From: a bacterium
GTDB taxonomy: Bacteria; Patescibacteriota; Patescibacteriia; Patescibacteriales; UBA12465
Length of the DNA: 64,000 nucleotides
Direction of reading: 5' to 3'
Assembly: GCA_021806615.1 (NCBI GenBank)
Contig: JAJZRB010000001.1
Location: forward strand, 143,201-207,200
A program made the position numbers and the translations under genes. Positions 1 through 64,000 of the stretch are shown here, in pieces; position 1 is the first letter of the stretch, and the number at the start of each line of letters is the position of its first letter. The notes beneath the pieces were generated by a model. That model ran no database searches. It had not been told where the DNA came from and worked only from the letters and a program-made list of their open reading frames with translations.

Positions 1-27
1 TCCTCCTCGGTAATCTGGGGACTGAAT

Positions 28-801
28 TTATAAATCAGAAATTTCTAGAATGAGCGGGTAGTGGTCTGAAATTTCAATTTCTTCAACCGTCATTTTCCGA
101 GCTGACAATCCTTGGCTCAAGAATATGAAATCAATCGCCTCGCCCTTAGGCCGAGTGCTAGGAATATTAAAAATGGCATTGATGTTATTAAAATGCTTAC
201 TGATCAGAGAAATGCTTTCCGTCCTTAAAAGAACATTAAAATCTCCGAGCAGGATACTGGGCATATTTTTCTCCTGTAATCTTTCGAGAATGAATTCGCT
301 TTGCCGGATAGACCGCTCTGAATCCAGTTTATCAGCAGACCAAGTGCCGTGGACATTAGCCACTTGGATGATGCTCCCGCCGACTTCAATATCGCATATT
401 TGCAGAGCGCGGCCGTGATCGTCACCGTTATAAAAATTGGTCCGATCGCGGTCAAATTCATAATTTTTGTGATAAAAATAATTATAGCCGTGGACGATCG
501 GATATTTTGATAAGATCAGCTTGCCTTGCTCGACCATGCCGCCGAAATCTTTGTTTCTTAATCCGGATGGTTCGGTATGCTTATCAGCGACCCATTCGGG
601 AGCGAAAAAATAATAAGGATAATCTTCCCCTAATATCCGCCGAATGGTTTCTTCCGATCGATACAGAGGATGTACGTTTGGATCCAATGGACGGACGACT
701 TCCTGCAAACAGACGATATCCGCGGCTTGAGCCTTCAGATATTCGCCGACTTGCCGGCTGTTATCTATCTTAATACCAATATTAAAGCTGATGATTTTCA
801 T
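28..801 (-). CDS. endonuclease/exonuclease/phosphatase (EEP) family protein
   Basis: 257-aa ORF. The N-terminal MKIISFNI..ADIVCLQEV and C-terminal ..SDHYPL pattern is typical of the EEP/DNase I-like fold. Confidence 0.8.
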   Translation of the reverse strand: MKIISFNIGIKIDNSRQVGEYLKAQAADIVCLQEVVRPLDPNVHPLYRSEETIRRILGEDYPYYFFAPEWVADKHTEPSGLRNKDFGGMVEQGKLILSKYPIVHGYNYFYHKNYEFDRDRTNFYNGDDHGRALQICDIEVGGSIIQVANVHGTWSADKLDSERSIRQSEFILERLQEKNMPSILLGDFNVLLRTESISLISKHFNNINAIFNIPSTRPKGEAIDFIFLSQGLSARKMTVEEIEISDHYPLILEISDL

Positions 802-859
802 ATTATGGCTATTTCCCTATATTAGACTGACATAATTTATTATAGCATTCCCCTCATAC

Positions 860-880
860 AAAAACAGCCCTTTCGGACTG
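860..880 (-). terminator. hairpin plus T-run after the cupin unit
   Basis: Minus-sense CAGTCC-GAAA-GGGCTG followed by TTTTTG. It lies 12 nt downstream of element E copy 1. Confidence 0.6.
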
Positions 881-892
881 TCTCTGTTTAGT

Positions 893-920
893 GAGCTCCT
901 TTTGGAGTTTGGTTATAAAT
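893..920 (-). repeat. 28-bp element E, copy 1
   Basis: gagctccttttggagtttggttataaat, identical to copies at 1409-1436 and 3089-3116. It lies 21 nt after the cupin stop codon. Confidence 0.9.
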
Positions 921-941
921 TTAGATAAATAGAAACTAAGC

Positions 942-1295
942 TTATTCAGTTCTCTCCGTTATTTCTTTATTTGGATCATAAGCGGGGGTATGGACTAAAA
1001 ACATCTTTAATACTCCGTTTATGGATTTATAATCATATTCAATATTTTTAGGAAGAATACAGACGTCCGACTTAGCAACATGAATTATTTCGTTATTAAT
1101 TTCAAATTCGCCCTCGCCGTCGATAATATAATAAATTCTATCACTTTCTGTAGCCTTGGTTTTACCATGACTGCCAGTAACTTCGAAATAGGCAGCGCTT
1201 GCTCTAGGAAATTCTTCTTTGGAGTTGAAGGCCCACCCCTTTAAGCCATTCCAGCCGAACTCTCGCGCATTTTTAAGTGTAAATTTCATATTCAC
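942..1295 (-). CDS. cupin domain protein
   Basis: 117-aa ORF with a single beta-barrel pattern (..YFEVTGSHGKTKATESDRIYYIIDGEGEF..ILPKNIEY..) resembling small cupins. Confidence 0.6.
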   Translation of the reverse strand: MNMKFTLKNAREFGWNGLKGWAFNSKEEFPRASAAYFEVTGSHGKTKATESDRIYYIIDGEGEFEINNEIIHVAKSDVCILPKNIEYDYKSINGVLKMFLVHTPAYDPNKEITERTE

Positions 1296-1374
1296 TTTTT
1301 ATATAAATTACATTTTTATTATATCATTTGAGGTAATTTTTATAAACTTTTCAAAAAGGTGTTTCTAGAGTATC

Positions 1375-1400
1375 AAAAAATGCCCTAAGATTAAGGCATT
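1375..1400 (-). terminator. hairpin plus T-run after the 228-aa ORF
   Basis: Minus-sense AATGCC-(10 nt loop)-GGCATT followed by TTTTTT. Confidence 0.6.
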
Positions 1401-1408
1401 GTTTGTTG

Positions 1409-1436
1409 GAGCTCCTTTTGGAGTTTGGTTATAAAT
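1409..1436 (-). repeat. 28-bp element E, copy 2
   Basis: Perfect copy located 5 nt after the TAG stop of ORF 1442..2128. Confidence 0.9.
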
Positions 1437-1441
1437 TAATA

Positions 1442-2128
1442 CTATTCATAATTAAGAATTATACCTTGCCCTCCTATAACAAAACCATTTCTATTACTTA
1501 AAGTTTGCTTCTTGGGATAATCTGGAACCAAGGTACGCAACAACTCATGAGTTATCTGCCTAATTGCAGCTAATTCTGCTCCTTTCACTGGTATCCATTT
1601 ATCACTGTAATCTCTGGAAACCCAGCCCAATGAATTGCTTCTACTAAGGCTTGCATATTTTTCATTTAATTCAGGGTCTACATGAGAACCGCCGTCTTGA
1701 TTGGCTACCGCAAGGACAATATCTTTGCGACTATAGCTATTCCCCAGCTTGTCATTAAAAATTATTTCACTCCAGTAATTCTCAAAGTCTATATACCCAG
1801 TAATATCGTTGGATGAATCGAAGTTTGGCACATAACCGCCAGCGTCTCCTATGAGTAGCCCGACCAATCCTGCATACCCTCCGACTAGCTGTTGATTGTC
1901 TGAAAGTTTTGGTGGCTTTACACAAGTACTTAAGAATTTAGTATCCTTTAAATTTAACTGACCCAACAATGAGTGTGATTTAAGCGTGTCATGTAAAAGA
2001 ATCCTTATAGTCGTCGCCATTCTTTTTGATTCCGATTCAAAACCTCTATCATACGCCTGGGCGGACAACTTCAAAAATTCAATTTGATCATTTAGCTGAT
2101 TTTGGAGATCGTCTAATGTTTGTTTCAT
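1442..2128 (-). CDS. hypothetical protein (228 aa), coupled to HEPN-like paralog A
   Basis: Long ORF whose start lies 10 nt after the stop of ORF 2139..3002. No family recognised. The C-terminal ..AAIRQITHELLR.. is only Rx3H, so it is not a canonical HEPN motif. Confidence 0.6.
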   Translation of the reverse strand: MKQTLDDLQNQLNDQIEFLKLSAQAYDRGFESESKRMATTIRILLHDTLKSHSLLGQLNLKDTKFLSTCVKPPKLSDNQQLVGGYAGLVGLLIGDAGGYVPNFDSSNDITGYIDFENYWSEIIFNDKLGNSYSRKDIVLAVANQDGGSHVDPELNEKYASLSRSNSLGWVSRDYSDKWIPVKGAELAAIRQITHELLRTLVPDYPKKQTLSNRNGFVIGGQGIILNYE

Positions 2129-2138
2129 AAAACCAATA

Positions 2139-3002
2139 TTATAAACTGACGTGTGGCAAAAAATCTAAAGATATTTTTTTAAATAAAGAAAGAAGATTCC
2201 CCTTTATCATCTTGCAATATTCAAACATGTCTGTACCACTCGGTAATTGAGGATTACGTAATATTTTTTTTCTATTATCTAAAACGAAAAGTTGTAGGCT
2301 ATAGACTTTTGATCGATGGGCGACCATATTGCGTAACTTATGAACCTCATCGATCCAATTATCAATCTCTGTCTCAAAAAGATCAGCTAATTTTCTTTCT
2401 TTGACTCCTTTACTCGCTCGTAAACTGGCGATAGTCTTCTCTCCAGCTTTTTGCCCACCTCTAAATCCGATTATCCATTCCTCTCCATCAAGACATGGGT
2501 AAAATATTTTCAAAAGATGAATTAGTACATCAAGAGAAGAATATACTTGCATTAGAAAGGATTCAAACTCAAACAGAATAACGTCATTAATAAATTCAGT
2601 TTCTGATAAATTCATAGGCAATTTCTCATAAACCGGGGGGACTAAATTTTTTATTTCATTCTCAATTAGGGAAAAACTGTAATTCACGGCTTGCATTTTA
2701 TGTCGGCAGTTTTCAATAGCAATATCCAAATTGTTCATTTTTTTATTATCCTTTAATTTACGTACAAATATGCCATTTAAAATTTTTTGCTCGTCAGAAT
2801 TTAAAACTGAATCTAAATCAGACATGGTTTTATTTACCGATTTATTTAAAACTTCTTTTTCTTCATCACTAATCCTAAAACCATCCATTCCCAAGTCTAT
2901 ATCCGAAAATAAGCCTACCGACTCTCTTCTGTACTGATCAAATCTAGAATCTGATAATAAGAGCTTGTCTCTCATAATGTTATAATAACTATCTTCTGGC
3001 AT
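2139..3002 (-). CDS. HEPN-like (RNxxxH) protein, paralog A
   Basis: The track ORF 2139..3155 was trimmed to Met52 (ATG at 3002). The longer form reads through a terminator hairpin and element E, and the trimmed N-terminus (MPEDSYYNIMRDKLLLSDSRFD) aligns with paralog B (MSRYKIMKDKILFSDRRFD). Shared motifs are ENCRHK, YSxxLIENE, ExESFxxQV, AGExT and LRNMVAHRS (R-N-x3-H). Confidence 0.7.
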   Translation of the reverse strand: MPEDSYYNIMRDKLLLSDSRFDQYRRESVGLFSDIDLGMDGFRISDEEKEVLNKSVNKTMSDLDSVLNSDEQKILNGIFVRKLKDNKKMNNLDIAIENCRHKMQAVNYSFSLIENEIKNLVPPVYEKLPMNLSETEFINDVILFEFESFLMQVYSSLDVLIHLLKIFYPCLDGEEWIIGFRGGQKAGEKTIASLRASKGVKERKLADLFETEIDNWIDEVHKLRNMVAHRSKVYSLQLFVLDNRKKILRNPQLPSGTDMFEYCKMIKGNLLSLFKKISLDFLPHVSL

Positions 3003-3031
3003 ACTATTAATTTTTTTAAAAATTAAAATAC

Positions 3032-3054
3032 AAAAACCCTCATTACGAGGGTTT
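3032..3054 (-). terminator. hairpin plus T-run after HEPN-like paralog B
   Basis: Minus-sense AAACCCTC-GTAAT-GAGGGTTT followed by TTGTATTTT. It is preceded by a second perfect palindrome, GGGGGTTTATAAACCCCC (3064-3081). Confidence 0.65.
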
Positions 3055-3065
3055 CTGTAGTCTGG

Positions 3066-3092
3066 GGGTTTATAAACCCCCGTAAATGGAGC
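3066..3092. repeat. 27-bp imperfect direct repeat, distal copy (DR-L)
   Basis: gggtttataaacccccgtaaatggagc matches 6222-6248 (ggatttataaatccccctatatggagc) at 23 of 27 positions in the same orientation. Confidence 0.7.
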
Positions 3093-3116
3093 TCCTTTTG
3101 GAGTTTGGTTATAAAT
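3089..3116 (-). repeat. 28-bp element E, copy 3
   Basis: Perfect copy. It overlaps the last three codons (P-Y-L) and the TAA stop of ORF 3109..3930. Confidence 0.9.
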
Positions 3117-3930
3117 ATGGCTCGTCGGAAATCCTTTTAAGTTCTGGCGAGACAAAATTGTCTAAAATAGTCTTATATAGATTCAGTAATTTATTGTATA
3201 TATCTTGACAATATCTAAGCACTTCCGTGTTATCAGGCATTAACGGTTTAACTACTTTTCCGCTACCAGATTCATAGACAAAACACGTAAAGCCCTTAAG
3301 CGCGGATCTATGGACTATATTATTACGTAATTCATTTAAATTCTGAATCCAAGTGTCTATTTGTTCATCAAAAAATTCTGCCATTTCAGAATTACCACCT
3401 TTTCTCACGAAATCGGCGGTAGTTTCGCCCGCCCTTCTGTCGCTCTTAAAACTTGCTTTATCATTACCTCTTTCATCAATATAAGGGTACAAGTATTTTA
3501 AAAGCTGCACAATAATATCTAAATTGCCTCGCACTTGAGATACGAATGATTCAGTTTCATTTATAAGCACTTCATTCATTAACTCTGCATATGGAAACAT
3601 CTTATTTTTTATCATTTCGGAATATTCTTCTATCTCCTGTTTAGTCGGCCCAAAGTTAACTTCATTTTCAATTAAAGCTAGAGAATATCTTGCGGCAGCT
3701 AACTTGTGTCTACAATTTTCTACTCTTACTCTTATATCATCTAGTAATTTTGATATTGCGATATGCTTTCCCGTGCCCGCCTCTTTCGTTGTGCGAGGTG
3801 GCCTATAAAACCCCTCTATTGGCATATCAAAAATTTTATTAATCTCCTCATAAACTGTATCAAATCTTCTGTCCGAAAACAGTATTTTGTCTTTCATAAT
3901 TTTATAGCGGCTCATATTAGTAAAAATCAT
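3109..3930 (-). CDS. HEPN-like (RNxxxH) protein, paralog B
   Basis: 273-aa ORF, a divergent paralog of 2139..3002, with LRNNIVHRS (R-N-x3-H), ENCRHK and ETESFVSQV motifs. An alternative start is Met6 at 3915. Confidence 0.7.
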   Translation of the reverse strand: MIFTNMSRYKIMKDKILFSDRRFDTVYEEINKIFDMPIEGFYRPPRTTKEAGTGKHIAISKLLDDIRVRVENCRHKLAAARYSLALIENEVNFGPTKQEIEEYSEMIKNKMFPYAELMNEVLINETESFVSQVRGNLDIIVQLLKYLYPYIDERGNDKASFKSDRRAGETTADFVRKGGNSEMAEFFDEQIDTWIQNLNELRNNIVHRSALKGFTCFVYESGSGKVVKPLMPDNTEVLRYCQDIYNKLLNLYKTILDNFVSPELKRISDEPYL

Positions 3931-3957
3931 CTATACAATAAAAGTCAGATTCCTTAA

Positions 3958-4245
3958 CTACTTGATAAAAGGAATTTTATCTAAAATATATCTTCTTTTT
4001 CTTTCTAACTCCTCGAAAATAAATTTATTTTTTTCTTTAATCTGTAAAATGCGTCCGTCCATAATACTCTGAAGGACCGGCTTTTGCTTCTCTGCCTCTA
4101 TCGCATTGTTTAATTCCTTATACTTAATTTTTAAGTCTCTTTCAATTATAACTACTCGCACATAGGACATTACAACATGAAAAATTGCTAAAACGGCAAA
4201 TAATTTTAAAAAATAATCTACATATTTAAATACAATGGTGAGCAT
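3958..4245 (-). CDS. small membrane protein (N-terminal TM helix plus charged coiled-coil tail)
   Basis: 95-aa ORF, 27 nt upstream of paralog B and 17 nt downstream of ORF 4263..4760. It has a hydrophobic FLKLFAVLAIFHVVMSYVRVVII segment followed by a K/E-rich helix. Confidence 0.5.
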   Translation of the reverse strand: MLTIVFKYVDYFLKLFAVLAIFHVVMSYVRVVIIERDLKIKYKELNNAIEAEKQKPVLQSIMDGRILQIKEKNKFIFEELERKRRYILDKIPFIK

Positions 4246-4262
4246 ATTTCAAAAGCTAAATT

Positions 4263-4760
4263 CTAGGTTCTTTTTTGCCAAAACGCTACGATAGCTAAAA
4301 TTATTGTCCCAACTGCCATTATCCAGGTGCCGAGCACCAGCCAGAAATTCATTTTACGCTGATTTTTCAGAGAATCAATGGCAGTATATTCTGCAGTTGA
4401 TATTTCATAACCACACAAATTACAGACAACGGTGGACGGATATGATTTTTCAGAAGTTTGTACAAAGGGCATGCGCTGGATAAATTTATGCTCACATCCA
4501 TTAACCTTAGATTGATTTTTTATAATACTAATTTCTCTCACCCCGAACTCTGTTATTCTTATGGCTCCATCTTCTCCCCAAATTATTTTTCCGCTATCAG
4601 CCATTCGGCGCATAAGAGCCTTAAATTTAACCATCTGAACATAATCACCACCTTTAACAAACTGATTTTCAAGTTTAGGATAAATTTGATTAAATTGAGG
4701 GCCGACTTCTTCGTTAATAATTTTAATTTGTTCTAAAATTTGCATCTCTTTTTCTTCCAT
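4263..4760 (-). CDS. C-terminally membrane-anchored protein with a CxH...CxxC zinc-ribbon-like motif
   Basis: 165-aa ORF with ..NGCEHKF..(22 aa)..VVCNLCGYE.. and a terminal TM helix FWLVLGTWIMAVGTIILAIVAFW. No family recognised. Confidence 0.55.
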   Translation of the reverse strand: MEEKEMQILEQIKIINEEVGPQFNQIYPKLENQFVKGGDYVQMVKFKALMRRMADSGKIIWGEDGAIRITEFGVREISIIKNQSKVNGCEHKFIQRMPFVQTSEKSYPSTVVCNLCGYEISTAEYTAIDSLKNQRKMNFWLVLGTWIMAVGTIILAIVAFWQKRT

Positions 4761-4820
4761 ATTTATAAACAGATTAACGCTTAAATTATTTTGATGTACT
4801 TATATCATCCCAATCATCGG

Positions 4821-5276
4821 TTATTTGCCACTTGGGTTATTATCTAATATTTTATAGGACAAATTTACATCCAACGGTGTCTCCGAAGCAACTTCAAATT
4901 TAGTACCTTTTTTTTGTAATATTCTATAGTAATATCTCCCACCCTCGGTTATCTGTATGCCCTGCATGTTTGTTATACTTCTTAATCTCTTTTCACCTTT
5001 TTTTGCCTTTAGGCCAACGGAAAATTCATTTAAAACTTCTCCCTTAGGATCCACGAGATCTATCTTTATTTCAGCTAAATTTTCCCTTGTATCGTCTTCG
5101 ATAGTCCAAAAACTAATAAGCTGAAGATTAAAAGGAATAACTAGCTTATCATTTTTAGACATCTTTTTCCTATCAATCATTAACTGCACTTCTTCAATAC
5201 AGTTAAATAAACTAAGGAGATTGGTTTGAGCATCTATTGATGATTTTTCACAAATTATTGACCAAATGTTTTTCAT
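4821..5276 (-). CDS. hypothetical protein (151 aa, predicted all-beta)
   Basis: ORF starting 11 nt after the XRE gene stop. No motif recognised. Confidence 0.5.
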   Translation of the reverse strand: MKNIWSIICEKSSIDAQTNLLSLFNCIEEVQLMIDRKKMSKNDKLVIPFNLQLISFWTIEDDTRENLAEIKIDLVDPKGEVLNEFSVGLKAKKGEKRLRSITNMQGIQITEGGRYYYRILQKKGTKFEVASETPLDVNLSYKILDNNPSGK

Positions 5277-5287
5277 ATTTTTATTAT

Positions 5288-5698
5288 TTATTTAGTAGAT
5301 ATATTATAAGCCTCATGCGATAAAACGTTGTCCCTTAATCTATCAGCGGTGTTATTTATCGTCCCACCGCCTGCGAATATAATGTTATATGGGATATTAA
5401 AATCTAAAATACTACTCCAGCTTTTATAACTAAAATTTAAAACACTTGCTATTCGATTAAGCAGTGCAAAACCAATATTAACATCTCCGCTCTCAACTCT
5501 TGAAATAACCTTCTGAGTCGTTTGAGCTTCTTTAGCTAACTTTTGCTGACTCATACCAAGAGCTTCTCTGGTATTATAAATCTCAACTCCCAACCTTATT
5601 CTTTCCATTGCTTCTCTTGAAAATTTTTCAAAATACTTACCCTTTCTGGCCTCTGCCATCGGATCAATATTTAATTTTTTGTTATTCATATTTTTCAT
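5288..5698 (-). CDS. XRE-family helix-turn-helix protein (HigA-like antitoxin candidate)
   Basis: 136-aa ORF. The HTH_3-type segment is ..LGMSQQKLAKEAQTTQKVISRVESGDVNIGFALLNRIA... It overlaps the upstream toxin-like gene by 17 nt. Confidence 0.75.
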   Translation of the reverse strand: MKNMNNKKLNIDPMAEARKGKYFEKFSREAMERIRLGVEIYNTREALGMSQQKLAKEAQTTQKVISRVESGDVNIGFALLNRIASVLNFSYKSWSSILDFNIPYNIIFAGGGTINNTADRLRDNVLSHEAYNISTK

Positions 5699-6107
5699 AA
5701 TTTTTTGGATTTAATTTAAAAATATTTAAATACTTCTCACCAATCTTGTTTTGTTTATCAACTTTTTTCTTCTCTCTGTCGGTATCATAATTGACAGGCT
5801 TCTCAAAAGCATGAAGAAGAACTATTTTTTCTTGATGTCGAAAATAAAGAATTCTAATAACTGTTGTTTCGTCTTTGGGATTCAATATTTCAAAACAACT
5901 ATAGCCATGTAATGGTTTAGAAATTGGAGGAGTCGGCCTACCTTCGTTGCCCTTAACATGCTGTATCTTAGCATCTATATTAGCTAGTATTTTCTGCTTT
6001 CTTTTAACAACTGCTTCTTTATCTCCTTTGTTTTCTCGATATTGTTTTAAATATTCCTTTACCGGGCAGTTTTTTGAACCTTTATCATAAAAATAAACAG
6101 GTTCCAT
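5682..6107 (-). CDS. RelE/HigB-like toxin of the Gp49 (DUF891) type
   Basis: 141-aa ORF. ..PVKEYL..AKIQHV..KPLHGYSCFEI..IRILYFRHQEKIVLLHAFEK.. follows the Gp49/RelE pattern. The toxin-first order matches higBA-type pairs. Confidence 0.7.
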   Translation of the reverse strand: MEPVYFYDKGSKNCPVKEYLKQYRENKGDKEAVVKRKQKILANIDAKIQHVKGNEGRPTPPISKPLHGYSCFEILNPKDETTVIRILYFRHQEKIVLLHAFEKPVNYDTDREKKKVDKQNKIGEKYLNIFKLNPKNYEKYE

Positions 6108-6136
6108 ATTTACATGATTAAATTGATTCTAACCTT

Positions 6137-6164
6137 ATTATATCCTATTGGATATAATTGTCAA
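6137..6164 (-). promoter_or_regulatory. near-consensus sigma70-type promoter with an embedded palindromic operator
   Basis: Minus-sense TTGACA (6164-6159), a 16-nt spacer, then TATAAT (6142-6137). A perfect inverted repeat TTATATCC-n4-GGATATAA (6138-6157) spans the spacer and the -10 element. Confidence 0.7.
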
Positions 6165-6172
6165 TACCAATT

Positions 6173-6200
6173 ACAAAAGCCCTCCCAAAATGGGAAGGCT
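6173..6200 (-). terminator. terminator of the tmRNA/tRNA-Leu/tRNA-Gly unit
   Basis: Minus-sense AGCCTTCCC-ATTTT-GGGAGGGCT (9-bp stem including one G-U pair) followed by TTTTG. Confidence 0.75.
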
Positions 6201-6221
6201 CTTGTAAACACTGGGACTTAT

Positions 6222-6248
6222 GGATTTATAAATCCCCCTATATGGAGC
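6222..6248. repeat. 27-bp imperfect direct repeat, tRNA-proximal copy (DR-R)
   Basis: It matches 3066-3092 at 23 of 27 positions. Positions 6243-6248 are the GCTCCA 3' terminus of tRNA-Gly. Confidence 0.7.
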
Positions 6249-6317
6249 GGGTAACGGGAATTGAACCCGTCTCTCGACCTTGGCAAGGTCGCATAATAGC
6301 CACTATACGATACCCGC
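6243..6317 (-). tRNA. tRNA-Gly(GCC), CCA encoded
   Basis: Hand-folded cloverleaf with acceptor GCGGGTA/TACCCGC, anticodon arm CGACC-TTGCCAA-GGTCG and T arm ACGGG-TTCAATT-CCCGT. Confidence 0.9.
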
Positions 6318-6336
6318 AAATTTGAAAAGCTGAAAG

Positions 6337-6420
6337 TGCCGCGGGCGGGAATCGAACCCGCACTGTATCGCTACAACTGGATTTTAAGTCCAGCGCGTCT
6401 GCCAGTTCCGCCACCGCGGC
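6337..6420 (-). tRNA. tRNA-Leu(TAA), long variable arm, no encoded CCA
   Basis: Acceptor GCCGCGG/CCGCGGC, anticodon arm CTGGA-CTTAAAA-TCCAG, T arm with GGTTCGATTCC. Confidence 0.9.
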
Positions 6421-6433
6421 TCTTTTGTCAATG

Positions 6434-6822
6434 TGGAGATGATGGGAGTTGAACCCATGTCCAGCCGGCTTACCTAAATACATTTACAAGATTAGGCCGA
6501 TTTCGTTTGTTTTAACTTTAATCATCAAAACCGGACGAAAAGCGACTAAAGCGATCTTTCTTTTGTTTCGACATACCCCGGAAAGAGCAAAATATATCTA
6601 TCCTCATGTTTATGACACCGGAAATGCGACTATGAAGACTCATCGCGCCCGATGGTTACGGCTTATTTTTATTAGGCCATAACTGGAGCATAGCTCGGAG
6701 TTAACCAAGTAAATGCTCTTGCCATAGATTTGGCATTTGTGTTTTTTTAGCCAGTTTGGCGTGATGACTAAGCACGTCCTGAATATTTAGATAGAATCCA
6801 GCTGTCGATTCCTTTCATCCCC
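6434..6822 (-). ncRNA. ssrA: tmRNA
   Basis: The 5' GGGGATG pairs with the 3' CATCTCC and includes G3-U70. The T arm is ATGGG-TTCAACT-CCCAT with discriminator A. An internal reading frame ends in TAATAA. It lies 26 nt downstream of smpB. Confidence 0.85.
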
Positions 6823-6848
6823 CTCCTGTCTGCCCCGGCCACGGGGCT

Positions 6849-7307
6849 TTAACGCCTTTTTGTTAAAGACCGCAAACTGCGCTCTACTTCTCGTTTTTTT
6901 ATCGCCTCGCGCTTATCATATTTCTTCTTTCCGCGCGCTACGGCGAACTCCAATTTCAGAAAACTATGATTAGTATATATTTGGAGAGGTATCAGTGTCA
7001 AGCCCTCGGTTTGCTGCCGGCCGATAAGGCGAGCGATCTCTCCCCGCTTCAATAATAACTTCCGTTCACGCCGGGGATCGTAGTCTGGTAGGGGACCGGC
7101 CTGCTTATAAGGCGAGATCTGGCAACCGATTAAATAAAGCTCCGGCCGGCTGTTTTTACGGCGCACGCTTATGAAGCTGCCCTTGAGGCTGAGTTGCCCG
7201 GCGCGGACTGCTTTGACTTCGTGGCCATACAGAACCAGGCCCGCCTCATATTTTTCCAGGAGCTCATAATCAAAGCTAGCTTTCTTGTTTTGCGCCAGTG
7301 GGGCCAT
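6849..7307 (-). CDS. smpB: SsrA-binding protein
   Basis: 152 aa with the ..NKKASFDYELLEKYEAGLVLYGHEVKA.. signature. It is adjacent to the tmRNA. Confidence 0.95.
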   Translation of the reverse strand: MAPLAQNKKASFDYELLEKYEAGLVLYGHEVKAVRAGQLSLKGSFISVRRKNSRPELYLIGCQISPYKQAGPLPDYDPRRERKLLLKRGEIARLIGRQQTEGLTLIPLQIYTNHSFLKLEFAVARGKKKYDKREAIKKREVERSLRSLTKRR

Positions 7308-8586
7308 AGTTCCATTCTTTTAGTTTGGCAATTACTTTTTCATTAGTCAAAACGTTTTCTAAATAGTGGTGGTAACCGTGTTCGCCCAGCATCTTCAAGA
7401 CCTCTTGATTGCCGGCGTACTGTTTTTTGAGTTCATCTATCTTAGCATGTATCTCCTCGTGGCTGACGGCAATCTTCTCAATGATAGCTAATTCCCTGAT
7501 AACGAGCGCTGATTTCACCCGCTTCACCGCATTGGGCGCAAATTCCAGCATCAAGGCGCCGCGATCTTTTTTCATGTGTTCCAGATATTCTTCAAACTTC
7601 CCTCCTTGGCGGACAATGCTCTGTTCCAGCTCCGCCAACATATTCTTAACCTCACTATCCACTAGGGTATCCGGCAAATCTCCGAATTTAGTATCGTCGA
7701 TTATTTTAGATAGCATAGCCGATTCGTTACGCAGTTCGACTTGGCGTTTTTTTTCGTTCGCTAGGCTATCACTCACGCCTTTTTTCAATTCCTCTAGGTT
7801 CTTCAGCTGGAAAAAAGCAGCGAAAGAATCGTCTAGCGGCGGTAATTCCCGCTCATAGACCTCTTTGACCTTAACTTCAAACTCTACTAATTTTCCGGCT
7901 AAGTTTTTCTGATGATGCTCGGCTGGGTAGGGCAATTCAAATTTCCTCGTTTCACCTTTCTTGGCGCCTAATAATTTCTTATCAAAACCGGGGACAAAAT
8001 ACTCCTTGCCTAACATGACGGCTAAGTCCTGATGCTGGCCGTCTTCTACCGGGACTTTATCTAAGAATAATTTTATGTCAGCTATGATCTTATCGCCTTC
8101 TCGCACCTCTCTATCGACGATTTTTTCTTGAGCGCGCATTTCTCTCAGATCTTCCAGCGCCTTACCCAATTCTTTATCGCTGACTACAGCTTCTTCTATT
8201 TTTAGATCTAAGCCTTTATATTTGCCGAGCGCAACTGTTGGCAAAACGGACAGGATGACTTTATATTCTAACGGATTATTGGGCGCTAATTTGGTCACGT
8301 TTATCTGCGGCTGGCCGATAGCCTGGCGATCCATGGTATTTTGGGAGATAACCTCATCAAGAGTCTTATTGATGGCTAAATGCGCCGCCTCTTCTAAAAT
8401 AGTCATTTCGCCAATTTTGGCTTTCAGGATATCCAACGGCACTTTGCCGGGCCGAAAGCCTTCTATCTTGACCGATTCGGAAACTTTCACCGCTCCTTTC
8501 TCGATATAAGGCGCCAGCTCTTCCGGACTGAGCTCTACCGTCAATTCAATCTGTGATTTCTCTAAATCTTTTTTAGTTACTTGCAT
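7276..8586 (-). CDS. tig: trigger factor
   Basis: 436 aa. The N-terminal domain carries the GFRPGKVP ribosome-binding motif. Confidence 0.93.
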   Translation of the reverse strand: MQVTKKDLEKSQIELTVELSPEELAPYIEKGAVKVSESVKIEGFRPGKVPLDILKAKIGEMTILEEAAHLAINKTLDEVISQNTMDRQAIGQPQINVTKLAPNNPLEYKVILSVLPTVALGKYKGLDLKIEEAVVSDKELGKALEDLREMRAQEKIVDREVREGDKIIADIKLFLDKVPVEDGQHQDLAVMLGKEYFVPGFDKKLLGAKKGETRKFELPYPAEHHQKNLAGKLVEFEVKVKEVYERELPPLDDSFAAFFQLKNLEELKKGVSDSLANEKKRQVELRNESAMLSKIIDDTKFGDLPDTLVDSEVKNMLAELEQSIVRQGGKFEEYLEHMKKDRGALMLEFAPNAVKRVKSALVIRELAIIEKIAVSHEEIHAKIDELKKQYAGNQEVLKMLGEHGYHHYLENVLTNEKVIAKLKEWNYGPTGAKQES

Positions 8587-8661
8587 ATATAGCGACTAGT
8601 TAGCATAAGCCGGTTCTGGCCGGCTTATACTACTATCTCTTTTATTTTTTATTTAATAGTA

Positions 8662-10659
8662 TTACAACAATAAGCCGACGATTAGTAAGGCGACGATATT
8701 TAAGACTTTGATCATCGGATTTATCGCCGGGCCGGCGGTGTCTTTATAAGGATCGCCGACAGTGTCTCCAGTAACGGCCGCCTTATGGGTATCAGATCCT
8801 TTGCCGCCGAAATTGCCCGCTTCAATATATTTTTTAGCATTATCCCAGGCGCCTCCGCCGGAAGTCATAGACACGGCGACAAAGATGCCGGTGACGATAG
8901 AGCCCACGAGCAATCCGCCTAAAGCCTCTAAACCATGGCTTTGGAAAGCAAAACCGACGATGATCGGAGCGGCTACCGGCAGAAGGGCCGGCAAGATCAT
9001 TTCCTTGATAGCGGCCTTCGTAACGATATCGACTGTCCGGCCATAATCCGGCTTTTCAGTCCCGCTCATAATTCCCGTCTTCTCCTTGAACTGGGCGCGC
9101 ACATCCTCTACGACCGCTCCGGCCGCCCGCCCGACAGCTTTCATAGCCATTGCGCCGAAAAGATAGGGCAATAAGCCACCGAGGAATAAGCCGATTAGAA
9201 CATAAGGATTATCGATCAAGAATTGAGCGTTCCCGCCAGCCTCCTTTATCTTGAAAGTAAAATCGGCGAAAAGAACTAAGGCGGCTAAGGCCGCAGAACC
9301 GATAGCATACCCTTTAGTTACAGCCTTAGTGGTATTTCCGACCGCGTCCAAAGGATCAGTGACATTGCGGACATCGTCGCCAAGCTCAGCCATTTCGGCA
9401 ATGCCGCCGGCATTATCGGTAATCGGCCCGTAAGCATCGATAGTAACGATGATTCCCGCCATGGACAGCATGGACATAGCGGCGACAGCAATGCCGTATA
9501 GGCCAGCCAGGGAATAAGCGCCTAATATAGCGGCCGAAATAGTGATGATCGGCCAAGCGGTAGATTGCATAGAAACGGCTAGGCCGGCGATGACATTAGT
9601 GCCGTGTCCGGTCTTAGAAGCTTCGGCGATGCTTTTAACCGGATTATATTTAGTTGAAGTATAATACTCGGTAATAACGACTAATAACCCGGTAACAGCT
9701 AGTCCGATAAGGCTCGCGAGATATATTTTCAGGCTCAAGCCGCCGATAATCATATATCTGGTTATCGGATAAAAAGCTAAAGCCGCCAAAACTCCGGCAA
9801 CAATCAGGCCTTTATATAGAGCGGCCATTATATTCTGGCTTTTGCCTAGGCGGATGAAAAAAATCGCGATAATAGAAGCGAGAATAGAAACCGCGCCTAA
9901 GACCAATGGGTAAAGGACTATGCTGGCATTACCGCCGAAAGTTAACCCGCCTAAAACCATGGCGGCGATAGAAGTGACGGCGTAAGTTTCAAATAAATCA
10001 GCCGCCATGCCAGCGCAATCGCCGACATTATCTCCGACATTATCGGCGATGACCGCTGGATTGCGCGGATCATCTTCCGGAATATCCACTTCTACTTTGC
10101 CGACTAGATCAGCGCCGACATCCGCTGCTTTGGTATAAATACCGCCGCCTAAGCGAGCGAAAATGGAAATCAAGGAACCGCCGAAAGCGAAGCCTATCAA
10201 AGCGTGCAGGTCATGGGTTATGAAGAAGAAAGATGACGTCCCTAATAGAGCTAAGCCGACTACGAGCATGCCGGTGACGCTTCCGCCTTTGACGGCGACG
10301 TCCAAGGCTTTCGCCAAACCGCCGCGAGCCGCTTCTGTCGTCCGGACATTAGCCCGGACGCTGACATACATCCCGATATAGCCGGCCAGGGCCGATAAAG
10401 CCGCGCCGACAATGAAAGCTAAGGCCGTCAACCAGCCGAGAGCCGGGATGAAACCGATGATTAGAAATAGAATAACGGCGACTAGCGCCACGGACTTATA
10501 CTGGCGATTCAAGAAAGCTTTGGCGCCATCCTGGATGGCGGCTGCGATCTCTTTCATTTTATCGTTGCCATCCGGCAAGCGGAGGATAGAGGCGATGACT
10601 ACGGCGCCGTAGATGAGAGCGGCGAAAGCGCTCCCCAAAATGAATAAATTGCTAAGCAT
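8662..10659 (-). CDS. hppA: membrane-bound proton-translocating pyrophosphatase (K+-independent type)
   Basis: 665-aa polytopic ORF with [29 protein letters not shown] and GNTTKA motifs. The Lys form of the last motif marks the K+-independent subfamily. Confidence 0.93.
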
Positions 10660-10669
10660 AGATTTTTAT

Positions 10670-11998
10670 TTATTCTTTTTTAGTTTTTTTTAAATTTTTA
10701 TTTTTGGTCTTCTTTTCGATCGGCGCCTTTTCTTCGGTTTGCTCTGCTGCCGCTTCTGGCACAGTCTCAACTTCAGCTTCTGCCGGATTGGACTGGACCC
10801 CCTCCTCAGCCTCGTCGCTGCTTAAAACCTTTTTCTCACCATCCTCTGAAGCTTCTATAATATCTATTTTCCAGCCAGTCAATCTCGCAGCTAAGCGGAC
10901 ATTCTGTCCGGCCTTACCAATAGCTAGAGATAGTTTATCAGGAGAAACTTTGACTATAGCTTTATGCTCCACATTATCAAGCTCTATAGACGCGACTTTA
11001 GCCGGAGCCAAGGAATTAGCTATGAATTTGGCAGAGTCTTCATTATATTCAATAATATCTATCTTTTCCCCTCCCAATTCACTGATGATAGTCTGGACGC
11101 GAGAGCCTCTCTGGCCGACGCAGGAACCGACCGGGTCGACATTATCAGCGTCCGTCCAAATAGCAACCTTAGACCGTGATCCTGCCTCCCGAGCTACGGC
11201 TTTGATTTCCACCAAGCCATTCGCTATTTCTGGAATTTCTAAATAAAAGACTTTGCGTAAAATTTCTTCGGAGCGGCGGGACAAGACTATTTCCGGCCCC
11301 TTATGCCCCTCACGCACTTCCTTTATAAAGACCTTGATCCGATCATTAGGATTATAGCGTTCGCTGTAAATTTGTTCTTCGGCCGGCAAGATGCCTATAG
11401 CCTTGCCTAAGTCAACAAAAACAAAGCGCCCTTCACGCCGTTGGACGATACCGGAAACAACCTCTCTTTCCTTGCCTTTGAATTCGCTAAATACCATATC
11501 GCGCTCCATCTCCCTCAACTTCTGAATGATAACCTGCTTGGCGGTCTGGGCGGCCATGCGGCCATAACTTTCTGGAATGGGCAAATCAGTCACTATCTCA
11601 TCGCCGATCTGGGCGTCATGCTTTAAGATCAGGGCCTCCTTGATTTGGATATCGGTTTTGGGATTGAATTTTTTCTTGTCTTCTTCGCCAGAGCTCTCTT
11701 CAATAAAAACTTCCGGACGGCCTTCTTCGCGCGGCGGCTCCTTCGGAGCCGGGCTATAAAGATTCTGCAACATTTCGGCTTCTTCTTGTTCTGGCAGATT
11801 ATCTACTACGGTTTTGACATCAAAAATCTGCGAATGGCCGGTCGCCGGATCAAATTTTACTCGTATATTCTGATTTCGTTCCCCATAATCTTTGCGGTAA
11901 GCGGCTGCTAAAGCGAGCTCGACCGCGCTGATAACGGATTGATAGTCTAAATTCTTCTCTTCGCACAATTGTTTTATAGCGCTGCTTATTTCGGACAT
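10670..11998 (-). CDS. nusA: transcription termination/antitermination factor NusA
   Basis: 442 aa with a NusA N-terminal domain, an S1 segment and two KH-like segments (..GSRVQTIISELGGEKIDII.., ..GKAGQNVRLAARLTGWKIDI..). Confidence 0.93.
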   Translation of the reverse strand: MSEISSAIKQLCEEKNLDYQSVISAVELALAAAYRKDYGERNQNIRVKFDPATGHSQIFDVKTVVDNLPEQEEAEMLQNLYSPAPKEPPREEGRPEVFIEESSGEEDKKKFNPKTDIQIKEALILKHDAQIGDEIVTDLPIPESYGRMAAQTAKQVIIQKLREMERDMVFSEFKGKEREVVSGIVQRREGRFVFVDLGKAIGILPAEEQIYSERYNPNDRIKVFIKEVREGHKGPEIVLSRRSEEILRKVFYLEIPEIANGLVEIKAVAREAGSRSKVAIWTDADNVDPVGSCVGQRGSRVQTIISELGGEKIDIIEYNEDSAKFIANSLAPAKVASIELDNVEHKAIVKVSPDKLSLAIGKAGQNVRLAARLTGWKIDIIEASEDGEKKVLSSDEAEEGVQSNPAEAEVETVPEAAAEQTEEKAPIEKKTKNKNLKKTKKE

Positions 11999-12127
11999 AT
12001 GGATAAAAATTAGATATTAAGACAAAAAGCTAATTGTAAGAACAACTAGCTTTCTATATACTATGATACCATAATCTGTAATTTTGTCAAAACGGAACAT
12101 TCAGCGATCAATCGAACAGAATAAAGC

Positions 12128-12559
12128 TCAATACGGCGTATAAGTCTGATAGTCTACGGAATTATTCGCCGCTCGGCTAAGGATAATTACCGTGAACCGG
12201 GTAATCGCCCAAGCCGCCAGGATAATAATCAAGCCGATAACCGCATTGCGTAGCATATCCAGGGCTCTTTGCGTTTTTTCCTCATTACCGGCAGCTGTCA
12301 TATAAAGGAACCCGGCGTAGATCGTAAAACCTAAGAAGATAATCCCTAAAAAACCCAGGACTACATTAATCACTCTAGCCACGGTAGTCCTGATATCGGT
12401 CGGCGTAGTATTGCCCATGGACGCACCGATTTCCTTTAATCCGGTCTGGCTATTAACCAGACTATTATCGGCCCAGGCCGGCGGAATGCTGGTTAAAAAC
12501 GCCAGGCTTAAAAACGTCAATAAAATAAAGGACAAAACATGCTTGTTAGTGAGGCGCAT
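12128..12559 (-). CDS. small secreted/membrane protein resembling TrbC/VirB2-type (T4SS pilin-like) proteins common in CPR genomes
   Basis: 143 aa with a signal-like N-terminus and two TM helices separated by ..MTAAGNEEKTQRALDML... Confidence 0.5.
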   Translation of the reverse strand: MRLTNKHVLSFILLTFLSLAFLTSIPPAWADNSLVNSQTGLKEIGASMGNTTPTDIRTTVARVINVVLGFLGIIFLGFTIYAGFLYMTAAGNEEKTQRALDMLRNAVIGLIIILAAWAITRFTVIILSRAANNSVDYQTYTPY

Positions 12560-12635
12560 AGCTTGACAATTAAAATATGATATAATTATACTAGACCTTT
12601 ATATTATATAAAAATACCTCTAAAAACACAAGAAA

Positions 12636-14111
12636 ATGAGCTTGGCGAAAAAAGTGGCCCACAATACCCTGATCCAAATATTCGGTAAAATCATTTCCAC
12701 GGTTTTAGGTCTTTTCGCCATCGCTCTTATCACTCGCTACTTAGGGCGCAGCGGCTTTGGCGAATATACGACCGTTCTTACTTTCCTGACCTTCTTCGCG
12801 GTTACGGCTGATTTCGGCCTGACCCTGGTGACCGTACAGATGATTAGCGGACGCGATTGGCCGGAAAATAAGGTTCTTAATAATCTCTTCGCCTTGCGCC
12901 TTGTTTCTTCTATCGCCTGCCTGATCTTAGCGCCGATAATCATAAACTTTTTTCCCTATAGCGCCGCGATAAAATTCGGCGTCTTCATTACTTTCATCTC
13001 TTTCCTTTTCCCGGCTCTTAACCAAGTAATTATCGGGCTATTCCAAAAAAGGTTAAGTATGAGCCGGGATACTATCGCCGAAGCTCTCAGCCGCCTGGTC
13101 CTGATCTCCGGCATCATCTTAACCGAAAGGTGGCAAGCGGGCTTGAACGGTATTCTCTTAGCTACGGTAGCTTCGGCTTTCACTAGCTTTATCTTCCACT
13201 ATTTCTTTTCTCTGAAATTCGCCTTCATCAAATTAGAATTTGACTGGTTGGTTTGGAAACAGATAATTTCCAAAGCATGGCCGCTGGCTATTACTATCGT
13301 CTTGAATCTGATCTATCTGCGGGCCGACACCCTTCTCCTGTCTCTCTTCCGCAATATCGAAGAAGTCGGCTTATACGGAGCAACGTACCGCGTTCTTGAT
13401 GTCTTGACGACCATCCCTTTCATGTTCGCCGGACTGATACTGCCTATTTTGACCGTTGCGTGGCTGGATAAACAATCGGCCTACTTCCAAAAAGTCCTGC
13501 AGAAATCTTTTGACGTCATGGCTATGATTGCCATCCCTCTTGTCGTCGGAGCACAATTTTTAAGCCGGCCGGTGATGACCTTCGCGGCCGGACGGGATTT
13601 CGCGGAATCTGGACGGATCTTACAGGTTCTGATCTTCGCCGTAGCCGCCATTTTCTTAGGAACTATGTTTTCGCATGCCGTCATCGCCTTAGATAAGCAG
13701 AAGACCATGATCGGTTTTTATGTCTTTGCCAGCTTAAGCTCCCTTATCGCCTATCTTATCCTTATTCCTCGTTTTTCTTATTTCGGCGCAGCGGCGGTCA
13801 CGATTTACAGTGAAACCATCATCGCTATTTTTTCCGCCTACTGCGTATTCAAATACAGCCGCTTCTTCCCGAACTTCAAGGTGGTCTTTAAATCCCTGCT
13901 TAGCGGGCTGGCCATGGGGGTATTCCTTTACTTTTTAGGCAACAAGTATCAAGATACTCTGGTCCGCCTCTTTGCCGTCATAATTAGCTCTTCTTTAATT
14001 TACGGTTTCTCCCTCTATATATTCGGGGGGATTAAGCAGTCGGAGCTAGCCGTTATCTTCAAAAGGAAAACGGCCAGCAGCGAGCCGAGTTATGGCGGCC
14101 CTAAGTTATAA
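12636..14111 (+). CDS. polysaccharide/lipid-linked oligosaccharide flippase (MOP superfamily, Wzx/MurJ-like)
   Basis: 491-aa ORF, hydrophobic throughout (about 12-14 TM segments). A TTGACA-containing promoter region lies upstream. Confidence 0.7.
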   Translation: MSLAKKVAHNTLIQIFGKIISTVLGLFAIALITRYLGRSGFGEYTTVLTFLTFFAVTADFGLTLVTVQMISGRDWPENKVLNNLFALRLVSSIACLILAPIIINFFPYSAAIKFGVFITFISFLFPALNQVIIGLFQKRLSMSRDTIAEALSRLVLISGIILTERWQAGLNGILLATVASAFTSFIFHYFFSLKFAFIKLEFDWLVWKQIISKAWPLAITIVLNLIYLRADTLLLSLFRNIEEVGLYGATYRVLDVLTTIPFMFAGLILPILTVAWLDKQSAYFQKVLQKSFDVMAMIAIPLVVGAQFLSRPVMTFAAGRDFAESGRILQVLIFAVAAIFLGTMFSHAVIALDKQKTMIGFYVFASLSSLIAYLILIPRFSYFGAAAVTIYSETIIAIFSAYCVFKYSRFFPNFKVVFKSLLSGLAMGVFLYFLGNKYQDTLVRLFAVIISSSLIYGFSLYIFGGIKQSELAVIFKRKTASSEPSYGGPKL

Positions 14112-14145
14112 GCTGCCTATTGAATTTTACTTGAACCATAATCAT

Positions 14146-14919
14146 ATGAAGCCAAATCCTGTTTTTAATCCGGATATTATCGCCGAAACCGCCGATTATT
14201 TGATAATAAATAAGCCGGCCGGTTTAGCGGTCCACGGGGGCGGCAATTTACAAGAGGCTACCCTGGCTGACTGGCTGATCCTTAATTATCCAAAAATAAG
14301 AAAAATCGGCGACGATCCGGCACGGCCCGGCTTAGTCCACCGCTTAGATAAAGACGTCAGCGGGCTTATGGTCATAGCCAAAAATCAAAAAAGTTTCAAC
14401 GATCTAAAGGAACAATTCAAAGATAGGAGCGTTAACAAAGAATATACCGCCTTGGTCTACGGCCGCTTGGCCAAAGACGAGGGCTTGATCGATTTCCCGA
14501 TCACCCGTTCTCGATCCGGACATAAGATGGCGGCTCTCCCGGCCAATACCGCCGAACTTTTAAGCCGCCGCCATCCGCGCGGACGCGATCAAGGGAATAT
14601 TGAAAGCTGGTTAAAATCTAGAGGCGCTTTGACTAAATTTACGGTTTTAAAAAGATTCGTAAATTATACCCTCTTACGGGTTAATATCAAAACAGGCCGG
14701 ACTCACCAGATCCGAGTCCATTTTTTTGCTTTAGGCTATCCATTGGTCGGCGACGACCTATATAATACTAAGAAAACCAAAGAAAAAAACAAAAAATTAG
14801 CGTTAAACAGGGTTTTTTTGGTAGCTGATCATCTCTCTTTCCGTGATTTAAAGGGCCAAAAACAACATTTTTCCCTCCCCCTTCCGTCTGAATTGGCCGC
14901 TGTCTTGCCGGCTCATTAA
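14146..14919 (+). CDS. RluA-family pseudouridine synthase
   Basis: HRLDKDVSGLMV catalytic motif and ..GRTHQIRVH... The start was moved to the ATG at 14146, because the track start at 14092 overlaps the flippase gene. Confidence 0.85.
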   Translation: MKPNPVFNPDIIAETADYLIINKPAGLAVHGGGNLQEATLADWLILNYPKIRKIGDDPARPGLVHRLDKDVSGLMVIAKNQKSFNDLKEQFKDRSVNKEYTALVYGRLAKDEGLIDFPITRSRSGHKMAALPANTAELLSRRHPRGRDQGNIESWLKSRGALTKFTVLKRFVNYTLLRVNIKTGRTHQIRVHFFALGYPLVGDDLYNTKKTKEKNKKLALNRVFLVADHLSFRDLKGQKQHFSLPLPSELAAVLPAH

Positions 14920-15017
14920 AGAATCTCTCTGAAAAAACGTGCAAATTTTGACGTTCCTATTTATTTTTACTATAATAAGGAGTGATATTTAAAAAAATCT
15001 AATAATTTTAAAAAATT

Positions 15018-16037
15018 ATGAAAAAATTCATAAAGAGTCTGTTCGCTCGCGAACGATTCACGCGAGTAACTCTCCCGATTATCCTAGTTATCGTTCTAGT
15101 CCTAATCGGATTATTCACTTTCCAAAAACCAGTTAAGAATTTGAGTGCGGATGAAGCTAAAACTAGAGCCGAAGACTTCATCAATAAATATCTCATGCAA
15201 GGCGGTACTAAAGCGACCGTCAAGGATATTACCACCGAATACGGCCTCTATAAACTGAAGGTGGATATCGTCAGCGATGTCGTTGACTCCTACTTGAGTA
15301 AAGACGGCAAATTATTCTTCCCTCAAGCTCTAGATATAGATAAATTAAGCAGTTCCGCCCCGGCAGCCGGTGGCAATGCCAATTCGGCCGGGCCAGTGGC
15401 AGAAGTCACCAAAAAGAGCGATAAACCAAGCATAGAACTATTCGTAATGAGCTACTGTCCGTATGGCACCCAGATCGAAAAAGGCATATTGCCGGTCTTG
15501 GCTACCTTAGGCAAAAAAGTTGACTTCAAATTAAAATTCGTAGACTACGCGATGCATGGTCAAAAAGAATTGCAAGAAAACCTGACTCAGTATTGTATTG
15601 AGAAGGAGCAGCCGGAAAAACTGGACAGCTACTTGACCTGTTTCTTGCAGGCCGGGGATTCCGCGTCTTGCGTAAGCTCTAACGGCGTCAACAAAACCAA
15701 GCTAGACGCTTGCGTGGCTAAGACTGACAAGGAATTCAAAGTAAATGATAACTTCAATAACAAAGTCGGATATAAGGGGAGCTATCCTGGCTTTGACATA
15801 AACAAGGATGATAACGCGAAGTATAATGTTGCGGGTTCTCCTACTTTGGTTATCAACGGGCAAGAGATCTCTAGCGGCCGAGATTCAGCGGCACTCCTGA
15901 AAACTATCTGCAGCGCTTTCAACAATCAGCCTAAAGAATGCCAGACATCCTTATCTAGCGCTTCGCCGACTCCGGGCTTCGGCTCAGGGACCCAAGACAA
16001 TAGCGGCGGCGCACCAGCGGCTAATTGCGGAAATTAA
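15018..16037 (+). CDS. membrane-anchored thioredoxin-fold (DsbA-like) protein
   Basis: 339 aa with an N-terminal TM helix and a DsbA-like region whose active-site position reads CPYG rather than CxxC. Confidence 0.5.
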   Translation: MKKFIKSLFARERFTRVTLPIILVIVLVLIGLFTFQKPVKNLSADEAKTRAEDFINKYLMQGGTKATVKDITTEYGLYKLKVDIVSDVVDSYLSKDGKLFFPQALDIDKLSSSAPAAGGNANSAGPVAEVTKKSDKPSIELFVMSYCPYGTQIEKGILPVLATLGKKVDFKLKFVDYAMHGQKELQENLTQYCIEKEQPEKLDSYLTCFLQAGDSASCVSSNGVNKTKLDACVAKTDKEFKVNDNFNNKVGYKGSYPGFDINKDDNAKYNVAGSPTLVINGQEISSGRDSAALLKTICSAFNNQPKECQTSLSSASPTPGFGSGTQDNSGGAPAANCGN

Positions 16038-16062
16038 AAACCACTCCTGGAAAAGAGGATAC

Positions 16063-16091
16063 AAAAAGACGGCTCTCGTAGCCGTCTTTTT
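16063..16091. terminator. bidirectional hairpin terminator
   Basis: AAAAAGACGGCT-CTCG-TAGCCGTCTTTTT lies between convergent genes. Confidence 0.7.
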
Positions 16092-16118
16092 AAAACCGTA
16101 TTTTTTAAGAGTCTATCT

Positions 16119-16448
16119 TTACAACCAGGCAGCCAATTCCCCCTTAAAGGTTTCTTTATTTCTCAACCCGATAAATTCCGCGACTACCTTCCCGCCCTTG
16201 AATAACTTCATATTCGGGATGCTCTGGATTTGATATTCCATAGCGAGATCCTGATTATCCCCGTCCTCGGTATTGATTTTGGCTACCTTGATTTTACCCG
16301 ACAGTTCCGTGGACAATTCGTCCAGGATAGGCGCCATCATCCGGCAGGGCATGCACCAAGGAGCCCAAAAATCTACCAAGACCGGCAGATCATTATTTAA
16401 GACCTCTTTGGCGAAGCTGTCTTTTTTTAATTCTACTACGTTAGACAT
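16119..16448 (-). CDS. trxA: thioredoxin
   Basis: 109 aa. The active site WAPWCMPC is a variant of WCGPC. Confidence 0.9.
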   Translation of the reverse strand: MSNVVELKKDSFAKEVLNNDLPVLVDFWAPWCMPCRMMAPILDELSTELSGKIKVAKINTEDGDNQDLAMEYQIQSIPNMKLFKGGKVVAEFIGLRNKETFKGELAAWL

Positions 16449-16467
16449 AAATTTATCTATTTAATTA

Positions 16468-16707
16468 TTATTTAATTATTTCTTTAAATATCTTTTCCAT
16501 TTGTTCCTGACTGCTCCGCGGCGATCCTAATAAACAGCGGTTGAATTCTTCACCGACTATTTTTTCCATTAAAGAGGCGATGGCTGATCGCGCCGCTTTT
16601 AATTGTATAAGCAAGGCGAAACAGTCTCGATTCTTATCGGCGAGCATCTTTTTTGCCCCTTCTAATTGGCCGACGACATTGTTAATACGCTGCTCGGGAG
16701 TTTTCAT
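16468..16707 (-). CDS. CsoR/RcnR/FrmR-family (DUF156) transcriptional repressor
   Basis: 79 aa with ..RINNVVGQLEGAKKML.. and two Cys residues 29 positions apart (C29, C58). Glu replaces the His ligand position. Confidence 0.8.
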   Translation of the reverse strand: MKTPEQRINNVVGQLEGAKKMLADKNRDCFALLIQLKAARSAIASLMEKIVGEEFNRCLLGSPRSSQEQMEKIFKEIIK

Positions 16708-16784
16708 GCTCTTATTATACCATACCCCTATGGGGTGTCAAGAGAGACAATTTTAATATATAATAAATAAAAAAATATACTTTT

Positions 16785-17495
16785 TTATTTTAATATAAGC
16801 CAATAATTAAATTCATCTTTCTTAAGCTCACTGATTTTGAAACCGGCTGCCAGGGCCAAGCGGCGTAATTCTCTCTTAGTAAAAGCGTGATAATAGCGTT
16901 CGCTCAGTTCTTCGCCGCTTGAATTCTTCCAGGAGAAGATGACATCTCCAAAGTCCAAGCGTTCTTCTTTCCGCAGCCAGTGGCTTTTAAGCCAAGTCTT
17001 TAATATCAGAAAACGGTAGTTCTTTCGTCGTATCGTCTTAGACCACATATTCCAAACGCTGATAATCACTTCGCCGCCGACTGCCAGCTTATTCTTCAGT
17101 TCTCTTAGGGCTTGGATCCGCAGGCTCTCGCTCGGGATATGCTGCCAGACAGCTAAACAGAAAATATGGGTGAAATCATGTCCGGAAATAGGCGACAGAT
17201 CCAGCAAGTCGGCCTGGACGAAACGATGCGAAGGATAATTCCTGCGAGCGAGCGTTAACATCTCCAAGCTATTATCTGCGCCCAAATACTCTATATCTTT
17301 GCCGGGCAAAGCGGCTAAGAGCCGTCCGTTGCCACAACCGACATCCAAAATTTTAGAACCGCCGCCTAGAGCGGCGCCGAGCTTGACGATTTCTGGCCAT
17401 AGCGGTTTCTTCCGGCTCACATCAAAATCAACGGCAATTTTTTCATAATTACTTTTTACCAATTTTAATAAATTATCAGCCGTCTCTTTCTCCAT
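16785..17495 (-). CDS. Trm9-like class I SAM-dependent methyltransferase
   Basis: 236 aa. Blocks match my recollection of yeast Trm9/ALKBH8-MT: NYEKIAVDFDVSRKKPLWP, LDVGCGNGRLL, VWNMW, DVIFSW, RYYHAFTKREL and NYWLILK. Confidence 0.7.
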   Translation of the reverse strand: MEKETADNLLKLVKSNYEKIAVDFDVSRKKPLWPEIVKLGAALGGGSKILDVGCGNGRLLAALPGKDIEYLGADNSLEMLTLARRNYPSHRFVQADLLDLSPISGHDFTHIFCLAVWQHIPSESLRIQALRELKNKLAVGGEVIISVWNMWSKTIRRKNYRFLILKTWLKSHWLRKEERLDFGDVIFSWKNSSGEELSERYYHAFTKRELRRLALAAGFKISELKKDEFNYWLILK

Positions 17496-17539
17496 AACTA
17501 ATAGCCAAATATCTGCTTAGCTAAATTAGACCCCCCCCC

Positions 17540-19324
17540 TTAACCCAGATATTCCTTGATCCGATAATCCTCCCGTCCGCTTTCCTTGTTACGCTGAAGC
17601 CGCAGGCAACTATCGCAGTGCCCGCAAGGCTTGGCTTCCGGGTCGCCAAAATATCTCAAGATATATTCTTGGCGGCAACCGAGATCATAAACGTAATTTT
17701 CCATTTCATCCAATTTTTCATAAGCCCGCGCCGCCTTGGTCTTTAAAGCCTTAAAATCCAAATTCAGGTCTTCTGAAGCCACGATCTTTAGGAGTTTGAT
17801 CTCCGTACCACGAAAGGGCGGGCGATATTCAACGAGATCTTTCTCGGCCAATTTCTTCACGGCCCGCAGCAAAGAATCCTTTTTAACCTTTAAAACAATA
17901 GCGACCTCTTCTGGATTAAACTCCCAGCCGGTGGCTAATTCCCGGTGATATTTCTCTTCTAGCTTATCGATTATTTCTCTTTGGCTCTTAGCGCGGGGGC
18001 TGAGAGCCGAACTGACTGACGCCCAGTCTTTTTTAAGCTTCAAGAATGAGTTGGAATTCTTTTCATTGGGACGCGTTATATAACCTTCTTTTTCTAATAT
18101 CTTCAAAGCGGTTCCGATGGCCATTTCCGGCAGAGCCGTTGATAGGTTTTGGACGATTTCGGCGTAAGTCAGGAGAATGGACGCTTCAGGATCTATCTCT
18201 AAGCCGGCGCGCCGGACTAAAAAATCATATATTTCAATAATGGCTTCCGGCTCAGGATTATCTCCCTTAATGAAAAATTCCCGCAAATAACGGTCTTGCT
18301 GATGATAAAACAAGATGCAGAAACTGAGTGCTCCGTCACGGCCGGCTCGTCCGGCCTCCTGGTAATAAGCCTCGATGGTCCCCGGCAAATCATGGTGAAT
18401 AACGAATCGAATATCCTTCTTATTGATTCCCAGACCGAAAGCGTTGGTAGCGACGACGACTTGAGCCTCTCCGCGCATGAATTGTTCTTGCACCCAATTA
18501 CGACTATTAGCATCCATGCCGGCATGATACCCCACGGCTTTGATATCATTATCCATCAAGACTTCTAAAATTTCATCGGCTTTAGCTCTGGTTCCGACAT
18601 AAATAATCCCAGCGCCCATGGCCGGATTAGTAGTCAGGAGGTTGACGATATTTTCAATCTTCTGTCCGTTCGCTGTGGGCACGACAGCGAACTGCAAATT
18701 CGGCCGAGCAAAGCCGGTAATGACTAATTCGCATTTTTTGAGCCCCAGCTGCTTGACGATGTCGTCTCTGACTTCCGGCGTGGCCGTGGCCGTCAAAGCG
18801 GCTACTGTCGGCGAACCGACATATTTGATCGCCTCTTTAAGCCGCAGATAACTCGGCCTAAAATCATGGCCCCATTGACTGATGCAATGAGCCTCATCAA
18901 TCGCAAACAGCGCGATTTTCAATTTCTTCAAAGCTGACAAAAAATTTTGATTATAGAAACGCTCCGGGGCGATATAAATTATTTTATAAACCCCCTCTTT
19001 GACCTGGTCCAAACGCTTTTCGGTCTCAGCTAACGAAATAGTCGAATTGATAAAAGTCGCCGGAATCCCGACTCTTTCCAGAGAATCGACCTGGTCTTTC
19101 ATCAGGGCGATAAGCGGAGAAACTACCAAAGTGACACCATCTAATATCAAGGCGGGTAATTGATAAATCAAAGATTTGCCGCCGCCTGTCGGTAGTACCA
19201 CGATCGTACTACGATCAGCCAATATATTATCGATCGCTCTTTCTTGGCCGGGCAGAAAAGATCCATAGCCAAAATGAATTTTCAGTAATTCCTTTAATTG
19301 TTGTTTCTTTTGGAGCATGTTCAT
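17540..19324 (-). CDS. recQ: RecQ-family ATP-dependent DNA helicase
   Basis: 594 aa with GGGKSLIYQLPA, IDEAHCISQWGHDFRP and AGRAGRDG motifs. A C-terminal CRQEYILRYFGD..CGHCDSC zinc motif is present. Confidence 0.9.
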   Translation of the reverse strand: MNMLQKKQQLKELLKIHFGYGSFLPGQERAIDNILADRSTIVVLPTGGGKSLIYQLPALILDGVTLVVSPLIALMKDQVDSLERVGIPATFINSTISLAETEKRLDQVKEGVYKIIYIAPERFYNQNFLSALKKLKIALFAIDEAHCISQWGHDFRPSYLRLKEAIKYVGSPTVAALTATATPEVRDDIVKQLGLKKCELVITGFARPNLQFAVVPTANGQKIENIVNLLTTNPAMGAGIIYVGTRAKADEILEVLMDNDIKAVGYHAGMDANSRNWVQEQFMRGEAQVVVATNAFGLGINKKDIRFVIHHDLPGTIEAYYQEAGRAGRDGALSFCILFYHQQDRYLREFFIKGDNPEPEAIIEIYDFLVRRAGLEIDPEASILLTYAEIVQNLSTALPEMAIGTALKILEKEGYITRPNEKNSNSFLKLKKDWASVSSALSPRAKSQREIIDKLEEKYHRELATGWEFNPEEVAIVLKVKKDSLLRAVKKLAEKDLVEYRPPFRGTEIKLLKIVASEDLNLDFKALKTKAARAYEKLDEMENYVYDLGCRQEYILRYFGDPEAKPCGHCDSCLRLQRNKESGREDYRIKEYLG

Positions 19325-19410
19325 TGGTTATAATACTATTGACAAAACATGTAAATAATTATAAAATCAAACGAATAAATAGTTAATATCACAAATACGG
19401 AAGGAATAAA

Positions 19411-19692
19411 ATGGCTCTTTTAAAATTATCCTGCGTACGAGCTATAGGGAGGAAAATACTCAAAGTGAAAAAAAGGAAGCCTTGGCTATTTTGGCTTTTT
19501 CTCTCTCTGAGCTTCATGGTAAGTTCTGTCCAAATTCGTCTCTATATAAGTAAGGCCGCGCTCGGCCAACAAATAATAGCGGCGGCAATAACTGCTATTT
19601 ACTGGCTCATTTTTCTTTTTATCCCTAAAATCTATATAGCCATTTGCGAAATCAAAAGAGTCATTAAGACTTTAGAGAATGATTCTTTTTAA
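19411..19692 (+). CDS. small membrane protein (hypothetical)
   Basis: 93 aa with 2 TM segments. GGAAGGA lies 6 nt upstream of the ATG, and TTGACA-17-TAAAAT lies further upstream. Confidence 0.45.
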   Translation: MALLKLSCVRAIGRKILKVKKRKPWLFWLFLSLSFMVSSVQIRLYISKAALGQQIIAAAITAIYWLIFLFIPKIYIAICEIKRVIKTLENDSF

Positions 19693-19733
19693 ATCAAAGC
19701 ATTTCATCCACTATCCTCTAACCGGAGACAACA

Positions 19734-19940
19734 ATGGAATCAATAATTAGACTAATAGCACTAGTATCGTCTCTCATGCTCGGCGGAGCAATTTATGAAA
19801 CTGTGCGCGCCGTTCTGCATGTGAAGGGCGCGGCCGACCCTCTCAGTATCATGGTATTTTACATCATGGGAATTTTCTGGGGAGGCGCGGCTATCTATCT
19901 CTATCGGCAGGAAAACAATAAGCTCTATAACGAGAGATAA
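19734..19940 (+). CDS. small membrane protein (hypothetical)
   Basis: 68 aa with 2 TM segments. A GGAGA Shine-Dalgarno sequence is present and a hairpin follows at 19949-19975. Confidence 0.45.
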   Translation: MESIIRLIALVSSLMLGGAIYETVRAVLHVKGAADPLSIMVFYIMGIFWGGAAIYLYRQENNKLYNER

Positions 19941-19975
19941 AATTCGATAACCATCCGCTTCAAGCAGATGGTTTT

Positions 19976-20770
19976 TTATTTCGGTCGACGCCTGAATATC
20001 TCCCAGACATTCTTGAATAAGAAAGCGATAGTCATCGGTCCGATGCCGCCCGGCACCGGCGTGATATAGCCGGCCTTCTCCTTTACATCTTCATAATCCA
20101 CATCGCCCCAAACCTTATCGCCCACCTGGCTGATACCGATATCAATGATAACTGCCCCATCCTTGACCATTTTGCTCTTGATATAGCGCGGCTGCCCTAG
20201 AGCGGTGACTAATAAATCAGCGTCTTCAGGCCTATCCTTAGGGACAATCTTAATCCCTCTCGCCGTCAATATCTCCTTGATTCCCAAGCCAAAAATCTCG
20301 GAATTATACAAAATACAAGCAGTTTTCAAATCGGCTCCAGGTCCTATCTCGTCTAGACAAGCTAAGATCGAAGCTAAAACCGGAGATAACAAATAATCGT
20401 GGCGATCTGGATGGAACCCATCAGCATCTTTGTTTGGATCAACCGCCGCGATAATCTTATTGGTATTAAATTTTTCCGGAAGCGGCAACTGGACGATAAT
20501 GCCATCGATTGATTCATCCTCATTTAAGAATTGAATGACTCGCAAGATCTCAGCTTCAGATACCTCGGCTTCTAGCTGATATAAATGAGTATCAATGCCC
20601 ACTAACTTACCCTCTCTCTCCTTAAGCGAGACATAAAGTTTGGAGTCAGCTCGTTCGCCTACTAGAATAATGGCCAAATTAGGTCTTTGGCCATTCAGCT
20701 TAGAAATATCTTGAGCGATGGAATCTTTCACTCGTTCAGCGATAGCTCGTCCGTCTATTTTCTTCACCAT
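19976..20770 (-). CDS. folD: bifunctional methylenetetrahydrofolate dehydrogenase/methenyl-THF cyclohydrolase
   Basis: 264 aa with ..LAIILVGERADSKLYV.. and ..ITPVPGGIGPMTIA... Confidence 0.93.
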   Translation of the reverse strand: MVKKIDGRAIAERVKDSIAQDISKLNGQRPNLAIILVGERADSKLYVSLKEREGKLVGIDTHLYQLEAEVSEAEILRVIQFLNEDESIDGIIVQLPLPEKFNTNKIIAAVDPNKDADGFHPDRHDYLLSPVLASILACLDEIGPGADLKTACILYNSEIFGLGIKEILTARGIKIVPKDRPEDADLLVTALGQPRYIKSKMVKDGAVIIDIGISQVGDKVWGDVDYEDVKEKAGYITPVPGGIGPMTIAFLFKNVWEIFRRRPK

Positions 20771-20794
20771 ATAGTCTTAAGCTCTTTTTAGTGA

Positions 20795-22039
20795 TTATTT
20801 AGTAGGAATCGGAAACCGATAGCAGAGCTTTTTCACTTCGTCTTTTAATGATTGCAATTCCTTCTCCGAGGCTTTATTGCCCAAAGCTCTGTCAATATAA
20901 GAAACAATCAATTTCATTTCTTCTTCCTTCATGCCGCGCGTAGTTACGGCTGGCGTGCCGACTCTCATTCCGGAAGGATTAAGCGGCGGATTAGGATCAT
21001 TGGGAATAGTGGATCGGGAAACGGAGACGCCGATCCTCTCCAAAACTTTTTCCGCTTCTTTCCCGGCCAAGCCTTTGTTGCCCAGATCAATCACCATCAG
21101 ATGGTTATCGGTCCCGCCGGAAATAATACGATAGCCGCGCCTCATGAATTCATCGGCCATAGCTTGGGCGTTCTTAATAATCTGTCCGGCGTATTCTTTA
21201 AATTCCGGCTTTAAAGCTTCGCCGAAAGCCACTGCCTTAGCGGCCGTAATGTGATTATGCGGCCCGCCCTGCATACCGGGGAACACCGCGCTGTTAACCT
21301 GTTTGGCATATTTCTCCTTGCACATGATAATGGCACCGCGCGGTCCTCGCAATGTTTTATGCGTCGTGGTAGAAACCACATCAAAAATCGGCACCGGATT
21401 ATCTAATTGTCTTGCGGCTATCAGGCCGGCGATATGGGCGATATCGGCAAAAGTATAAGCGCCGATCTCATCAGCTATATCCTGGAATCCTCGCCAGTCT
21501 ATTTCACGCGAATAGGCGCTGAATCCGGCGACGATCATTTTCGGTTTTTCCCGCAAAGCAATTTCCCGCACTGACTCCATATTTATTATCCCGCTTTCCG
21601 GATCAACCCCATATTGGACAAAATTATAAAGCCGACCGGAAAAATTCACGCTATGGCCGTGCGATAAATGGCCGCCATGGTCTAATTTCAAACCCAAGAC
21701 CTTATCGCCCGGATTTAAGAAAGCCATATAAACCGCGGCGTTGGCCGGGGAACCGGATAGCGGCTGGACATTAACGTGCTCAGCGGAAAATAATTCCTTC
21801 GCCCGTTCAATGGCCAGAGTCTCTATATCATCAATGTTGTAATTGCCGCCATAATAACGTCTGCCGGCATACCCTTCGCTATATTTATTGGTCAGAACGG
21901 TCGCCATCGCTTCTAACACGGCGGGCGAAACATAATTTTCCGAAGCAATAAGCTCGATTTCGTCATTCTGCCGCTGTTCTTCGGCCTTGATGATCTGCCA
22001 AACCGCCGGATCTTGCTTCGGTAAATAATCGTATTTCAT
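20795..22039 (-). CDS. glyA: serine hydroxymethyltransferase
   Basis: 414 aa with the PLP-lysine motif TTTHKTLRGPRG. Confidence 0.95.
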   Translation of the reverse strand: MKYDYLPKQDPAVWQIIKAEEQRQNDEIELIASENYVSPAVLEAMATVLTNKYSEGYAGRRYYGGNYNIDDIETLAIERAKELFSAEHVNVQPLSGSPANAAVYMAFLNPGDKVLGLKLDHGGHLSHGHSVNFSGRLYNFVQYGVDPESGIINMESVREIALREKPKMIVAGFSAYSREIDWRGFQDIADEIGAYTFADIAHIAGLIAARQLDNPVPIFDVVSTTTHKTLRGPRGAIIMCKEKYAKQVNSAVFPGMQGGPHNHITAAKAVAFGEALKPEFKEYAGQIIKNAQAMADEFMRRGYRIISGGTDNHLMVIDLGNKGLAGKEAEKVLERIGVSVSRSTIPNDPNPPLNPSGMRVGTPAVTTRGMKEEEMKLIVSYIDRALGNKASEKELQSLKDEVKKLCYRFPIPTK

Positions 22040-22086
22040 ATAGTTAAATCTTAAGTGAGCGCACTTGTTTTGTCAAAAATTATAAA

Positions 22087-22785
22087 TTATTGAAATTGCC
22101 TGAAAAGCGGGCCGTACATATCTTCCTTGATATCTATTCGCAACTCGTTCCGGGAAGTTCTTTCGGCATATTCTACCGGCGGGGCGCTTATTACGGCGAG
22201 CGGCTGTCTTTCAGCTCCTTCCCCCATGCACAAGACTGCGGCCGTTGCCAAGCTATCGGCCATATCGACGCGTGAAAAATGAAAAGGGCGGCCGAAAATA
22301 TCTAAAGTCCGGCGATAATCCTTAATACCCTTAAAACCAGCATAACCCAAAGCCACTCCGGTAATCCCGGCGCGCAGCGGGGCTGTACGGCTATCGGTAA
22401 TTATGACGCCCAGTCTTCTTAATTTGAATCGCCGTTGCAAATAAATACGGATCTTCCTGGCCGACCGGAAGCTGTCACGAGGCAACAGAATAATCTGGCC
22501 GTTCCCGTTGCTTTCGTCTACCCCGGCGCTAGCCATCACTACGCCGTCCTTGATTGTTAGGTAGGCCCATTTAGTCGGCAAAGCGAACTGGCTTTCAGCA
22601 CGGATGATCTTTTCCTTCCCCGCCCTATCGGTCTTCTCTTGGAAGCGTCCTTCGCTAAGAGCTACTATTTTGGAGGTCGCTATCAAGATATCCCCTTCCG
22701 TCAAATGAGATATATGTCGGCCGATGAACCGGAGAAGATTTTCGTTCGGCTGGAAAATAGCCGTTTTAATTGCTTTTATTTTCAT
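22087..22785 (-). CDS. CofE-like (F420-0:gamma-glutamyl ligase family) protein
   Basis: 232 aa. GDILIATSKIVALSEGR, AGVDESN, GVIITDSRTAPLRAG and LCMGEGAERQP follow the CofE-family pattern. Confidence 0.7.
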   Translation of the reverse strand: MKIKAIKTAIFQPNENLLRFIGRHISHLTEGDILIATSKIVALSEGRFQEKTDRAGKEKIIRAESQFALPTKWAYLTIKDGVVMASAGVDESNGNGQIILLPRDSFRSARKIRIYLQRRFKLRRLGVIITDSRTAPLRAGITGVALGYAGFKGIKDYRRTLDIFGRPFHFSRVDMADSLATAAVLCMGEGAERQPLAVISAPPVEYAERTSRNELRIDIKEDMYGPLFRQFQ

Positions 22786-23407
22786 ATTGCAAGAGATAAA
22801 TTCCTAAATAAGACAGCGGCGTATATAAAAATCCCATGGACACTTTATATAGCCACCATGGCAAGCTTATCAGTATTATGGTCCTGGCGGAATAGACGCC
22901 GCCGAAAGCGACGATCATAAAGATCAGGGTATCTAGAAATTGGGACCATAAATTAGATAGATTTGACTGTAGCCAGAAAGCGCGGCCGTCTAATCTCCTC
23001 TTGAAGAAGAAAAACGCCACAACATCCTGGTATTCACCGATAGTATAAGCTAATAAAGAGGCGAGGGACATTCTTAAAGAGACGCCAAAGACCGCATTAT
23101 AACCGCCTTGGAATTTCAAGCCGGCCTGGTCCCAAGGCAAAGCCAGGGCGATAAGAGAATAGAGCAAAAATAAGAAAATACTGAGCATGCCGGCTAAAAC
23201 AAAATTTTTAGCCATTTGCTTCCCATAAACTTGGCCTATAACGTCGGTAGTTAAAAAAACGAAGGGAAAAAAGAAGACGGCGACGGATAAATGGGTGCCG
23301 AAAATGAAAGGCATCAGCTTCAAACCAAGAGTATTAGCGGCCACCAGGGAAATCAAATAAAGCATTAAAGCGATAATTACCCTGAAATTAATGTTATCGG
23401 ATGGCAT
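22766..23407 (-). CDS. yhhQ: YhhQ/VUT-family (DUF165) transporter, queuosine-precursor transporter type
   Basis: 213 aa with 6 TM helices, and ..TIGEYQDVVAFFFFKR.. and ..QFLDTLIFMIVAF... It overlaps the next gene by 20 nt. Confidence 0.7.
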   Translation of the reverse strand: MPSDNINFRVIIALMLYLISLVAANTLGLKLMPFIFGTHLSVAVFFFPFVFLTTDVIGQVYGKQMAKNFVLAGMLSIFLFLLYSLIALALPWDQAGLKFQGGYNAVFGVSLRMSLASLLAYTIGEYQDVVAFFFFKRRLDGRAFWLQSNLSNLWSQFLDTLIFMIVAFGGVYSARTIILISLPWWLYKVSMGFLYTPLSYLGIYLLQYENKSN

Positions 23408-23541
23408 AGATAAAGATTAAATAAATAAAAACGCCCCAAAGGGCGTTTTACTTAAATAAAATCTACCCTTTGTTCAAAGAAATAAATAATCAGCTCTATT
23501 GAATCCGGACCAGGTCCTGGTGGTTTTGGTGATAAGCATAG
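23408..23541 (-). promoter_or_regulatory. yhhQ 5' leader with an intrinsic terminator and a competing antiterminator pairing
   Basis: Minus-sense terminator AAAACGCCC-TTTG-GGGCGTTTTT (23427-23449) ends about 20 nt before the ATG. Upstream CAAAGGG (23466-23472) can pair with the CCCTTTG of the terminator's 5' arm and loop. Confidence 0.5.
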
Positions 23542-23548
23542 TAAATCT

Positions 23549-23577
23549 ATTATAATCTACCAACCGAGAAAATACAA
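23549..23577 (-). promoter_or_regulatory. candidate promoter of yhhQ
   Basis: Minus-sense TTGTAT, 17-nt spacer, TATAAT. Confidence 0.5.
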
Positions 23578-23587
23578 GCGGAGCCGA

Positions 23588-25207
23588 TCAAACAATCTTA
23601 ACCATATAGGTTCCCCGCAATTTGTATCCAGTTTTCCTATAGTACCCTCTCGCCCCCACTCCGGAAATAACGGAAATATTTTTAATTCTATTCTTCCGGA
23701 CGATATCTTCCGCACCAGCTAATAATTTTTTTCCTAGACCGCTATGTTGGATCTTCTGGTTTCCGCCCAGAGGTACTAGTTCGCCATAAACATGCAGTTC
23801 TCGTATAAGGGCGGGCGATACTGGGCTGGTCTTATCGAGGCGTAAACGGCAAAAGCCATAGAGGATCTTGGCGTCATGGCTTTCCGCACTAATAAAATAT
23901 TCTTCTCCGCCGGATGCTGGATAGCTAATGGTCCGTAATTCGAAATCGGGCGCTGGTTGCCGTTCTTTAGCCTCCCGGCAACGGATACAATTACATTTCA
24001 CTCCTCGATCTTTCATGATTTGCCTTAAATTAGTAATTTTGTTTCCGGCGATGATTGATTCGCTCGGGATATCCCTGATCAAACGGATAATACGGACATA
24101 TGGGGGGACGAGCGCCTTGCACCGCACAATCAGGTTCTGCAGGACCCGATCAGAATATGGTTTATATTTTCCTTGCCGATACCAACTATATAATAAGCTC
24201 CCGGCTGTAACTACTGTGGGATAAAATTTTATCTGATCCGGCTGGAAACGCTCATCATTGAATAATCGTCGGAATAACAATAGGTCCTTAGCCGGAGTTG
24301 ACCCCGGTAGGGCCGGCATTAAATGATAAGTAATTTTAAAGCCATATTGTCTTAATAAAGAAGTGGCGTCGGCGATTTCTTTAACGCCGTGGCCCCTCTT
24401 ATTTAATTTTAAAATAGCATCATCAACTGCCTGGACTCCGATTTCCACACGCGTGCACCCGAGTTCGCGCATTTCTGACAATTCTTCCTTATTAATATAA
24501 TCCGGCCTAGTTTCTAACGTCAGCCCGATAATCTTATATCCCGCTTTTTCATTTTTATGCTGCTCCCTCCTTAAAGCCGCTTTCAAATGGGCTAAAGATA
24601 AATTTTGTTTATAAACAGCTTTCAAATCTGTCTGGAACCTGATTCCCGAGCCTGATTGAGAAAGAATAGCGCCTCTCATTCGGCTATAATCATTGGCGGC
24701 CCGGAAACAATTTAAAATATACCAATATTTATATCTTACCGGTAAATAGCTCCAAGTGCCGCCGATGACGATTATTTCGATTTTAGTGGGTTCATGCCCG
24801 TTATTTTCTAAAGATTTTAGCCGTAACGATACTTGCTTATACGGGTCGTAACCACAACGGATGGCTCTCATGACGGCCGGTTCATTCGATAGATAGCTGG
24901 TCGGCACATCGCTCTCATGCGGACAATAGGCGCAATTTCCAGGGCATGGATAAGGCTTGGTCAAAACAGCTATCGGCGCTATGCCGGACAAAGTTCTGAT
25001 AGAGCGTTTGCGTAATATTTTTTCTAGACTCTTTTGACGGTTAGCTCCGCTCGATAATAAAAGGCCATATCCTTGTAGAATATCGGAATTAGAAATAGCC
25101 GCTAAGCCATATTTTTTACAGACCGCTCTTTTCGCAGCCTCTAAATCATCGCGATTTTTTATATTACTAGCGTAATTTTCTAATAATTCCTTTATTGCTT
25201 CCCCCAT
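23588..25207 (-). CDS. elp3: Elp3-family radical SAM/GNAT tRNA uridine(34) modification enzyme homolog
   Basis: 539 aa with a radical-SAM CPGNCAYCP cluster motif, an ETRPDY block and a C-terminal acetyltransferase motif QHSGLGKKLL. Confidence 0.85.
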   Translation of the reverse strand: MGEAIKELLENYASNIKNRDDLEAAKRAVCKKYGLAAISNSDILQGYGLLLSSGANRQKSLEKILRKRSIRTLSGIAPIAVLTKPYPCPGNCAYCPHESDVPTSYLSNEPAVMRAIRCGYDPYKQVSLRLKSLENNGHEPTKIEIIVIGGTWSYLPVRYKYWYILNCFRAANDYSRMRGAILSQSGSGIRFQTDLKAVYKQNLSLAHLKAALRREQHKNEKAGYKIIGLTLETRPDYINKEELSEMRELGCTRVEIGVQAVDDAILKLNKRGHGVKEIADATSLLRQYGFKITYHLMPALPGSTPAKDLLLFRRLFNDERFQPDQIKFYPTVVTAGSLLYSWYRQGKYKPYSDRVLQNLIVRCKALVPPYVRIIRLIRDIPSESIIAGNKITNLRQIMKDRGVKCNCIRCREAKERQPAPDFELRTISYPASGGEEYFISAESHDAKILYGFCRLRLDKTSPVSPALIRELHVYGELVPLGGNQKIQHSGLGKKLLAGAEDIVRKNRIKNISVISGVGARGYYRKTGYKLRGTYMVKIV

Positions 25208-25284
25208 ATTTTTAGGTTATAATTAAACTATTAGCAGCGGTTAGCCAATTAACAATATAACATTTTTCTTAATTAGACAATAAT

Positions 25285-26436
25285 ATGAAAATCAAACCTT
25301 TAGCTGTCTTAGCATTTTTGGCTCTATTTTTATTTCCGTTAGCCGCTGTTAAGGCGGCTGATGCTAGGACCGGCAATACTGTTTACATACCGAAGGAGGA
25401 AATCGTCAATGGGAATCTCTACGCGGTGGGAGAAACGATAACCATAGACGGAACAATAAGCGGCGACTTGATCACCGTAGCCCAGACAGTGACGGTCAAT
25501 GGCCGGGTAGAGGGCGACGTCATCGCTCTCGGCCAGGATATTTTTATCAACGGTTCGGTGGGAGGCAATATCCGTATCGCTGGGAATACTCTAAATATCA
25601 ATGGCGATGTAGCCAGGAACGTTAATGTCTTTGGCGCTAAGGTCGTCTTAGGCCCGGATTCTCATATCGGTTGGGATGTTTATGTAGTCGGGGCTAACTC
25701 TGAAATAAGAGGAACTATTGACGGAAGCCTGGGCGGACAAGCGGGGCAAGCCTTAATCACCGGGAAAATAGGCAAAAACGTCAACTTGAAATTATCTGGG
25801 GACAGCCATACCGATCTGACCATCACTTCCGAAGCAATTATCAACGGCGATGTTACTTATAACAGCAAAAATGCGGCCAGCATTTCTCCTAAGTCATCGA
25901 TCGCCGGCAAAGTGCAGCAACAGTCTGCCGAAACCAAAAAATCTAATAGCGCCTGGTTGTGGCTATGGCAGAAATTGTTCTCCGTGTTTTCTGCTTTAGC
26001 GGTCGGCTTAGTGCTCATATTTATCGGTAAGAACATTAGCGCTAAAATTTTAGGAAAAATATCTGAGTCTCCCGCCAAAATGCTTTTGCCTGGCTTAGTC
26101 ATAATGTTTATCCTGCCGCCAATCGCCCTAGTCTTAATATTCACTCTGATCGGCATACCTCTAGCTCTCATGATCGGCGCCTGGTGGATATCGGCGACAT
26201 ATATCGCAAAGATTTACGCGGCTATTTTCATCGGGCAGTTTATCCTGAAAAAAATTATGGTCTCGAAAGAGTCGTCTTTGTCCTGGTCTCTCATCTTAGG
26301 AGTAATAATCTCCTGGCTTATATTTTCTATACCTTACGTCGGTTGGGTAATAAGCCTATTCGCAGCTTGGTTGGGGCTGGGGGCGATTTGGTTCTATACT
26401 ACGGAACAACTGGGAATAAATAACCAAGTAAAATAA
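25285..26436 (+). CDS. membrane protein with bactofilin-like (polymer-forming cytoskeletal) beta-helix repeats
   Basis: 383 aa. After a signal-like N-terminus come repeated ..GD(V/L)I..GQ.V.ING.V.G.. turns, then about 4 C-terminal TM helices. Confidence 0.55.
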   Translation: MKIKPLAVLAFLALFLFPLAAVKAADARTGNTVYIPKEEIVNGNLYAVGETITIDGTISGDLITVAQTVTVNGRVEGDVIALGQDIFINGSVGGNIRIAGNTLNINGDVARNVNVFGAKVVLGPDSHIGWDVYVVGANSEIRGTIDGSLGGQAGQALITGKIGKNVNLKLSGDSHTDLTITSEAIINGDVTYNSKNAASISPKSSIAGKVQQQSAETKKSNSAWLWLWQKLFSVFSALAVGLVLIFIGKNISAKILGKISESPAKMLLPGLVIMFILPPIALVLIFTLIGIPLALMIGAWWISATYIAKIYAAIFIGQFILKKIMVSKESSLSWSLILGVIISWLIFSIPYVGWVISLFAAWLGLGAIWFYTTEQLGINNQVK

Positions 26437-26440
26437 AATT

Positions 26441-27862
26441 ATGAAAATCAATCCAGACATATTCCGCGGCTACGATTTGCGCGGCATCGTCAATAAAGAT
26501 CTGAACCCGGACCTGGTTGAACATATCGGCAAGGCTTACGGCACTTATTTAAAAAGGCATAACGTAATCCGGGCAGTCGTCGGTCAGGACTGCCGCGCCA
26601 CCAGCCAAGAATATAGTGAAGCCATTATCAAGGGTCTGACTTGGGCCGGCATCAATGTCGTGGATATCGGCTTGAATATGGTAGGCACTTTCTATTGGGC
26701 GCAATATTATCTTAACTGCCAGGGAGGAGTCTTTGTCACCGCCTCGCATAATCCGGCCGAATATAACGGCTTTAAATTCGCTAATGGATTCTCGGAAACG
26801 TTAGTTTCCGACGGCATGCAAGAACTAAGAAAAATGGTAGAAACTGACGATTACGAAATAGGCCAACAATTAGGGATAATCACCAAACAAGACATCCGCG
26901 AAGTCTATTTTTCTGATTTGATCAAACGCTTCACCTTCCTCAAAAGATTTAAAGTCGTAGTAGACGCCAGTTGTGCCACGGCCGGAGTAATCGTCCCCGA
27001 TCTTTTGCGCCAAATCGGCTGTACGGTCATAGAAAGTAATTGCCAGATAGATCCGAGCTTTCCTCTCGGCACTCCAGACCCGACAGAAGTCAGCCTGGCT
27101 AACCGCTTACGCGATCGCGTCCTAGCAGAAAAAGCAGATATCGGCTTTTCCTACGACGCGGACGGCGACCGGATAGGCATCGTCGACGAACAGGGCGGGA
27201 TAATCTGGAATGACATCCTAGTGGCCTTATTCGCTTCTGATGTCTTAGAAAAACATCCCGGAGACATCATCATGTTCAACACCTTATGTTCTCGCACTGT
27301 CGTGGAAACAATATTGAATAAAGGCGGCCGCCCTTTTATGTGGCGGACTGGCCATTCCTTCTTAAAGAAGAAAAATCAAGAGGTCGGCGCCGCTTTCATC
27401 GGCGAGCTATCCGGACATTTTTTCTTTTCCAAAGATTTCTATAATCACGACGATGGATGCTATTCTACTCTGCGTCTGTTAAGCTACCTAGGGAGGAACA
27501 AACAAACCCTGTCGCAGCTAGTCGCCACTCTGCCGCATTATGATTCCAGCCCGGAAATAAAAGTCGGGACGCCTGATCACCTAAAGGTGCCGCTAATTGA
27601 AAAAATTTCCGTTATCTTAAAAAATGATTTTCCTAAAGCTGAAGTCATTGACGATGAAAGGGCCGGAGACGGCGTCCGTCTGGAAATGGAAGACGCGATG
27701 TTCGTCGTCCGCTATTCGCAAAACGGGCCTTATCTGACCGTAAAATTCGAAGCTAAGACGGCCGATCGCTATGGAGAGTTGAAACAATATATTAATAAAT
27801 TATTGCACCGATTCCCTGAAGTTGATTGGAGCTTCGGCGTCAATGTAGAAAGCTTAGAGTAA
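26441..27862 (+). CDS. phosphomannomutase/phosphoglucomutase
   Basis: 473 aa with the active-site TASHNPAEYNGFK and the metal loop FSYDADGDR. Confidence 0.9.
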   Translation: MKINPDIFRGYDLRGIVNKDLNPDLVEHIGKAYGTYLKRHNVIRAVVGQDCRATSQEYSEAIIKGLTWAGINVVDIGLNMVGTFYWAQYYLNCQGGVFVTASHNPAEYNGFKFANGFSETLVSDGMQELRKMVETDDYEIGQQLGIITKQDIREVYFSDLIKRFTFLKRFKVVVDASCATAGVIVPDLLRQIGCTVIESNCQIDPSFPLGTPDPTEVSLANRLRDRVLAEKADIGFSYDADGDRIGIVDEQGGIIWNDILVALFASDVLEKHPGDIIMFNTLCSRTVVETILNKGGRPFMWRTGHSFLKKKNQEVGAAFIGELSGHFFFSKDFYNHDDGCYSTLRLLSYLGRNKQTLSQLVATLPHYDSSPEIKVGTPDHLKVPLIEKISVILKNDFPKAEVIDDERAGDGVRLEMEDAMFVVRYSQNGPYLTVKFEAKTADRYGELKQYINKLLHRFPEVDWSFGVNVESLE

Positions 27863-27886
27863 GCAACAAACAAAAATCGGATAAAT

Positions 27887-27917
27887 AAAAAGAGCCTAAA
27901 TAGATAGGCTCTTTTTT
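27887..27917. terminator. bidirectional hairpin terminator
   Basis: AAAAAGAGCCTA-AATAGA-TAGGCTCTTTTTT. Confidence 0.7.
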
Positions 27918-27931
27918 ATTAGCTGAATCTT

Positions 27932-28192
27932 CTATTTGCGGCGCTCCACTTCGATAGTGCACTTATTCACCACGGCCGCTAAAGCGCCAATGGCGGCTAA
28001 AACCGGAGCGAAGACTGTCCCGACTACGGCAAAAGTCATCGGGATTTCCACCAGCACCTTTCCTTTTTCATTCTTGATGAGAATGCGGTGGACATTCCCC
28101 TCCTTGATCAATTCCTTGACTTTCTTCAAAACTTCATGGCCATAAACCTTGAATTGCTCCCGGGTTGATTCCTGTTGATTTCTTTTAGGCAT
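27932..28192 (-). CDS. DUF4342-like small protein
   Basis: 86 aa. ..EGNVHRILIKNEKGKVLVEIP.. is followed by a hydrophobic G/A-rich segment. Confidence 0.5.
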   Translation of the reverse strand: MPKRNQQESTREQFKVYGHEVLKKVKELIKEGNVHRILIKNEKGKVLVEIPMTFAVVGTVFAPVLAAIGALAAVVNKCTIEVERRK

Positions 28193-28229
28193 AGGTTAAA
28201 AATTATTTATTATCGATCTAACTATAAAA

Positions 28230-28634
28230 TTATTTTTTTATATTCCGCGATTGATAGGTCTGTTTGGATTTGCGGGTAATCGCCAAGATAGTCAAGACGG
28301 CGATATAAGAAGAAATCACGGATGAAGGAATATGGTAAGAATTGTGGTCGATGAATTCCGCCGCCACCAAGACAGCTAGAAGAATAGACCACATGATCAC
28401 GAATACTTCTCCTGGATGCTGGCGGCGATGGTGGTTATACCAACGCTCAAATTCTTTATTGCTGACATAAATTGCCAGGGCGCCGATATAGACGACAGAT
28501 ACTAGATCTAAAATCTCTTCGCTGGAATTACCAGAAAAAAAATCATAGATAATCACGAAAAAAAATAAAAAAGACCAGGCGTTTATCAGGTGGCGCCAGA
28601 AATCAAAGTTCGTCATCATCCCCTTTTTATTCAT
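28230..28634 (-). CDS. membrane protein (hypothetical)
   Basis: 134 aa with 4 predicted TM helices. Confidence 0.5.
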   Translation of the reverse strand: MNKKGMMTNFDFWRHLINAWSFLFFFVIIYDFFSGNSSEEILDLVSVVYIGALAIYVSNKEFERWYNHHRRQHPGEVFVIMWSILLAVLVAAEFIDHNSYHIPSSVISSYIAVLTILAITRKSKQTYQSRNIKK

Positions 28635-28701
28635 ATAGTTCTATTTTTGCTAGCTTTGGCTCTATATAAAGTATAACAAAGATATTTAAATTATAAAAAT
28701 A

Positions 28702-28729
28702 TTGACAAACGACGGCTCTCCTGTAAAAT
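28702..28729 (+). promoter_or_regulatory. candidate promoter for ORF 28783..29202
   Basis: TTGACA, 16-nt spacer, TAAAAT. It lies inside the 5' extension of the track ORF. Confidence 0.5.
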
Positions 28730-28782
28730 ATAAACACAATTATAGCCCACTAATCGTTCATTTAAAAGAAAGGTCCAGCCCT

Positions 28783-29202
28783 ATGAGAAAGAAAGGAATA
28801 AGCAGCCTCCAGGACATGGCGAGCTCTAACCGCCACATCTGTACCGATTGCCATTTGGTGTTCGCGCCCTATGATCCCAACAAGGTTCTCTATGCTCACC
28901 CGCAAGGATGGCATATAGAAATCTGCTATGATCATTTAATGGCGAGATTCAATCAACCGGGCACTTGCTTCGTGCCGATACCCAATAAAGCGCCGAAAAA
29001 TTTTGATCTGGTAAAGTATTTAAACGATACCAGGACAAATCTTCTGACCCAACCCCTAAGAACCAGAAGGACTCAAAAAACAATCAGGATTATTACTGAA
29101 TTGTTGGACGAGACAAAGCTTTCTAAGTACGTCGGCGGGGTAGCGGAATTCTTTTCAATCGGATTAAAAGAGATGGCTTGCCCCATCTTAATAACCGCTT
29201 AA
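28783..29202 (+). CDS. hypothetical Cys/His-rich protein
   Basis: The track ORF was trimmed to Met28, which is preceded by AAAGAAAGG and lies downstream of the promoter. The motif ..HICTDCH..CYDH.. is present. Confidence 0.5.
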   Translation: MRKKGISSLQDMASSNRHICTDCHLVFAPYDPNKVLYAHPQGWHIEICYDHLMARFNQPGTCFVPIPNKAPKNFDLVKYLNDTRTNLLTQPLRTRRTQKTIRIITELLDETKLSKYVGGVAEFFSIGLKEMACPILITA

Positions 29203-29284
29203 TTATCAAGGTTAGCTTCTTAGCTAACCTTTTTTAGTATAAAAAAGGGCTAAATTTAATTTAGCCCTAGTTTCGCAAATCACT

Positions 29285-29872
29285 CTAGATCTTATTTTCA
29301 TTGCCAGCCAATAACCGACCGATATTTTTTCTATGGCTATAGACTATAACCAATAAAAACAAGATGGATAGCAACGTTATCGGAAGATTATCCCCGGCCC
29401 AGGGATGGGTTTTGAATATTTGCGACAAAAAAATAACTGTCGCTCCGACCATCGACCCGAGAGAAACATATCTCGTTATCAAGACAATAACGATAAAAAT
29501 ACTGAGAGCGATGGCAATACCCACCGGGTTAAGAACAAAGAATACTCCGGTCGCTGTAGCCACCCCTTTGCCCCCTTTAAAATGAAAGAAAAGAGGAAGA
29601 AGATGACCGATGACAGCCATCAGCCCGATAGCGACTAGATGCCAATACGATAAACCCGCGAGATAGCCTAGCCAAACCGGGATAATGCCCTTAGACATAT
29701 CTAACAAAAGAACTGCCGCTCCAGCCTTTTTCCCAAGGACTCTAAATACGTTAGTGGCGCCGATATTGCCGCTGCCGATTTTTTTCAGGTCAATATCTTT
29801 CTTTTTAGCCACTAGGGGGCCAAAAGGGATAGAACCGACCAGATAAGAAAAGATGAGTATAGCGATAAGCAT
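29285..29872 (-). CDS. plsY: glycerol-3-phosphate acyltransferase PlsY
   Basis: 195 aa with GSGNIGATNVFRVLG and HLLPLFFHFKGGKGVAT motifs. Confidence 0.93.
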   Translation of the reverse strand: MLIAILIFSYLVGSIPFGPLVAKKKDIDLKKIGSGNIGATNVFRVLGKKAGAAVLLLDMSKGIIPVWLGYLAGLSYWHLVAIGLMAVIGHLLPLFFHFKGGKGVATATGVFFVLNPVGIAIALSIFIVIVLITRYVSLGSMVGATVIFLSQIFKTHPWAGDNLPITLLSILFLLVIVYSHRKNIGRLLAGNENKI

Positions 29873-29919
29873 TGTTGCCTCCCGTTTTAGATTGTTGATT
29901 AATGAACATTTATTAAATG

Positions 29920-29991
29920 GGTGCCTACTGGGAATCGAACCCAGGCTAGCGGGACCACAACCCGCCGTTCTACCATTAAACCATAGGCACC
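29920..29991 (-). tRNA. tRNA-His(GTG)
   Basis: Anticodon arm GCGGG-TTGTGGT-CCCGC. An encoded extra 5' G (G-1) sits opposite C73. Confidence 0.88.
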
Positions 29992-30015
29992 ATGCTGTAA
30001 TTTTATTGTGGAACG

Positions 30016-30087
30016 TACGCCCGGGGGGAGTCGAACCCTCGTCTAGAGCTTAGAAGGCTCCCGTTCTATCCGCTGAACTACGGGCGC
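30016..30087 (-). tRNA. tRNA-Arg(TCT)
   Basis: Anticodon arm GGAGC-CTTCTAA-GCTCT and T loop TTCGACT. There is one mismatch in the T stem and a G1-U72 pair. Confidence 0.8.
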
Positions 30088-30144
30088 AAAAAAATATAAA
30101 TAAATTTAGGTTAATATTAATAGAAATATCAACTACTGTCAAAT

Positions 30145-30978
30145 CTAGCTTTCCCTCTGTCTTAAAACTTCAAATAAGATAATAGCGGCAGAAACAGAAA
30201 CATTTAGAGAGTCAATACCCGATCGCATCGGTATCTTTATTTTTTCATCGGCCGCCCGCAACCACTCCTGGCCTAGACCCTCAGATTCTGACCCAAAAAT
30301 AACAGCCGACGGACCAATAAGATCGGTCTCAGTATACTTCTTACAATCAGCTGTAGTGGCTGCGGCAAAACTTTTTATTTTATGAGCCTTAAGCCACTCC
30401 ATTGTCTCTATAGCCGAAGCAGTGGCTATCGTTTGCGTAAAAAGTTGTCCCTCGCTGGCTCTGATTACGTTTGGATTATAAATATCGACTTGATTATCAT
30501 TAAGAATGATAGCGGTAACGCCCGCGGCGTAAGCGGTGCGTAAAACCGCCCCCAAGTTCCCAGGTTTTTCTATCCGCTCCAAAACAACAATCAAAGGCTT
30601 GGCGCCTAATCTAATATGGCTTAAATCCATGATTTTTTTCTTGACTACAGCTAAGAATCCGTCTGGCGACTCCTTATAGCAGATCTTATGAAAAACCGGG
30701 GATGAAACCTTGGTTATTTTTTCGATCAGAGCGGCAGAAAGATCCATTGACTCCCTGGAATCGTCCGCTAACTCTGAACAAAAAAATAAAGATTCAATAT
30801 TCCAACCCGCCTTAAGGGCTATCTCTATCTCCCTTCTGCCATCAATGATAAAATTATCATTTTTCTTCTTGACTCTATTTTTCCTTAAATTTATTAACTC
30901 TTTTATGGTCGGGTTGTGAGGACTATTAATAGTAATCATAGATAAATTATAACTCAAGATAATTTTATTATATAACAA
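30145..30978 (-). CDS. SpoU/TrmH-family RNA 2'-O-methyltransferase
   Basis: 277 aa with ..IEKPGNLGAVLRTA.. and ..IPMRSGIDSLNVSVSAAI... The start could instead be Met14 (30939). Confidence 0.85.
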   Translation of the reverse strand: MLYNKIILSYNLSMITINSPHNPTIKELINLRKNRVKKKNDNFIIDGRREIEIALKAGWNIESLFFCSELADDSRESMDLSAALIEKITKVSSPVFHKICYKESPDGFLAVVKKKIMDLSHIRLGAKPLIVVLERIEKPGNLGAVLRTAYAAGVTAIILNDNQVDIYNPNVIRASEGQLFTQTIATASAIETMEWLKAHKIKSFAAATTADCKKYTETDLIGPSAVIFGSESEGLGQEWLRAADEKIKIPMRSGIDSLNVSVSAAIILFEVLRQRES

Positions 30979-31010
30979 TTATGATATAATAACTATTATA
31001 ATTCTATATT

Positions 31011-33884
31011 ATGCCTATACCCTATTTAAAAGCCAAAACATCTTCCCCTTGGCGCGACTATAAAAATTATAAGGGATCACGACCGACCGACCGCCGGAAA
31101 AGAATAAGGTTAGCTAAAAAATTAGTTATATTCGCTTTATTTTCAGCCCTTATACTGCTCATCGTCGGATCTGTCTATGTGGCGGTTATTTCTAAAGATC
31201 TGCCCAACCCTAATCAATTAATAAACCGAGAGGTCGCCCAAAGCACTAAGATTTATGATCGTACAGGAGAGCACGTCTTATATGAAATAAGCGGCGATCA
31301 AAAAAGAACCTTAGTCGCTCTCAAAGACATCCCAAACTATGTCAAGGAAGCGACGATCGCGATCGAAGATAAAAATTTTTATAAACACGGCGCTTTCAGT
31401 ATTTGGGCTATGTTCCGCACCGCCATAACCAATGTCCTTTTCAGCCGTAGCGCCGGCGGCTCAACTTTGACGCAGCAATTCGTAAAGAATGCTATATTAA
31501 CCCCAGAAAAAACGTTAACTCGTAAAATCAAAGAGTTAGTGTTGTCTTACCGCCTGGAAAAAAAGTTTTCCAAAGACGAGATTCTCCAAATGTATCTAAA
31601 CGAGATCCCTTATGGTTCTAACGCTTACGGCGTAGAGGCGGCTGCTCAAAAATATTTTGGCAAAGACATCAAAGATGTAAGCCTGCCGGAAGCAGCGATA
31701 TTGGCCGCCATCGTCCAAACTCCGAGCCGTTATTCTCCCTACGGACCCAATAAAGACTTGCTTTTAAGTCGCAAGGACTATGTCTTGGATCTAATGGCCG
31801 AACAGGGTTATATTTCCGCCGTCGAAAGAGACGCGGCGAAAAAACAAGAAATAAAATTTAAAGGGCCGGAAACTAATATCACCGCCCCACATTTCGTCAT
31901 GTATATCAAGGATATTCTAGCGGAAAAGTACGGTGAAAAAATGGTAGAACAAGATGGGCTAAAGATCTACACGACCTTAGATCTATATAAGCAAAAAGCG
32001 GCAGAGGAGGTTATCGCAGCCAGGACTAAAGATTATCCCAAAAAATATAATGCCAATAACGCGGCCTTAGTGTCTATCGATCCTAAAACCGGACAAATTT
32101 TAGCCATGGTCGGAAGTCGTGATTTTTTTGATGATTCTATAGACGGCCAAGTTAATGTGGCGACTAGACCGCGACAGCCGGGATCTTCTATGAAACCTAT
32201 TGTTTACGCCGCCCTGTTTGAAAAAGGTTATACCCCGGATACTTTATTATATGATGTGGTGACTAATTTTTCTACTGATACCAATAAACCGTACGAACCG
32301 CACGACTACGACAATAAGGAGCGCGGACCGGTGACAATCAGACAGGCGCTAGCCGGGTCGCTGAATATACCAGCCGTCAAGGCTATTTACCTCGCGGGCA
32401 TCAACAGCGTCCTGGATCTGGCGGATAATCTGGGTTATACAACGCTCTACCCGCGTAGCCGCTTTGGCCTTTCTTTGGTCCTAGGCGGCGGAGAAGTAAA
32501 GTTATTAGAACACACCAACGCTTACAGCGCTTTCGCTCGTGACGGGCAAATTAGCCCTATTGTCAGCATCTTAAAGGTGGAGGACAAGGATGGGCGTATT
32601 ATTGAAGAATATAAGCCGAGTGATAAAAAAGCCATTGATTCAAAAATAGTCAGAATGGTTAATAGTGTCCTGACTGATAATGACGCCAGGTCTTTCGTCT
32701 TCGGAATTAAGAATTTTCTTAATCTCGGCGACCGCCCGGTCGCGGCCAAGACTGGGACAACAAACGATTTCCATGATGCTTGGACTATCGGCTACACCCC
32801 GTCTCTAGTCACCGGCGTCTGGGTCGGTAATAGTGATAACAAAGCTATGAAAAGAGGCGCAGACGGAAGCGTTGTCGCCGCCCCGATCTGGCATGATTAT
32901 ATGGCTCGAGTCTTAGGGGACACGCCAATAGAAACCTTCAAGGCGCCCGACGATTACAAGACCGGCAAGCCGATCCTTGACGGACGAATACCTTGGGAAA
33001 GTGTCAAAGTAGATATTAGCACTGGACAAAGAGCTTCGAGTTCTACGCCTTTGGAATTAATAAACGAAAAAACCGCTCCCGCCATCCACAATATCCTATA
33101 TTTCATAAATAAGGATGACCCCTTGGGGCCAGCACCGACTGACCCGAGCTCCGATCCACAATTCTCTCTTTGGGAAAACTCCGTTCAGTCTTGGGTAGAA
33201 AAAAACGCCACCTCATCCACCCTGTCTTCGCTTTTAGCTAGCTCTACGGACACGATGATTAACGGCAATAAAAATCCAACAGATAATAAATTTACCATTA
33301 AGATAGACTCTCCCTTATTGAACCAAACGATCAATACTCCGAATTTAGAGGTACAGATAGAAGCCGGGAATATGCCGAATATTATCCGCACCGAATATTA
33401 TATCAACAACAATCTCTGGGAAACTCAGATAGGCCTACCCAGCCATTTTATAAAGGGGATAGGCTTTTTGAATAACGGTTACCAAACACTGAAAGCCAGG
33501 GTTTGTGACAACACGGAATCTTGCAGTGAAACAAGCGTCAATTTCAATGTTCTAATCCCTAATAACCAAGTGAGTGCCGGGCGGAACTCCGTAAGAATAA
33601 CCAGCCCGACGGCCGGCACGGCGGCTCGAGGCATAGACTTTCCTTTGCCAGTCAAGCTCCAAATAGTCAGGCTGGCACGGGCCGCCCAAATTGATCTTTT
33701 AGTTAAAAGCAGCGACGGGACGATAACCACCCTTAAAAATACCGATAGCATAACGGGCGAGAACCCGCAGTTAACGTGGGATACGGCTCCGCCTCCCGGC
33801 GTCTACATCCTTTATGCCGAACTGCATGATTGGAACGGAGATATAATAAAGAGCAATGATATAAAAATAGTGATCAGCAAATAA
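31011..33884 (+). CDS. class A penicillin-binding protein (transglycosylase/transpeptidase) with a long C-terminal extension
   Basis: 957 aa with GT51 motifs EDKNFYKHGAF, GGSTLTQQ and RKIKE, and transpeptidase motifs SSMK and KTGTT. Confidence 0.92.
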   Translation: MPIPYLKAKTSSPWRDYKNYKGSRPTDRRKRIRLAKKLVIFALFSALILLIVGSVYVAVISKDLPNPNQLINREVAQSTKIYDRTGEHVLYEISGDQKRTLVALKDIPNYVKEATIAIEDKNFYKHGAFSIWAMFRTAITNVLFSRSAGGSTLTQQFVKNAILTPEKTLTRKIKELVLSYRLEKKFSKDEILQMYLNEIPYGSNAYGVEAAAQKYFGKDIKDVSLPEAAILAAIVQTPSRYSPYGPNKDLLLSRKDYVLDLMAEQGYISAVERDAAKKQEIKFKGPETNITAPHFVMYIKDILAEKYGEKMVEQDGLKIYTTLDLYKQKAAEEVIAARTKDYPKKYNANNAALVSIDPKTGQILAMVGSRDFFDDSIDGQVNVATRPRQPGSSMKPIVYAALFEKGYTPDTLLYDVVTNFSTDTNKPYEPHDYDNKERGPVTIRQALAGSLNIPAVKAIYLAGINSVLDLADNLGYTTLYPRSRFGLSLVLGGGEVKLLEHTNAYSAFARDGQISPIVSILKVEDKDGRIIEEYKPSDKKAIDSKIVRMVNSVLTDNDARSFVFGIKNFLNLGDRPVAAKTGTTNDFHDAWTIGYTPSLVTGVWVGNSDNKAMKRGADGSVVAAPIWHDYMARVLGDTPIETFKAPDDYKTGKPILDGRIPWESVKVDISTGQRASSSTPLELINEKTAPAIHNILYFINKDDPLGPAPTDPSSDPQFSLWENSVQSWVEKNATSSTLSSLLASSTDTMINGNKNPTDNKFTIKIDSPLLNQTINTPNLEVQIEAGNMPNIIRTEYYINNNLWETQIGLPSHFIKGIGFLNNGYQTLKARVCDNTESCSETSVNFNVLIPNNQVSAGRNSVRITSPTAGTAARGIDFPLPVKLQIVRLARAAQIDLLVKSSDGTITTLKNTDSITGENPQLTWDTAPPPGVYILYAELHDWNGDIIKSNDIKIVISK

Positions 33885-33894
33885 TTAAATATAT

Positions 33895-33920
33895 AAAAAC
33901 AGCCTAAAATGGCTGTTTTT
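33895..33920. terminator. bidirectional hairpin terminator
   Basis: AAAAACAGCC-TAAAAT-GGCTGTTTTT lies between the convergent PBP gene and dnaN. Confidence 0.75.
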
Positions 33921-33944
33921 ATAATAAAATATTTTCTATGGCTG

Positions 33945-35069
33945 TTATTGTCTGATCGGCATTACTATATATAAGTATTTATCGTCTTTTTCCGGTTTTA
34001 ACAAACAAGGAGTAGTACTATTTAAAATATTGATTTTTACCCTTTCATCGGCAATATTATTTAAACCATCTATCAGATAGCGATAATTGATTGTTATCTC
34101 ATTATCATCGCCCTTGATATCGGCGAGAACTTCTATCTGGCTTTCGCCGCTTGCGCCGGAAAAAGCAGAAACAATAATTTTATTTTTAACGAAACGCAAC
34201 GCGACATCGTTGATACCGGTTTTAGAAAACAGCGCCGCCGCTTTAACCGCCCGGGATAATTCTTGTCGTTCAACCAAAACATCAGTTTGGCTCTTGACTG
34301 GAATAATCTGCTTATAATCCGGGTAGTGGCCGTTAATCAGCCGGGAAATCAGATCAACCGAGTCAACCGTAAATAATATTTGGTTTTCCGCCAAATAAAT
34401 TTTTAGTTCTTGTTCCTCGCTTTGTCCGCTACCATAAAAATTATTAAGCACTCTTAATAGTTCTTGGGTTGTCCTGGCCGGCACGATAACTTTATGTTCT
34501 TCATTTATATCCGACCCACTTATACTGATTTCTCTTTCCGCCAAGCGATAACTGTCCGTGGCCGCCAGGTGAAGGCTGTTTTTATTAAAAGAAAACAATA
34601 CGCCGGTCAACTCTACTCGGTTTTCACTTGTAGAAACAGCAAAAACTACGCTTTCTAAAGCTTTTTTAAAATCATCGGCTTGGCAGCTATAATAATTATC
34701 TTTAGGAATAGATGGTATCAGCGGAAACTCTTTTGACGACTCACCCTTTATTTTTGTTTTATAACTGCCGCACTCCACCTTTAATTCCCCGTCTTTCTCC
34801 TCTAATTTGACCTTTTCGCCGCCGCTCAACAAAGAAACATATTCGGATATCAGCTTGGAGTCTACGGTGAATTGTCCTTCCTGTTCTATCTTGCCGCGCA
34901 ACTGGTAAACTATGCCTATTTCCAGGTTAGTGCTAATCAACTCAATGTTCCCGTTTTCTGTTTTAATTAAGACATTGTTAAGAATCGGCAAGTTAATATT
35001 CTTAGCCGTTACATGCCCGACGATATTTAAACCCCTTTTTAAATTTTCTTGCAAGCTGATAAGACGCAT
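33945..35069 (-). CDS. dnaN: DNA polymerase III beta sliding clamp
   Basis: 374 aa, immediately downstream of dnaA, with a typical three-domain length and a ..MPIRQ C-terminus. Confidence 0.92.
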   Translation of the reverse strand: MRLISLQENLKRGLNIVGHVTAKNINLPILNNVLIKTENGNIELISTNLEIGIVYQLRGKIEQEGQFTVDSKLISEYVSLLSGGEKVKLEEKDGELKVECGSYKTKIKGESSKEFPLIPSIPKDNYYSCQADDFKKALESVVFAVSTSENRVELTGVLFSFNKNSLHLAATDSYRLAEREISISGSDINEEHKVIVPARTTQELLRVLNNFYGSGQSEEQELKIYLAENQILFTVDSVDLISRLINGHYPDYKQIIPVKSQTDVLVERQELSRAVKAAALFSKTGINDVALRFVKNKIIVSAFSGASGESQIEVLADIKGDDNEITINYRYLIDGLNNIADERVKINILNSTTPCLLKPEKDDKYLYIVMPIRQ

Positions 35070-35330
35070 ATGATTAGCTGCCTATTATATTATTAATTCT
35101 TTAATTAGTAATTAATAATAGTAATAAGGGCGGGGATAACTGTTTGTTTTTATATATTTTCTATTTTTTATTGGGAACTTTTAAGATTTTATAGTTAATA
35201 ACCTATAGTATTAAATGTTAATTGTTTTCGCGAGATTGTTGATAAATAAATTTGTTTTTTAATTATCAACAACTTATTATAACTTATCTCCCGGAAACTA
35301 ACAGCCTTTCAACAAGATATAAACATCTGG
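35070..35330. other. candidate oriC segment (dnaA-dnaN intergenic region)
   Basis: The noncoding stretch is very AT-rich. DnaA-box-like 9-mers are tgttgataa (35237-35245) and ttatcaaca (35263-35271), each 8/9 to TTATCCACA, plus cggggataa (35131-35139, 7/9). Confidence 0.55.
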
Positions 35331-36728
35331 TTAATAGGGCGTGTTAAAAAGCTGACGGATAGATTCGATTTCCTGTTTGGCCTTTTCATTGCCCTGTTCG
35401 GATATTTCTTGGTGGATTTTGTTATAAGAATGCATGGCTGTTGTATGGTCGCGGCCACCCAACTCCGCCCCGATCGTCGGGTAAGAGGTGCCTATTTCTT
35501 CCCGGATCAGAAAGATGGCTATTTGTCTGGGCCAAACCAATTCTTTTTTACGCCCCTTGCCGACTAAATCCTTATATGTCACATTATAAAATTTCGCTGT
35601 TGCTTCTATCACGTCTTTCGGGGTTAGTGATTTTATTTGAATATTGGAAACGTAGTCATTCAATATCTCCTTGACGCTTTTCAGGGTTGGCGCCACTCCC
35701 TTGAATTGATGAGAAACAATAACCTTAGTCAAGGCCCCCTCTAGCTCCCTGATGTTATTCTTAACGTGTTCCGCCAGATAAGCTAAAAGTTCCTTTTCCA
35801 TAGGAAAGCCTCGCTCAATAGATTTTTTTTCTAAAATAGCGATCTTAGTCTCAATGTCTGGCTTCCCCACATCGGCAACCATGCCAGATTCAAACCGTGA
35901 TATCAGGCGGCTTTCAATGGCCGGGATAGCTTTAGGTGGCCGGTCGGAGGTAAGGACTATCTGTTTGTCATTTTGCTGTAATTCATTAAAGGTGTGGAAG
36001 AACTCTTCTTGGGTTCCATCTTTTCCGCCCATAAATTGGACGTCGTCTACTAATAAGAGGTCGACATTGCGATAAAGATTTTTAAATTCTTTTGCTTTGC
36101 CGCTTTTTACCGCCTGGATATAATTATTGGTGAATTTTTCGCTGGTGACATATAGGATTTTATCGGTTTTTTTAGCCACCGCGTTTCCAATTGCTTGTAA
36201 TAAATGTGTTTTTCCTAACCCGACCCCGCCATAGATAAATAACGGGTTATAGGATTTGCCTAATTTATCAATAATGGCCAGACAGGCCGCATGGGCCAAT
36301 TCGTTTCCGCGTCCAACTATAAAATTTTCAAAGACGTAGCGCGGATTTAGTCCAAATTTATTAATACCATTATTGTTGTTTTCTGCCGGGGCGTTAAACG
36401 TCTCTTTTTTAACAGGAGGAATCTGTTTGTCTTCTTTGGAGTCTCCGTGACTGTTCGCTATAATCGTCCCGCCGGTTCGTCGTAATTCTATCTTATAGAT
36501 TATTTCTTTTATTTTCTGCTTGGTTATATTTTCTAAGGCGCTTAAAATATTCTTGTGGTATTTCTCTTCTAGCCATTTTTTAACGAAAGCATTAGGAACA
36601 CACACAATAACCCTGTCGTTCTCAAACGAAGAAATGAAAGTATCTTTAAACCAGGTTACGAAATTGGCTCTTGATAAATTAACCTCAATCTCGCCTAAAA
36701 CGGCCTGCCAAATTTGTTCGCTGTTCAT
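35331..36728 (-). CDS. dnaA: chromosomal replication initiator DnaA
   Basis: 465 aa with Walker A GGVGLGKTHLL and the C-terminal DNA-binding signature ..GGRDHTTAMHSYNKI... Confidence 0.96.
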   Translation of the reverse strand: MNSEQIWQAVLGEIEVNLSRANFVTWFKDTFISSFENDRVIVCVPNAFVKKWLEEKYHKNILSALENITKQKIKEIIYKIELRRTGGTIIANSHGDSKEDKQIPPVKKETFNAPAENNNNGINKFGLNPRYVFENFIVGRGNELAHAACLAIIDKLGKSYNPLFIYGGVGLGKTHLLQAIGNAVAKKTDKILYVTSEKFTNNYIQAVKSGKAKEFKNLYRNVDLLLVDDVQFMGGKDGTQEEFFHTFNELQQNDKQIVLTSDRPPKAIPAIESRLISRFESGMVADVGKPDIETKIAILEKKSIERGFPMEKELLAYLAEHVKNNIRELEGALTKVIVSHQFKGVAPTLKSVKEILNDYVSNIQIKSLTPKDVIEATAKFYNVTYKDLVGKGRKKELVWPRQIAIFLIREEIGTSYPTIGAELGGRDHTTAMHSYNKIHQEISEQGNEKAKQEIESIRQLFNTPY

Positions 36729-36969
36729 AATAGGGTAATAAAGGTAGCTTCTCAGGCTTAATTTAAATAAAAATAATAGATCGGATAGTCAACTTATGGT
36801 AGCTTAATTATATTAGATAAACTATTTTACCACAAGCGAGCGCTTTGTTTAAAATATGTTAATAATTAGTGGATAACTATCAATGGTTAAGCTATATTGT
36901 TTGTTGACTCCTCCAGATAAAGATGTTATGTTGTATGCGAAGATAATAATAAAATAAAATTAAAGACTT
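36729..36969. other. dnaA-rpmH divergent intergenic region (second candidate oriC/promoter segment)
   Basis: AT-rich, with a DnaA-box-like agtggataa (36868-36876, 8/9). The rpmH promoter candidate is TTGACT-17-TATGTT. Confidence 0.45.
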
Positions 36970-37107
36970 ATGCCGAAAAGGACCTATCAGCCGAATAAGC
37001 GCCGTGCTAAGAAAAAACATGGTTTTTTAAAGAGAATGGCGACTAAAGACGGCCGCGAAGTTTTAAAGCGCCGGAGACAAAAGGGTCGTAAGAAACTGTC
37101 AAAATAA
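36970..37107 (+). CDS. rpmH: 50S ribosomal protein L34
   Basis: Hand-translated 45-aa ORF not in the track: [45 protein letters not shown]. Confidence 0.93.
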
Positions 37108-37125
37108 CGTTAATTTTGACGCCCT

Positions 37126-37467
37126 GTGTTAAAGAAAGACAATAGAATGCTGAAAAATAAAGATTTTGACCGGGCTTTCAAGCTCGGCCAATCTTTTTAT
37201 GGTAAAATATTAGGGTTGAAATCGGCCGATAATGATCTTTTAAAGACTAGATTGGGAATTCTAATAAGCACTAAAGTCAGCAAGAAGGCAGTCATTAGAA
37301 ATCATTTTAGACGTCAAATTAGAGAAATAGTAAGAAAAGAACTCCCTCTTCTCAAAAACGGTAAAGATCTGGTTATTATAGTTTTTCCTCAAATATTAGA
37401 TAAAAAATTTGATGAAATAGAAAAGATATTAGTAAGTATTTTTAATCGTTTAAAATTGTATAAATAG
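37126..37467 (+). CDS. rnpA: ribonuclease P protein component
   Basis: 113 aa, basic, at the conserved position after rpmH. The start is either GTG at 37126 or ATG at 37147. Confidence 0.88.
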   Translation: MLKKDNRMLKNKDFDRAFKLGQSFYGKILGLKSADNDLLKTRLGILISTKVSKKAVIRNHFRRQIREIVRKELPLLKNGKDLVIIVFPQILDKKFDEIEKILVSIFNRLKLYK

Positions 37468-37487
37468 ACTAATATTAGTTAAATTAA

Positions 37488-37745
37488 ATGTATAAATATT
37501 TTAAATATTGGCCGAGAAGAACAATAGTATTTTTGATCAAGCTTTATCAAATAACCCTGTCTTTTGATCATGGGCCGTTAAAGATTTTTTATCCGCACGG
37601 TTTCTGCCGTTTTACCCCCTCTTGCTCTCAATATGGAATAGAAGCTTTTTCTAAATACGGAATAGTCAAAGGCGGCGTTCTGACCAGCTGGCGCATATTA
37701 CGCTGTAATCCTTGGAATAAAGGCGGATATGATCCTGTAAAGTAG
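37488..37745 (+). CDS. yidD: membrane protein insertion efficiency factor YidD
   Basis: 85 aa with ..[18 protein letters not shown]...RILRCNPW... Confidence 0.92.
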
Positions 37746-37794
37746 CACTATCATTTTAGTCGTTGGGCTAAAGATTAAATATAAACAATTTCTT

Positions 37795-38550
37795 ATGTCA
37801 CAAATTTTTACCGCCATTTTTTATCAACCGATTTTAAACCTCTTGATTTTTCTTTATAATACTGTCGCTTTGCACGATTTGGGTTTGGCTATTATTTTAC
37901 TCACAGTAGTTATCCGTTTGGTTTTTTGGCCGTTGAGCAAGTCTTCGATAAAATCTCAAAAAGCGTTACAAGATTTGCAGCCAAAAATAGAAGAGCTGAA
38001 AAAGAAATTTAACAATGATAAGGTGGAGCTTAGCCGGGCGACCATGGAATTATATAAAGAGAACAAGGTCAATCCATTCTCTTCTTGTCTCCCCTTATTG
38101 ATCCAATTGCCTTTTTTATTTGCTGTTTATCGGGTTTTTCGTGACGGGATTGGAAATAAACTAGATTTTGTCTACCCCTTTATTAGTCGTCCAGAAGTTA
38201 TTAACACCCTTTCTTTCGGTTTTTTGGATTTGGTTAAACCTAATATACCCCTGGCCATTCTAGCCGGCTTGGCTCAATTTTGGCAGGCTAAGATGATGAT
38301 TACCACTAAGCCGGCAATAGACACTCCGGGCTCTAAGGACGAAAGCATGGCCGCTATAATGAATAAGCAGATGCTCTATTTTATGCCGGCGATTACCGTT
38401 TTTATCGGTCTGTCCTTGCCGGGAGGATTAACCCTGTATTGGTTCGTCCTAACTTTTTTGACCGCCGTTCAACAGTTGATAACTTTTCATAAAAAAACCG
38501 GAGCCTCTTCAGGCGCCGGGAACACAATTGAAGGCGAACTTATAAAATAA
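37795..38550 (+). CDS. yidC: membrane insertase YidC (short form)
   Basis: 251 aa with a 5-TM core and ..MELYKENKVNPFSSCLPLLIQLPF... Confidence 0.92.
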   Translation: MSQIFTAIFYQPILNLLIFLYNTVALHDLGLAIILLTVVIRLVFWPLSKSSIKSQKALQDLQPKIEELKKKFNNDKVELSRATMELYKENKVNPFSSCLPLLIQLPFLFAVYRVFRDGIGNKLDFVYPFISRPEVINTLSFGFLDLVKPNIPLAILAGLAQFWQAKMMITTKPAIDTPGSKDESMAAIMNKQMLYFMPAITVFIGLSLPGGLTLYWFVLTFLTAVQQLITFHKKTGASSGAGNTIEGELIK

Positions 38551-38551
38551 T

Positions 38552-40480
38552 CTAATGATTTATAGAATCACTGCTTGAGGCGGCCGGTAAATCGGCCGCT
38601 TTTTGGTTGGGGCTGGTAGAAGTCGCCTCATTTGATAGCCTGATGTTTTCCAAGGTGCTACTAGCCGTAGAACTGGCGGTTTTGCCGATTAAGCATACTC
38701 CCTGCCAAGGAATATAGTGAGACTTGAAACGACGCTCGTGAGTCGGGGTGCTGGTAGCCCCTTCCGGGTATACTACCTTGTAGTCAAAATAAGCATCAGC
38801 GCCATTGTGCGAGCTTTCCGTGCATTTTTTCTCTCCCGGCTTCAAATCCTCGCTTTCTATTATTTTTGTCGGTTCTGGTTTGACGATATTATAAATGATC
38901 GGGTCGGTGGTAGTCGCGGTACGCCCGTCTTTTGTGCCCCAAAAATCAAAATATAAATCATCTTTGATGATACGGGCCTGGATGAGAATATAATTACCGG
39001 TATCATTTATAAAACGTAAATCCGGTTGTGGTATATAAATGGTAGCATCCGTCCCCGCCGGTTCGTAATAAGAAACGCGGTATGAATGGTTTTGGCGCAT
39101 TGTAATCGGCAAGCCGGAAGCTAAGGCGGTCCTAAAAATAGTCGTGCCTATTTGGCATAATCCGCCGCCGAATTCGGGAACGGTTTTATTTCCTTTGATT
39201 ACCAATTCCGGCAAATATCCAGTTTTATCGCTAACGTCGCCGAGAGTTTTGATCAATGAGAATTCCTCGTTAGGCTTGATTAATAGGCCATGCAGGGCAG
39301 CTGCGCCTACGGTAATATTGTGACGGCGGTTAGCTGGCGATCCCGTAAACTTAGAATGCCCCGTTCCGATTATCTCCTTAATAGATAGGTCGTTCTCCGG
39401 GTTAAGATTTTCCGCTGTGACATCTTTGATTATTAAGCTTATTTCATTTTTTCCGGCCAGCAAAGAATTACTGATTGCAGAAGCGCTAGCCTCTAAATCA
39501 AGGGCTCGTCCATTTTTACCGGTTTGCCAGCTGGTTACGCGCCCATCTTTTATTTCAAAACGTGGCAGGATGGCTTCCCGGTCTATTTCCGGCGCGATAA
39601 CTGTTCGTAAATATTCCTTGATTTTATCCAGATCAAAATTAAGTTCAAGCCGCCCGCTGTTACTTTGGACGCTGGCCCAAGTAATGAGATGGTCGGGCTT
39701 GATTACCCAATATTCGGTTGAAGTGCTGTTATCATTTTCGGGACGGCGCAAGATCAAACTGCCGCGGCCGACTATTGCTTGTATCTCCGGCTCTAATAAA
39801 TCTAGGTCCGATTGTTTGACGCTCGGGTATTTAGAGCGGGTTCTGATTAGTATTGTGTTATTTTGCAGATTATCTAAATTCATTTTTATCTCTTCCAACG
39901 CTTGCCCATAGTTTATTTCTTTTCCCGGACGTTCTAAGTTGCGGCTTAATTTAAGCTGGCCGTTTTTAGAATTAGCAGTTGAAAAATAAGCGTTTTCAGG
40001 ATTAATGTTTAATTCTGGAAAATTATCCGCCAGGAAGGATTTGACAGCGTCGTCATTTAAGCTGTAAGTTGCCGTAACGTGGTTTGGCCCCGGTAAAAAC
40101 AAGATGCGCCACAGATAGCTTGGGAAATCCCGTTCCGACTTATTCCCGTAGGCATTCGATAAAGTCTCTTCTAAATCGAAAGAGACGGCCGAATAAGATA
40201 AATCAGAGTCAAAGGAGGCGATCGTTGTGCTTAAAACAGAAGATTTGCCGTTATATTGGAATTTTAATCCGTCTAACTCTATTTTTTTGATATGTTCAGA
40301 TAGTAGTCCGCGCGCCTCGTCCAGCGTTTTTCCGCCTAAGTCCAAGCCGCCTATCCATGTACCCGGATAAATGCGTCCTTGGTAGTGGCTCCAGCTGAGA
40401 TAACCGGTAATAAAAAAAGCCGCTATTATAATCAATGCGGAGATAATGATTGTTTTTATCGCCCAAGGACTGAATTTCAT
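38552..40480 (-). CDS. VanW-family protein with N-terminal membrane anchor
   Basis: 642 aa. The VanW-like block is ..GGGLCQIGTTIFRTALASGLPITMRQNHSYRVSYY... Confidence 0.8.
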   Translation of the reverse strand: MKFSPWAIKTIIISALIIIAAFFITGYLSWSHYQGRIYPGTWIGGLDLGGKTLDEARGLLSEHIKKIELDGLKFQYNGKSSVLSTTIASFDSDLSYSAVSFDLEETLSNAYGNKSERDFPSYLWRILFLPGPNHVTATYSLNDDAVKSFLADNFPELNINPENAYFSTANSKNGQLKLSRNLERPGKEINYGQALEEIKMNLDNLQNNTILIRTRSKYPSVKQSDLDLLEPEIQAIVGRGSLILRRPENDNSTSTEYWVIKPDHLITWASVQSNSGRLELNFDLDKIKEYLRTVIAPEIDREAILPRFEIKDGRVTSWQTGKNGRALDLEASASAISNSLLAGKNEISLIIKDVTAENLNPENDLSIKEIIGTGHSKFTGSPANRRHNITVGAAALHGLLIKPNEEFSLIKTLGDVSDKTGYLPELVIKGNKTVPEFGGGLCQIGTTIFRTALASGLPITMRQNHSYRVSYYEPAGTDATIYIPQPDLRFINDTGNYILIQARIIKDDLYFDFWGTKDGRTATTTDPIIYNIVKPEPTKIIESEDLKPGEKKCTESSHNGADAYFDYKVVYPEGATSTPTHERRFKSHYIPWQGVCLIGKTASSTASSTLENIRLSNEATSTSPNQKAADLPAASSSDSINH

Positions 40481-40507
40481 AGCATCTGAGTCCAGATTAA
40501 GCTTTAG

Positions 40508-40927
40508 CTAATCTTTGCTTTTGACTTTGATTTGGCCGGGATGATTTTTATAGAGAGTTATAGTCAATACGCCGTTTTCCAGTTCGGCTTCTACCCGCTT
40601 GTTGTCTACTTCGGCCGGGAGTATTATAGAGCGCGAAAAAGAGCCCCAGTAACATTCACGGTATAAATAGTCTTCTTCTTTTATTTCTTCGCCGGCCGTT
40701 CGTGTACCTTTAATGGTGAGAAGATCGTGGTGGAGAGAGATTTTTAAATCTTCAGGCTTGGCTCCAGCGATCGTTGATTTAATAATAATTTTCTTAGCCG
40801 TCTGGTACACGTCAATGGCTAATTGGCCCTCAGCTTCTGGTTCCTCATAGTTAAGCCATTCATCGGTCGGCATTTGTCCGTTTTCAGCGACGAGATCGGT
40901 CGCTTTATTATTTTTATGGAAAATCAT
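40508..40927 (-). CDS. Hsp20/alpha-crystallin small heat shock protein
   Basis: 139 aa with ..AIDVYQT.. and ..AELENGVLTITL... Confidence 0.9.
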   Translation of the reverse strand: MIFHKNNKATDLVAENGQMPTDEWLNYEEPEAEGQLAIDVYQTAKKIIIKSTIAGAKPEDLKISLHHDLLTIKGTRTAGEEIKEEDYLYRECYWGSFSRSIILPAEVDNKRVEAELENGVLTITLYKNHPGQIKVKSKD

Positions 40928-40982
40928 ATTTTTATCTTATCTATAATTTACCAATTTTTGGATGGAAAGTAAATATGCCAGC

Positions 40983-41013
40983 AAAAAACACGCCTTTAAC
41001 AGCGTGTTTTTTT
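40983..41013 (-). terminator. terminator after the tRNA-Ile/tRNA-Val pair
   Basis: Stem ACACGC/GCGTGT flanked by an A-run and a T-run, immediately 3' of tRNA-Val. Confidence 0.7.
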
Positions 41014-41014
41014 G

Positions 41015-41091
<77 letters not shown>

Positions 41092-41114
41092 ATTTGAATC
41101 AACAGTAATTGTTG

Positions 41115-41188
41115 TGGGCATAGATGGACTTGAACCATCGACCCCCGCTTTATAAGAGCGGTGCTCTAACCAACTGAGCTATATGCCC
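41115..41188 (-). tRNA. tRNA-Ile(TAT)
   Basis: Full hand fold: acceptor GGGCATA/TATGCCC, D arm GCTC-AGTTGGTTA-GAGC, anticodon arm CCGCT-CTTATAA-AGCGG, T arm GATGG-TTCAAGT-CCATC, discriminator A. Confidence 0.85.
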
Positions 41189-41261
41189 ATCATTATAATG
41201 GCCGGCTGAAAAGAATGCAAGAATAGGAGTATAGAGAGGTTGCGGCAGTTATTTTATATCA

Positions 41262-42425
41262 TTATAAAGTTAATTTATCAAGTTTATTCTTTAGATTTTT
41301 GATTATGGTTACAGCGGCAGCCTCTAATTTTAAGTCCAGCGTAGCTTGGGCTGACTTGAGCGTGCCGAGAGGAGAATATTCTTTGAGAAATTCAAGGGCG
41401 TTTATATTCTTGAGAGAATAGATGATCAGTCTAGTCCGGCTCCCCGCTTCTTCATAGAGTATGGCTATGATTTTCGTGTTGGGGACTGTCGCTATGAGCT
41501 CATCTACAATATCCGCCAGCTCCGTCGCCTCTGCCCCGGATTTTTGGAAGTCATCGGCCTTCAATTCGGACCAGAGGAGCTCCCCGTTATTTTCTGATTT
41601 TAGATTATTCAATATTTTTCCCCAGAGCCGCAAAGAAGCCAGGCTGCGCGAACGGTATAGACGATTGACTATTTCTTCTCGCCGCGCGCCGCGCGCGATA
41701 AGTTCAGAGGTGCTGAGCAATGTGCGGGGCGTTAGGTTCGGCGTTTTAAAATTTCTAGTTTCTTGGATTATGCCTGTTAAAAGACAGGTGGCGATATCCT
41801 CGTCAATCAGGTCAGATTTATAATTTTTTAAGAGATAAAATAAGATTTCCGAGCTAGCGACCGCATTTAGGTCAATAAAATTAATTTGGCCGAATTCTTC
41901 ATTGGCTGGATGATGATCGATATTGATAATCGTGGTTTTGTAGAAAAATTCAATATTGTCATCATACGTACGACCTAAGAATTCTAAGTCGCTTAGGCCC
42001 AAAGTGATAATCAGATCGTATTTGAATTCCCCGGCTCTCGCGCTGACATCTTCAGGCTTGAACCAGCCCGTAGTAGGCGAGATTATAAAATTAAGCTGAT
42101 TATTATCTATAGCGTATTTAATTTGACTGACTTTAGCTTGGCTAATGTTAAGAGAAACAATGAATCTTCGCAAATTATTAAGTTTTTCTTTGATTTCTTG
42201 ATAGGCAGGCAGAAAAGATAATGGGGATTTATTGTTATCGCCCTTAAATCCCACAATTTCAGTTTCGTGCCCTAGTTTTTTTAAGAATAAGAAGAGGGCT
42301 AGCGCCGCAGCCATAGCGTCGGCTCTGTCGGCGGGAGCGCTCGCTGCTTCATCATTAGGAAAAACCACTAAAATATTTTTAGATTTTTCTAGTTGACGAA
42401 AGATTTGTTGTTCTAAGTTTAGCAT
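41262..42425 (-). CDS. DHH-family phosphoesterase (NrnA-like)
   Basis: 387 aa with the ..IINIDHHPANEEFG.. DHH motif and a DHHA1-like C-terminal half. Confidence 0.8.
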   Translation of the reverse strand: MLNLEQQIFRQLEKSKNILVVFPNDEAASAPADRADAMAAALALFLFLKKLGHETEIVGFKGDNNKSPLSFLPAYQEIKEKLNNLRRFIVSLNISQAKVSQIKYAIDNNQLNFIISPTTGWFKPEDVSARAGEFKYDLIITLGLSDLEFLGRTYDDNIEFFYKTTIINIDHHPANEEFGQINFIDLNAVASSEILFYLLKNYKSDLIDEDIATCLLTGIIQETRNFKTPNLTPRTLLSTSELIARGARREEIVNRLYRSRSLASLRLWGKILNNLKSENNGELLWSELKADDFQKSGAEATELADIVDELIATVPNTKIIAILYEEAGSRTRLIIYSLKNINALEFLKEYSPLGTLKSAQATLDLKLEAAAVTIIKNLKNKLDKLTL

Positions 42426-42523
42426 TTATTTCCGCTAAAAAATTACCAGGATTGCTATAATCCCAACTCTCCAATATATAGTTATTTTGCCTCAAAGTCA
42501 AGGTCTAAAAGCCTATTCTTTCA

Positions 42524-42552
42524 TTGACTTGAGCCTGTTTTTTTGGTAATTT
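42524..42552 (+). promoter_or_regulatory. candidate valS promoter
   Basis: TTGACT (42524-42529), 17-nt spacer, TAATTT (42547-42552). The ATG lies 6 nt further on. Confidence 0.5.
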
Positions 42553-42558
42553 TAAATT

Positions 42559-45201
42559 ATGACTTATGAATTAGACAAGATTTACGACCCAGCCTCTAAT
42601 GAGGATAAAATCTATAAAAGATGGGAAGAATCAGGGCTTTTTAACCCCGATAATTTAAGTTTGTCAAAAGATTCCCCTAGTTATACTATTGTGTTGCCAC
42701 CTCCCAATATTACCGATAAATTGCATATGGGACATGCCGCCACCCTAGCCATTGAAGATCTTTTGATCCGCTACCATCGTTTACGAGGTTTCAGGACTTT
42801 ATGGCTGCCGGGAACGGATCATGCCGCCATTGCCACCCAGAATGTCGTAGAGAAAAAAATATTAAAAGAGAGTGGTAAAACTAGGCAAGATCTAGGTCGG
42901 GAAAAATTTTTGGAAGAGGTCTGGAAATTTTTACGGGTAACTCAAGGAGAGATCCTTCATCAATCGCGTAAGATGGGGGCCTCTCTAGATTGGTCTCGTC
43001 TGGCCTTCACTTTAGACGAACCGCGACAATTAGCGGTTCGGACGATGTTCAAAGAGATGTATGATGAAGGCGTTATCTATCGCGGCGAGCGAGTGGTCAA
43101 TTGGTGCCCTCGCTGCCACTCTACTTTAGCTGATGACGAGGTTGAATATAAAGAGAAGGTCGGCAAACTATACACCTTTAAATATGATCATGATTTTCCG
43201 CTGCCTATTTCTACGACTAGGCCGGAAACCAAACTGGGCGATGTCGCCGTCGCCGTCAATCCTAAAGATCGGCGTTACCATGAATATATCGGGAAAGATT
43301 TTAAAGTAGATTTTTGCGGGCAGACGCTTCAGATTAAAATCATTGCCGATCATAATGTCGATCCGGAGTTCGGCACCGGCGCCTTAGGAGTGACCCCGGC
43401 TCATTCGGCCGTTGATGCCCAGATGGCGATCAATAATAATTTGCCGGTAATCAAGGTCATCGATGAAGACGGAAAAATCAGCGGCGGTTTTGGAGCTTAT
43501 TCTGGCTTAGACGTCGATTCGGCGCGCGAAAAGATTGTCTTAGAGTTACGCGCGCGCGGCCTTTTGATATCCGAAGAAGAAATCAATAATAACTTATCGG
43601 TTTGTTATCGTTGCGGCACGCCGATTGAACCCCTGCCTTCTCGCCAATGGTTTATTTCCGTTGATAAAAAGATCCCCCGTTTAGGGAATAAATCATTGAA
43701 AGAAAAAGCGATGGCAGTAGCGCTTGACGGACAAATAAAATTTTTGCCCGATCGCTTTACTAAGAGATATTTAGATTGGATGGATAATCTGCATGATTGG
43801 TGCATTTCGCGGCAGATTTGGTTCGGTCACCAGATACCGGTCTGGTATCGCGGCGAAGAGATTTATGTCGGCTTAGATGCCCCTGATGGGAATGATTGGC
43901 AGCAAGACCCCGACACTCTCGATACCTGGTTTTCTTCCGGCATGTGGACCTTCTCTACTTTAGGCTGGCCCGTTAATTATCAGAAGGGACAAAAAATCGG
44001 AGATTTAGCTCAATTTCATCCTACTCAGGTTTTGGAGACAGGCTATGAAATCATTACTCTTTGGGTTTCGCGCATGATCATGATGTCCCTTTTCGCCCTA
44101 AATGAAATTCCCTTTTCTCAGGTTTATCTCCATGGCATGATATTGGACCAAAACGGCAAGAAAATGTCCAAATCTAAAGGTAACGGCATCAATCCTTTAG
44201 ACATGATTGCTAAATTTGGGACCGACGCGACCCGTTTAGCGGTTTTGACTGGGTCAACCCCTGGAAACGATTCTCGTTTTAGTGAGGATAAAGTTGAAGC
44301 GAAGAGAAACTTTATAAATAAGCTTTGGAATATCTCACGTTTTATCTTAGCGACGACAGGGGAGAAATTCTTGGCGACGCGGGCAGAATATCGCCCCGCG
44401 CCCAAGACAGCCGCCGATAGCTGGATCATAGGCGAATTAGATAGCTTGATTACGCGCATCTCCAGTCATTTGGATAATCTTAATTTTTCTTTAGCCGCTG
44501 AAGACCTCCATGATTTTACCTGGAATAAACTGGCTGATTGGTATTTAGAAATAGCTAAATTTGAAAGAAATAAAGAAGAAGTGTTGGTCTATCTTTTAAA
44601 GAATGTTTTAAAGCTATGGCACCCTTTTATTCCTTTTGTGACCGAAAATATTTGGCAGAGTTTCAATGATAGTTTGCTCATGGTAGAAAAGTGGCCGCAA
44701 GGGACCGGCGTCAGCGACAATAACCAAAAAATAGTAAAAGACGCCCAGATAATTTCCTTGACCATCAGTTTGATCCAAAAGATTAGGGATGCGCGCGCTA
44801 AGCATAAGATTGAGCCGACTAGAAAGATTTCGGCCGTTATTTACGCCCATAGCTTGGCCGATGAGCTCGTTGGCCAGGACATCTTGTTCAAAAATTTGCG
44901 GACCGGCATTGATGGCTTACGGATAATAAAAGAAGGCGAGAAGATTAAAGACGCAATTTATATTTTGGACGGTGAAGTAGAGGTCTATTTAATCGGTGCT
45001 ATAGATGCTGGTCAAGAGAAGCGACGTTTGGCTAAAGAGCAAGCTAATTTAGAAAAATTGATTGCCGGCCAGTCGCAAAAAATTTCTAATCCAGATTTTA
45101 CCGATCGGGCGCCGGCCCATATTGTCGATATAGAAAAGAACAAGTTGTCTGTTTACCAAGCCGAGCTGGACAAGATATTAAAAATAATGGGAACTTTATG
45201 A
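42559..45201 (+). CDS. valS: valyl-tRNA synthetase
   Basis: 880 aa with a HIGH-type LHMGHA, KMSKS and a C-terminal coiled coil. Confidence 0.96.
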   Translation: MTYELDKIYDPASNEDKIYKRWEESGLFNPDNLSLSKDSPSYTIVLPPPNITDKLHMGHAATLAIEDLLIRYHRLRGFRTLWLPGTDHAAIATQNVVEKKILKESGKTRQDLGREKFLEEVWKFLRVTQGEILHQSRKMGASLDWSRLAFTLDEPRQLAVRTMFKEMYDEGVIYRGERVVNWCPRCHSTLADDEVEYKEKVGKLYTFKYDHDFPLPISTTRPETKLGDVAVAVNPKDRRYHEYIGKDFKVDFCGQTLQIKIIADHNVDPEFGTGALGVTPAHSAVDAQMAINNNLPVIKVIDEDGKISGGFGAYSGLDVDSAREKIVLELRARGLLISEEEINNNLSVCYRCGTPIEPLPSRQWFISVDKKIPRLGNKSLKEKAMAVALDGQIKFLPDRFTKRYLDWMDNLHDWCISRQIWFGHQIPVWYRGEEIYVGLDAPDGNDWQQDPDTLDTWFSSGMWTFSTLGWPVNYQKGQKIGDLAQFHPTQVLETGYEIITLWVSRMIMMSLFALNEIPFSQVYLHGMILDQNGKKMSKSKGNGINPLDMIAKFGTDATRLAVLTGSTPGNDSRFSEDKVEAKRNFINKLWNISRFILATTGEKFLATRAEYRPAPKTAADSWIIGELDSLITRISSHLDNLNFSLAAEDLHDFTWNKLADWYLEIAKFERNKEEVLVYLLKNVLKLWHPFIPFVTENIWQSFNDSLLMVEKWPQGTGVSDNNQKIVKDAQIISLTISLIQKIRDARAKHKIEPTRKISAVIYAHSLADELVGQDILFKNLRTGIDGLRIIKEGEKIKDAIYILDGEVEVYLIGAIDAGQEKRRLAKEQANLEKLIAGQSQKISNPDFTDRAPAHIVDIEKNKLSVYQAELDKILKIMGTL

Positions 45202-45578
45202 CTTTGGGCAAATATCTAGGAGTAATGTTGGCGTTAACCATCATCTGTTGGGGGATCTTCTTCTTTGTCGCCAATATAGTAGATCCGACCGCCACTAATT
45301 GGCTGGGTTTCGTTCTTTTTTATTTAGCGCTTTTTATTTCTTTGAGCGGCACGGCCGCGCTGGCCGGTTTCGTCTTTCGTTTCGTCGCCCTGAAGAAAGA
45401 GCTCGCCTTTAATCTGGTTAGGCTCGCTTTTCGTCAATCATTCCTTTTCTCGCTATTCGTGGTGATCTTATTAATTCTAAAATCTCAGAGCTTATTCAAT
45501 TGGCTTAATCTGTCTTTGTTGGTCATTATTTTTACAATTTGGGAACTGTTTTCTATTAGTTACCAAAAGAATCGTTAA
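45198..45578 (+). CDS. membrane protein (hypothetical)
   Basis: 126 aa with 4 TM helices. Its start overlaps the valS stop (ATGA). Confidence 0.55.
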   Translation: MTLGKYLGVMLALTIICWGIFFFVANIVDPTATNWLGFVLFYLALFISLSGTAALAGFVFRFVALKKELAFNLVRLAFRQSFLFSLFVVILLILKSQSLFNWLNLSLLVIIFTIWELFSISYQKNR

Positions 45579-45589
45579 ATATAAAGTAT

Positions 45590-46618
45590 ATGAAAGAAAA
45601 ATTAAATAAGTTGAGGGATGAATTTTTGGAACAGCTGGCGCAAGCTAAGGATAGCGACTATCTGCATGAATTGGAATTAAAATACCTGTCCCGTAAGGGA
45701 GAATTAAGCCAGATCATGCGTAGCTTGAAAGATTTGAGCCTTGATTTACGCCAAGAGATAGGTGAATTAGCCAATAATGTAAAACTGGAACTGCAGAGCA
45801 AATTTGCTGAAATGAGCCAGACTATAAATAATTATTCCAATAAATCCGGTAAGATAGATATTACTTTGCCGGGCGGGAGGATCCCCCAGGGGCATCTTAA
45901 TCCCATTACTTTGGTCCAGCAGGAAATGGAAGATATTTTTATCTCTTTAGGCTTCAAGATTTTAGATGGTCCGGAGCTGGAAAGCGATTACTATAATTTT
46001 ACCGCGCTTAATATCCCGCCTACTCATCCGGCGCGCGATATGCAAGATACTTTTTATGTCGATCTTAAAAATAAGGACGGCCAGTATGATCTCTTAATGC
46101 GGACCCAGACTTCGCCTGTTCAGATCAGGGCGATGCAGAAATATGGCGCGCCGCTTAGAGCGCTCATCCCGGGACGCTGTTTTCGCAGTGAGGCGACGGA
46201 CGCCAGGCATGAGCATACTTTTTACCAGGTGGAAGGGTTATTGATTGATAAAAATATCAATTTCTCTAATCTCAAAAGCTTATTAGAGATAGTCGGCCAG
46301 AAATTGTTCGGTCAGAACACTAAATTACGCATGCGTCCGAAGTTCTTTCCTTTCGTTGAACCCGGCAACAACGGTGAATATACCTGTTTCTTATGCCAGG
46401 GCCAAGGTTGCCGTGTTTGTAAATATACCGGCTGGTTAGAGATAGTGGGCGCCGGCTTAGTCCATCCAGCAGTGCTGAAGGCTGGCGGCCTAAACCCCGA
46501 TATTTATTCCGGGCTAGCCTTTGGCTTCGGCTTAAACCGTCTTGCGATGCTTAAATATAATATCAATGATGTCCGTCTGTTTAATAATGGCGACCTTAAA
46601 TTTTTAGAACAATTCTAA
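45590..46618 (+). CDS. pheS: phenylalanyl-tRNA synthetase alpha subunit
   Basis: 342 aa with class II motifs including ..HPARDMQDTFY.. and ..GFGLNRLAML... Confidence 0.96.
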   Translation: MKEKLNKLRDEFLEQLAQAKDSDYLHELELKYLSRKGELSQIMRSLKDLSLDLRQEIGELANNVKLELQSKFAEMSQTINNYSNKSGKIDITLPGGRIPQGHLNPITLVQQEMEDIFISLGFKILDGPELESDYYNFTALNIPPTHPARDMQDTFYVDLKNKDGQYDLLMRTQTSPVQIRAMQKYGAPLRALIPGRCFRSEATDARHEHTFYQVEGLLIDKNINFSNLKSLLEIVGQKLFGQNTKLRMRPKFFPFVEPGNNGEYTCFLCQGQGCRVCKYTGWLEIVGAGLVHPAVLKAGGLNPDIYSGLAFGFGLNRLAMLKYNINDVRLFNNGDLKFLEQF

Positions 46619-46627
46619 AAGATTTAT

Positions 46628-49063
46628 ATGTATATTTCTTATAATTGGTTAAAAGACTTCGTCAAAATACCGGCTAAGATCAAACCGGGAGAGGTCGCTT
46701 CTGAATTGACAAAGCATACCGTGGAGGTCGAAGGAGTGACAGGCCAGGCTGAACAATATGATAAGATCGTGGTCGGCAAAGTCTTGGAAGTACATAAGCA
46801 TCCTAATGCCGATCGTCTGCGCCTGACTGTGGTTGATGTAAAAAATCAAAGATTAAACATCGTTTGCGGCGCGCCGAATGTCGCGGCTGGCCAATTGGTG
46901 CCGGTTGCCCTAGTCGGAGCGCAGCTGCCTAATGGCGCCAGTATCCAAGAATCGATTATCCGTGGCGAAAAATCAAGCGGCATGATTTGTGCTGAAGACG
47001 AATTAGGTTTAGGGAAGGATCATGAAGGTATTTTAGTTTTAAAAAATAGTGCTAAGATTGGCGAAAAATTTGCTCAATATTTAAAAGCTAACGATGTAGT
47101 TTTTGAAGTAGATAATAAATCCTTATCCAACCGCCCTGATTTATTGAACCATTATGGCCTGGCGCGCGAATTAGCGGCTATATTTAATTTGTCGCTTAAG
47201 CCATATGATAAATTCTTTAAGCGGACCTGGAAATTCTTAGGAGCCAAAGAAAATAGACTGTCAGTTAAAGTTGAAGATCCGGCTCTTTGTCCGCGTTATT
47301 CGGCGGTGCGGGTAGATAATGTTACTGTTAAGGAATCGCCGGAATGGCTTAAAGAGCGCTTGATTGCTATTGGCCAGCGCCCGATCAATAATATTGTTGA
47401 TTTAACCAATTACGTCATGTTTGATTGCGGCCAGCCGCTTCACGCCTTTGACGCTGCAAAAGTCCAGAAAATCGTAGTCCGGCGAGCCGCCAAGAATGAC
47501 AGCTTAGAAACGTTAGACGAAAAAGAGAGAATTTTAGATAATGATGATTTATTGATTACTGACGGTCGCAAGGCTTTGGCCATAGCCGGTATCATGGGAG
47601 GGAGAGATGGCGGCGTAAGCTCAGAGACAAAGTCATTGATTTTAGAATCAGCAAATTTTGCAGCTTCAGGCATTCGTCGGACATCTCAGAAGTTAGGCTT
47701 GCGAACCGAAGCGTCGCTACGTTTTGAAAAATCCCTAGATCCTAACTTGACCGAAGTCGCTCTCCTGCGCTTTTTGACGCTGCTTGAAGAAATCGATACG
47801 GAGATTACAATCGGCAGCTCCCTATTAGACGTCAGCGCCGGCGCTTCGTCTGAACTTGCAATCGATTTAGATCTTAATTGGCTCAGTAGTAAGATTGGGC
47901 AGGAAATTCCCAAGGAAACCGTTATTAACAGTCTGAAGAAATTGGGTTTTATTATTGAAAATGGTGGCAAGAAAGAGGTAAATTTAAGGGTTATCGTTCC
48001 TTCTTGGCGCGCCACCAAGGATATTGCCAATAAGGAGGACCTAGCCGAGGAAGTCCTGCGTCTCTATGGTTATGACAACATCGTTTCGCGTTTGCCGGTT
48101 TTAGCGATGACCCCCCCAGAAATCAATGAAGAAAAACGGTTAGAGAGGCGGATTAAAAATATCCTGGCCCTTAAATATAATTTTAATGAGGCCTATAATT
48201 ATTCCTTTGTCGGGGAAGAACAATTAAAAAAATTGAATATTGATTTTTTCCAGCATCTGAAATTAGTTAACCCGTTAGCAGAGACCCAATCATTGCTTCG
48301 CCAATCCCTTATCCCCGGTCTTGCTAATAACGTCAAGGCTAATCAATTTAAAAGCGATGATTTTGGTTTTTTTGAAATTGGCAGCGTTTTCTTCAATGCC
48401 CCCGGGAATTTTAAAAAGGATGCTACCGGAGACGATTTTTTGCCTTATCAAGAGAAGCGTCTCGGTTTAGTCTTGGCTGGCGGCGGAGACCTATTTGATC
48501 GTTTAAAAGGGATTATCGGCAGCTTATGCCGGAATTTAATGACTTACGAGACGGAAGTTGAATTTTCCGCCCTGGATAACGCTCCCGGTTGGTCTGATAG
48601 GCAGGCTGTGGCCAAGATTATTGTTTTAGGGCAGGAGTTGGGCCTGATAGCTAAGATGAACCCCGAGGTCAGTGAAAATTTAAATCTTAAGAAAGACGTG
48701 GCTTTAGCGGAAATGAATTTTGATTTGCTGATTAAGATGTTATTGAATTTGCCTTCTTTCCGTTTCCAAGAAGCGCCTAAATATCCGCCGGTCATTAGGG
48801 ACCTAGCTTTTGTCGTCGGTGAAAAAATACTGTATAATGATTTAAGGCAAGCCATATATCATTTTAATCCTTTGATTAGGTCAGTCGAGCTGTTTGATGT
48901 CTATGTCGGCAGCAAATTGCTGATCGGCGAGAAAAGCCTGGCTTTTCATATTTTTTATCAGTCCGCGGATAGGACACTGGTAGCTTCGGAGGTAGATAAG
49001 ATCCAGAAAGAACTGATTGATTACCTGAATAAAAAATTCGAAGTACGCCTAAGAGACTTTTAA
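46628..49063 (+). CDS. pheT: phenylalanyl-tRNA synthetase beta subunit
   Basis: 811 aa with an N-terminal tRNA-binding (EMAP-like) domain, then B3/4 and B5 blocks. Confidence 0.95.
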   Translation: MYISYNWLKDFVKIPAKIKPGEVASELTKHTVEVEGVTGQAEQYDKIVVGKVLEVHKHPNADRLRLTVVDVKNQRLNIVCGAPNVAAGQLVPVALVGAQLPNGASIQESIIRGEKSSGMICAEDELGLGKDHEGILVLKNSAKIGEKFAQYLKANDVVFEVDNKSLSNRPDLLNHYGLARELAAIFNLSLKPYDKFFKRTWKFLGAKENRLSVKVEDPALCPRYSAVRVDNVTVKESPEWLKERLIAIGQRPINNIVDLTNYVMFDCGQPLHAFDAAKVQKIVVRRAAKNDSLETLDEKERILDNDDLLITDGRKALAIAGIMGGRDGGVSSETKSLILESANFAASGIRRTSQKLGLRTEASLRFEKSLDPNLTEVALLRFLTLLEEIDTEITIGSSLLDVSAGASSELAIDLDLNWLSSKIGQEIPKETVINSLKKLGFIIENGGKKEVNLRVIVPSWRATKDIANKEDLAEEVLRLYGYDNIVSRLPVLAMTPPEINEEKRLERRIKNILALKYNFNEAYNYSFVGEEQLKKLNIDFFQHLKLVNPLAETQSLLRQSLIPGLANNVKANQFKSDDFGFFEIGSVFFNAPGNFKKDATGDDFLPYQEKRLGLVLAGGGDLFDRLKGIIGSLCRNLMTYETEVEFSALDNAPGWSDRQAVAKIIVLGQELGLIAKMNPEVSENLNLKKDVALAEMNFDLLIKMLLNLPSFRFQEAPKYPPVIRDLAFVVGEKILYNDLRQAIYHFNPLIRSVELFDVYVGSKLLIGEKSLAFHIFYQSADRTLVASEVDKIQKELIDYLNKKFEVRLRDF

Positions 49064-49080
49064 GTTTAATTGGAAAATAT

Positions 49081-49374
49081 ATGTTTTATACATCATCTGA
49101 TATTTTGCATCTAGTTTTGGCTGTTTGTGCCGCCGCCTTGACCCTGTTTATATGTTGGGCGATTTATTATTTTATCGTTAGCGCCCAGACGATCTATCGC
49201 TTAGTGAAGAGAGTAGAGGATGGCGTAGCCAGGGCCGAGGAGATAATGGACATCGTCAGGGAGAAACTAAAGAATAGCAGCGCTTATTTTATGATTCTTG
49301 GTGAAATAGCTAAAAAAGCTATGGAATTTGTTCAAGAAAAGAAAAACAAGAGAAACATCAGACAGAAGAAATAG
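49081..49374 (+). CDS. small membrane protein (hypothetical)
   Basis: 97 aa with one N-terminal TM helix and a charged tail. Confidence 0.45.
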   Translation: MFYTSSDILHLVLAVCAAALTLFICWAIYYFIVSAQTIYRLVKRVEDGVARAEEIMDIVREKLKNSSAYFMILGEIAKKAMEFVQEKKNKRNIRQKK

Positions 49375-49391
49375 CCGTTTAGTCGATAATT

Positions 49392-49419
49392 AAAAAGAGC
49401 CCGGAAACGGGCTCTTTTT
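49392..49419. terminator. bidirectional hairpin terminator
   Basis: AAAAAGAGCCCG-GAAA-CGGGCTCTTTTT. Confidence 0.8.
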
Positions 49420-49428
49420 AATATCGTT

Positions 49429-51657
49429 TTATTTTTTATAGCCGCAGCCTTTGTTGCTACATTTTATTTCTCCATTTTTATCGGTGATAAGTAGCGCCTC
49501 GCAGTCTGGACATTTTTCCCCTGTCGGCTGGCCCCAATAAGCGTTCTTGCATTTTGGATAATTACTGCAAGCCCAGAAAGCGCCTCGTCGGCTGAATTTT
49601 TTGATAATTTTACCATCTCCGCAAATCGGACACGGCACTTCTTTCCCGTCTCCAATCTGGGCGATATTCTTTATATTCTTACACTTCGGATAAGCAGAAC
49701 AGGCTAGGAAAGGGCCGTATTTTCCGGTGCGCACCTTCATTGGAGAGCCGCATTTCTCGCAAGTTTCTCCAGCATATTTTTTTTCTAACTCCAGGGTTTT
49801 CTCATCCGGTTCCTTTTTAGCATAGGCGCCGTTTTCACCTGGCAGCTTTTTTATATTTCGGCACTCCGGGAAAGCGCTGCAAGCTAAGAATTTTCCATAA
49901 CGCCCGGTCTTAATGATCATTGGCGCGCCGCATTTATCACAGATTTCGCTTGATGTTTCTTCTGGCATAATATCTTTTTTATTAATTTCTTCGTACTTAT
50001 TTTGTAGATTGCTATGGAAATCCTGATAAAACTCATTAATGACCGGCGGCCAAGCCTGATCTCCGCGCGCTATAGAATCTAGATCATTCTCCATTTTAGC
50101 CGTGAATTTATAGTCGACGATTTTCGGAAAATGCTTAGTCAATAGATCTACCACGACAAAAGCGATATCCGTCGGTTTTAATTTTTTATTTTCATCACGC
50201 TCCACATAATTGCGGATAATGATAGTGTTAATAGTCGGCGCATATGTTGACGGACGGCCGATGCCATGTTTTTCCAGTTCTTTTACTAGACTGGCGTCTG
50301 AATAGCGAGCTGGCGGATTAGTCTCATGTTTGTCAGAGCGTAAAGCTAAAAGATTAATGGCTTGATTTTCTTTTAAGGCTGGCAATTCTTGTTCTTTAGT
50401 TTTTTCCGGCCAAACTTTTAGATAGCCGGGGAAAACGATAGTTTGTCCTGTGGCGCGAAAAATGTAAATTTCTTTCCCGTCTAAAGCCTGGGTATCCACC
50501 GTCGTCGCCGCCAGTTTGGCTCCCGGCATCTGGCTCGCTACCGCCCTCTGCCAGATTAGGCGGTATAAGCGTTCCTGATTCTTATCTATTTTTCCGGCGA
50601 GCATTTCCGGCGTAACCTGTGCCTCGGTAGGCCTAATAGCCTCGTGAGCTTCTTGGGCGTTTTTGCTCTTAGTTTTGAATGCCCGTCCACCAGTTAAAGC
50701 ATATTCAGAACCCATAGTCTTCTTTAACCAATCATGCGCTTCCGCCATAAATTTCGGCGACAAATTGAGAGAATCGGTACGCATGTAGGTGATATGCCCT
50801 TCTTCGTATAATTTCTGGGCGACGACCATGGTTTGCTTGGCGCTGAAGCCTAGGTGGCGATTGGCTGATTGCTGCAAGGTCGATGTCGTAAATGGCGCAG
50901 ATGGATTTTTATTTATTTGTTTTTTATCGATTTTATTTATAGTATAGACAGCATCAGCTAATATTTTTTTTAATTCATCCGCTTCCGGCTTTTTTATGGT
51001 TAGCTTATTAAAAGTTTTATTACGGATTTTATACAGATCGGCGGTAAATTTTTCTTCACTTTTATTTCCAGACAGATCAGCGGAGATGCTCCAGTATTCT
51101 TCACGGATAAAAGCCTTTATTTCTTGTTCGCGTTCTACGATCAAGCGTGTGGCCACGCTTTGCACCCGTCCGGCTGACAAGCCTTTCGCCACCTTTTTCC
51201 ATAAGAAAGGAGATAATTCATAACCAACCAGACGATCTAAAATCCGGCGCGCCTGTTGGGCGTCGACTAGATTCGGATTTATCTGGCGTGGTTTTTGCAG
51301 AGCTTGCAGTATGGCGTCTTTGGTAATTTCGTGGAAAACTATTCTTTTTGTTTTCTGTTCGTCCAAGCCCAGAGCTTTAACCAGGTGCCAGGCTATAGCC
51401 TCCCCTTCTCTGTCTTCATCAGAAGCTAGAATAACCTCGGCTGACTTTTTAGCCGCCGATTTCAGGGCGCTGACCGTTTTTTTCGCTTTGGTCGGTATAA
51501 TATATCTAGGTTGGAAGCCGTTGGGGATATCTATGCCCATCTCGCTTTTTGGCAAATCGCGAATGTGGCCGAAAGAAGATTCCACTAAATATTTTTTATC
51601 TAGGAATTTACTGATTGTCTTAGCTTTAGTCGGCGACTCGACGATGATGAGATCCAT
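49429..51657 (-). CDS. topA: DNA topoisomerase I
   Basis: 742 aa with the Toprim N-terminus MDLIIVESPTKAKTI and four C-terminal Cys4 zinc ribbons. Confidence 0.96.
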   Translation of the reverse strand: MDLIIVESPTKAKTISKFLDKKYLVESSFGHIRDLPKSEMGIDIPNGFQPRYIIPTKAKKTVSALKSAAKKSAEVILASDEDREGEAIAWHLVKALGLDEQKTKRIVFHEITKDAILQALQKPRQINPNLVDAQQARRILDRLVGYELSPFLWKKVAKGLSAGRVQSVATRLIVEREQEIKAFIREEYWSISADLSGNKSEEKFTADLYKIRNKTFNKLTIKKPEADELKKILADAVYTINKIDKKQINKNPSAPFTTSTLQQSANRHLGFSAKQTMVVAQKLYEEGHITYMRTDSLNLSPKFMAEAHDWLKKTMGSEYALTGGRAFKTKSKNAQEAHEAIRPTEAQVTPEMLAGKIDKNQERLYRLIWQRAVASQMPGAKLAATTVDTQALDGKEIYIFRATGQTIVFPGYLKVWPEKTKEQELPALKENQAINLLALRSDKHETNPPARYSDASLVKELEKHGIGRPSTYAPTINTIIIRNYVERDENKKLKPTDIAFVVVDLLTKHFPKIVDYKFTAKMENDLDSIARGDQAWPPVINEFYQDFHSNLQNKYEEINKKDIMPEETSSEICDKCGAPMIIKTGRYGKFLACSAFPECRNIKKLPGENGAYAKKEPDEKTLELEKKYAGETCEKCGSPMKVRTGKYGPFLACSAYPKCKNIKNIAQIGDGKEVPCPICGDGKIIKKFSRRGAFWACSNYPKCKNAYWGQPTGEKCPDCEALLITDKNGEIKCSNKGCGYKK

Positions 51658-51670
51658 AGGCGTAAATAAT

Positions 51671-52810
51671 TTAATTTAAAGCATAGCCGGATCCAGTATT
51701 TTTAGCAAGTCCGGAGATTTCCAATATACTTAGTGTACTATTTATGGTTGCCGTGTCAAGTTCGGTTTTTTTGATTATTTCATCGGCCGTAATTACTTCA
51801 GCTCTGGCGGTGGCCCGTTTAATGAGATCGTAGACTATGGCCTCGACTTTATTATTCGGCCGGTGATTATTATTTTCCCCGGCTCTTATTGTCTTTTTTT
51901 TAAGTCCAATCTGAAAATTTTCCAGGATATCTTCAGCGCCGGTAACGACTCGCGCCCCGGCTTTTATAAGCTGGTTAGGACCGGTCGAGAGATCGGAAAA
52001 GATGTTTCCCGGTATAGCTAATACATCTCGATTCTGCTCTAACGCATAGTTGGCGGTAATCAGGGCGCCGGATTTGCCACGAGCCTCAACGACTAACGTA
52101 CAAGATGAAAGTCCGGATATAATCCGGTTGCGTTGCGGAAAATTTTGTTTATAGGGAGGCATATCGGGTGGGAATTCTGATATTATGGCCCCGCCTGAGG
52201 ATATTATGTCGGCTGCTAAGCGGCGATTAGCGCGAGGATAAAGGCAGTTATCGTTTAAACCAGATCCTAGGACTGCCAGTGTCCTACCCTGCGCTTTGAG
52301 AGCGGCGCAGTGAGCCAGGGTGTCGACGCCTAAAGCCAATCCGCTGACTATTTCAATACCTGCTGTTGCTACGATTGACAGCAATGTGGCGCTGATTTTT
52401 TCGGCATAAGCGGTTGGCCGGCGGGAGCCTACGACAGACAGGCGTTTCCGATCATGAGGGTCAGCCAGATTTCCTCTATAATACAAAATTGGCGGAGGAA
52501 CGCTTATTTCTTTAAGCATCTCGGGATAATCTGTTTCGCTCCAGGTGCAATAATTTATTTGTTTTTTTTCCAGGATATCCGGTATCCCATTAAGATTGAA
52601 AGTCTTACGCCAGACAACAAATTCTTCGCTGATCTTAGGGTTTAGCCCAGCCTCTATTAATCCTTGGCTATCAGCGCGCCAAGCATCGGCTAGGCTGGGA
52701 AAGAGTTCCTCTATCCTTTTTAGTCTCATCGGGCCTATTTTTTGGAAATGGTTAAAACCGAGATGATATAATCTATTTTCATAAAAGCCTCGGTTACTGT
52801 ATTTCAACAT
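51671..52810 (-). CDS. dprA: DNA processing protein DprA
   Basis: 379 aa with ..VVGSRRPTAYAEK.. and ..GLALGVDTLAH... Confidence 0.9.
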   Translation of the reverse strand: MLKYSNRGFYENRLYHLGFNHFQKIGPMRLKRIEELFPSLADAWRADSQGLIEAGLNPKISEEFVVWRKTFNLNGIPDILEKKQINYCTWSETDYPEMLKEISVPPPILYYRGNLADPHDRKRLSVVGSRRPTAYAEKISATLLSIVATAGIEIVSGLALGVDTLAHCAALKAQGRTLAVLGSGLNDNCLYPRANRRLAADIISSGGAIISEFPPDMPPYKQNFPQRNRIISGLSSCTLVVEARGKSGALITANYALEQNRDVLAIPGNIFSDLSTGPNQLIKAGARVVTGAEDILENFQIGLKKKTIRAGENNNHRPNNKVEAIVYDLIKRATARAEVITADEIIKKTELDTATINSTLSILEISGLAKNTGSGYALN

Positions 52811-52847
52811 ATTTTGGCAGTTTAAAAATAAAATCCTCCTAAATTTT

Positions 52848-53420
52848 TTAGGAGGATTTTATGTCTGTTAAGTATTTATTTTTTAATTCGGAGAATATCT
52901 GTGGCAAACGATTCTTTTCTTCTTGATTGAACGCGGTCAGTACAAACTTATCTGGCGGGAGATGATTTTTTAATAATCCATTTTTTATGCCTATGCGCCA
53001 GCGAGTGAATTTCTGCGTCTTTAAGTAATTGATGATAGATTTTACTCCATTGTGACCGGCGCTGCCTGAATCAGTAGCGACTTTATAAACGCCGAAATCG
53101 AGATCTAAATCGTCGTGGATAACTGTCAGAATGCCATTCAGATCAGCATCTTTCCGCTTGATCAAGCCGAAATTCTTAGGCAATAATTTATAGAAATTCA
53201 AGATTTTTTGTACGGCCATCCCGGAATTATTCATGAAAGTCAGGGGTTTGACGAAAATTACATTTCCGCTCTCGTAGATAAATGAATTGAATTTCTTATC
53301 CAGCCGCCAAGGCACATCGCCCAAAAAATTATCTATAGCCAGCCAAGCGACGTTGTGACGAGTATTCTTATATTGTTCCCCGGGGTTTCCCAGGCCGACG
53401 ACTATTCTCATACTATTCAT
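52848..53420 (-). CDS. pth: peptidyl-tRNA hydrolase
   Basis: 190 aa with ..IVVGLGNPG..Y..TRHN... The start may be Met4. Confidence 0.93.
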   Translation of the reverse strand: MNSMRIVVGLGNPGEQYKNTRHNVAWLAIDNFLGDVPWRLDKKFNSFIYESGNVIFVKPLTFMNNSGMAVQKILNFYKLLPKNFGLIKRKDADLNGILTVIHDDLDLDFGVYKVATDSGSAGHNGVKSIINYLKTQKFTRWRIGIKNGLLKNHLPPDKFVLTAFNQEEKNRLPQIFSELKNKYLTDIKSS

Positions 53421-54813
53421 TATAAGTGGTATGCGATTTTTTGTCTTTAGTCACGCGGATATGAAGTGGCGTGCCAGTGAAACCATGTCTTTCCCTCAGG
53501 CGGTTTTCCATAAAGCGGACATAAGAAAAATGTAGATTATCATTAGGGCCGATACGTAAGGCGAAGGATGGCGGATTGTTCTTAACCTGGCGGAATTCAT
53601 ATAGATGCGGAGCGCGCAGCCCCTTGCCTTTAGCCGGTTTATGGATTTTAACGACGGCTTTCATAAATTTTTCACATTGCGAATCGCTGAGCATCAATTT
53701 CCTTTGTTCGCTTATCTCTAATATTAAATCTAAAATTTTGTTTACTTTTTCTCCGGTTTTGGCCGAAATAAACTGAATAGGCGCCCAAGTCGCAAATGGC
53801 AGTCGGTCATAAATTTCCTGGGTCATTTTTTTAGTATCGCGATTGCTGAGCTTGTCCCATTTATTGGCGATAAAAATAAGGCTCTTGCCACGTTCTACTA
53901 TTTCTTGAACCAGCTTAGCGTCTTGGTGGGCGATGGGTTCGCTAATGTCTATGACCAATAAAGCGATGTCAGCCCTATCTAGAGAGCTCAGGCTTTTTAA
54001 TATCCCGTATTTCTCCAAATTATCAGTTTTTTTGCCTTGTTTAGAGATGCCGGCCGTATCTATAAGGCTGATATTATATTCATGATAATTAATTTCCGTG
54101 TTTTGCGGTTCGCGCGTAGTGTGCGGCAGGGGGCTCACGATGACTCGCTCATATCCTAAAATTGCGTTTAAAAGAGAAGATTTTCCGACATTTGGCTTGC
54201 CGATGATACAGGCTTTTATCGGCGTAGCGTTTATTTTTTCAATTATTTTTTTATTTTTTTTATTGCGATCTATCCTGTCTATGATAATATCCAATAAATC
54301 TCCCGTTCCTGTGCCGGTAGCGGCGGAGACAGTGAAGGGCTCTCCTATCCCCAGCTTATTGAATTGAGCCGCTTCAGAGACAAACCTTCCGCTGTCTACT
54401 TTATTGGCGATAAGTAATATTTTGTTTAGGTAATTTGCATTCTTTTTAAGGCCGGCCGCTAATTCCCTGTCTTCCGGCAGTAGTCCCGCTTTCGCGTCCA
54501 CCAGAAATAATATTAAATCCGCCTGGTTTAAATAGGAAAAAGCCTGCTTTTGCGTTTGACTATCGATGTCATCAGCATTAGTCTTCTTTCCGTTTAGGAT
54601 CCGTGCGTCAATTAGGCCGGCGGTATCTATGAGGTTAAAAGCGCTGTTGGCCCATTCTACTGTGCTCAGATTGCTGTCCCTGGTGGTTCCGGCGATATCT
54701 GAAACTAAAGCCTGTTTTTTTTCAGTCAGGCAATTGAATAATGTTGATTTCCCTACATTAGTTCGTCCGCAGATGACTATTAGGGGCAGATTTTTTTTAG
54801 TTTTAACGGCCAT
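53413..54813 (-). CDS. der: ribosome-associated GTPase Der (EngA)
   Basis: Two G domains (GRTNVGKSTLFN, GKPNVGKSSLLN) plus a KH-like C-terminus. The track ORF was trimmed to Met28 (ATG at 54813), just after the stop of the upstream gene. Confidence 0.92.
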   Translation of the reverse strand: MAVKTKKNLPLIVICGRTNVGKSTLFNCLTEKKQALVSDIAGTTRDSNLSTVEWANSAFNLIDTAGLIDARILNGKKTNADDIDSQTQKQAFSYLNQADLILFLVDAKAGLLPEDRELAAGLKKNANYLNKILLIANKVDSGRFVSEAAQFNKLGIGEPFTVSAATGTGTGDLLDIIIDRIDRNKKNKKIIEKINATPIKACIIGKPNVGKSSLLNAILGYERVIVSPLPHTTREPQNTEINYHEYNISLIDTAGISKQGKKTDNLEKYGILKSLSSLDRADIALLVIDISEPIAHQDAKLVQEIVERGKSLIFIANKWDKLSNRDTKKMTQEIYDRLPFATWAPIQFISAKTGEKVNKILDLILEISEQRKLMLSDSQCEKFMKAVVKIHKPAKGKGLRAPHLYEFRQVKNNPPSFALRIGPNDNLHFSYVRFMENRLRERHGFTGTPLHIRVTKDKKSHTTYNE

Positions 54814-54814
54814 A

Positions 54815-56290
54815 TTATTCGGCTTTGTTGGCGTCGGTGCCCAGAATAAGAATAAAGTCCGGTATCTCTGGCGTGGATGTCGTAGAACTGGCATTTTGGT
54901 AGCTGCTTATCCATGCCGGCCAAGAATAAGCGAGTGAAGCGTTGGTTGTTCTCTTTAAAACATCTAAAGATTTTTTCTTATTTCCGCCACTTAAGTCATA
55001 AATGGTTGTCTGGGTAAAATTTCTCTCCGGCGCATTACCGATTTTTATGATATTGAATTTAGATTGTTCTAGAGATACCGCAGTTTTCCCGGCTAAGCCC
55101 GAGATCCATGTTCCATTCAGAATTAAGATTTTAGCGCCGTCAGTAATTATTTCCGGCTGGCTCGGAATATTGATGACATTATTTGTAGAAAAAATATTCT
55201 GCACTAGTTTTTTTATTTCTGAAAAATTGCCTGATCGCGGCGTGAGGATGTAGGCCCCATCTTCCCCTGTGCCTGATATAAGCAGGCCGTCCGGAGCATC
55301 ACTCAAGACTTTGTTGATGATCTGTGAGCGATTAACATCCTTGAAGATGTCCCAGAGACGTAAAATTTCCCAAGCGCTTAGATTAGTAGAGATATTCTTA
55401 TTTAATTCATTGGCTAATTTTGTTATCATGACCGGGTTCAACAGAGTACGAGTTGAAAATAATTTATCCTTAATTGCTTCTAGGACTAATTGCTGCCGTC
55501 GCGCGCGAGCAAAATCCGAACCTTCTGATCCCGCGGCATGTCGGCTACGCGCGTATTTTAAAGCCGTCGCTCCATTCATGGTTTGTAAGCCTTTATCAAA
55601 ATGTAGGTGCTGATAACGGGCGTAATAGTTAGGATTATCTTCTTGGCCGAAGATTGGATAGGAATAATCGTCTAAGGTGTTTTCTACATTCACCTCGATT
55701 CCGCCCAGCTGGTCAATAATATTAGAAAATCCGTTGAAATCAACGCGTACGTAATAATCAATTGGTGTCTGCAATAATTCAGAAATAGCCTGAGCCGTGG
55801 CCGCTCCGCCGCTTCCTGGAGTTTTTTGTTCGGCGTAAGCGTTAATACTATTTATTTTTCGCCAATTACTGACTGGAGTGACTAAATCGCGCGGGATAGA
55901 AATCAGCGATATCTGTTTAGTCGACGGTTTGAAACTGGCCAAGATGATGGTATCTGTTAAGTAGGCCCCGTCATGCCCCTCGCCGCCCATGCCTAAGAGC
56001 AGGATATTTATTCTATCACTATCTTCCCCGTTTAGTTTATTATCGGAGCTCGGGACTAAATGCCTCAATTTATTAAAGACATTATTTTCTGTAAACCAAT
56101 TAGTCGCATTTTGGCTAGACATGATAATCCGTCCGGAAAAAACTAAGGCGATAGCAATAATCGCGATGGTGTAAGAAACGATCCGCTTTCTTTTTTTATT
56201 GTTGAGGAGCAGATCTTCGTCTTCTTGGCTGAGCACTCCCCGCCTTTCACGTTTCTCTTCCTCTTCCATTTTTTGCTTAAAGTCAATCAT
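54815..56290 (-). CDS. LytR-CpsA-Psr (LCP) family protein
   Basis: N-terminal TM helix and an LCP core (..RINILLLGMGGEGHDG..SIPRDL..). The track ORF was trimmed to Met15 (56290) because the longer form runs into tRNA-Pro. Confidence 0.85.
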   Translation of the reverse strand: MIDFKQKMEEEEKRERRGVLSQEDEDLLLNNKKRKRIVSYTIAIIAIALVFSGRIIMSSQNATNWFTENNVFNKLRHLVPSSDNKLNGEDSDRINILLLGMGGEGHDGAYLTDTIILASFKPSTKQISLISIPRDLVTPVSNWRKINSINAYAEQKTPGSGGAATAQAISELLQTPIDYYVRVDFNGFSNIIDQLGGIEVNVENTLDDYSYPIFGQEDNPNYYARYQHLHFDKGLQTMNGATALKYARSRHAAGSEGSDFARARRQQLVLEAIKDKLFSTRTLLNPVMITKLANELNKNISTNLSAWEILRLWDIFKDVNRSQIINKVLSDAPDGLLISGTGEDGAYILTPRSGNFSEIKKLVQNIFSTNNVINIPSQPEIITDGAKILILNGTWISGLAGKTAVSLEQSKFNIIKIGNAPERNFTQTTIYDLSGGNKKKSLDVLKRTTNASLAYSWPAWISSYQNASSTTSTPEIPDFILILGTDANKAE

Positions 56291-56296
56291 AAAATG

Positions 56297-56367
56297 TCGG
56301 GCTGCCGGGAATTGAACCCGGATTACACGCACCCGAAGCGTGCGTAATACCGTTATACCACAGCCCG
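56297..56367 (-). tRNA. tRNA-Pro(CGG)
   Basis: Acceptor CGGGCTG/CAGCCCG, anticodon arm CACGC-TTCGGGT-GCGTG. Confidence 0.88.
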
Positions 56368-56388
56368 TTTATTCTAAATAACAGCGTG

Positions 56389-56461
56389 TGGACTTGAGGG
56401 GACTCGAACCCCTTACCTCTGCAATGCGAATGCAGCGCTCTACCAGATGAGCTACAAGCCC
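56389..56461 (-). tRNA. tRNA-Ala(CGC)
   Basis: Acceptor GGGCTTG/CAAGTCC with G3-U70, anticodon arm CTGCA-TTCGCAT-TGCAG. Confidence 0.88.
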
Positions 56462-56475
56462 GTTTAGCTTGATTA

Positions 56476-56549
56476 TGGTCGGGGTGCCGGGAATTGAACC
56501 CGGGCTACATGCACCCCATGCATGCGTACTACCGTTATACTACACCCCG
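56476..56549 (-). tRNA. tRNA-Pro(GGG), CCA encoded
   Basis: Acceptor CGGGGTG/CACCCCG, anticodon arm CATGC-ATGGGGT-GCATG. Confidence 0.88.
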
Positions 56550-56696
56550 ATTATAAGCCTGGAGCCAGGTATGTGCAAGTCCGGCCTTTTTATAGCTAAA
56601 TTAAGAAAAAAAAGGATTATAACCCTTCGGATTTCATCTTACCAACAAGAGATTATTTTTTCAAGTCCGATTCCGACAGAATTTATATGTCATTAT

Positions 56697-56725
56697 TTGC
56701 CAAAAATTTATCCTTAACATACAAT
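56697..56725 (+). promoter_or_regulatory. candidate trpS promoter
   Basis: TTGCCA (56697-56702), 17-nt spacer, TACAAT (56720-56725). The ATG lies 7 nt further on. Confidence 0.5.
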
Positions 56726-56732
56726 TATATAT

Positions 56733-57722
56733 ATGCCAACAATAAAAACAATTTTTTCTGGTATCCAGCCGAGCGGGCGTCTTAATATTGGTAATTATAT
56801 CGGAGCTATTTCGCAATGGGTAGAAATGCAGTCTCATTATAATTGCATTTTTTCCGTAGTCGACTATCATGCTATCACCGTCAAACAGGACTCGGAAGAA
56901 TTAAGAAAAAGAATTTTAGAAGTTACTAAGATCTACTTGGCGGCTGGCATTGACCCGGAAAAATCCATTATTTTCCAACAGTCTGCTATTCCGGCTCATA
57001 CGGAATTGGCTTGGATTTTTAATTGCTATGGGACCCATATGTCTGATTTGAATAAGATGACGCAGTTTAAGGATAAATCAGGCAAGAATCAAGAGTCGGT
57101 CAGCGTTGGATTATATGATTATCCGGTTCTGATGGCGGCTGATATCTTGTTATATGATACAGATATTGTTCCAGTAGGCGAAGATCAGAAACAACATGTA
57201 GAATTAGCGCGCGATATCGCTCGCCGTTTTAACAATGAGTTTGGCGATATTTTTAAGATCCCGCAAGCGGTAGTGCGCCAGGAAGGCGCTAAGATCATGT
57301 CTCTCTTGGATCCGACTAGAAAAATGAGCAAAAGCGACGATAACCAGAATAACTGTATTGCTTTACTGGATGATGTGGCATCAGCTCAAAAAAAGATAAT
57401 TCGGGCCGTAACTGATTCCGGATCAGAAATTGTTTATGACCCTCTTCATAAGCCGGCAATCGCCAATTTATTGACTATATACGCCCAATTAGGTAATCGT
57501 CAGATTAAACGCCTGGAAAAGGATTATGCCGATAAAGGTTATGGCGATTTTAAAAAGGATTTGGCAGATATCGTCCTTAAATTTTTAACGGATTTTCAAA
57601 GTAAATATAATAAAATATCTGATAATGACGCTCGAGAAATTTTAGAAGATGGACGGAAGAAGATAGAAAAAATCGCCAATGGAAAAATGGAAAGAGTCAG
57701 AAAATCCATCGGTGTAAGATAG
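56733..57722 (+). CDS. trpS: tryptophanyl-tRNA synthetase
   Basis: 329 aa with ..GIQPSGRLNIGNYIG.. and KMSKS. Confidence 0.96.
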   Translation: MPTIKTIFSGIQPSGRLNIGNYIGAISQWVEMQSHYNCIFSVVDYHAITVKQDSEELRKRILEVTKIYLAAGIDPEKSIIFQQSAIPAHTELAWIFNCYGTHMSDLNKMTQFKDKSGKNQESVSVGLYDYPVLMAADILLYDTDIVPVGEDQKQHVELARDIARRFNNEFGDIFKIPQAVVRQEGAKIMSLLDPTRKMSKSDDNQNNCIALLDDVASAQKKIIRAVTDSGSEIVYDPLHKPAIANLLTIYAQLGNRQIKRLEKDYADKGYGDFKKDLADIVLKFLTDFQSKYNKISDNDAREILEDGRKKIEKIANGKMERVRKSIGVR

Positions 57723-57739
57723 AATATTCTATATTGACT

Positions 57740-57764
57740 AAAAAACCGCCTGAGGGCGGTTTTT
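57740..57764. terminator. bidirectional hairpin terminator (trpS / 16S)
   Basis: AAAAAACCGCC-TGAG-GGCGGTTTTT. Confidence 0.75.
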
Positions 57765-57892
57765 GTGTATCATGAGTAATGAATTTCGAGTCTAATTGGC
57801 ATCAATTCGTTGCTATCTCGCGATAGCCACTCCAGCATCATGCCGGAGGCGACTAATTCTTCTTCCACGTGGAAAGAAGAATTTTCTCCCTA

Positions 57893-59375
<1,483 letters not shown>

Positions 59376-59602
59376 TTGATTGGCTCTAATTATGAAAGCT
59401 TGCGCTTTCTATATATAGTTCCGTTTTTAAAACGGATAAAATTTTTGTTATTCGAATTGATGCCAATTAGCACCAAAATATAACCATCACCATGATTGTG
59501 CTATATGAAATTTTTAATGTTCCGAAATAGACAGAAAAAAACAAAGATATAAAAGATATCTTGTCTTTATGCTTATATTCTGTTTTATTTTTAATAACCT
59601 TA

Positions 59603-59631
59603 TTTTATACTAATAAAAAAATGCTGTCAAG
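59603..59631 (-). promoter_or_regulatory. candidate 16S rRNA promoter
   Basis: Minus-sense TTGACA (59631-59626), 17-nt spacer, TAAAAT (59608-59603). Confidence 0.55.
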
Positions 59632-59657
59632 AGCTGGTTTTTTGAATGAAATTTTGT

Positions 59658-59686
59658 TTGACTTTTCGCTATTTTTAAGCTATAAA
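59658..59686 (+). promoter_or_regulatory. candidate infC operon promoter
   Basis: TTGACT, 17-nt spacer, TATAAA. It diverges from the 16S promoter. Confidence 0.55.
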
Positions 59687-59738
59687 TATATCTAGAATTA
59701 CTAATTTACTAATCTCATAAGAAGTTCAAAACAAAACC

Positions 59739-60296
59739 ATGCGTATTAAATATCACAGAGTAGAACGCAAAGAAGAGCCGGTTTTTAAAGCTAATACCCA
59801 GATTCGGGTGCCAGAGGTGTTCTTGATTGACGAAGAAAATGAGGCTATCGGCAAGATATCAACCATTGAGGCCATACGTATGGCTGAGGAGGCCGGGCTA
59901 GATTTGGTTGAAGTAAACCCCAAAGCAGAGCCCCCGGTTGTAAAAATTGTCAATTTAGGGCAACTGAAATATGAGCGTGAAAAACAGGCCCACCGTCAAA
60001 AAATGCAACAAAAAAAGACAGAGACCAAAAATATACGTCTCTCTTTCCGCATTAGTGAGCACGATTTAAGCATGCGCGTCGCCCAAGCAGAAAAATTCTT
60101 GTTAAAAGATAATAAAATCAAAGTAGAGCTTATTTTACGTGGCCGAGAAAGGCAGCATCCGCAAAAGGCTGTAGAGATAATTAATAGCTTCGTGACCAAA
60201 CTTAAGACCTTGTCTGAATTGATTATTGAGACTGAACAGCCCTTGACAAATCAGGGCGGAAGATTTACTATTATATTGATAAATAAAAAGCAATAA
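59739..60296 (+). CDS. infC: translation initiation factor IF-3
   Basis: 185 aa with ..IRVPEVFLIDEENEAIG..EAGLDLVEVNP... Confidence 0.93.
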   Translation: MRIKYHRVERKEEPVFKANTQIRVPEVFLIDEENEAIGKISTIEAIRMAEEAGLDLVEVNPKAEPPVVKIVNLGQLKYEREKQAHRQKMQQKKTETKNIRLSFRISEHDLSMRVAQAEKFLLKDNKIKVELILRGRERQHPQKAVEIINSFVTKLKTLSELIIETEQPLTNQGGRFTIILINKKQ

Positions 60297-60340
60297 AGTT
60301 AAATCAGGTATCTGCCTGTTTTTTTAATCTGGAAATTAAT

Positions 60341-60538
60341 ATGCCAAAAATCAAGACTCATCAAGCCACTGTTAAGCGTTTTAAGAAGACGTCCAGGAAT
60401 AAATTGACGCAGCGTAAAGCCGGACAAGATCATTTTAACGCGCGAGAATCAGGCAACGCGACACGTAAAAAACGTTTAGATATTTTGACTCATAAAACTA
60501 TTGAGAAGACCATTAAACAGTTAACCCCCTATAATTAA
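60341..60538 (+). CDS. rpmI: 50S ribosomal protein L35
   Basis: 65 aa, MPKIKTHQATVKRFKKT... Confidence 0.93.
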   Translation: MPKIKTHQATVKRFKKTSRNKLTQRKAGQDHFNARESGNATRKKRLDILTHKTIEKTIKQLTPYN

Positions 60539-60562
60539 TAAGATTAATTAGAAATTGCCAAT

Positions 60563-60910
60563 ATGCCTAGAGTAAAACGCGGAATGTCCCATGTTAAAAA
60601 GAGACGCAAGATTTTGAAAGATGTCAAAGGATATAAATGGGGTCGTAAGAAATTGATAAAATTAGCAAAAACCGCCCGCACTAAAGCCGGAGCGCATGCT
60701 TATGTCGATCGTCGTAAGAAAAAGAGAACGATGCGCGGTTTGTGGCAAATAAAGATAAGCGCCTTTGTTCGAGAACATGGCCTGTCTTATTCTCGCTTTA
60801 TTGGTCTCTTGAAAGCCAATAAAATCGAAGTCGATCGAAAAATTTTGGCCGATTTGGCCGTTAATAACAAAGAAGTATTGTCCGCCATGCTTTCCAAGCT
60901 GTCTAAATAA
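60563..60910 (+). CDS. rplT: 50S ribosomal protein L20
   Basis: 115 aa, MPRVKRGMSHVKKRRKILK... Confidence 0.95.
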   Translation: MPRVKRGMSHVKKRRKILKDVKGYKWGRKKLIKLAKTARTKAGAHAYVDRRKKKRTMRGLWQIKISAFVREHGLSYSRFIGLLKANKIEVDRKILADLAVNNKEVLSAMLSKLSK

Positions 60911-60911
60911 T

Positions 60912-61133
60912 ATGCTATTTGAAATTAAAATCGCACAAGTTATCGTCGCGGTTCTCTTGATGGCTGCTATCTTGATGCAGAATAGAGGGACCGGGTTAGG
61001 CGGCGCATTTGGCGGCACGGGCGGAGTCTATCTGACTAAACGTGGCCTAGAGAAAAAGCTTTTTATTGCTACTGTAGTTTTAGCTATAATATTCATACTC
61101 TTATCTTTGGGAGTCTTCTTTATCAAAGCCTAG
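60912..61133 (+). CDS. secG: preprotein translocase subunit SecG
   Basis: 73 aa with two TM helices flanking a G-rich loop, ..LMQNRGTGLGGAFGGTGG... Confidence 0.8.
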   Translation: MLFEIKIAQVIVAVLLMAAILMQNRGTGLGGAFGGTGGVYLTKRGLEKKLFIATVVLAIIFILLSLGVFFIKA

Positions 61134-61139
61134 CTTTTT

Positions 61140-62921
61140 GTGGACTTACTTAAAACTAAAATTTCCTCTATTTATAAGCGGGTAAAATCGGTTTGGCCCT
61201 TTTTCGGTTTTTCTGATGATTCAATCGCCAAATCAGATGATTTAGACAAGAAATTAGTTTATAATCTTTCTGCCCGTAAAATTCCCAGCGGCGGGCAATT
61301 AAAGCATTTAAATAAGTTTTTAAACCCTCGGGAATTCTTGATAATAAAAATTTGTTTATTAGTCATCGTCCTGAATTTAGTTTATCTGGGTTTTGGTTTT
61401 GTCCAAAAGCATTTGCAGTATCTCCCTCTGGCTGGCGGAGAATATATTGAAGGGGTGGTCGGCTATCCTCGCACTATCAATCCTCTTTATGCTGTAAATC
61501 GCGATGTAGACAGCGATTTGAGCAGCCTAGTTTATTCCAGTCTGTTTAGATATGACCAGTACGGGCATTTAGTTAATGATTTAGCGGATAGTTTGAATAT
61601 CAGTCCTGACAGCAAGGAATATCTGGTCAAGATCAAAGATGGCGTTAAATGGCATAATGGAGGCAGGCTGACAGCCGATGATGTCTTATTTACATTTAAT
61701 CTTATCCAGAATCCTGATTATCATTCTCCTCTTCGCCAGAACCTGGCAGGCGTCAGTGCTGAAAAGATCGATGGAACGACCATTAAATTTAAATTGAGCG
61801 AGCCCTACGCTCCCTTCCCGGAACTTTTAACTTTTGGAATCCTGCCAAAAAATTTGTGGGGAGATATCAGTCCCAGTGCCGCCGTTTTATCAGATTTGAA
61901 CCTGAAGCCTATTGGTTCCGGGCCCTTTAAATTCAAATCATTAGTGAAAAATTCCAGCGGCGACTTGAAAGATTATTATTTGGTCGCTAACGATGATTAT
62001 TACGGCCAAACCCCTTATCTGAAAACCATTGATTTTAAATTTTTTGTAGATTATAACGAAGCGATCAAGGCCCTGAATGATAACCAGATATTTGGCCTGA
62101 GTTATCTGCCGTTCGATTATCGTAAAAGCTTATTAGCTAAAGATTCTTTGCGTTTGCATGAATTGATCCAGCCGCAGATCGTGTCTATATTTTTTAATAG
62201 CGATAAAAATAAGGCTTTGGCTGATAAAAATTTAAGAGTGGCTTTGGCCTCGGCTCTAGATAAAGACCAGATTATTAATGATGTTTTCGCCGGCTCTTAT
62301 CAGCGGGCAGACGGGCCGCTCCTATCGGAGAATTGGGCTTATAATGATCTCATCACTAAATATAATTATGATCCGGCAGCTGCTACCGCCGCTTTGAAAA
62401 ATAAATCATTGTCCATAGTTCTCACCGTTATTGATTCAGGCAGCAATGTGGCGGCCGCCACTAAGATAAAAAATTATTGGGAAGCCGTCGGCATCAAAGT
62501 TGATCTAAAAATCATTTCCGGAGAACAAGCCGCCAATATTATTCGAGACCGTGATTTTGAAGCTCTGTTATATGGCGAGGCCGTCGGTGGCGATCCCGAC
62601 GTCTATGCTTTCTGGCACTCCAGCCAGATAGGCGCTAAGGGATTAAATCTAGCTAATTATAATAATCCGGCCGTAGATAAGCTCTTGGTCGAAGCTAGGG
62701 GTACCGCCGATATTAATGAGCGCCTTGCCAAATATAAGAAATTTCAAGAAATTATTACGACTGATTTGCCGGCAATATTCTTATATTCACCGAGCTATAC
62801 TTATCCCCAGGAGCAGCAGCTACAGGGCTTCTCCGGCACGGTGGCGATAGAGCCGGCTGACCGTTTTGGCAGTATTAGCGATTGGTATTTGAAAACTAAG
62901 AAAAAATTAACTTGGGATTAG
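61140..62921 (+). CDS. ABC-transporter family-5 (peptide/nickel type) solute-binding protein, membrane-anchored
   Basis: 593 aa with a GTG start, an N-terminal TM helix and an SBP_bac_5-like body. No permease or ATPase genes are adjacent. Confidence 0.75.
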   Translation: MDLLKTKISSIYKRVKSVWPFFGFSDDSIAKSDDLDKKLVYNLSARKIPSGGQLKHLNKFLNPREFLIIKICLLVIVLNLVYLGFGFVQKHLQYLPLAGGEYIEGVVGYPRTINPLYAVNRDVDSDLSSLVYSSLFRYDQYGHLVNDLADSLNISPDSKEYLVKIKDGVKWHNGGRLTADDVLFTFNLIQNPDYHSPLRQNLAGVSAEKIDGTTIKFKLSEPYAPFPELLTFGILPKNLWGDISPSAAVLSDLNLKPIGSGPFKFKSLVKNSSGDLKDYYLVANDDYYGQTPYLKTIDFKFFVDYNEAIKALNDNQIFGLSYLPFDYRKSLLAKDSLRLHELIQPQIVSIFFNSDKNKALADKNLRVALASALDKDQIINDVFAGSYQRADGPLLSENWAYNDLITKYNYDPAAATAALKNKSLSIVLTVIDSGSNVAAATKIKNYWEAVGIKVDLKIISGEQAANIIRDRDFEALLYGEAVGGDPDVYAFWHSSQIGAKGLNLANYNNPAVDKLLVEARGTADINERLAKYKKFQEIITTDLPAIFLYSPSYTYPQEQQLQGFSGTVAIEPADRFGSISDWYLKTKKKLTWD

Positions 62922-62985
62922 CCCATCTTTAACGATCCGGTTCCTCCCTAGTTTATATAACTCAAAAAACTTAATAAAGAAATGT

Positions 62986-64000
62986 ATGTTTGTGAAAGAA
63001 CAAAGTCCGATTACTGACTTGCGGGAAGCAAGGCCCAGTTTTCGGAAAAATTTTTCTGCCCGCCCTGTCCGCCAACGCGACAGATCGGCTGCCCGCAATT
63101 TTTCTGCCGGGCGATTGAAAGATGAAAAAAAGGGGATGGCTTTAGCCAACCCAGTGCGACGCGGCGAAGGAAATTCTTTGCGCGTTATGGTTTTAGGCGG
63201 CCTGGAAGAAGTGGGCCGCAACATGACGGTTATCGAATACAATAAAGAGATAATCATTATTGACATGGGCTTGCAATTCCCAGAAGAGGATATGCCAGGC
63301 ATCGACTATATAATCCCCGACGCCTCTTACTTGAAAGATAAGAAGGACTGGATAAAGGGAGTCATTATCACCCATGGCCATTACGACCATATCGGAGGCA
63401 TCCCCCATATTATGGGAGAAATCGGCAATCCGCCTATGTTTATGGGTAAAATGACGGCCGGTTTAGTACGGAAACGCCAGCAAGAGCATAAAACCGCCCC
63501 AGCCTTAAAAATAAAAGAAATAGATGAGACTCATTCTCTCAAATTAGGTTCGTCTTTTCGTGTAGAATTTTTGCGAGTTAACCACTCTATTCCTGATTGT
63601 TTTGCCATAGTTGTTAAGACGGAAGTCGGGACGGTTATCCATACGGGCGATTTTAAAATTGATTTTTCTCCGGTTAATGACAAGCCGGCAGACTTGAATC
63701 GCATCGCTCAGATTGGCGCGCAGGGCGTCTTGATGCTGATGGCTGATTCGACTGACGCCACTCACCCCGGCTATCAGTTATCCGAATCTACTATCGGAGA
63801 AGAAATCGGCAAGCTAGTCGAAAAGATAGACGGCCGGATAATTATCGGCACCTTTGCTTCGCAGCTAAGCCGCGTTCAGAAGATCTTTGATTTGGCTGAA
63901 AAATATGGACGTCGCGTCAGTTTGCAAGGGAGAAGCATGAACGATAATGTGACTATCGCCCATGAAATCGGCTACCTCAAGTTCAGCCCCCATATTTTGG
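62986..64000 (+). CDS. rnj: ribonuclease J (5' part; ORF runs off the window end)
   Basis: Hand-translated open frame from the ATG at 62986 with ..VMVLGGLEEVGRNMTVIEY..IIIDMG.. and the metallo-beta-lactamase motif THGHYDHIGG. It is not in the track because no stop falls inside the window. Confidence 0.88.
   Translation, partial: MFVKEQSPITDLREARPSFRKNFSARPVRQRDRSAARNFSAGRLKDEKKGMALANPVRRGEGNSLRVMVLGGLEEVGRNMTVIEYNKEIIIIDMGLQFPEEDMPGIDYIIPDASYLKDKKDWIKGVIITHGHYDHIGGIPHIMGEIGNPPMFMGKMTAGLVRKRQQEHKTAPALKIKEIDETHSLKLGSSFRVEFLRVNHSIPDCFAIVVKTEVGTVIHTGDFKIDFSPVNDKPADLNRIAQIGAQGVLMLMADSTDATHPGYQLSESTIGEEIGKLVEKIDGRIIIGTFASQLSRVQKIFDLAEKYGRRVSLQGRSMNDNVTIAHEIGYLKFSPHIL

Follow-up and report, generated by a model that had tools for sequence, protein, structure and literature searches.

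A putative array of integrase-less cassettes, each closed by a conserved 28-bp element, behind tRNA-Gly in a Falkowbacteria-like genome

The window, a 64,000-nucleotide stretch of a Falkowbacteria-like (CPR) genome, carries a low-GC island (31-37% GC against 45-50% in the flanks) and an array that spans from tRNA-Gly to maf. The parts are given below in gene direction, that is from high to low coordinates. The term cassette is used for a leader, the genes behind it and a closing 28-bp element, E.

6849-7307, minus strand: smpB (SmpB family match), upstream of tRNA-Gly on the same strand
6433-6822, minus strand: tmRNA, upstream of tRNA-Gly on the same strand
6336-6420, minus strand: tRNA-Leu, upstream of tRNA-Gly on the same strand
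6243-6317, minus strand: tRNA-Gly(GCC) (ARAGORN, Rfam); it ends in GCTCCA (6243-6248), to which the array is anchored
6222-6248, minus strand: right repeat copy, comprising GCTCCA (tRNA 3' end), a 5-nt spacer and the first arm of hairpin R (R-R variant)
6171-6242, minus strand: cassette 3 leader, with hairpin R (about 6212-6238) and an intrinsic terminator (6207-6171)
6137-6164, minus strand: promoter of the six-gene operon, perfect sigma-70-type (TTGACA-16-TATAAT, 12/12 matches)
3109-6107, minus strand: cassette 3 cargo, six genes
5682-6107, minus strand: Gp49/HigB-like gene, cassette 3
5288-5698, minus strand: HTH_3 antitoxin-like gene, cassette 3
4821-5276, minus strand: 151-aa ORF, cassette 3
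4263-4760, minus strand: 165-aa ORF, cassette 3
3958-4245, minus strand: 95-aa ORF, cassette 3
3109-3930, minus strand: HEPN-like B gene with an RNNIVH motif, cassette 3
3087-3116, minus strand: E copy 3 plus CA (E itself 3089-3116), right end of cassette 3
3066-3092, minus strand: left repeat copy, comprising GCTCCA (end of E3), a spacer and the first arm of hairpin R (R-L variant)
3029-3086, minus strand: cassette 2 leader, with a perfect 18-bp palindrome GGGGGTTTATAAACCCCC (3064-3081) and a terminator (3059-3029)
1442-3002, minus strand: cassette 2 cargo, two genes
2139-3002, minus strand: HEPN-like A gene, cassette 2 (weak Abi_2/AbiD matches)
1442-2128, minus strand: gene for a 228-aa protein, cassette 2
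1409-1436, minus strand: E copy 2, right end of cassette 2
942-1408, minus strand: cassette 1, with a leader containing a terminator (1400-1379), and with a promoter-like site (1346-1318)
942-1295, minus strand: cupin-like gene, cassette 1
893-920, minus strand: E copy 1, right end of cassette 1
28-801, minus strand: endonuclease/exonuclease/phosphatase-family (EEP) gene, distal to the last E

From its sequence, cassette 3 appears to run from 6242 down to 3087 (3156 bp), with cassette 2 next in line, and its E3 plus CA terminates in GGAGCTCCA, the same last six nucleotides as tRNA-Gly. HEPN-B, whose stop codon falls within E3, is 32% identical to HEPN-like A and belongs to a family with only 10 members in a collection of 5.8 billion proteins; in the related locus L024 a homologue (58% identical) forms a single-gene cassette behind tRNA-Gly. 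The DNA of the cassette 2 leader folds at -7.0 kcal/mol (z -3.4). At the distal end, E copy 1 gives way at GCTC to ACTAAACAGAGACAG and a terminator hairpin (about 858-892). An R-like remnant (ATTTATAAATTCAGTCCCCAGATTAC) follows the stop codon of the EEP gene, a homologue of which in L012 itself has E behind it. Across the arrays, smpB, tmRNA and tRNAs make up one flank, and maf, EEP or other genes the other.

The original prediction took GGGTTTATAAACCCCCGTAAATGGAGC (3066-3092) and GGATTTATAAATCCCCCTATATGGAGC (6222-6248) for a 27-bp imperfect direct repeat left by insertion beside a tRNA. The repeat itself is borne out, with 23/27 positions identical in direct orientation at a distance of 3156 bp. 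Such a match is not common here: with the right copy as query, 0/2000 dinucleotide shuffles of 1-6221 reached 23/27 (maximum 21), and when all 27-mers of 1-6320 were compared with one another, 23 was reached in 1/100 shuffles and, in the real sequence, solely by this pair and three pairs of E. The placement was also correct. Because ARAGORN puts tRNA-Gly(GCC) at 6243-6317 on the minus strand, the TGGAGC that ends the right copy (6243-6248) is the GCTCCA 3' end of that tRNA, and the left copy does run into E copy 3 (3089-3116), overlapping its first four bases. Both copies contain an AT-rich palindrome and have terminators adjacent, but a chance resemblance in AT-rich sequence, or a generic terminator similarity unconnected with boundaries, is left with a negligible probability, being refuted by the shuffles and by the conservation of the homologous module at the same junction across species. 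The further claim that the copies enclose exactly one promoter-to-terminator unit stands only in part: the perfect promoter, the six genes and E3 do lie between them, whereas the unit's own terminator (3059-3029) is just beyond the left copy and the terminator inside (6207-6171) is that of the tRNA operon.

It is the meaning of the repeat that has to be revised. In a gapped alignment the homology does not stop at 27 nt but takes in the terminator hairpin as far as TTTTGTA (~75-85 nt), and the whole cassette 3 leader (6171-6242) is homologous to the leader at 3029-3086. Each copy of the 27-bp repeat consists of a 6-nt core and the 21 nt with which a cassette's leader begins; the two leaders, of the neighbouring cassettes 3 and 2, are diverged paralogues and not a duplication produced by insertion. 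This leader alignment largely refutes a classical att scar, in which the 27 bp would be a core duplicated by a single integrase-bearing island on entering tRNA-Gly. Such a scar would explain the geometry, with an AT-rich unit enclosed by a repeat that reaches into the tRNA 3' end, and a Xer-like tyrosine integrase does abut the same tRNA-Gly in locus L025. However, the copies differ at 4/27 positions, two of the differences being compensatory within the hairpin; identity at the junction is limited to GCTCCA(T); of the tRNA the repeat covers only six nucleotides, its remainder lying on the island side; both copies fall in a leader family seen at many other cassette starts, where it is joined to unrelated genes in other genomes; and an integrase is absent from the unit and from beside the array. 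I therefore consider this explanation highly improbable.

Cassette ends are defined by E, not by the 27-mer. E measures 28 bp (ATTTATAACCAAACTGCAAAAGGAGCTC in gene direction), and the window together with 13 related loci yielded 26 distinct instances of it. Its boundaries are sharp: every position except position 16 is at least 85% conserved, the flanks are unconserved, and most copies are 27-28/28 identical even between lineages with just 60-69% identity in trigger factor. In all these loci E stands behind an ORF and in the orientation of that ORF, with a TAA immediately before it in 11 of the 26 instances, and in L013 the ORF-E unit occurs five times in succession. Beyond the three array copies, all of which share a C16 variant, E was not found in the 64-kb window at up to 7 mismatches. 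A 473-kb contig has just two matches to the E pattern, both within its array, and the viral contigs searched for E gave none. The three copies in the 64-kb window all belong to the array, a distribution unlike that of a dispersed intergenic repeat or terminator family (REP-, BIME- or uptake-sequence-like). The E consensus lacks dyad symmetry and folds no better than shuffles, in which it is unlike typical tyrosine recombinase core sites, and no sequence complementary to E was found downstream of it. Each unit closes with GCTC(CA), the end of the tRNA. These 4-6 nt, against a usual att core of at least 15 nt, are all that E and tRNA-Gly have in common; the other 22 nt of E are unmatched in the tRNA, and the tRNA-Gly bases left of the core are unlike E.

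What lies behind tRNA-Gly in one genome lies behind E in another. In relatives, sequences of ~75 nt recognizable as leaders (GCTCCA, a hairpin and an intrinsic terminator) follow either the tRNA-Gly 3' end or E, and the switch between the two contexts falls precisely at GCTC(CA). The R leader is behind tRNA-Gly in the window (R-R variant), L010, L014, L024 and L001, and behind E in the window (E3), L011 and L013 (twice); the relative of the cassette 3 leader in L013 comes after the E copy at 4692. The X leader is behind tRNA-Gly in L005 and L019 and behind E in L014, and the ACTAAACAGAGACAG leader directly follows tRNA-Gly in L025 and E in the window, L005, L010, L019 and L024. Since tRNA-Gly and E share only 4-6 nt, homology cannot have made these junctions. 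At the other end of the unit, a gene and its E move jointly while the sequence after E varies (the 311-aa gene in L014 and L004), and the 97.5% identity between L006 and L009 ends where E ends.

The insertion reading calls for relatives in which tRNA-Gly is followed directly by the sequence of the left copy, and these were seen. Ca. Falkowbacteria GW2011_GWF2_43_32 (L003/L010) has tRNA-Gly, then the exact left-copy sequence (27/27) and its terminator, and L024 has the same direct joining to left-copy-type sequence. In L001, a short, 99.9%-identical contig, tRNA-Gly is followed by TTTACGGGG, of the left-copy type. This is the only exact empty-site evidence from a near-identical strain; it comprises the terminal 9 nt of a short de Bruijn contig, and a chimera is conceivable, since L024-like species share 35 nt of the tRNA. 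A full-length empty junction was not seen in conspecific genomes, nor was an excised circle. Conspecific strains with flanks 98% identical (L019/L020/L023) do differ in content, and the differing stretch reaches exactly from the tRNA end to E, as expected from serial stacking of cassettes at tRNA-Gly. Identity breaks at the GCTCCA of tRNA-Gly and returns at E2, and the interval holds 768 bp with one different cassette in these strains against 4804 bp in the window. The E at that junction differs from the window's E2 at 3/28 positions and the downstream cassette is the same; this E therefore belongs to the upstream cassette. The distal cassettes (cupin-E1, with cassette 1 at about 98% identity, and EEP) are common to all and the difference is tRNA-proximal, which fits the proposal that the newest cassette is nearest the tRNA. 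Together with L010, L024 and L001, these strains thus display presence/absence polymorphism with breakpoints exactly at the repeats, and the 3156-bp segment behaves as the discrete insertion unit that had been predicted. All strain-level differences observed could have moved by homologous recombination. In the window, L005, L010, L014, L019 and L024 tRNA-Gly is intact and the array starts from its last base. Seven contigs (L001, L002, L004, L006, L011, L021 and L022) begin or end in tRNA-Gly, at its end or inside an array, and multiple haplotypes in the populations would thus fit.

I put the probability at roughly 60% that the region is an array of integrase-less mini-elements of the form leader-genes-E, which were added site-specifically at tRNA-Gly in trans and then exchanged between strains. 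A rather unlikely alternative dispenses with dedicated recombination. E and the leaders would then be conserved for a function in an accessory or defence locus that is hypervariable, be it termination, insulation, the mRNA 3' end or the binding of a regulator. DNA taken up by the cell would replace genes of this locus through homologous recombination anchored in tRNA-Gly, E and the leaders, and the rare tRNA-leader and E-leader junctions would come from microhomology (GCTCCA) events. Each breakpoint does lie at the edge of a conserved block, as expected of exchange between blocks. Leaders are joined to unrelated genes, the arrays have no detectable recombinase, and C16 in all three window copies of E fits intragenomic gene conversion. 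DprA is present in the window genome, so natural transformation is plausible. However, several distinct leader families each have tRNA-Gly in front in some loci and E in others, with the change at the same 4-6 nt. Homologous recombination cannot yield that switch, and microhomology is unlikely to have struck one position again and again. A 28-mer with a purely regulatory role should also turn up elsewhere in the genome, yet E keeps to the arrays. Finally, some E copies sit between two terminator-like hairpins: three (in L005 and in L013 at 2929 and 4692) lie beyond an extra such hairpin and, in my reading, therefore favour a role at the DNA level over one in the 3'-UTR.

Single-strand DNA transposition is a further alternative. 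Here the cassettes would be non-autonomous IS200/IS605-type (HUH) elements mobilised by a Y1 transposase, which would recognise a left-end hairpin and insert them 3' of a pentanucleotide-like GCTC(C/A) without target duplication. The single orientation, the lack of a target duplication, the short fixed sequence 5' of the insertion and the hairpin 5-12 nt inside every cassette left end all agree with this, and IS200-like Y1 transposase genes (135 aa; Pfam E = 1e-24) lie beside E in two arrays. But that IS, in L006 and L009, has ends of its own, one directly after TTTTATAA and the other directly after GGTGGTAGTTTATT, 7 nt upstream of E. It also occurs without any E in four other genomes (L015-L018) and is thus an independent insertion. 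Moreover, tnpA was not found in the window or the remaining arrays, the left-end hairpins differ in sequence and the E end has no conserved hairpin; the units have neither Y1 element ends as their own ends nor subterminal hairpins at both. This explanation is quite improbable.

If the cassettes are inserted site-specifically, the enzyme would have to come from outside the array, acting in trans or since lost. Pfam and NCBIfam searches found no recombinase genes in or beside any array examined, and a crude motif scan of the window, with Pfam on ten ORFs, likewise found none. The Xer-like integrase of L025 is only a candidate for the recombinase of the arrays, and E is absent from the 20 kb of L025 in which that integrase adjoins tRNA-Gly.

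Under the preferred reading, of integrase-less cassettes added in trans, a cassette would consist of a leader (a short spacer with a hairpin and/or an intrinsic terminator), in some cases its own promoter, one to six genes and the 28-bp E. On circularisation E would abut the leader and create an attP-like site, in which the core and P arm come from E and the P' arm from the leader. This site would recombine, conservatively and site-specifically, with GCTC(CA), either at the end of tRNA-Gly (6243-6248, the proposed crossover core in the window) or in a resident E. The outcome would be an inserted cassette, a regenerated tRNA and an E joined to the former downstream sequence. Cassette 3 would then be the most recent addition in the window strain. 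Cassettes may additionally pass from strain to strain by ordinary homologous recombination anchored in the tRNA, E and the leaders.

Among known systems, the tandem ssrA-specific genomic islands of Dehalococcoides (McMurdie et al., 2011; PMC3146451) are alike in several respects. Several islands follow one another behind the gene for a small stable RNA, with direct repeats of the 3' end of that gene as their limits, an extra conserved motif unmatched in the RNA gene lies upstream of each repeat (15 bp there, 22 bp of E here), many lack an integration module, and content differs among strains. In Dehalococcoides, however, the ssrA repeat is 20 bp, insertion is in the T-loop, islands measure kilobases to tens of kilobases and 16 of them carry a serine-recombinase integration module beside attL (PMC3146451), whereas here no more than the terminal 4-6 nt of tRNA-Gly form the shared core, units measure 0.5-3.2 kb, often with a single ORF, and no examined cassette carries a recombinase. 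Cis-mobilizable elements (CIMEs) likewise accrete site-specifically at the 3' ends of tRNA or protein genes (reviewed in PMC5704250, which cites Pavlovic et al., 2004 for the accretion). They too keep attL and attR without an integrase, lie in tandem at one attachment site and are mobilised by the integrase of another element. CIMEs differ in that they derive from ICEs or IMEs by decay, mostly occur singly or in pairs at a site and have att cores that replicate target-gene sequence. The CPR bacteria here have arrays of up to at least five minimal cassettes with a uniform 28-bp end site, and are not known to have a cognate ICE or IME.

The size and layout of the cassettes recall integrons and CALINs, the latter being attC clusters without an integrase (e.g. 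Cury et al., 2016). Both have co-oriented, mostly single-ORF cassettes, each with a recombination-site-like element right behind the stop codon, a newest cassette apparently beside a fixed primary site, cargo of orphan, toxin-antitoxin and defence-like genes, and a site as uniform within a lineage as the VCRs of Vibrio. In contrast to integrons, however, neither intI or attI nor a tyrosine recombinase lies beside the array, and the primary site is a tRNA 3' end. E lacks the R''/L''-L'/R' inverted repeats, and its TTATAAC and GTTATAA do not fit the RYYYAAC and GTTRRRY boxes of attC. Some cassettes here have their own promoter, and all start with a terminator. In dif-type sites a 6-bp spacer separates two 11-bp arms that are imperfectly dyad-symmetric, and successive pdif sites alternate in orientation. 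Xer/dif modules (pdif modules, IMEX) share with the present arrays a conserved 28-bp site flanking small gene modules and, on the preferred reading, a recombinase encoded elsewhere in the genome, but all E copies point in one direction, and the corresponding arms of E, ATTTATAACCA and GAGCTCCTTTT (right arm reverse complement), show no symmetry by eye. Thus, if the cassettes were added as proposed, the array of this Falkowbacteria-like genome would combine tandem accretion at an att site with cassettes of integron-like size.

The direct repeat at tRNA-Gly is real. On the plus strand, 3066-3092 (GGGTTTATAAACCCCCGTAAATGGAGC) and 6222-6248 (GGATTTATAAATCCCCCTATATGGAGC) lie 3156 bp apart in direct orientation and are identical at 23 of 27 positions, a score that none of 2000 dinucleotide shuffles of 1-6221 reached with the right copy as query (maximum 21) and that 1 of 100 shuffles reached when 1-6320 was compared all against all. 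The right copy ends in the GCTCCA terminus of tRNA-Gly(GCC), because that gene occupies 6243-6317 on the minus strand, and the left copy takes in the initial four bases of E3, one of three exact copies of a 28-nt repeat, element E. The coordinates bear out the original prediction on both points. All genes of the array lie on the minus strand, in cassettes numbered 3, 2 and 1 from tRNA-Gly outward, each consisting of a leader (hairpin and/or intrinsic terminator), its genes and a closing E. In gene direction the locus reads:

Minus strand: smpB, tmRNA, tRNA-Leu and tRNA-Gly, in this order, ahead of the array
6207-6171, minus strand: terminator of leader R-R (the right-copy variant of leader family R), preceded by its hairpin
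6164-6137, minus strand: perfect promoter, TTGACA-16-TATAAT
Minus strand: six genes in the order Gp49/HigB-like, HTH_3, 151 aa, 165 aa, 95 aa, HEPN-like B
3089-3116, minus strand: E3, after HEPN-like B
3064-3081 and 3059-3029, minus strand: 18-bp palindrome and terminator of leader R-L (the left-copy variant)
Minus strand: HEPN-like A and a 228-aa gene, after leader R-L
1409-1436, minus strand: E2, followed by a terminator (1400-1379) and a cupin gene
893-920, minus strand: E1, followed by a terminator and a gene for an EEP-family nuclease

The island has a GC content of 31-37% against 45-50% in its flanks. An identical Logan contig, L002, extends it leftwards with maf, a DUF3232 gene and a glycosyltransferase/phosphorylase-like gene (Glyco_transf_5 and Phosphorylase hits). 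Directly past the EEP stop, at 1-45 on the minus strand, ATTTATAAATTCAGTCCCCAGATTAC looks like the opening 8 nt of E joined to the right-hand half of a leader of type R, and no terminator stands between the EEP stop and maf; this may be what remains of an E/leader junction decaying at the array's distal end. Some 28-30 kb from the array lie dnaN (Pfam; 33945-36728 region) and, where dnaA is expected, a 465-aa ORF. The array would thus lie close to the replication origin, and its orientation is that of the minus-strand genes.

The repeat had been read as an att-like scar bracketing the six-gene operon, and here the prediction parts from the evidence. The gapped similarity of the two copies continues past the terminator hairpin as far as TTTTGTA, and the 27-mer consists of a 6-nt core and the opening 21 nt of the leaders, paralogous to each other, of the neighbouring cassettes 3 and 2; it is therefore not a duplication made by insertion. 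The shuffle tests together with the leader alignment (A1) reject both a chance match and a classical att scar. What survives is a discrete inserted unit, running from 6242 down to 3087 (3156 bp) between the proposed crossover points, and a stack of cassettes at tRNA-Gly. Two of the four mismatches between the copies are compensatory in hairpin R (GGGTTT..AAACCC versus GGATTT..AAATCC), which is retained through other changes in other genomes, as in GGGGATT-TAT-AATCCCC of L011. Indels misalign the hairpin in A1, and it was judged by single-sequence folds; of six variants, three gave folds clearly better than those of shuffles, and two are degenerate.

Element E, rather than the 27-mer, is the defining feature of the arrays. 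Its 22-nt core retrieved one genome record, Ca. Falkowbacteria GW2011_GWF2_43_32 (L003), and a 23-nt pattern with one N retrieved 11 metagenome stretches (L004-L014) and nothing from viral contigs. In gene direction the consensus is ATTTATAACCAAACTGCAAAAGGAGCTC; across 26 distinct instances, conservation is 85% or higher at all positions but 16 (G17/C7/A2) and does not extend into the flanks. An ORF precedes E in every case and in the same orientation, its TAA abutting the start of E in 11 of the 26; in L013 the ORF-E unit is repeated five times running. Within about 10 nt past E come a hairpin and T-run of variable sequence. E is confined to the arrays: the 64-kb window holds no further copy with up to 7 mismatches allowed, and a 473-kb Falkowbacteria contig has only two pattern matches, both inside its array. 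All three window copies carry C16, and most others G16, including the first-cassette E of the conspecific L019; outside the window, C16 copies are those leading into the leader family named by its sequence, ACTAAACAGAGACAG. The C16 shared within the window may reflect gene conversion in this genome.

Several simpler identities for E were tried and rejected. As a hairpin, the window C16 variant folds weakly (CTCC-AAAA-GGAG) and the consensus G16 variant does not; on a reading of the sequence, parsing E as a T-arm plus acceptor fails, only GCTCCA being common to tRNA-Gly, and hexamer spacing misfits an opposite-strand promoter. Rfam at permissive thresholds, run on window 1-7000 and the L005 locus, returned only tmRNA and tRNAs, with nothing for E, R or the GC-rich element X. 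The R palindrome had one unrelated hit in phages. The 17-nt end of tRNA-Gly matches 32 viral contigs from other hosts, mostly as whole tRNA genes or ordinary att fragments, and E is absent from all 32.

In five species-level lineages (the window species, L010, L005, L014 and L024) the array follows straight after tmRNA-tRNA-Leu-tRNA-Gly, and L006 begins within a tRNA-Gly leading into an array. Trigger factor identity is 60-69% among four of the five, L024 being left out. Between tRNA-Leu and tRNA-Gly, L024 has a 220-aa ORF with no family hit (11038-11700); the gap elsewhere is 11-23 nt in loci with both tRNAs mapped. Alignment A1 defines a module of about 75 nt (GCTCCA, a 5-nt spacer, hairpin R, AGAYTACAGAA, terminator, TTTTTGT), whose similarity ends exactly at GCTCCA upstream and after TTTTTGT downstream. 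This module follows tRNA-Gly in the window (R-R), L010 and L014, with the same junction in L024 and L001, and follows E at window E3, in L011 and twice in L013. Likewise, leader X follows tRNA-Gly in L005 and L019 and E in L014, and the ACTAAACAGAGACAG leader follows tRNA-Gly in L025 and E in the window (E1), L005, L010, L019 and L024. A single leader family is joined to unrelated genes (HEPN-A, an AAA ATPase, 311-aa, 239-aa and 269-aa genes, and the HEPN-B homologue of L024). Conversely, the 311-aa gene and its E are constant in L014 and L004 while the sequence after E differs, and L006 and L009 hold 97.5% identity to the very end of E, beyond which they differ. tRNA-Gly and E are interchangeable left partners, with the switch at GCTC(CA). 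The full CCA is not encoded by tRNA-Gly in L005 and L006 (GCTCAAA...) and is encoded (GCTCCA) in the window, L010, L014, L019 and L024, so that only GCTC is common to all junctions.

Just past the terminator that follows tRNA-Gly or E, three lineages carry a GC-rich element (~65% GC) of 160-175 nt (L005 native about 5169-5340, L014 7346-7520, L019 11118-11280). RNAalifold gave compensatory changes at 19 of 44 pairs, from only three sequences, and Rfam gave no hit in L005, the sole locus scanned. Its last 17 nt in L005 and L014 duplicate the 3' end of tRNA-Gly (ATTCCCGTTACCCGCTC), and the element may represent a structured RNA not yet described or the relic of an att site.

If natural transformation brought in the DNA, homologous recombination between conserved blocks would account for every block-edge breakpoint as well as for the passage of cassettes from strain to strain, and a DprA gene at 51671-52810 makes natural-transformation machinery plausible. 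However, it leaves unexplained the repeated interchange of tRNA-Gly and E at a 4-6-nt core and the confinement of E to the arrays; since the two partners have only GCTC(CA) in common, the junctions were not made by homologous recombination.

Strains of the same species differ at this site. Homologues of SmpB at 99% identity led to three long conspecific contigs (L019, L020 and L023). Metagenomes with this species are SRR13189623, SRR33270670, SRR13300764 and ERZ27237538/541/563/587. L019 is 98.1% identical to the window through the GCTCCA of tRNA-Gly and 98.3% identical again from E2 on; between these points it has 768 bp (leader X, a 123-aa gene and an E variant of its own) where the window has the 4804 bp of cassettes 3 and 2. 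Of the 28 positions of the junction E, 3 differ from E2, yet the same leader comes downstream, so E belongs to the upstream cassette. The two strains share the distal cupin-E1-terminator-EEP-maf and differ in the tRNA-proximal part, which fits addition at the tRNA end and the predicted stacking with the newest cassette nearest the tRNA. As for an empty site, L001, with one SNP in 2.5 kb outside the junction, ends in tRNA-Gly plus TTTACGGGG, of left-copy type, as predicted for a genome without the 3156-bp unit; this match spans only the terminal 9 nt of a de Bruijn contig, which may follow a chimeric path because the last 35 nt of the tRNA are common to L024-like species. In L010 and L024 left-copy sequence also comes right after the tRNA (27/27 in L010), but the cargo that follows is different. 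Seven independent contigs break in or at the end of tRNA-Gly or within the array (the ends of L001, L021 and L022, the starts of L002, L004, L006 and L011), as population-level heterogeneity at the junction would cause.

These junctions could be produced by an attP of the form P-O-P', in which E would be the P arm plus core O, the leader P', and the tRNA-Gly end B plus O. The element would carry a conserved leader at its left, variable cargo, and at its right a conserved E ending in the core; integration would give tRNA(O)-leader-cargo-E(O)-old flank, and units would stack up with each further integration. Such a model would account for one leader family on unrelated genes with no second crossover required. 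For cassette 3 it predicts a circle junction of CCAAACTCCAAAAGGAGCTCCA followed by TATAGGGGGATTTATAAATCC, and an empty junction of TTCCCGTTACCCGCTCCA followed by TTTACGGGGGTTTATAAACCCCCAGACTACAG, running on into HEPN-A. The model is weakened because E has neither dyad symmetry nor a stable fold, atypical of simple tyrosine-recombinase core sites.

No recombinase is encoded by the cassettes of the arrays examined, nor was one found in the window by a motif scan and Pfam on ten ORFs; the enzyme would therefore have to act in trans or have been lost. A relative with 88% identical SmpB, L025 (contig Ga0265297_10001650), has at 11031-20459 an island whose first gene, for a Xer-like tyrosine integrase of 390 aa, abuts tRNA-Gly in convergent orientation; the island also carries a 1217-aa LexA_DNA_bind protein and an OLD-like ATPase. 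The best NCBIfam match of this integrase is XerA/integron-integrase-like, under the cut-off; the 20 kb of L025 sequence examined (the distal end of the island lies outside) holds no E, and the island has no homology to the E-bearing L007 from the same metagenome. The integrase is a candidate only.

An HUH/IS200-type mechanism would draw on the Y1 transposase genes adjoining E in L006 and L009. The genes encode a 135-aa protein with an HIH motif and have a TTG start; the IS200/IS605-family elements to which they belong (L006 2300-2913; L009 1-192 and 500-1111 in reverse-oriented coordinates) have subterminal hairpins and a hairpin that occludes the RBS. In both arrays, however, the IS is inserted after TTTTATAA and stops 7 nt before E, and the same element is found without E in Parcubacteria/Pacebacteria genomes elsewhere. 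Four other IS copies without E rule out E as part of an IS200-like element.

The boldest reading, to which I give roughly one chance in three, is that Falkowbacteria-like CPR bacteria own an undescribed gene-cassette capture system, integron-like without IntI or attC, in which the tRNA-Gly 3' end would be the fixed acceptor (attI equivalent), the asymmetric 28-bp E plus hairpin leader the cassette site (attC/attP equivalent), and the recombinase would be encoded elsewhere. Cassettes with or without a promoter would be added one after another at the tRNA end, bringing in orphan, toxin-antitoxin and HEPN/Abi-like genes. In the window, HEPN-like A (2139-3002) and B (3109-3930) are paralogous at 32% identity, and both have an Rx4H-type motif (LRNMVAHRS and LRNNIVHRS, respectively). 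Their family has only 10 members in a 5.8-billion-protein collection, most unnamed and the only named hit from Patescibacteria, and L024 carries a HEPN-B homologue as cassette cargo. Exact-protein look-ups for the 228-aa, HEPN-A, HigB-like and EEP proteins matched solely in the same strain (L002), and PADLOC found nothing in the cargo beyond weak AbiD and generic HTH hits.

Among known systems, the arrays fail as integrons on intI and attC architecture and as IS200/IS605 on element ends, and E fails as a Xer/dif site on dyad symmetry. By analogy, the closest described case is that of the tandem ssrA-specific islands of Dehalococcoides, whose boundaries are 20-bp repeats of ssrA with, ahead of each, a conserved 15-bp motif that does not match ssrA; many lack an integration module and are interpreted as cis-mobilizable elements (PMC3146451). 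Unlike in those islands, the core in the present arrays is minimal, 4-6 nt at the extreme end of the tRNA, and the 28-bp end site is uniform; the cassettes, of 0.5-3.2 kb and often a single ORF, are integron-like in size, and none of the arrays examined has an integration module. The arrays are probably a form of tandem att-site accretion (CIME and accretion are defined in PMC5704250) with integron-like granularity, and the literature searched, on integrons and islands in CPR/Falkowbacteria, gave no account of such arrays.

CPR/Patescibacteria have tiny genomes with few recognised mobile elements, and little is understood of how accessory and defence genes reach them. Here a compact array recurs at one tRNA gene, its 28-bp end site is kept across genus-level distances, and its cassette content differs between strains otherwise ~98% identical. 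If a dedicated recombinase is responsible, this would be a new system of site-specific gene capture, and its DNA site, being short, defined and testable, could be used as a tool and a strain-typing marker. If not, it would be a clear natural example of conserved terminator/site modules channelling gene turnover by homologous recombination. In both cases, E offers an easy way to search these uncultivated bacteria for hypervariable islands.
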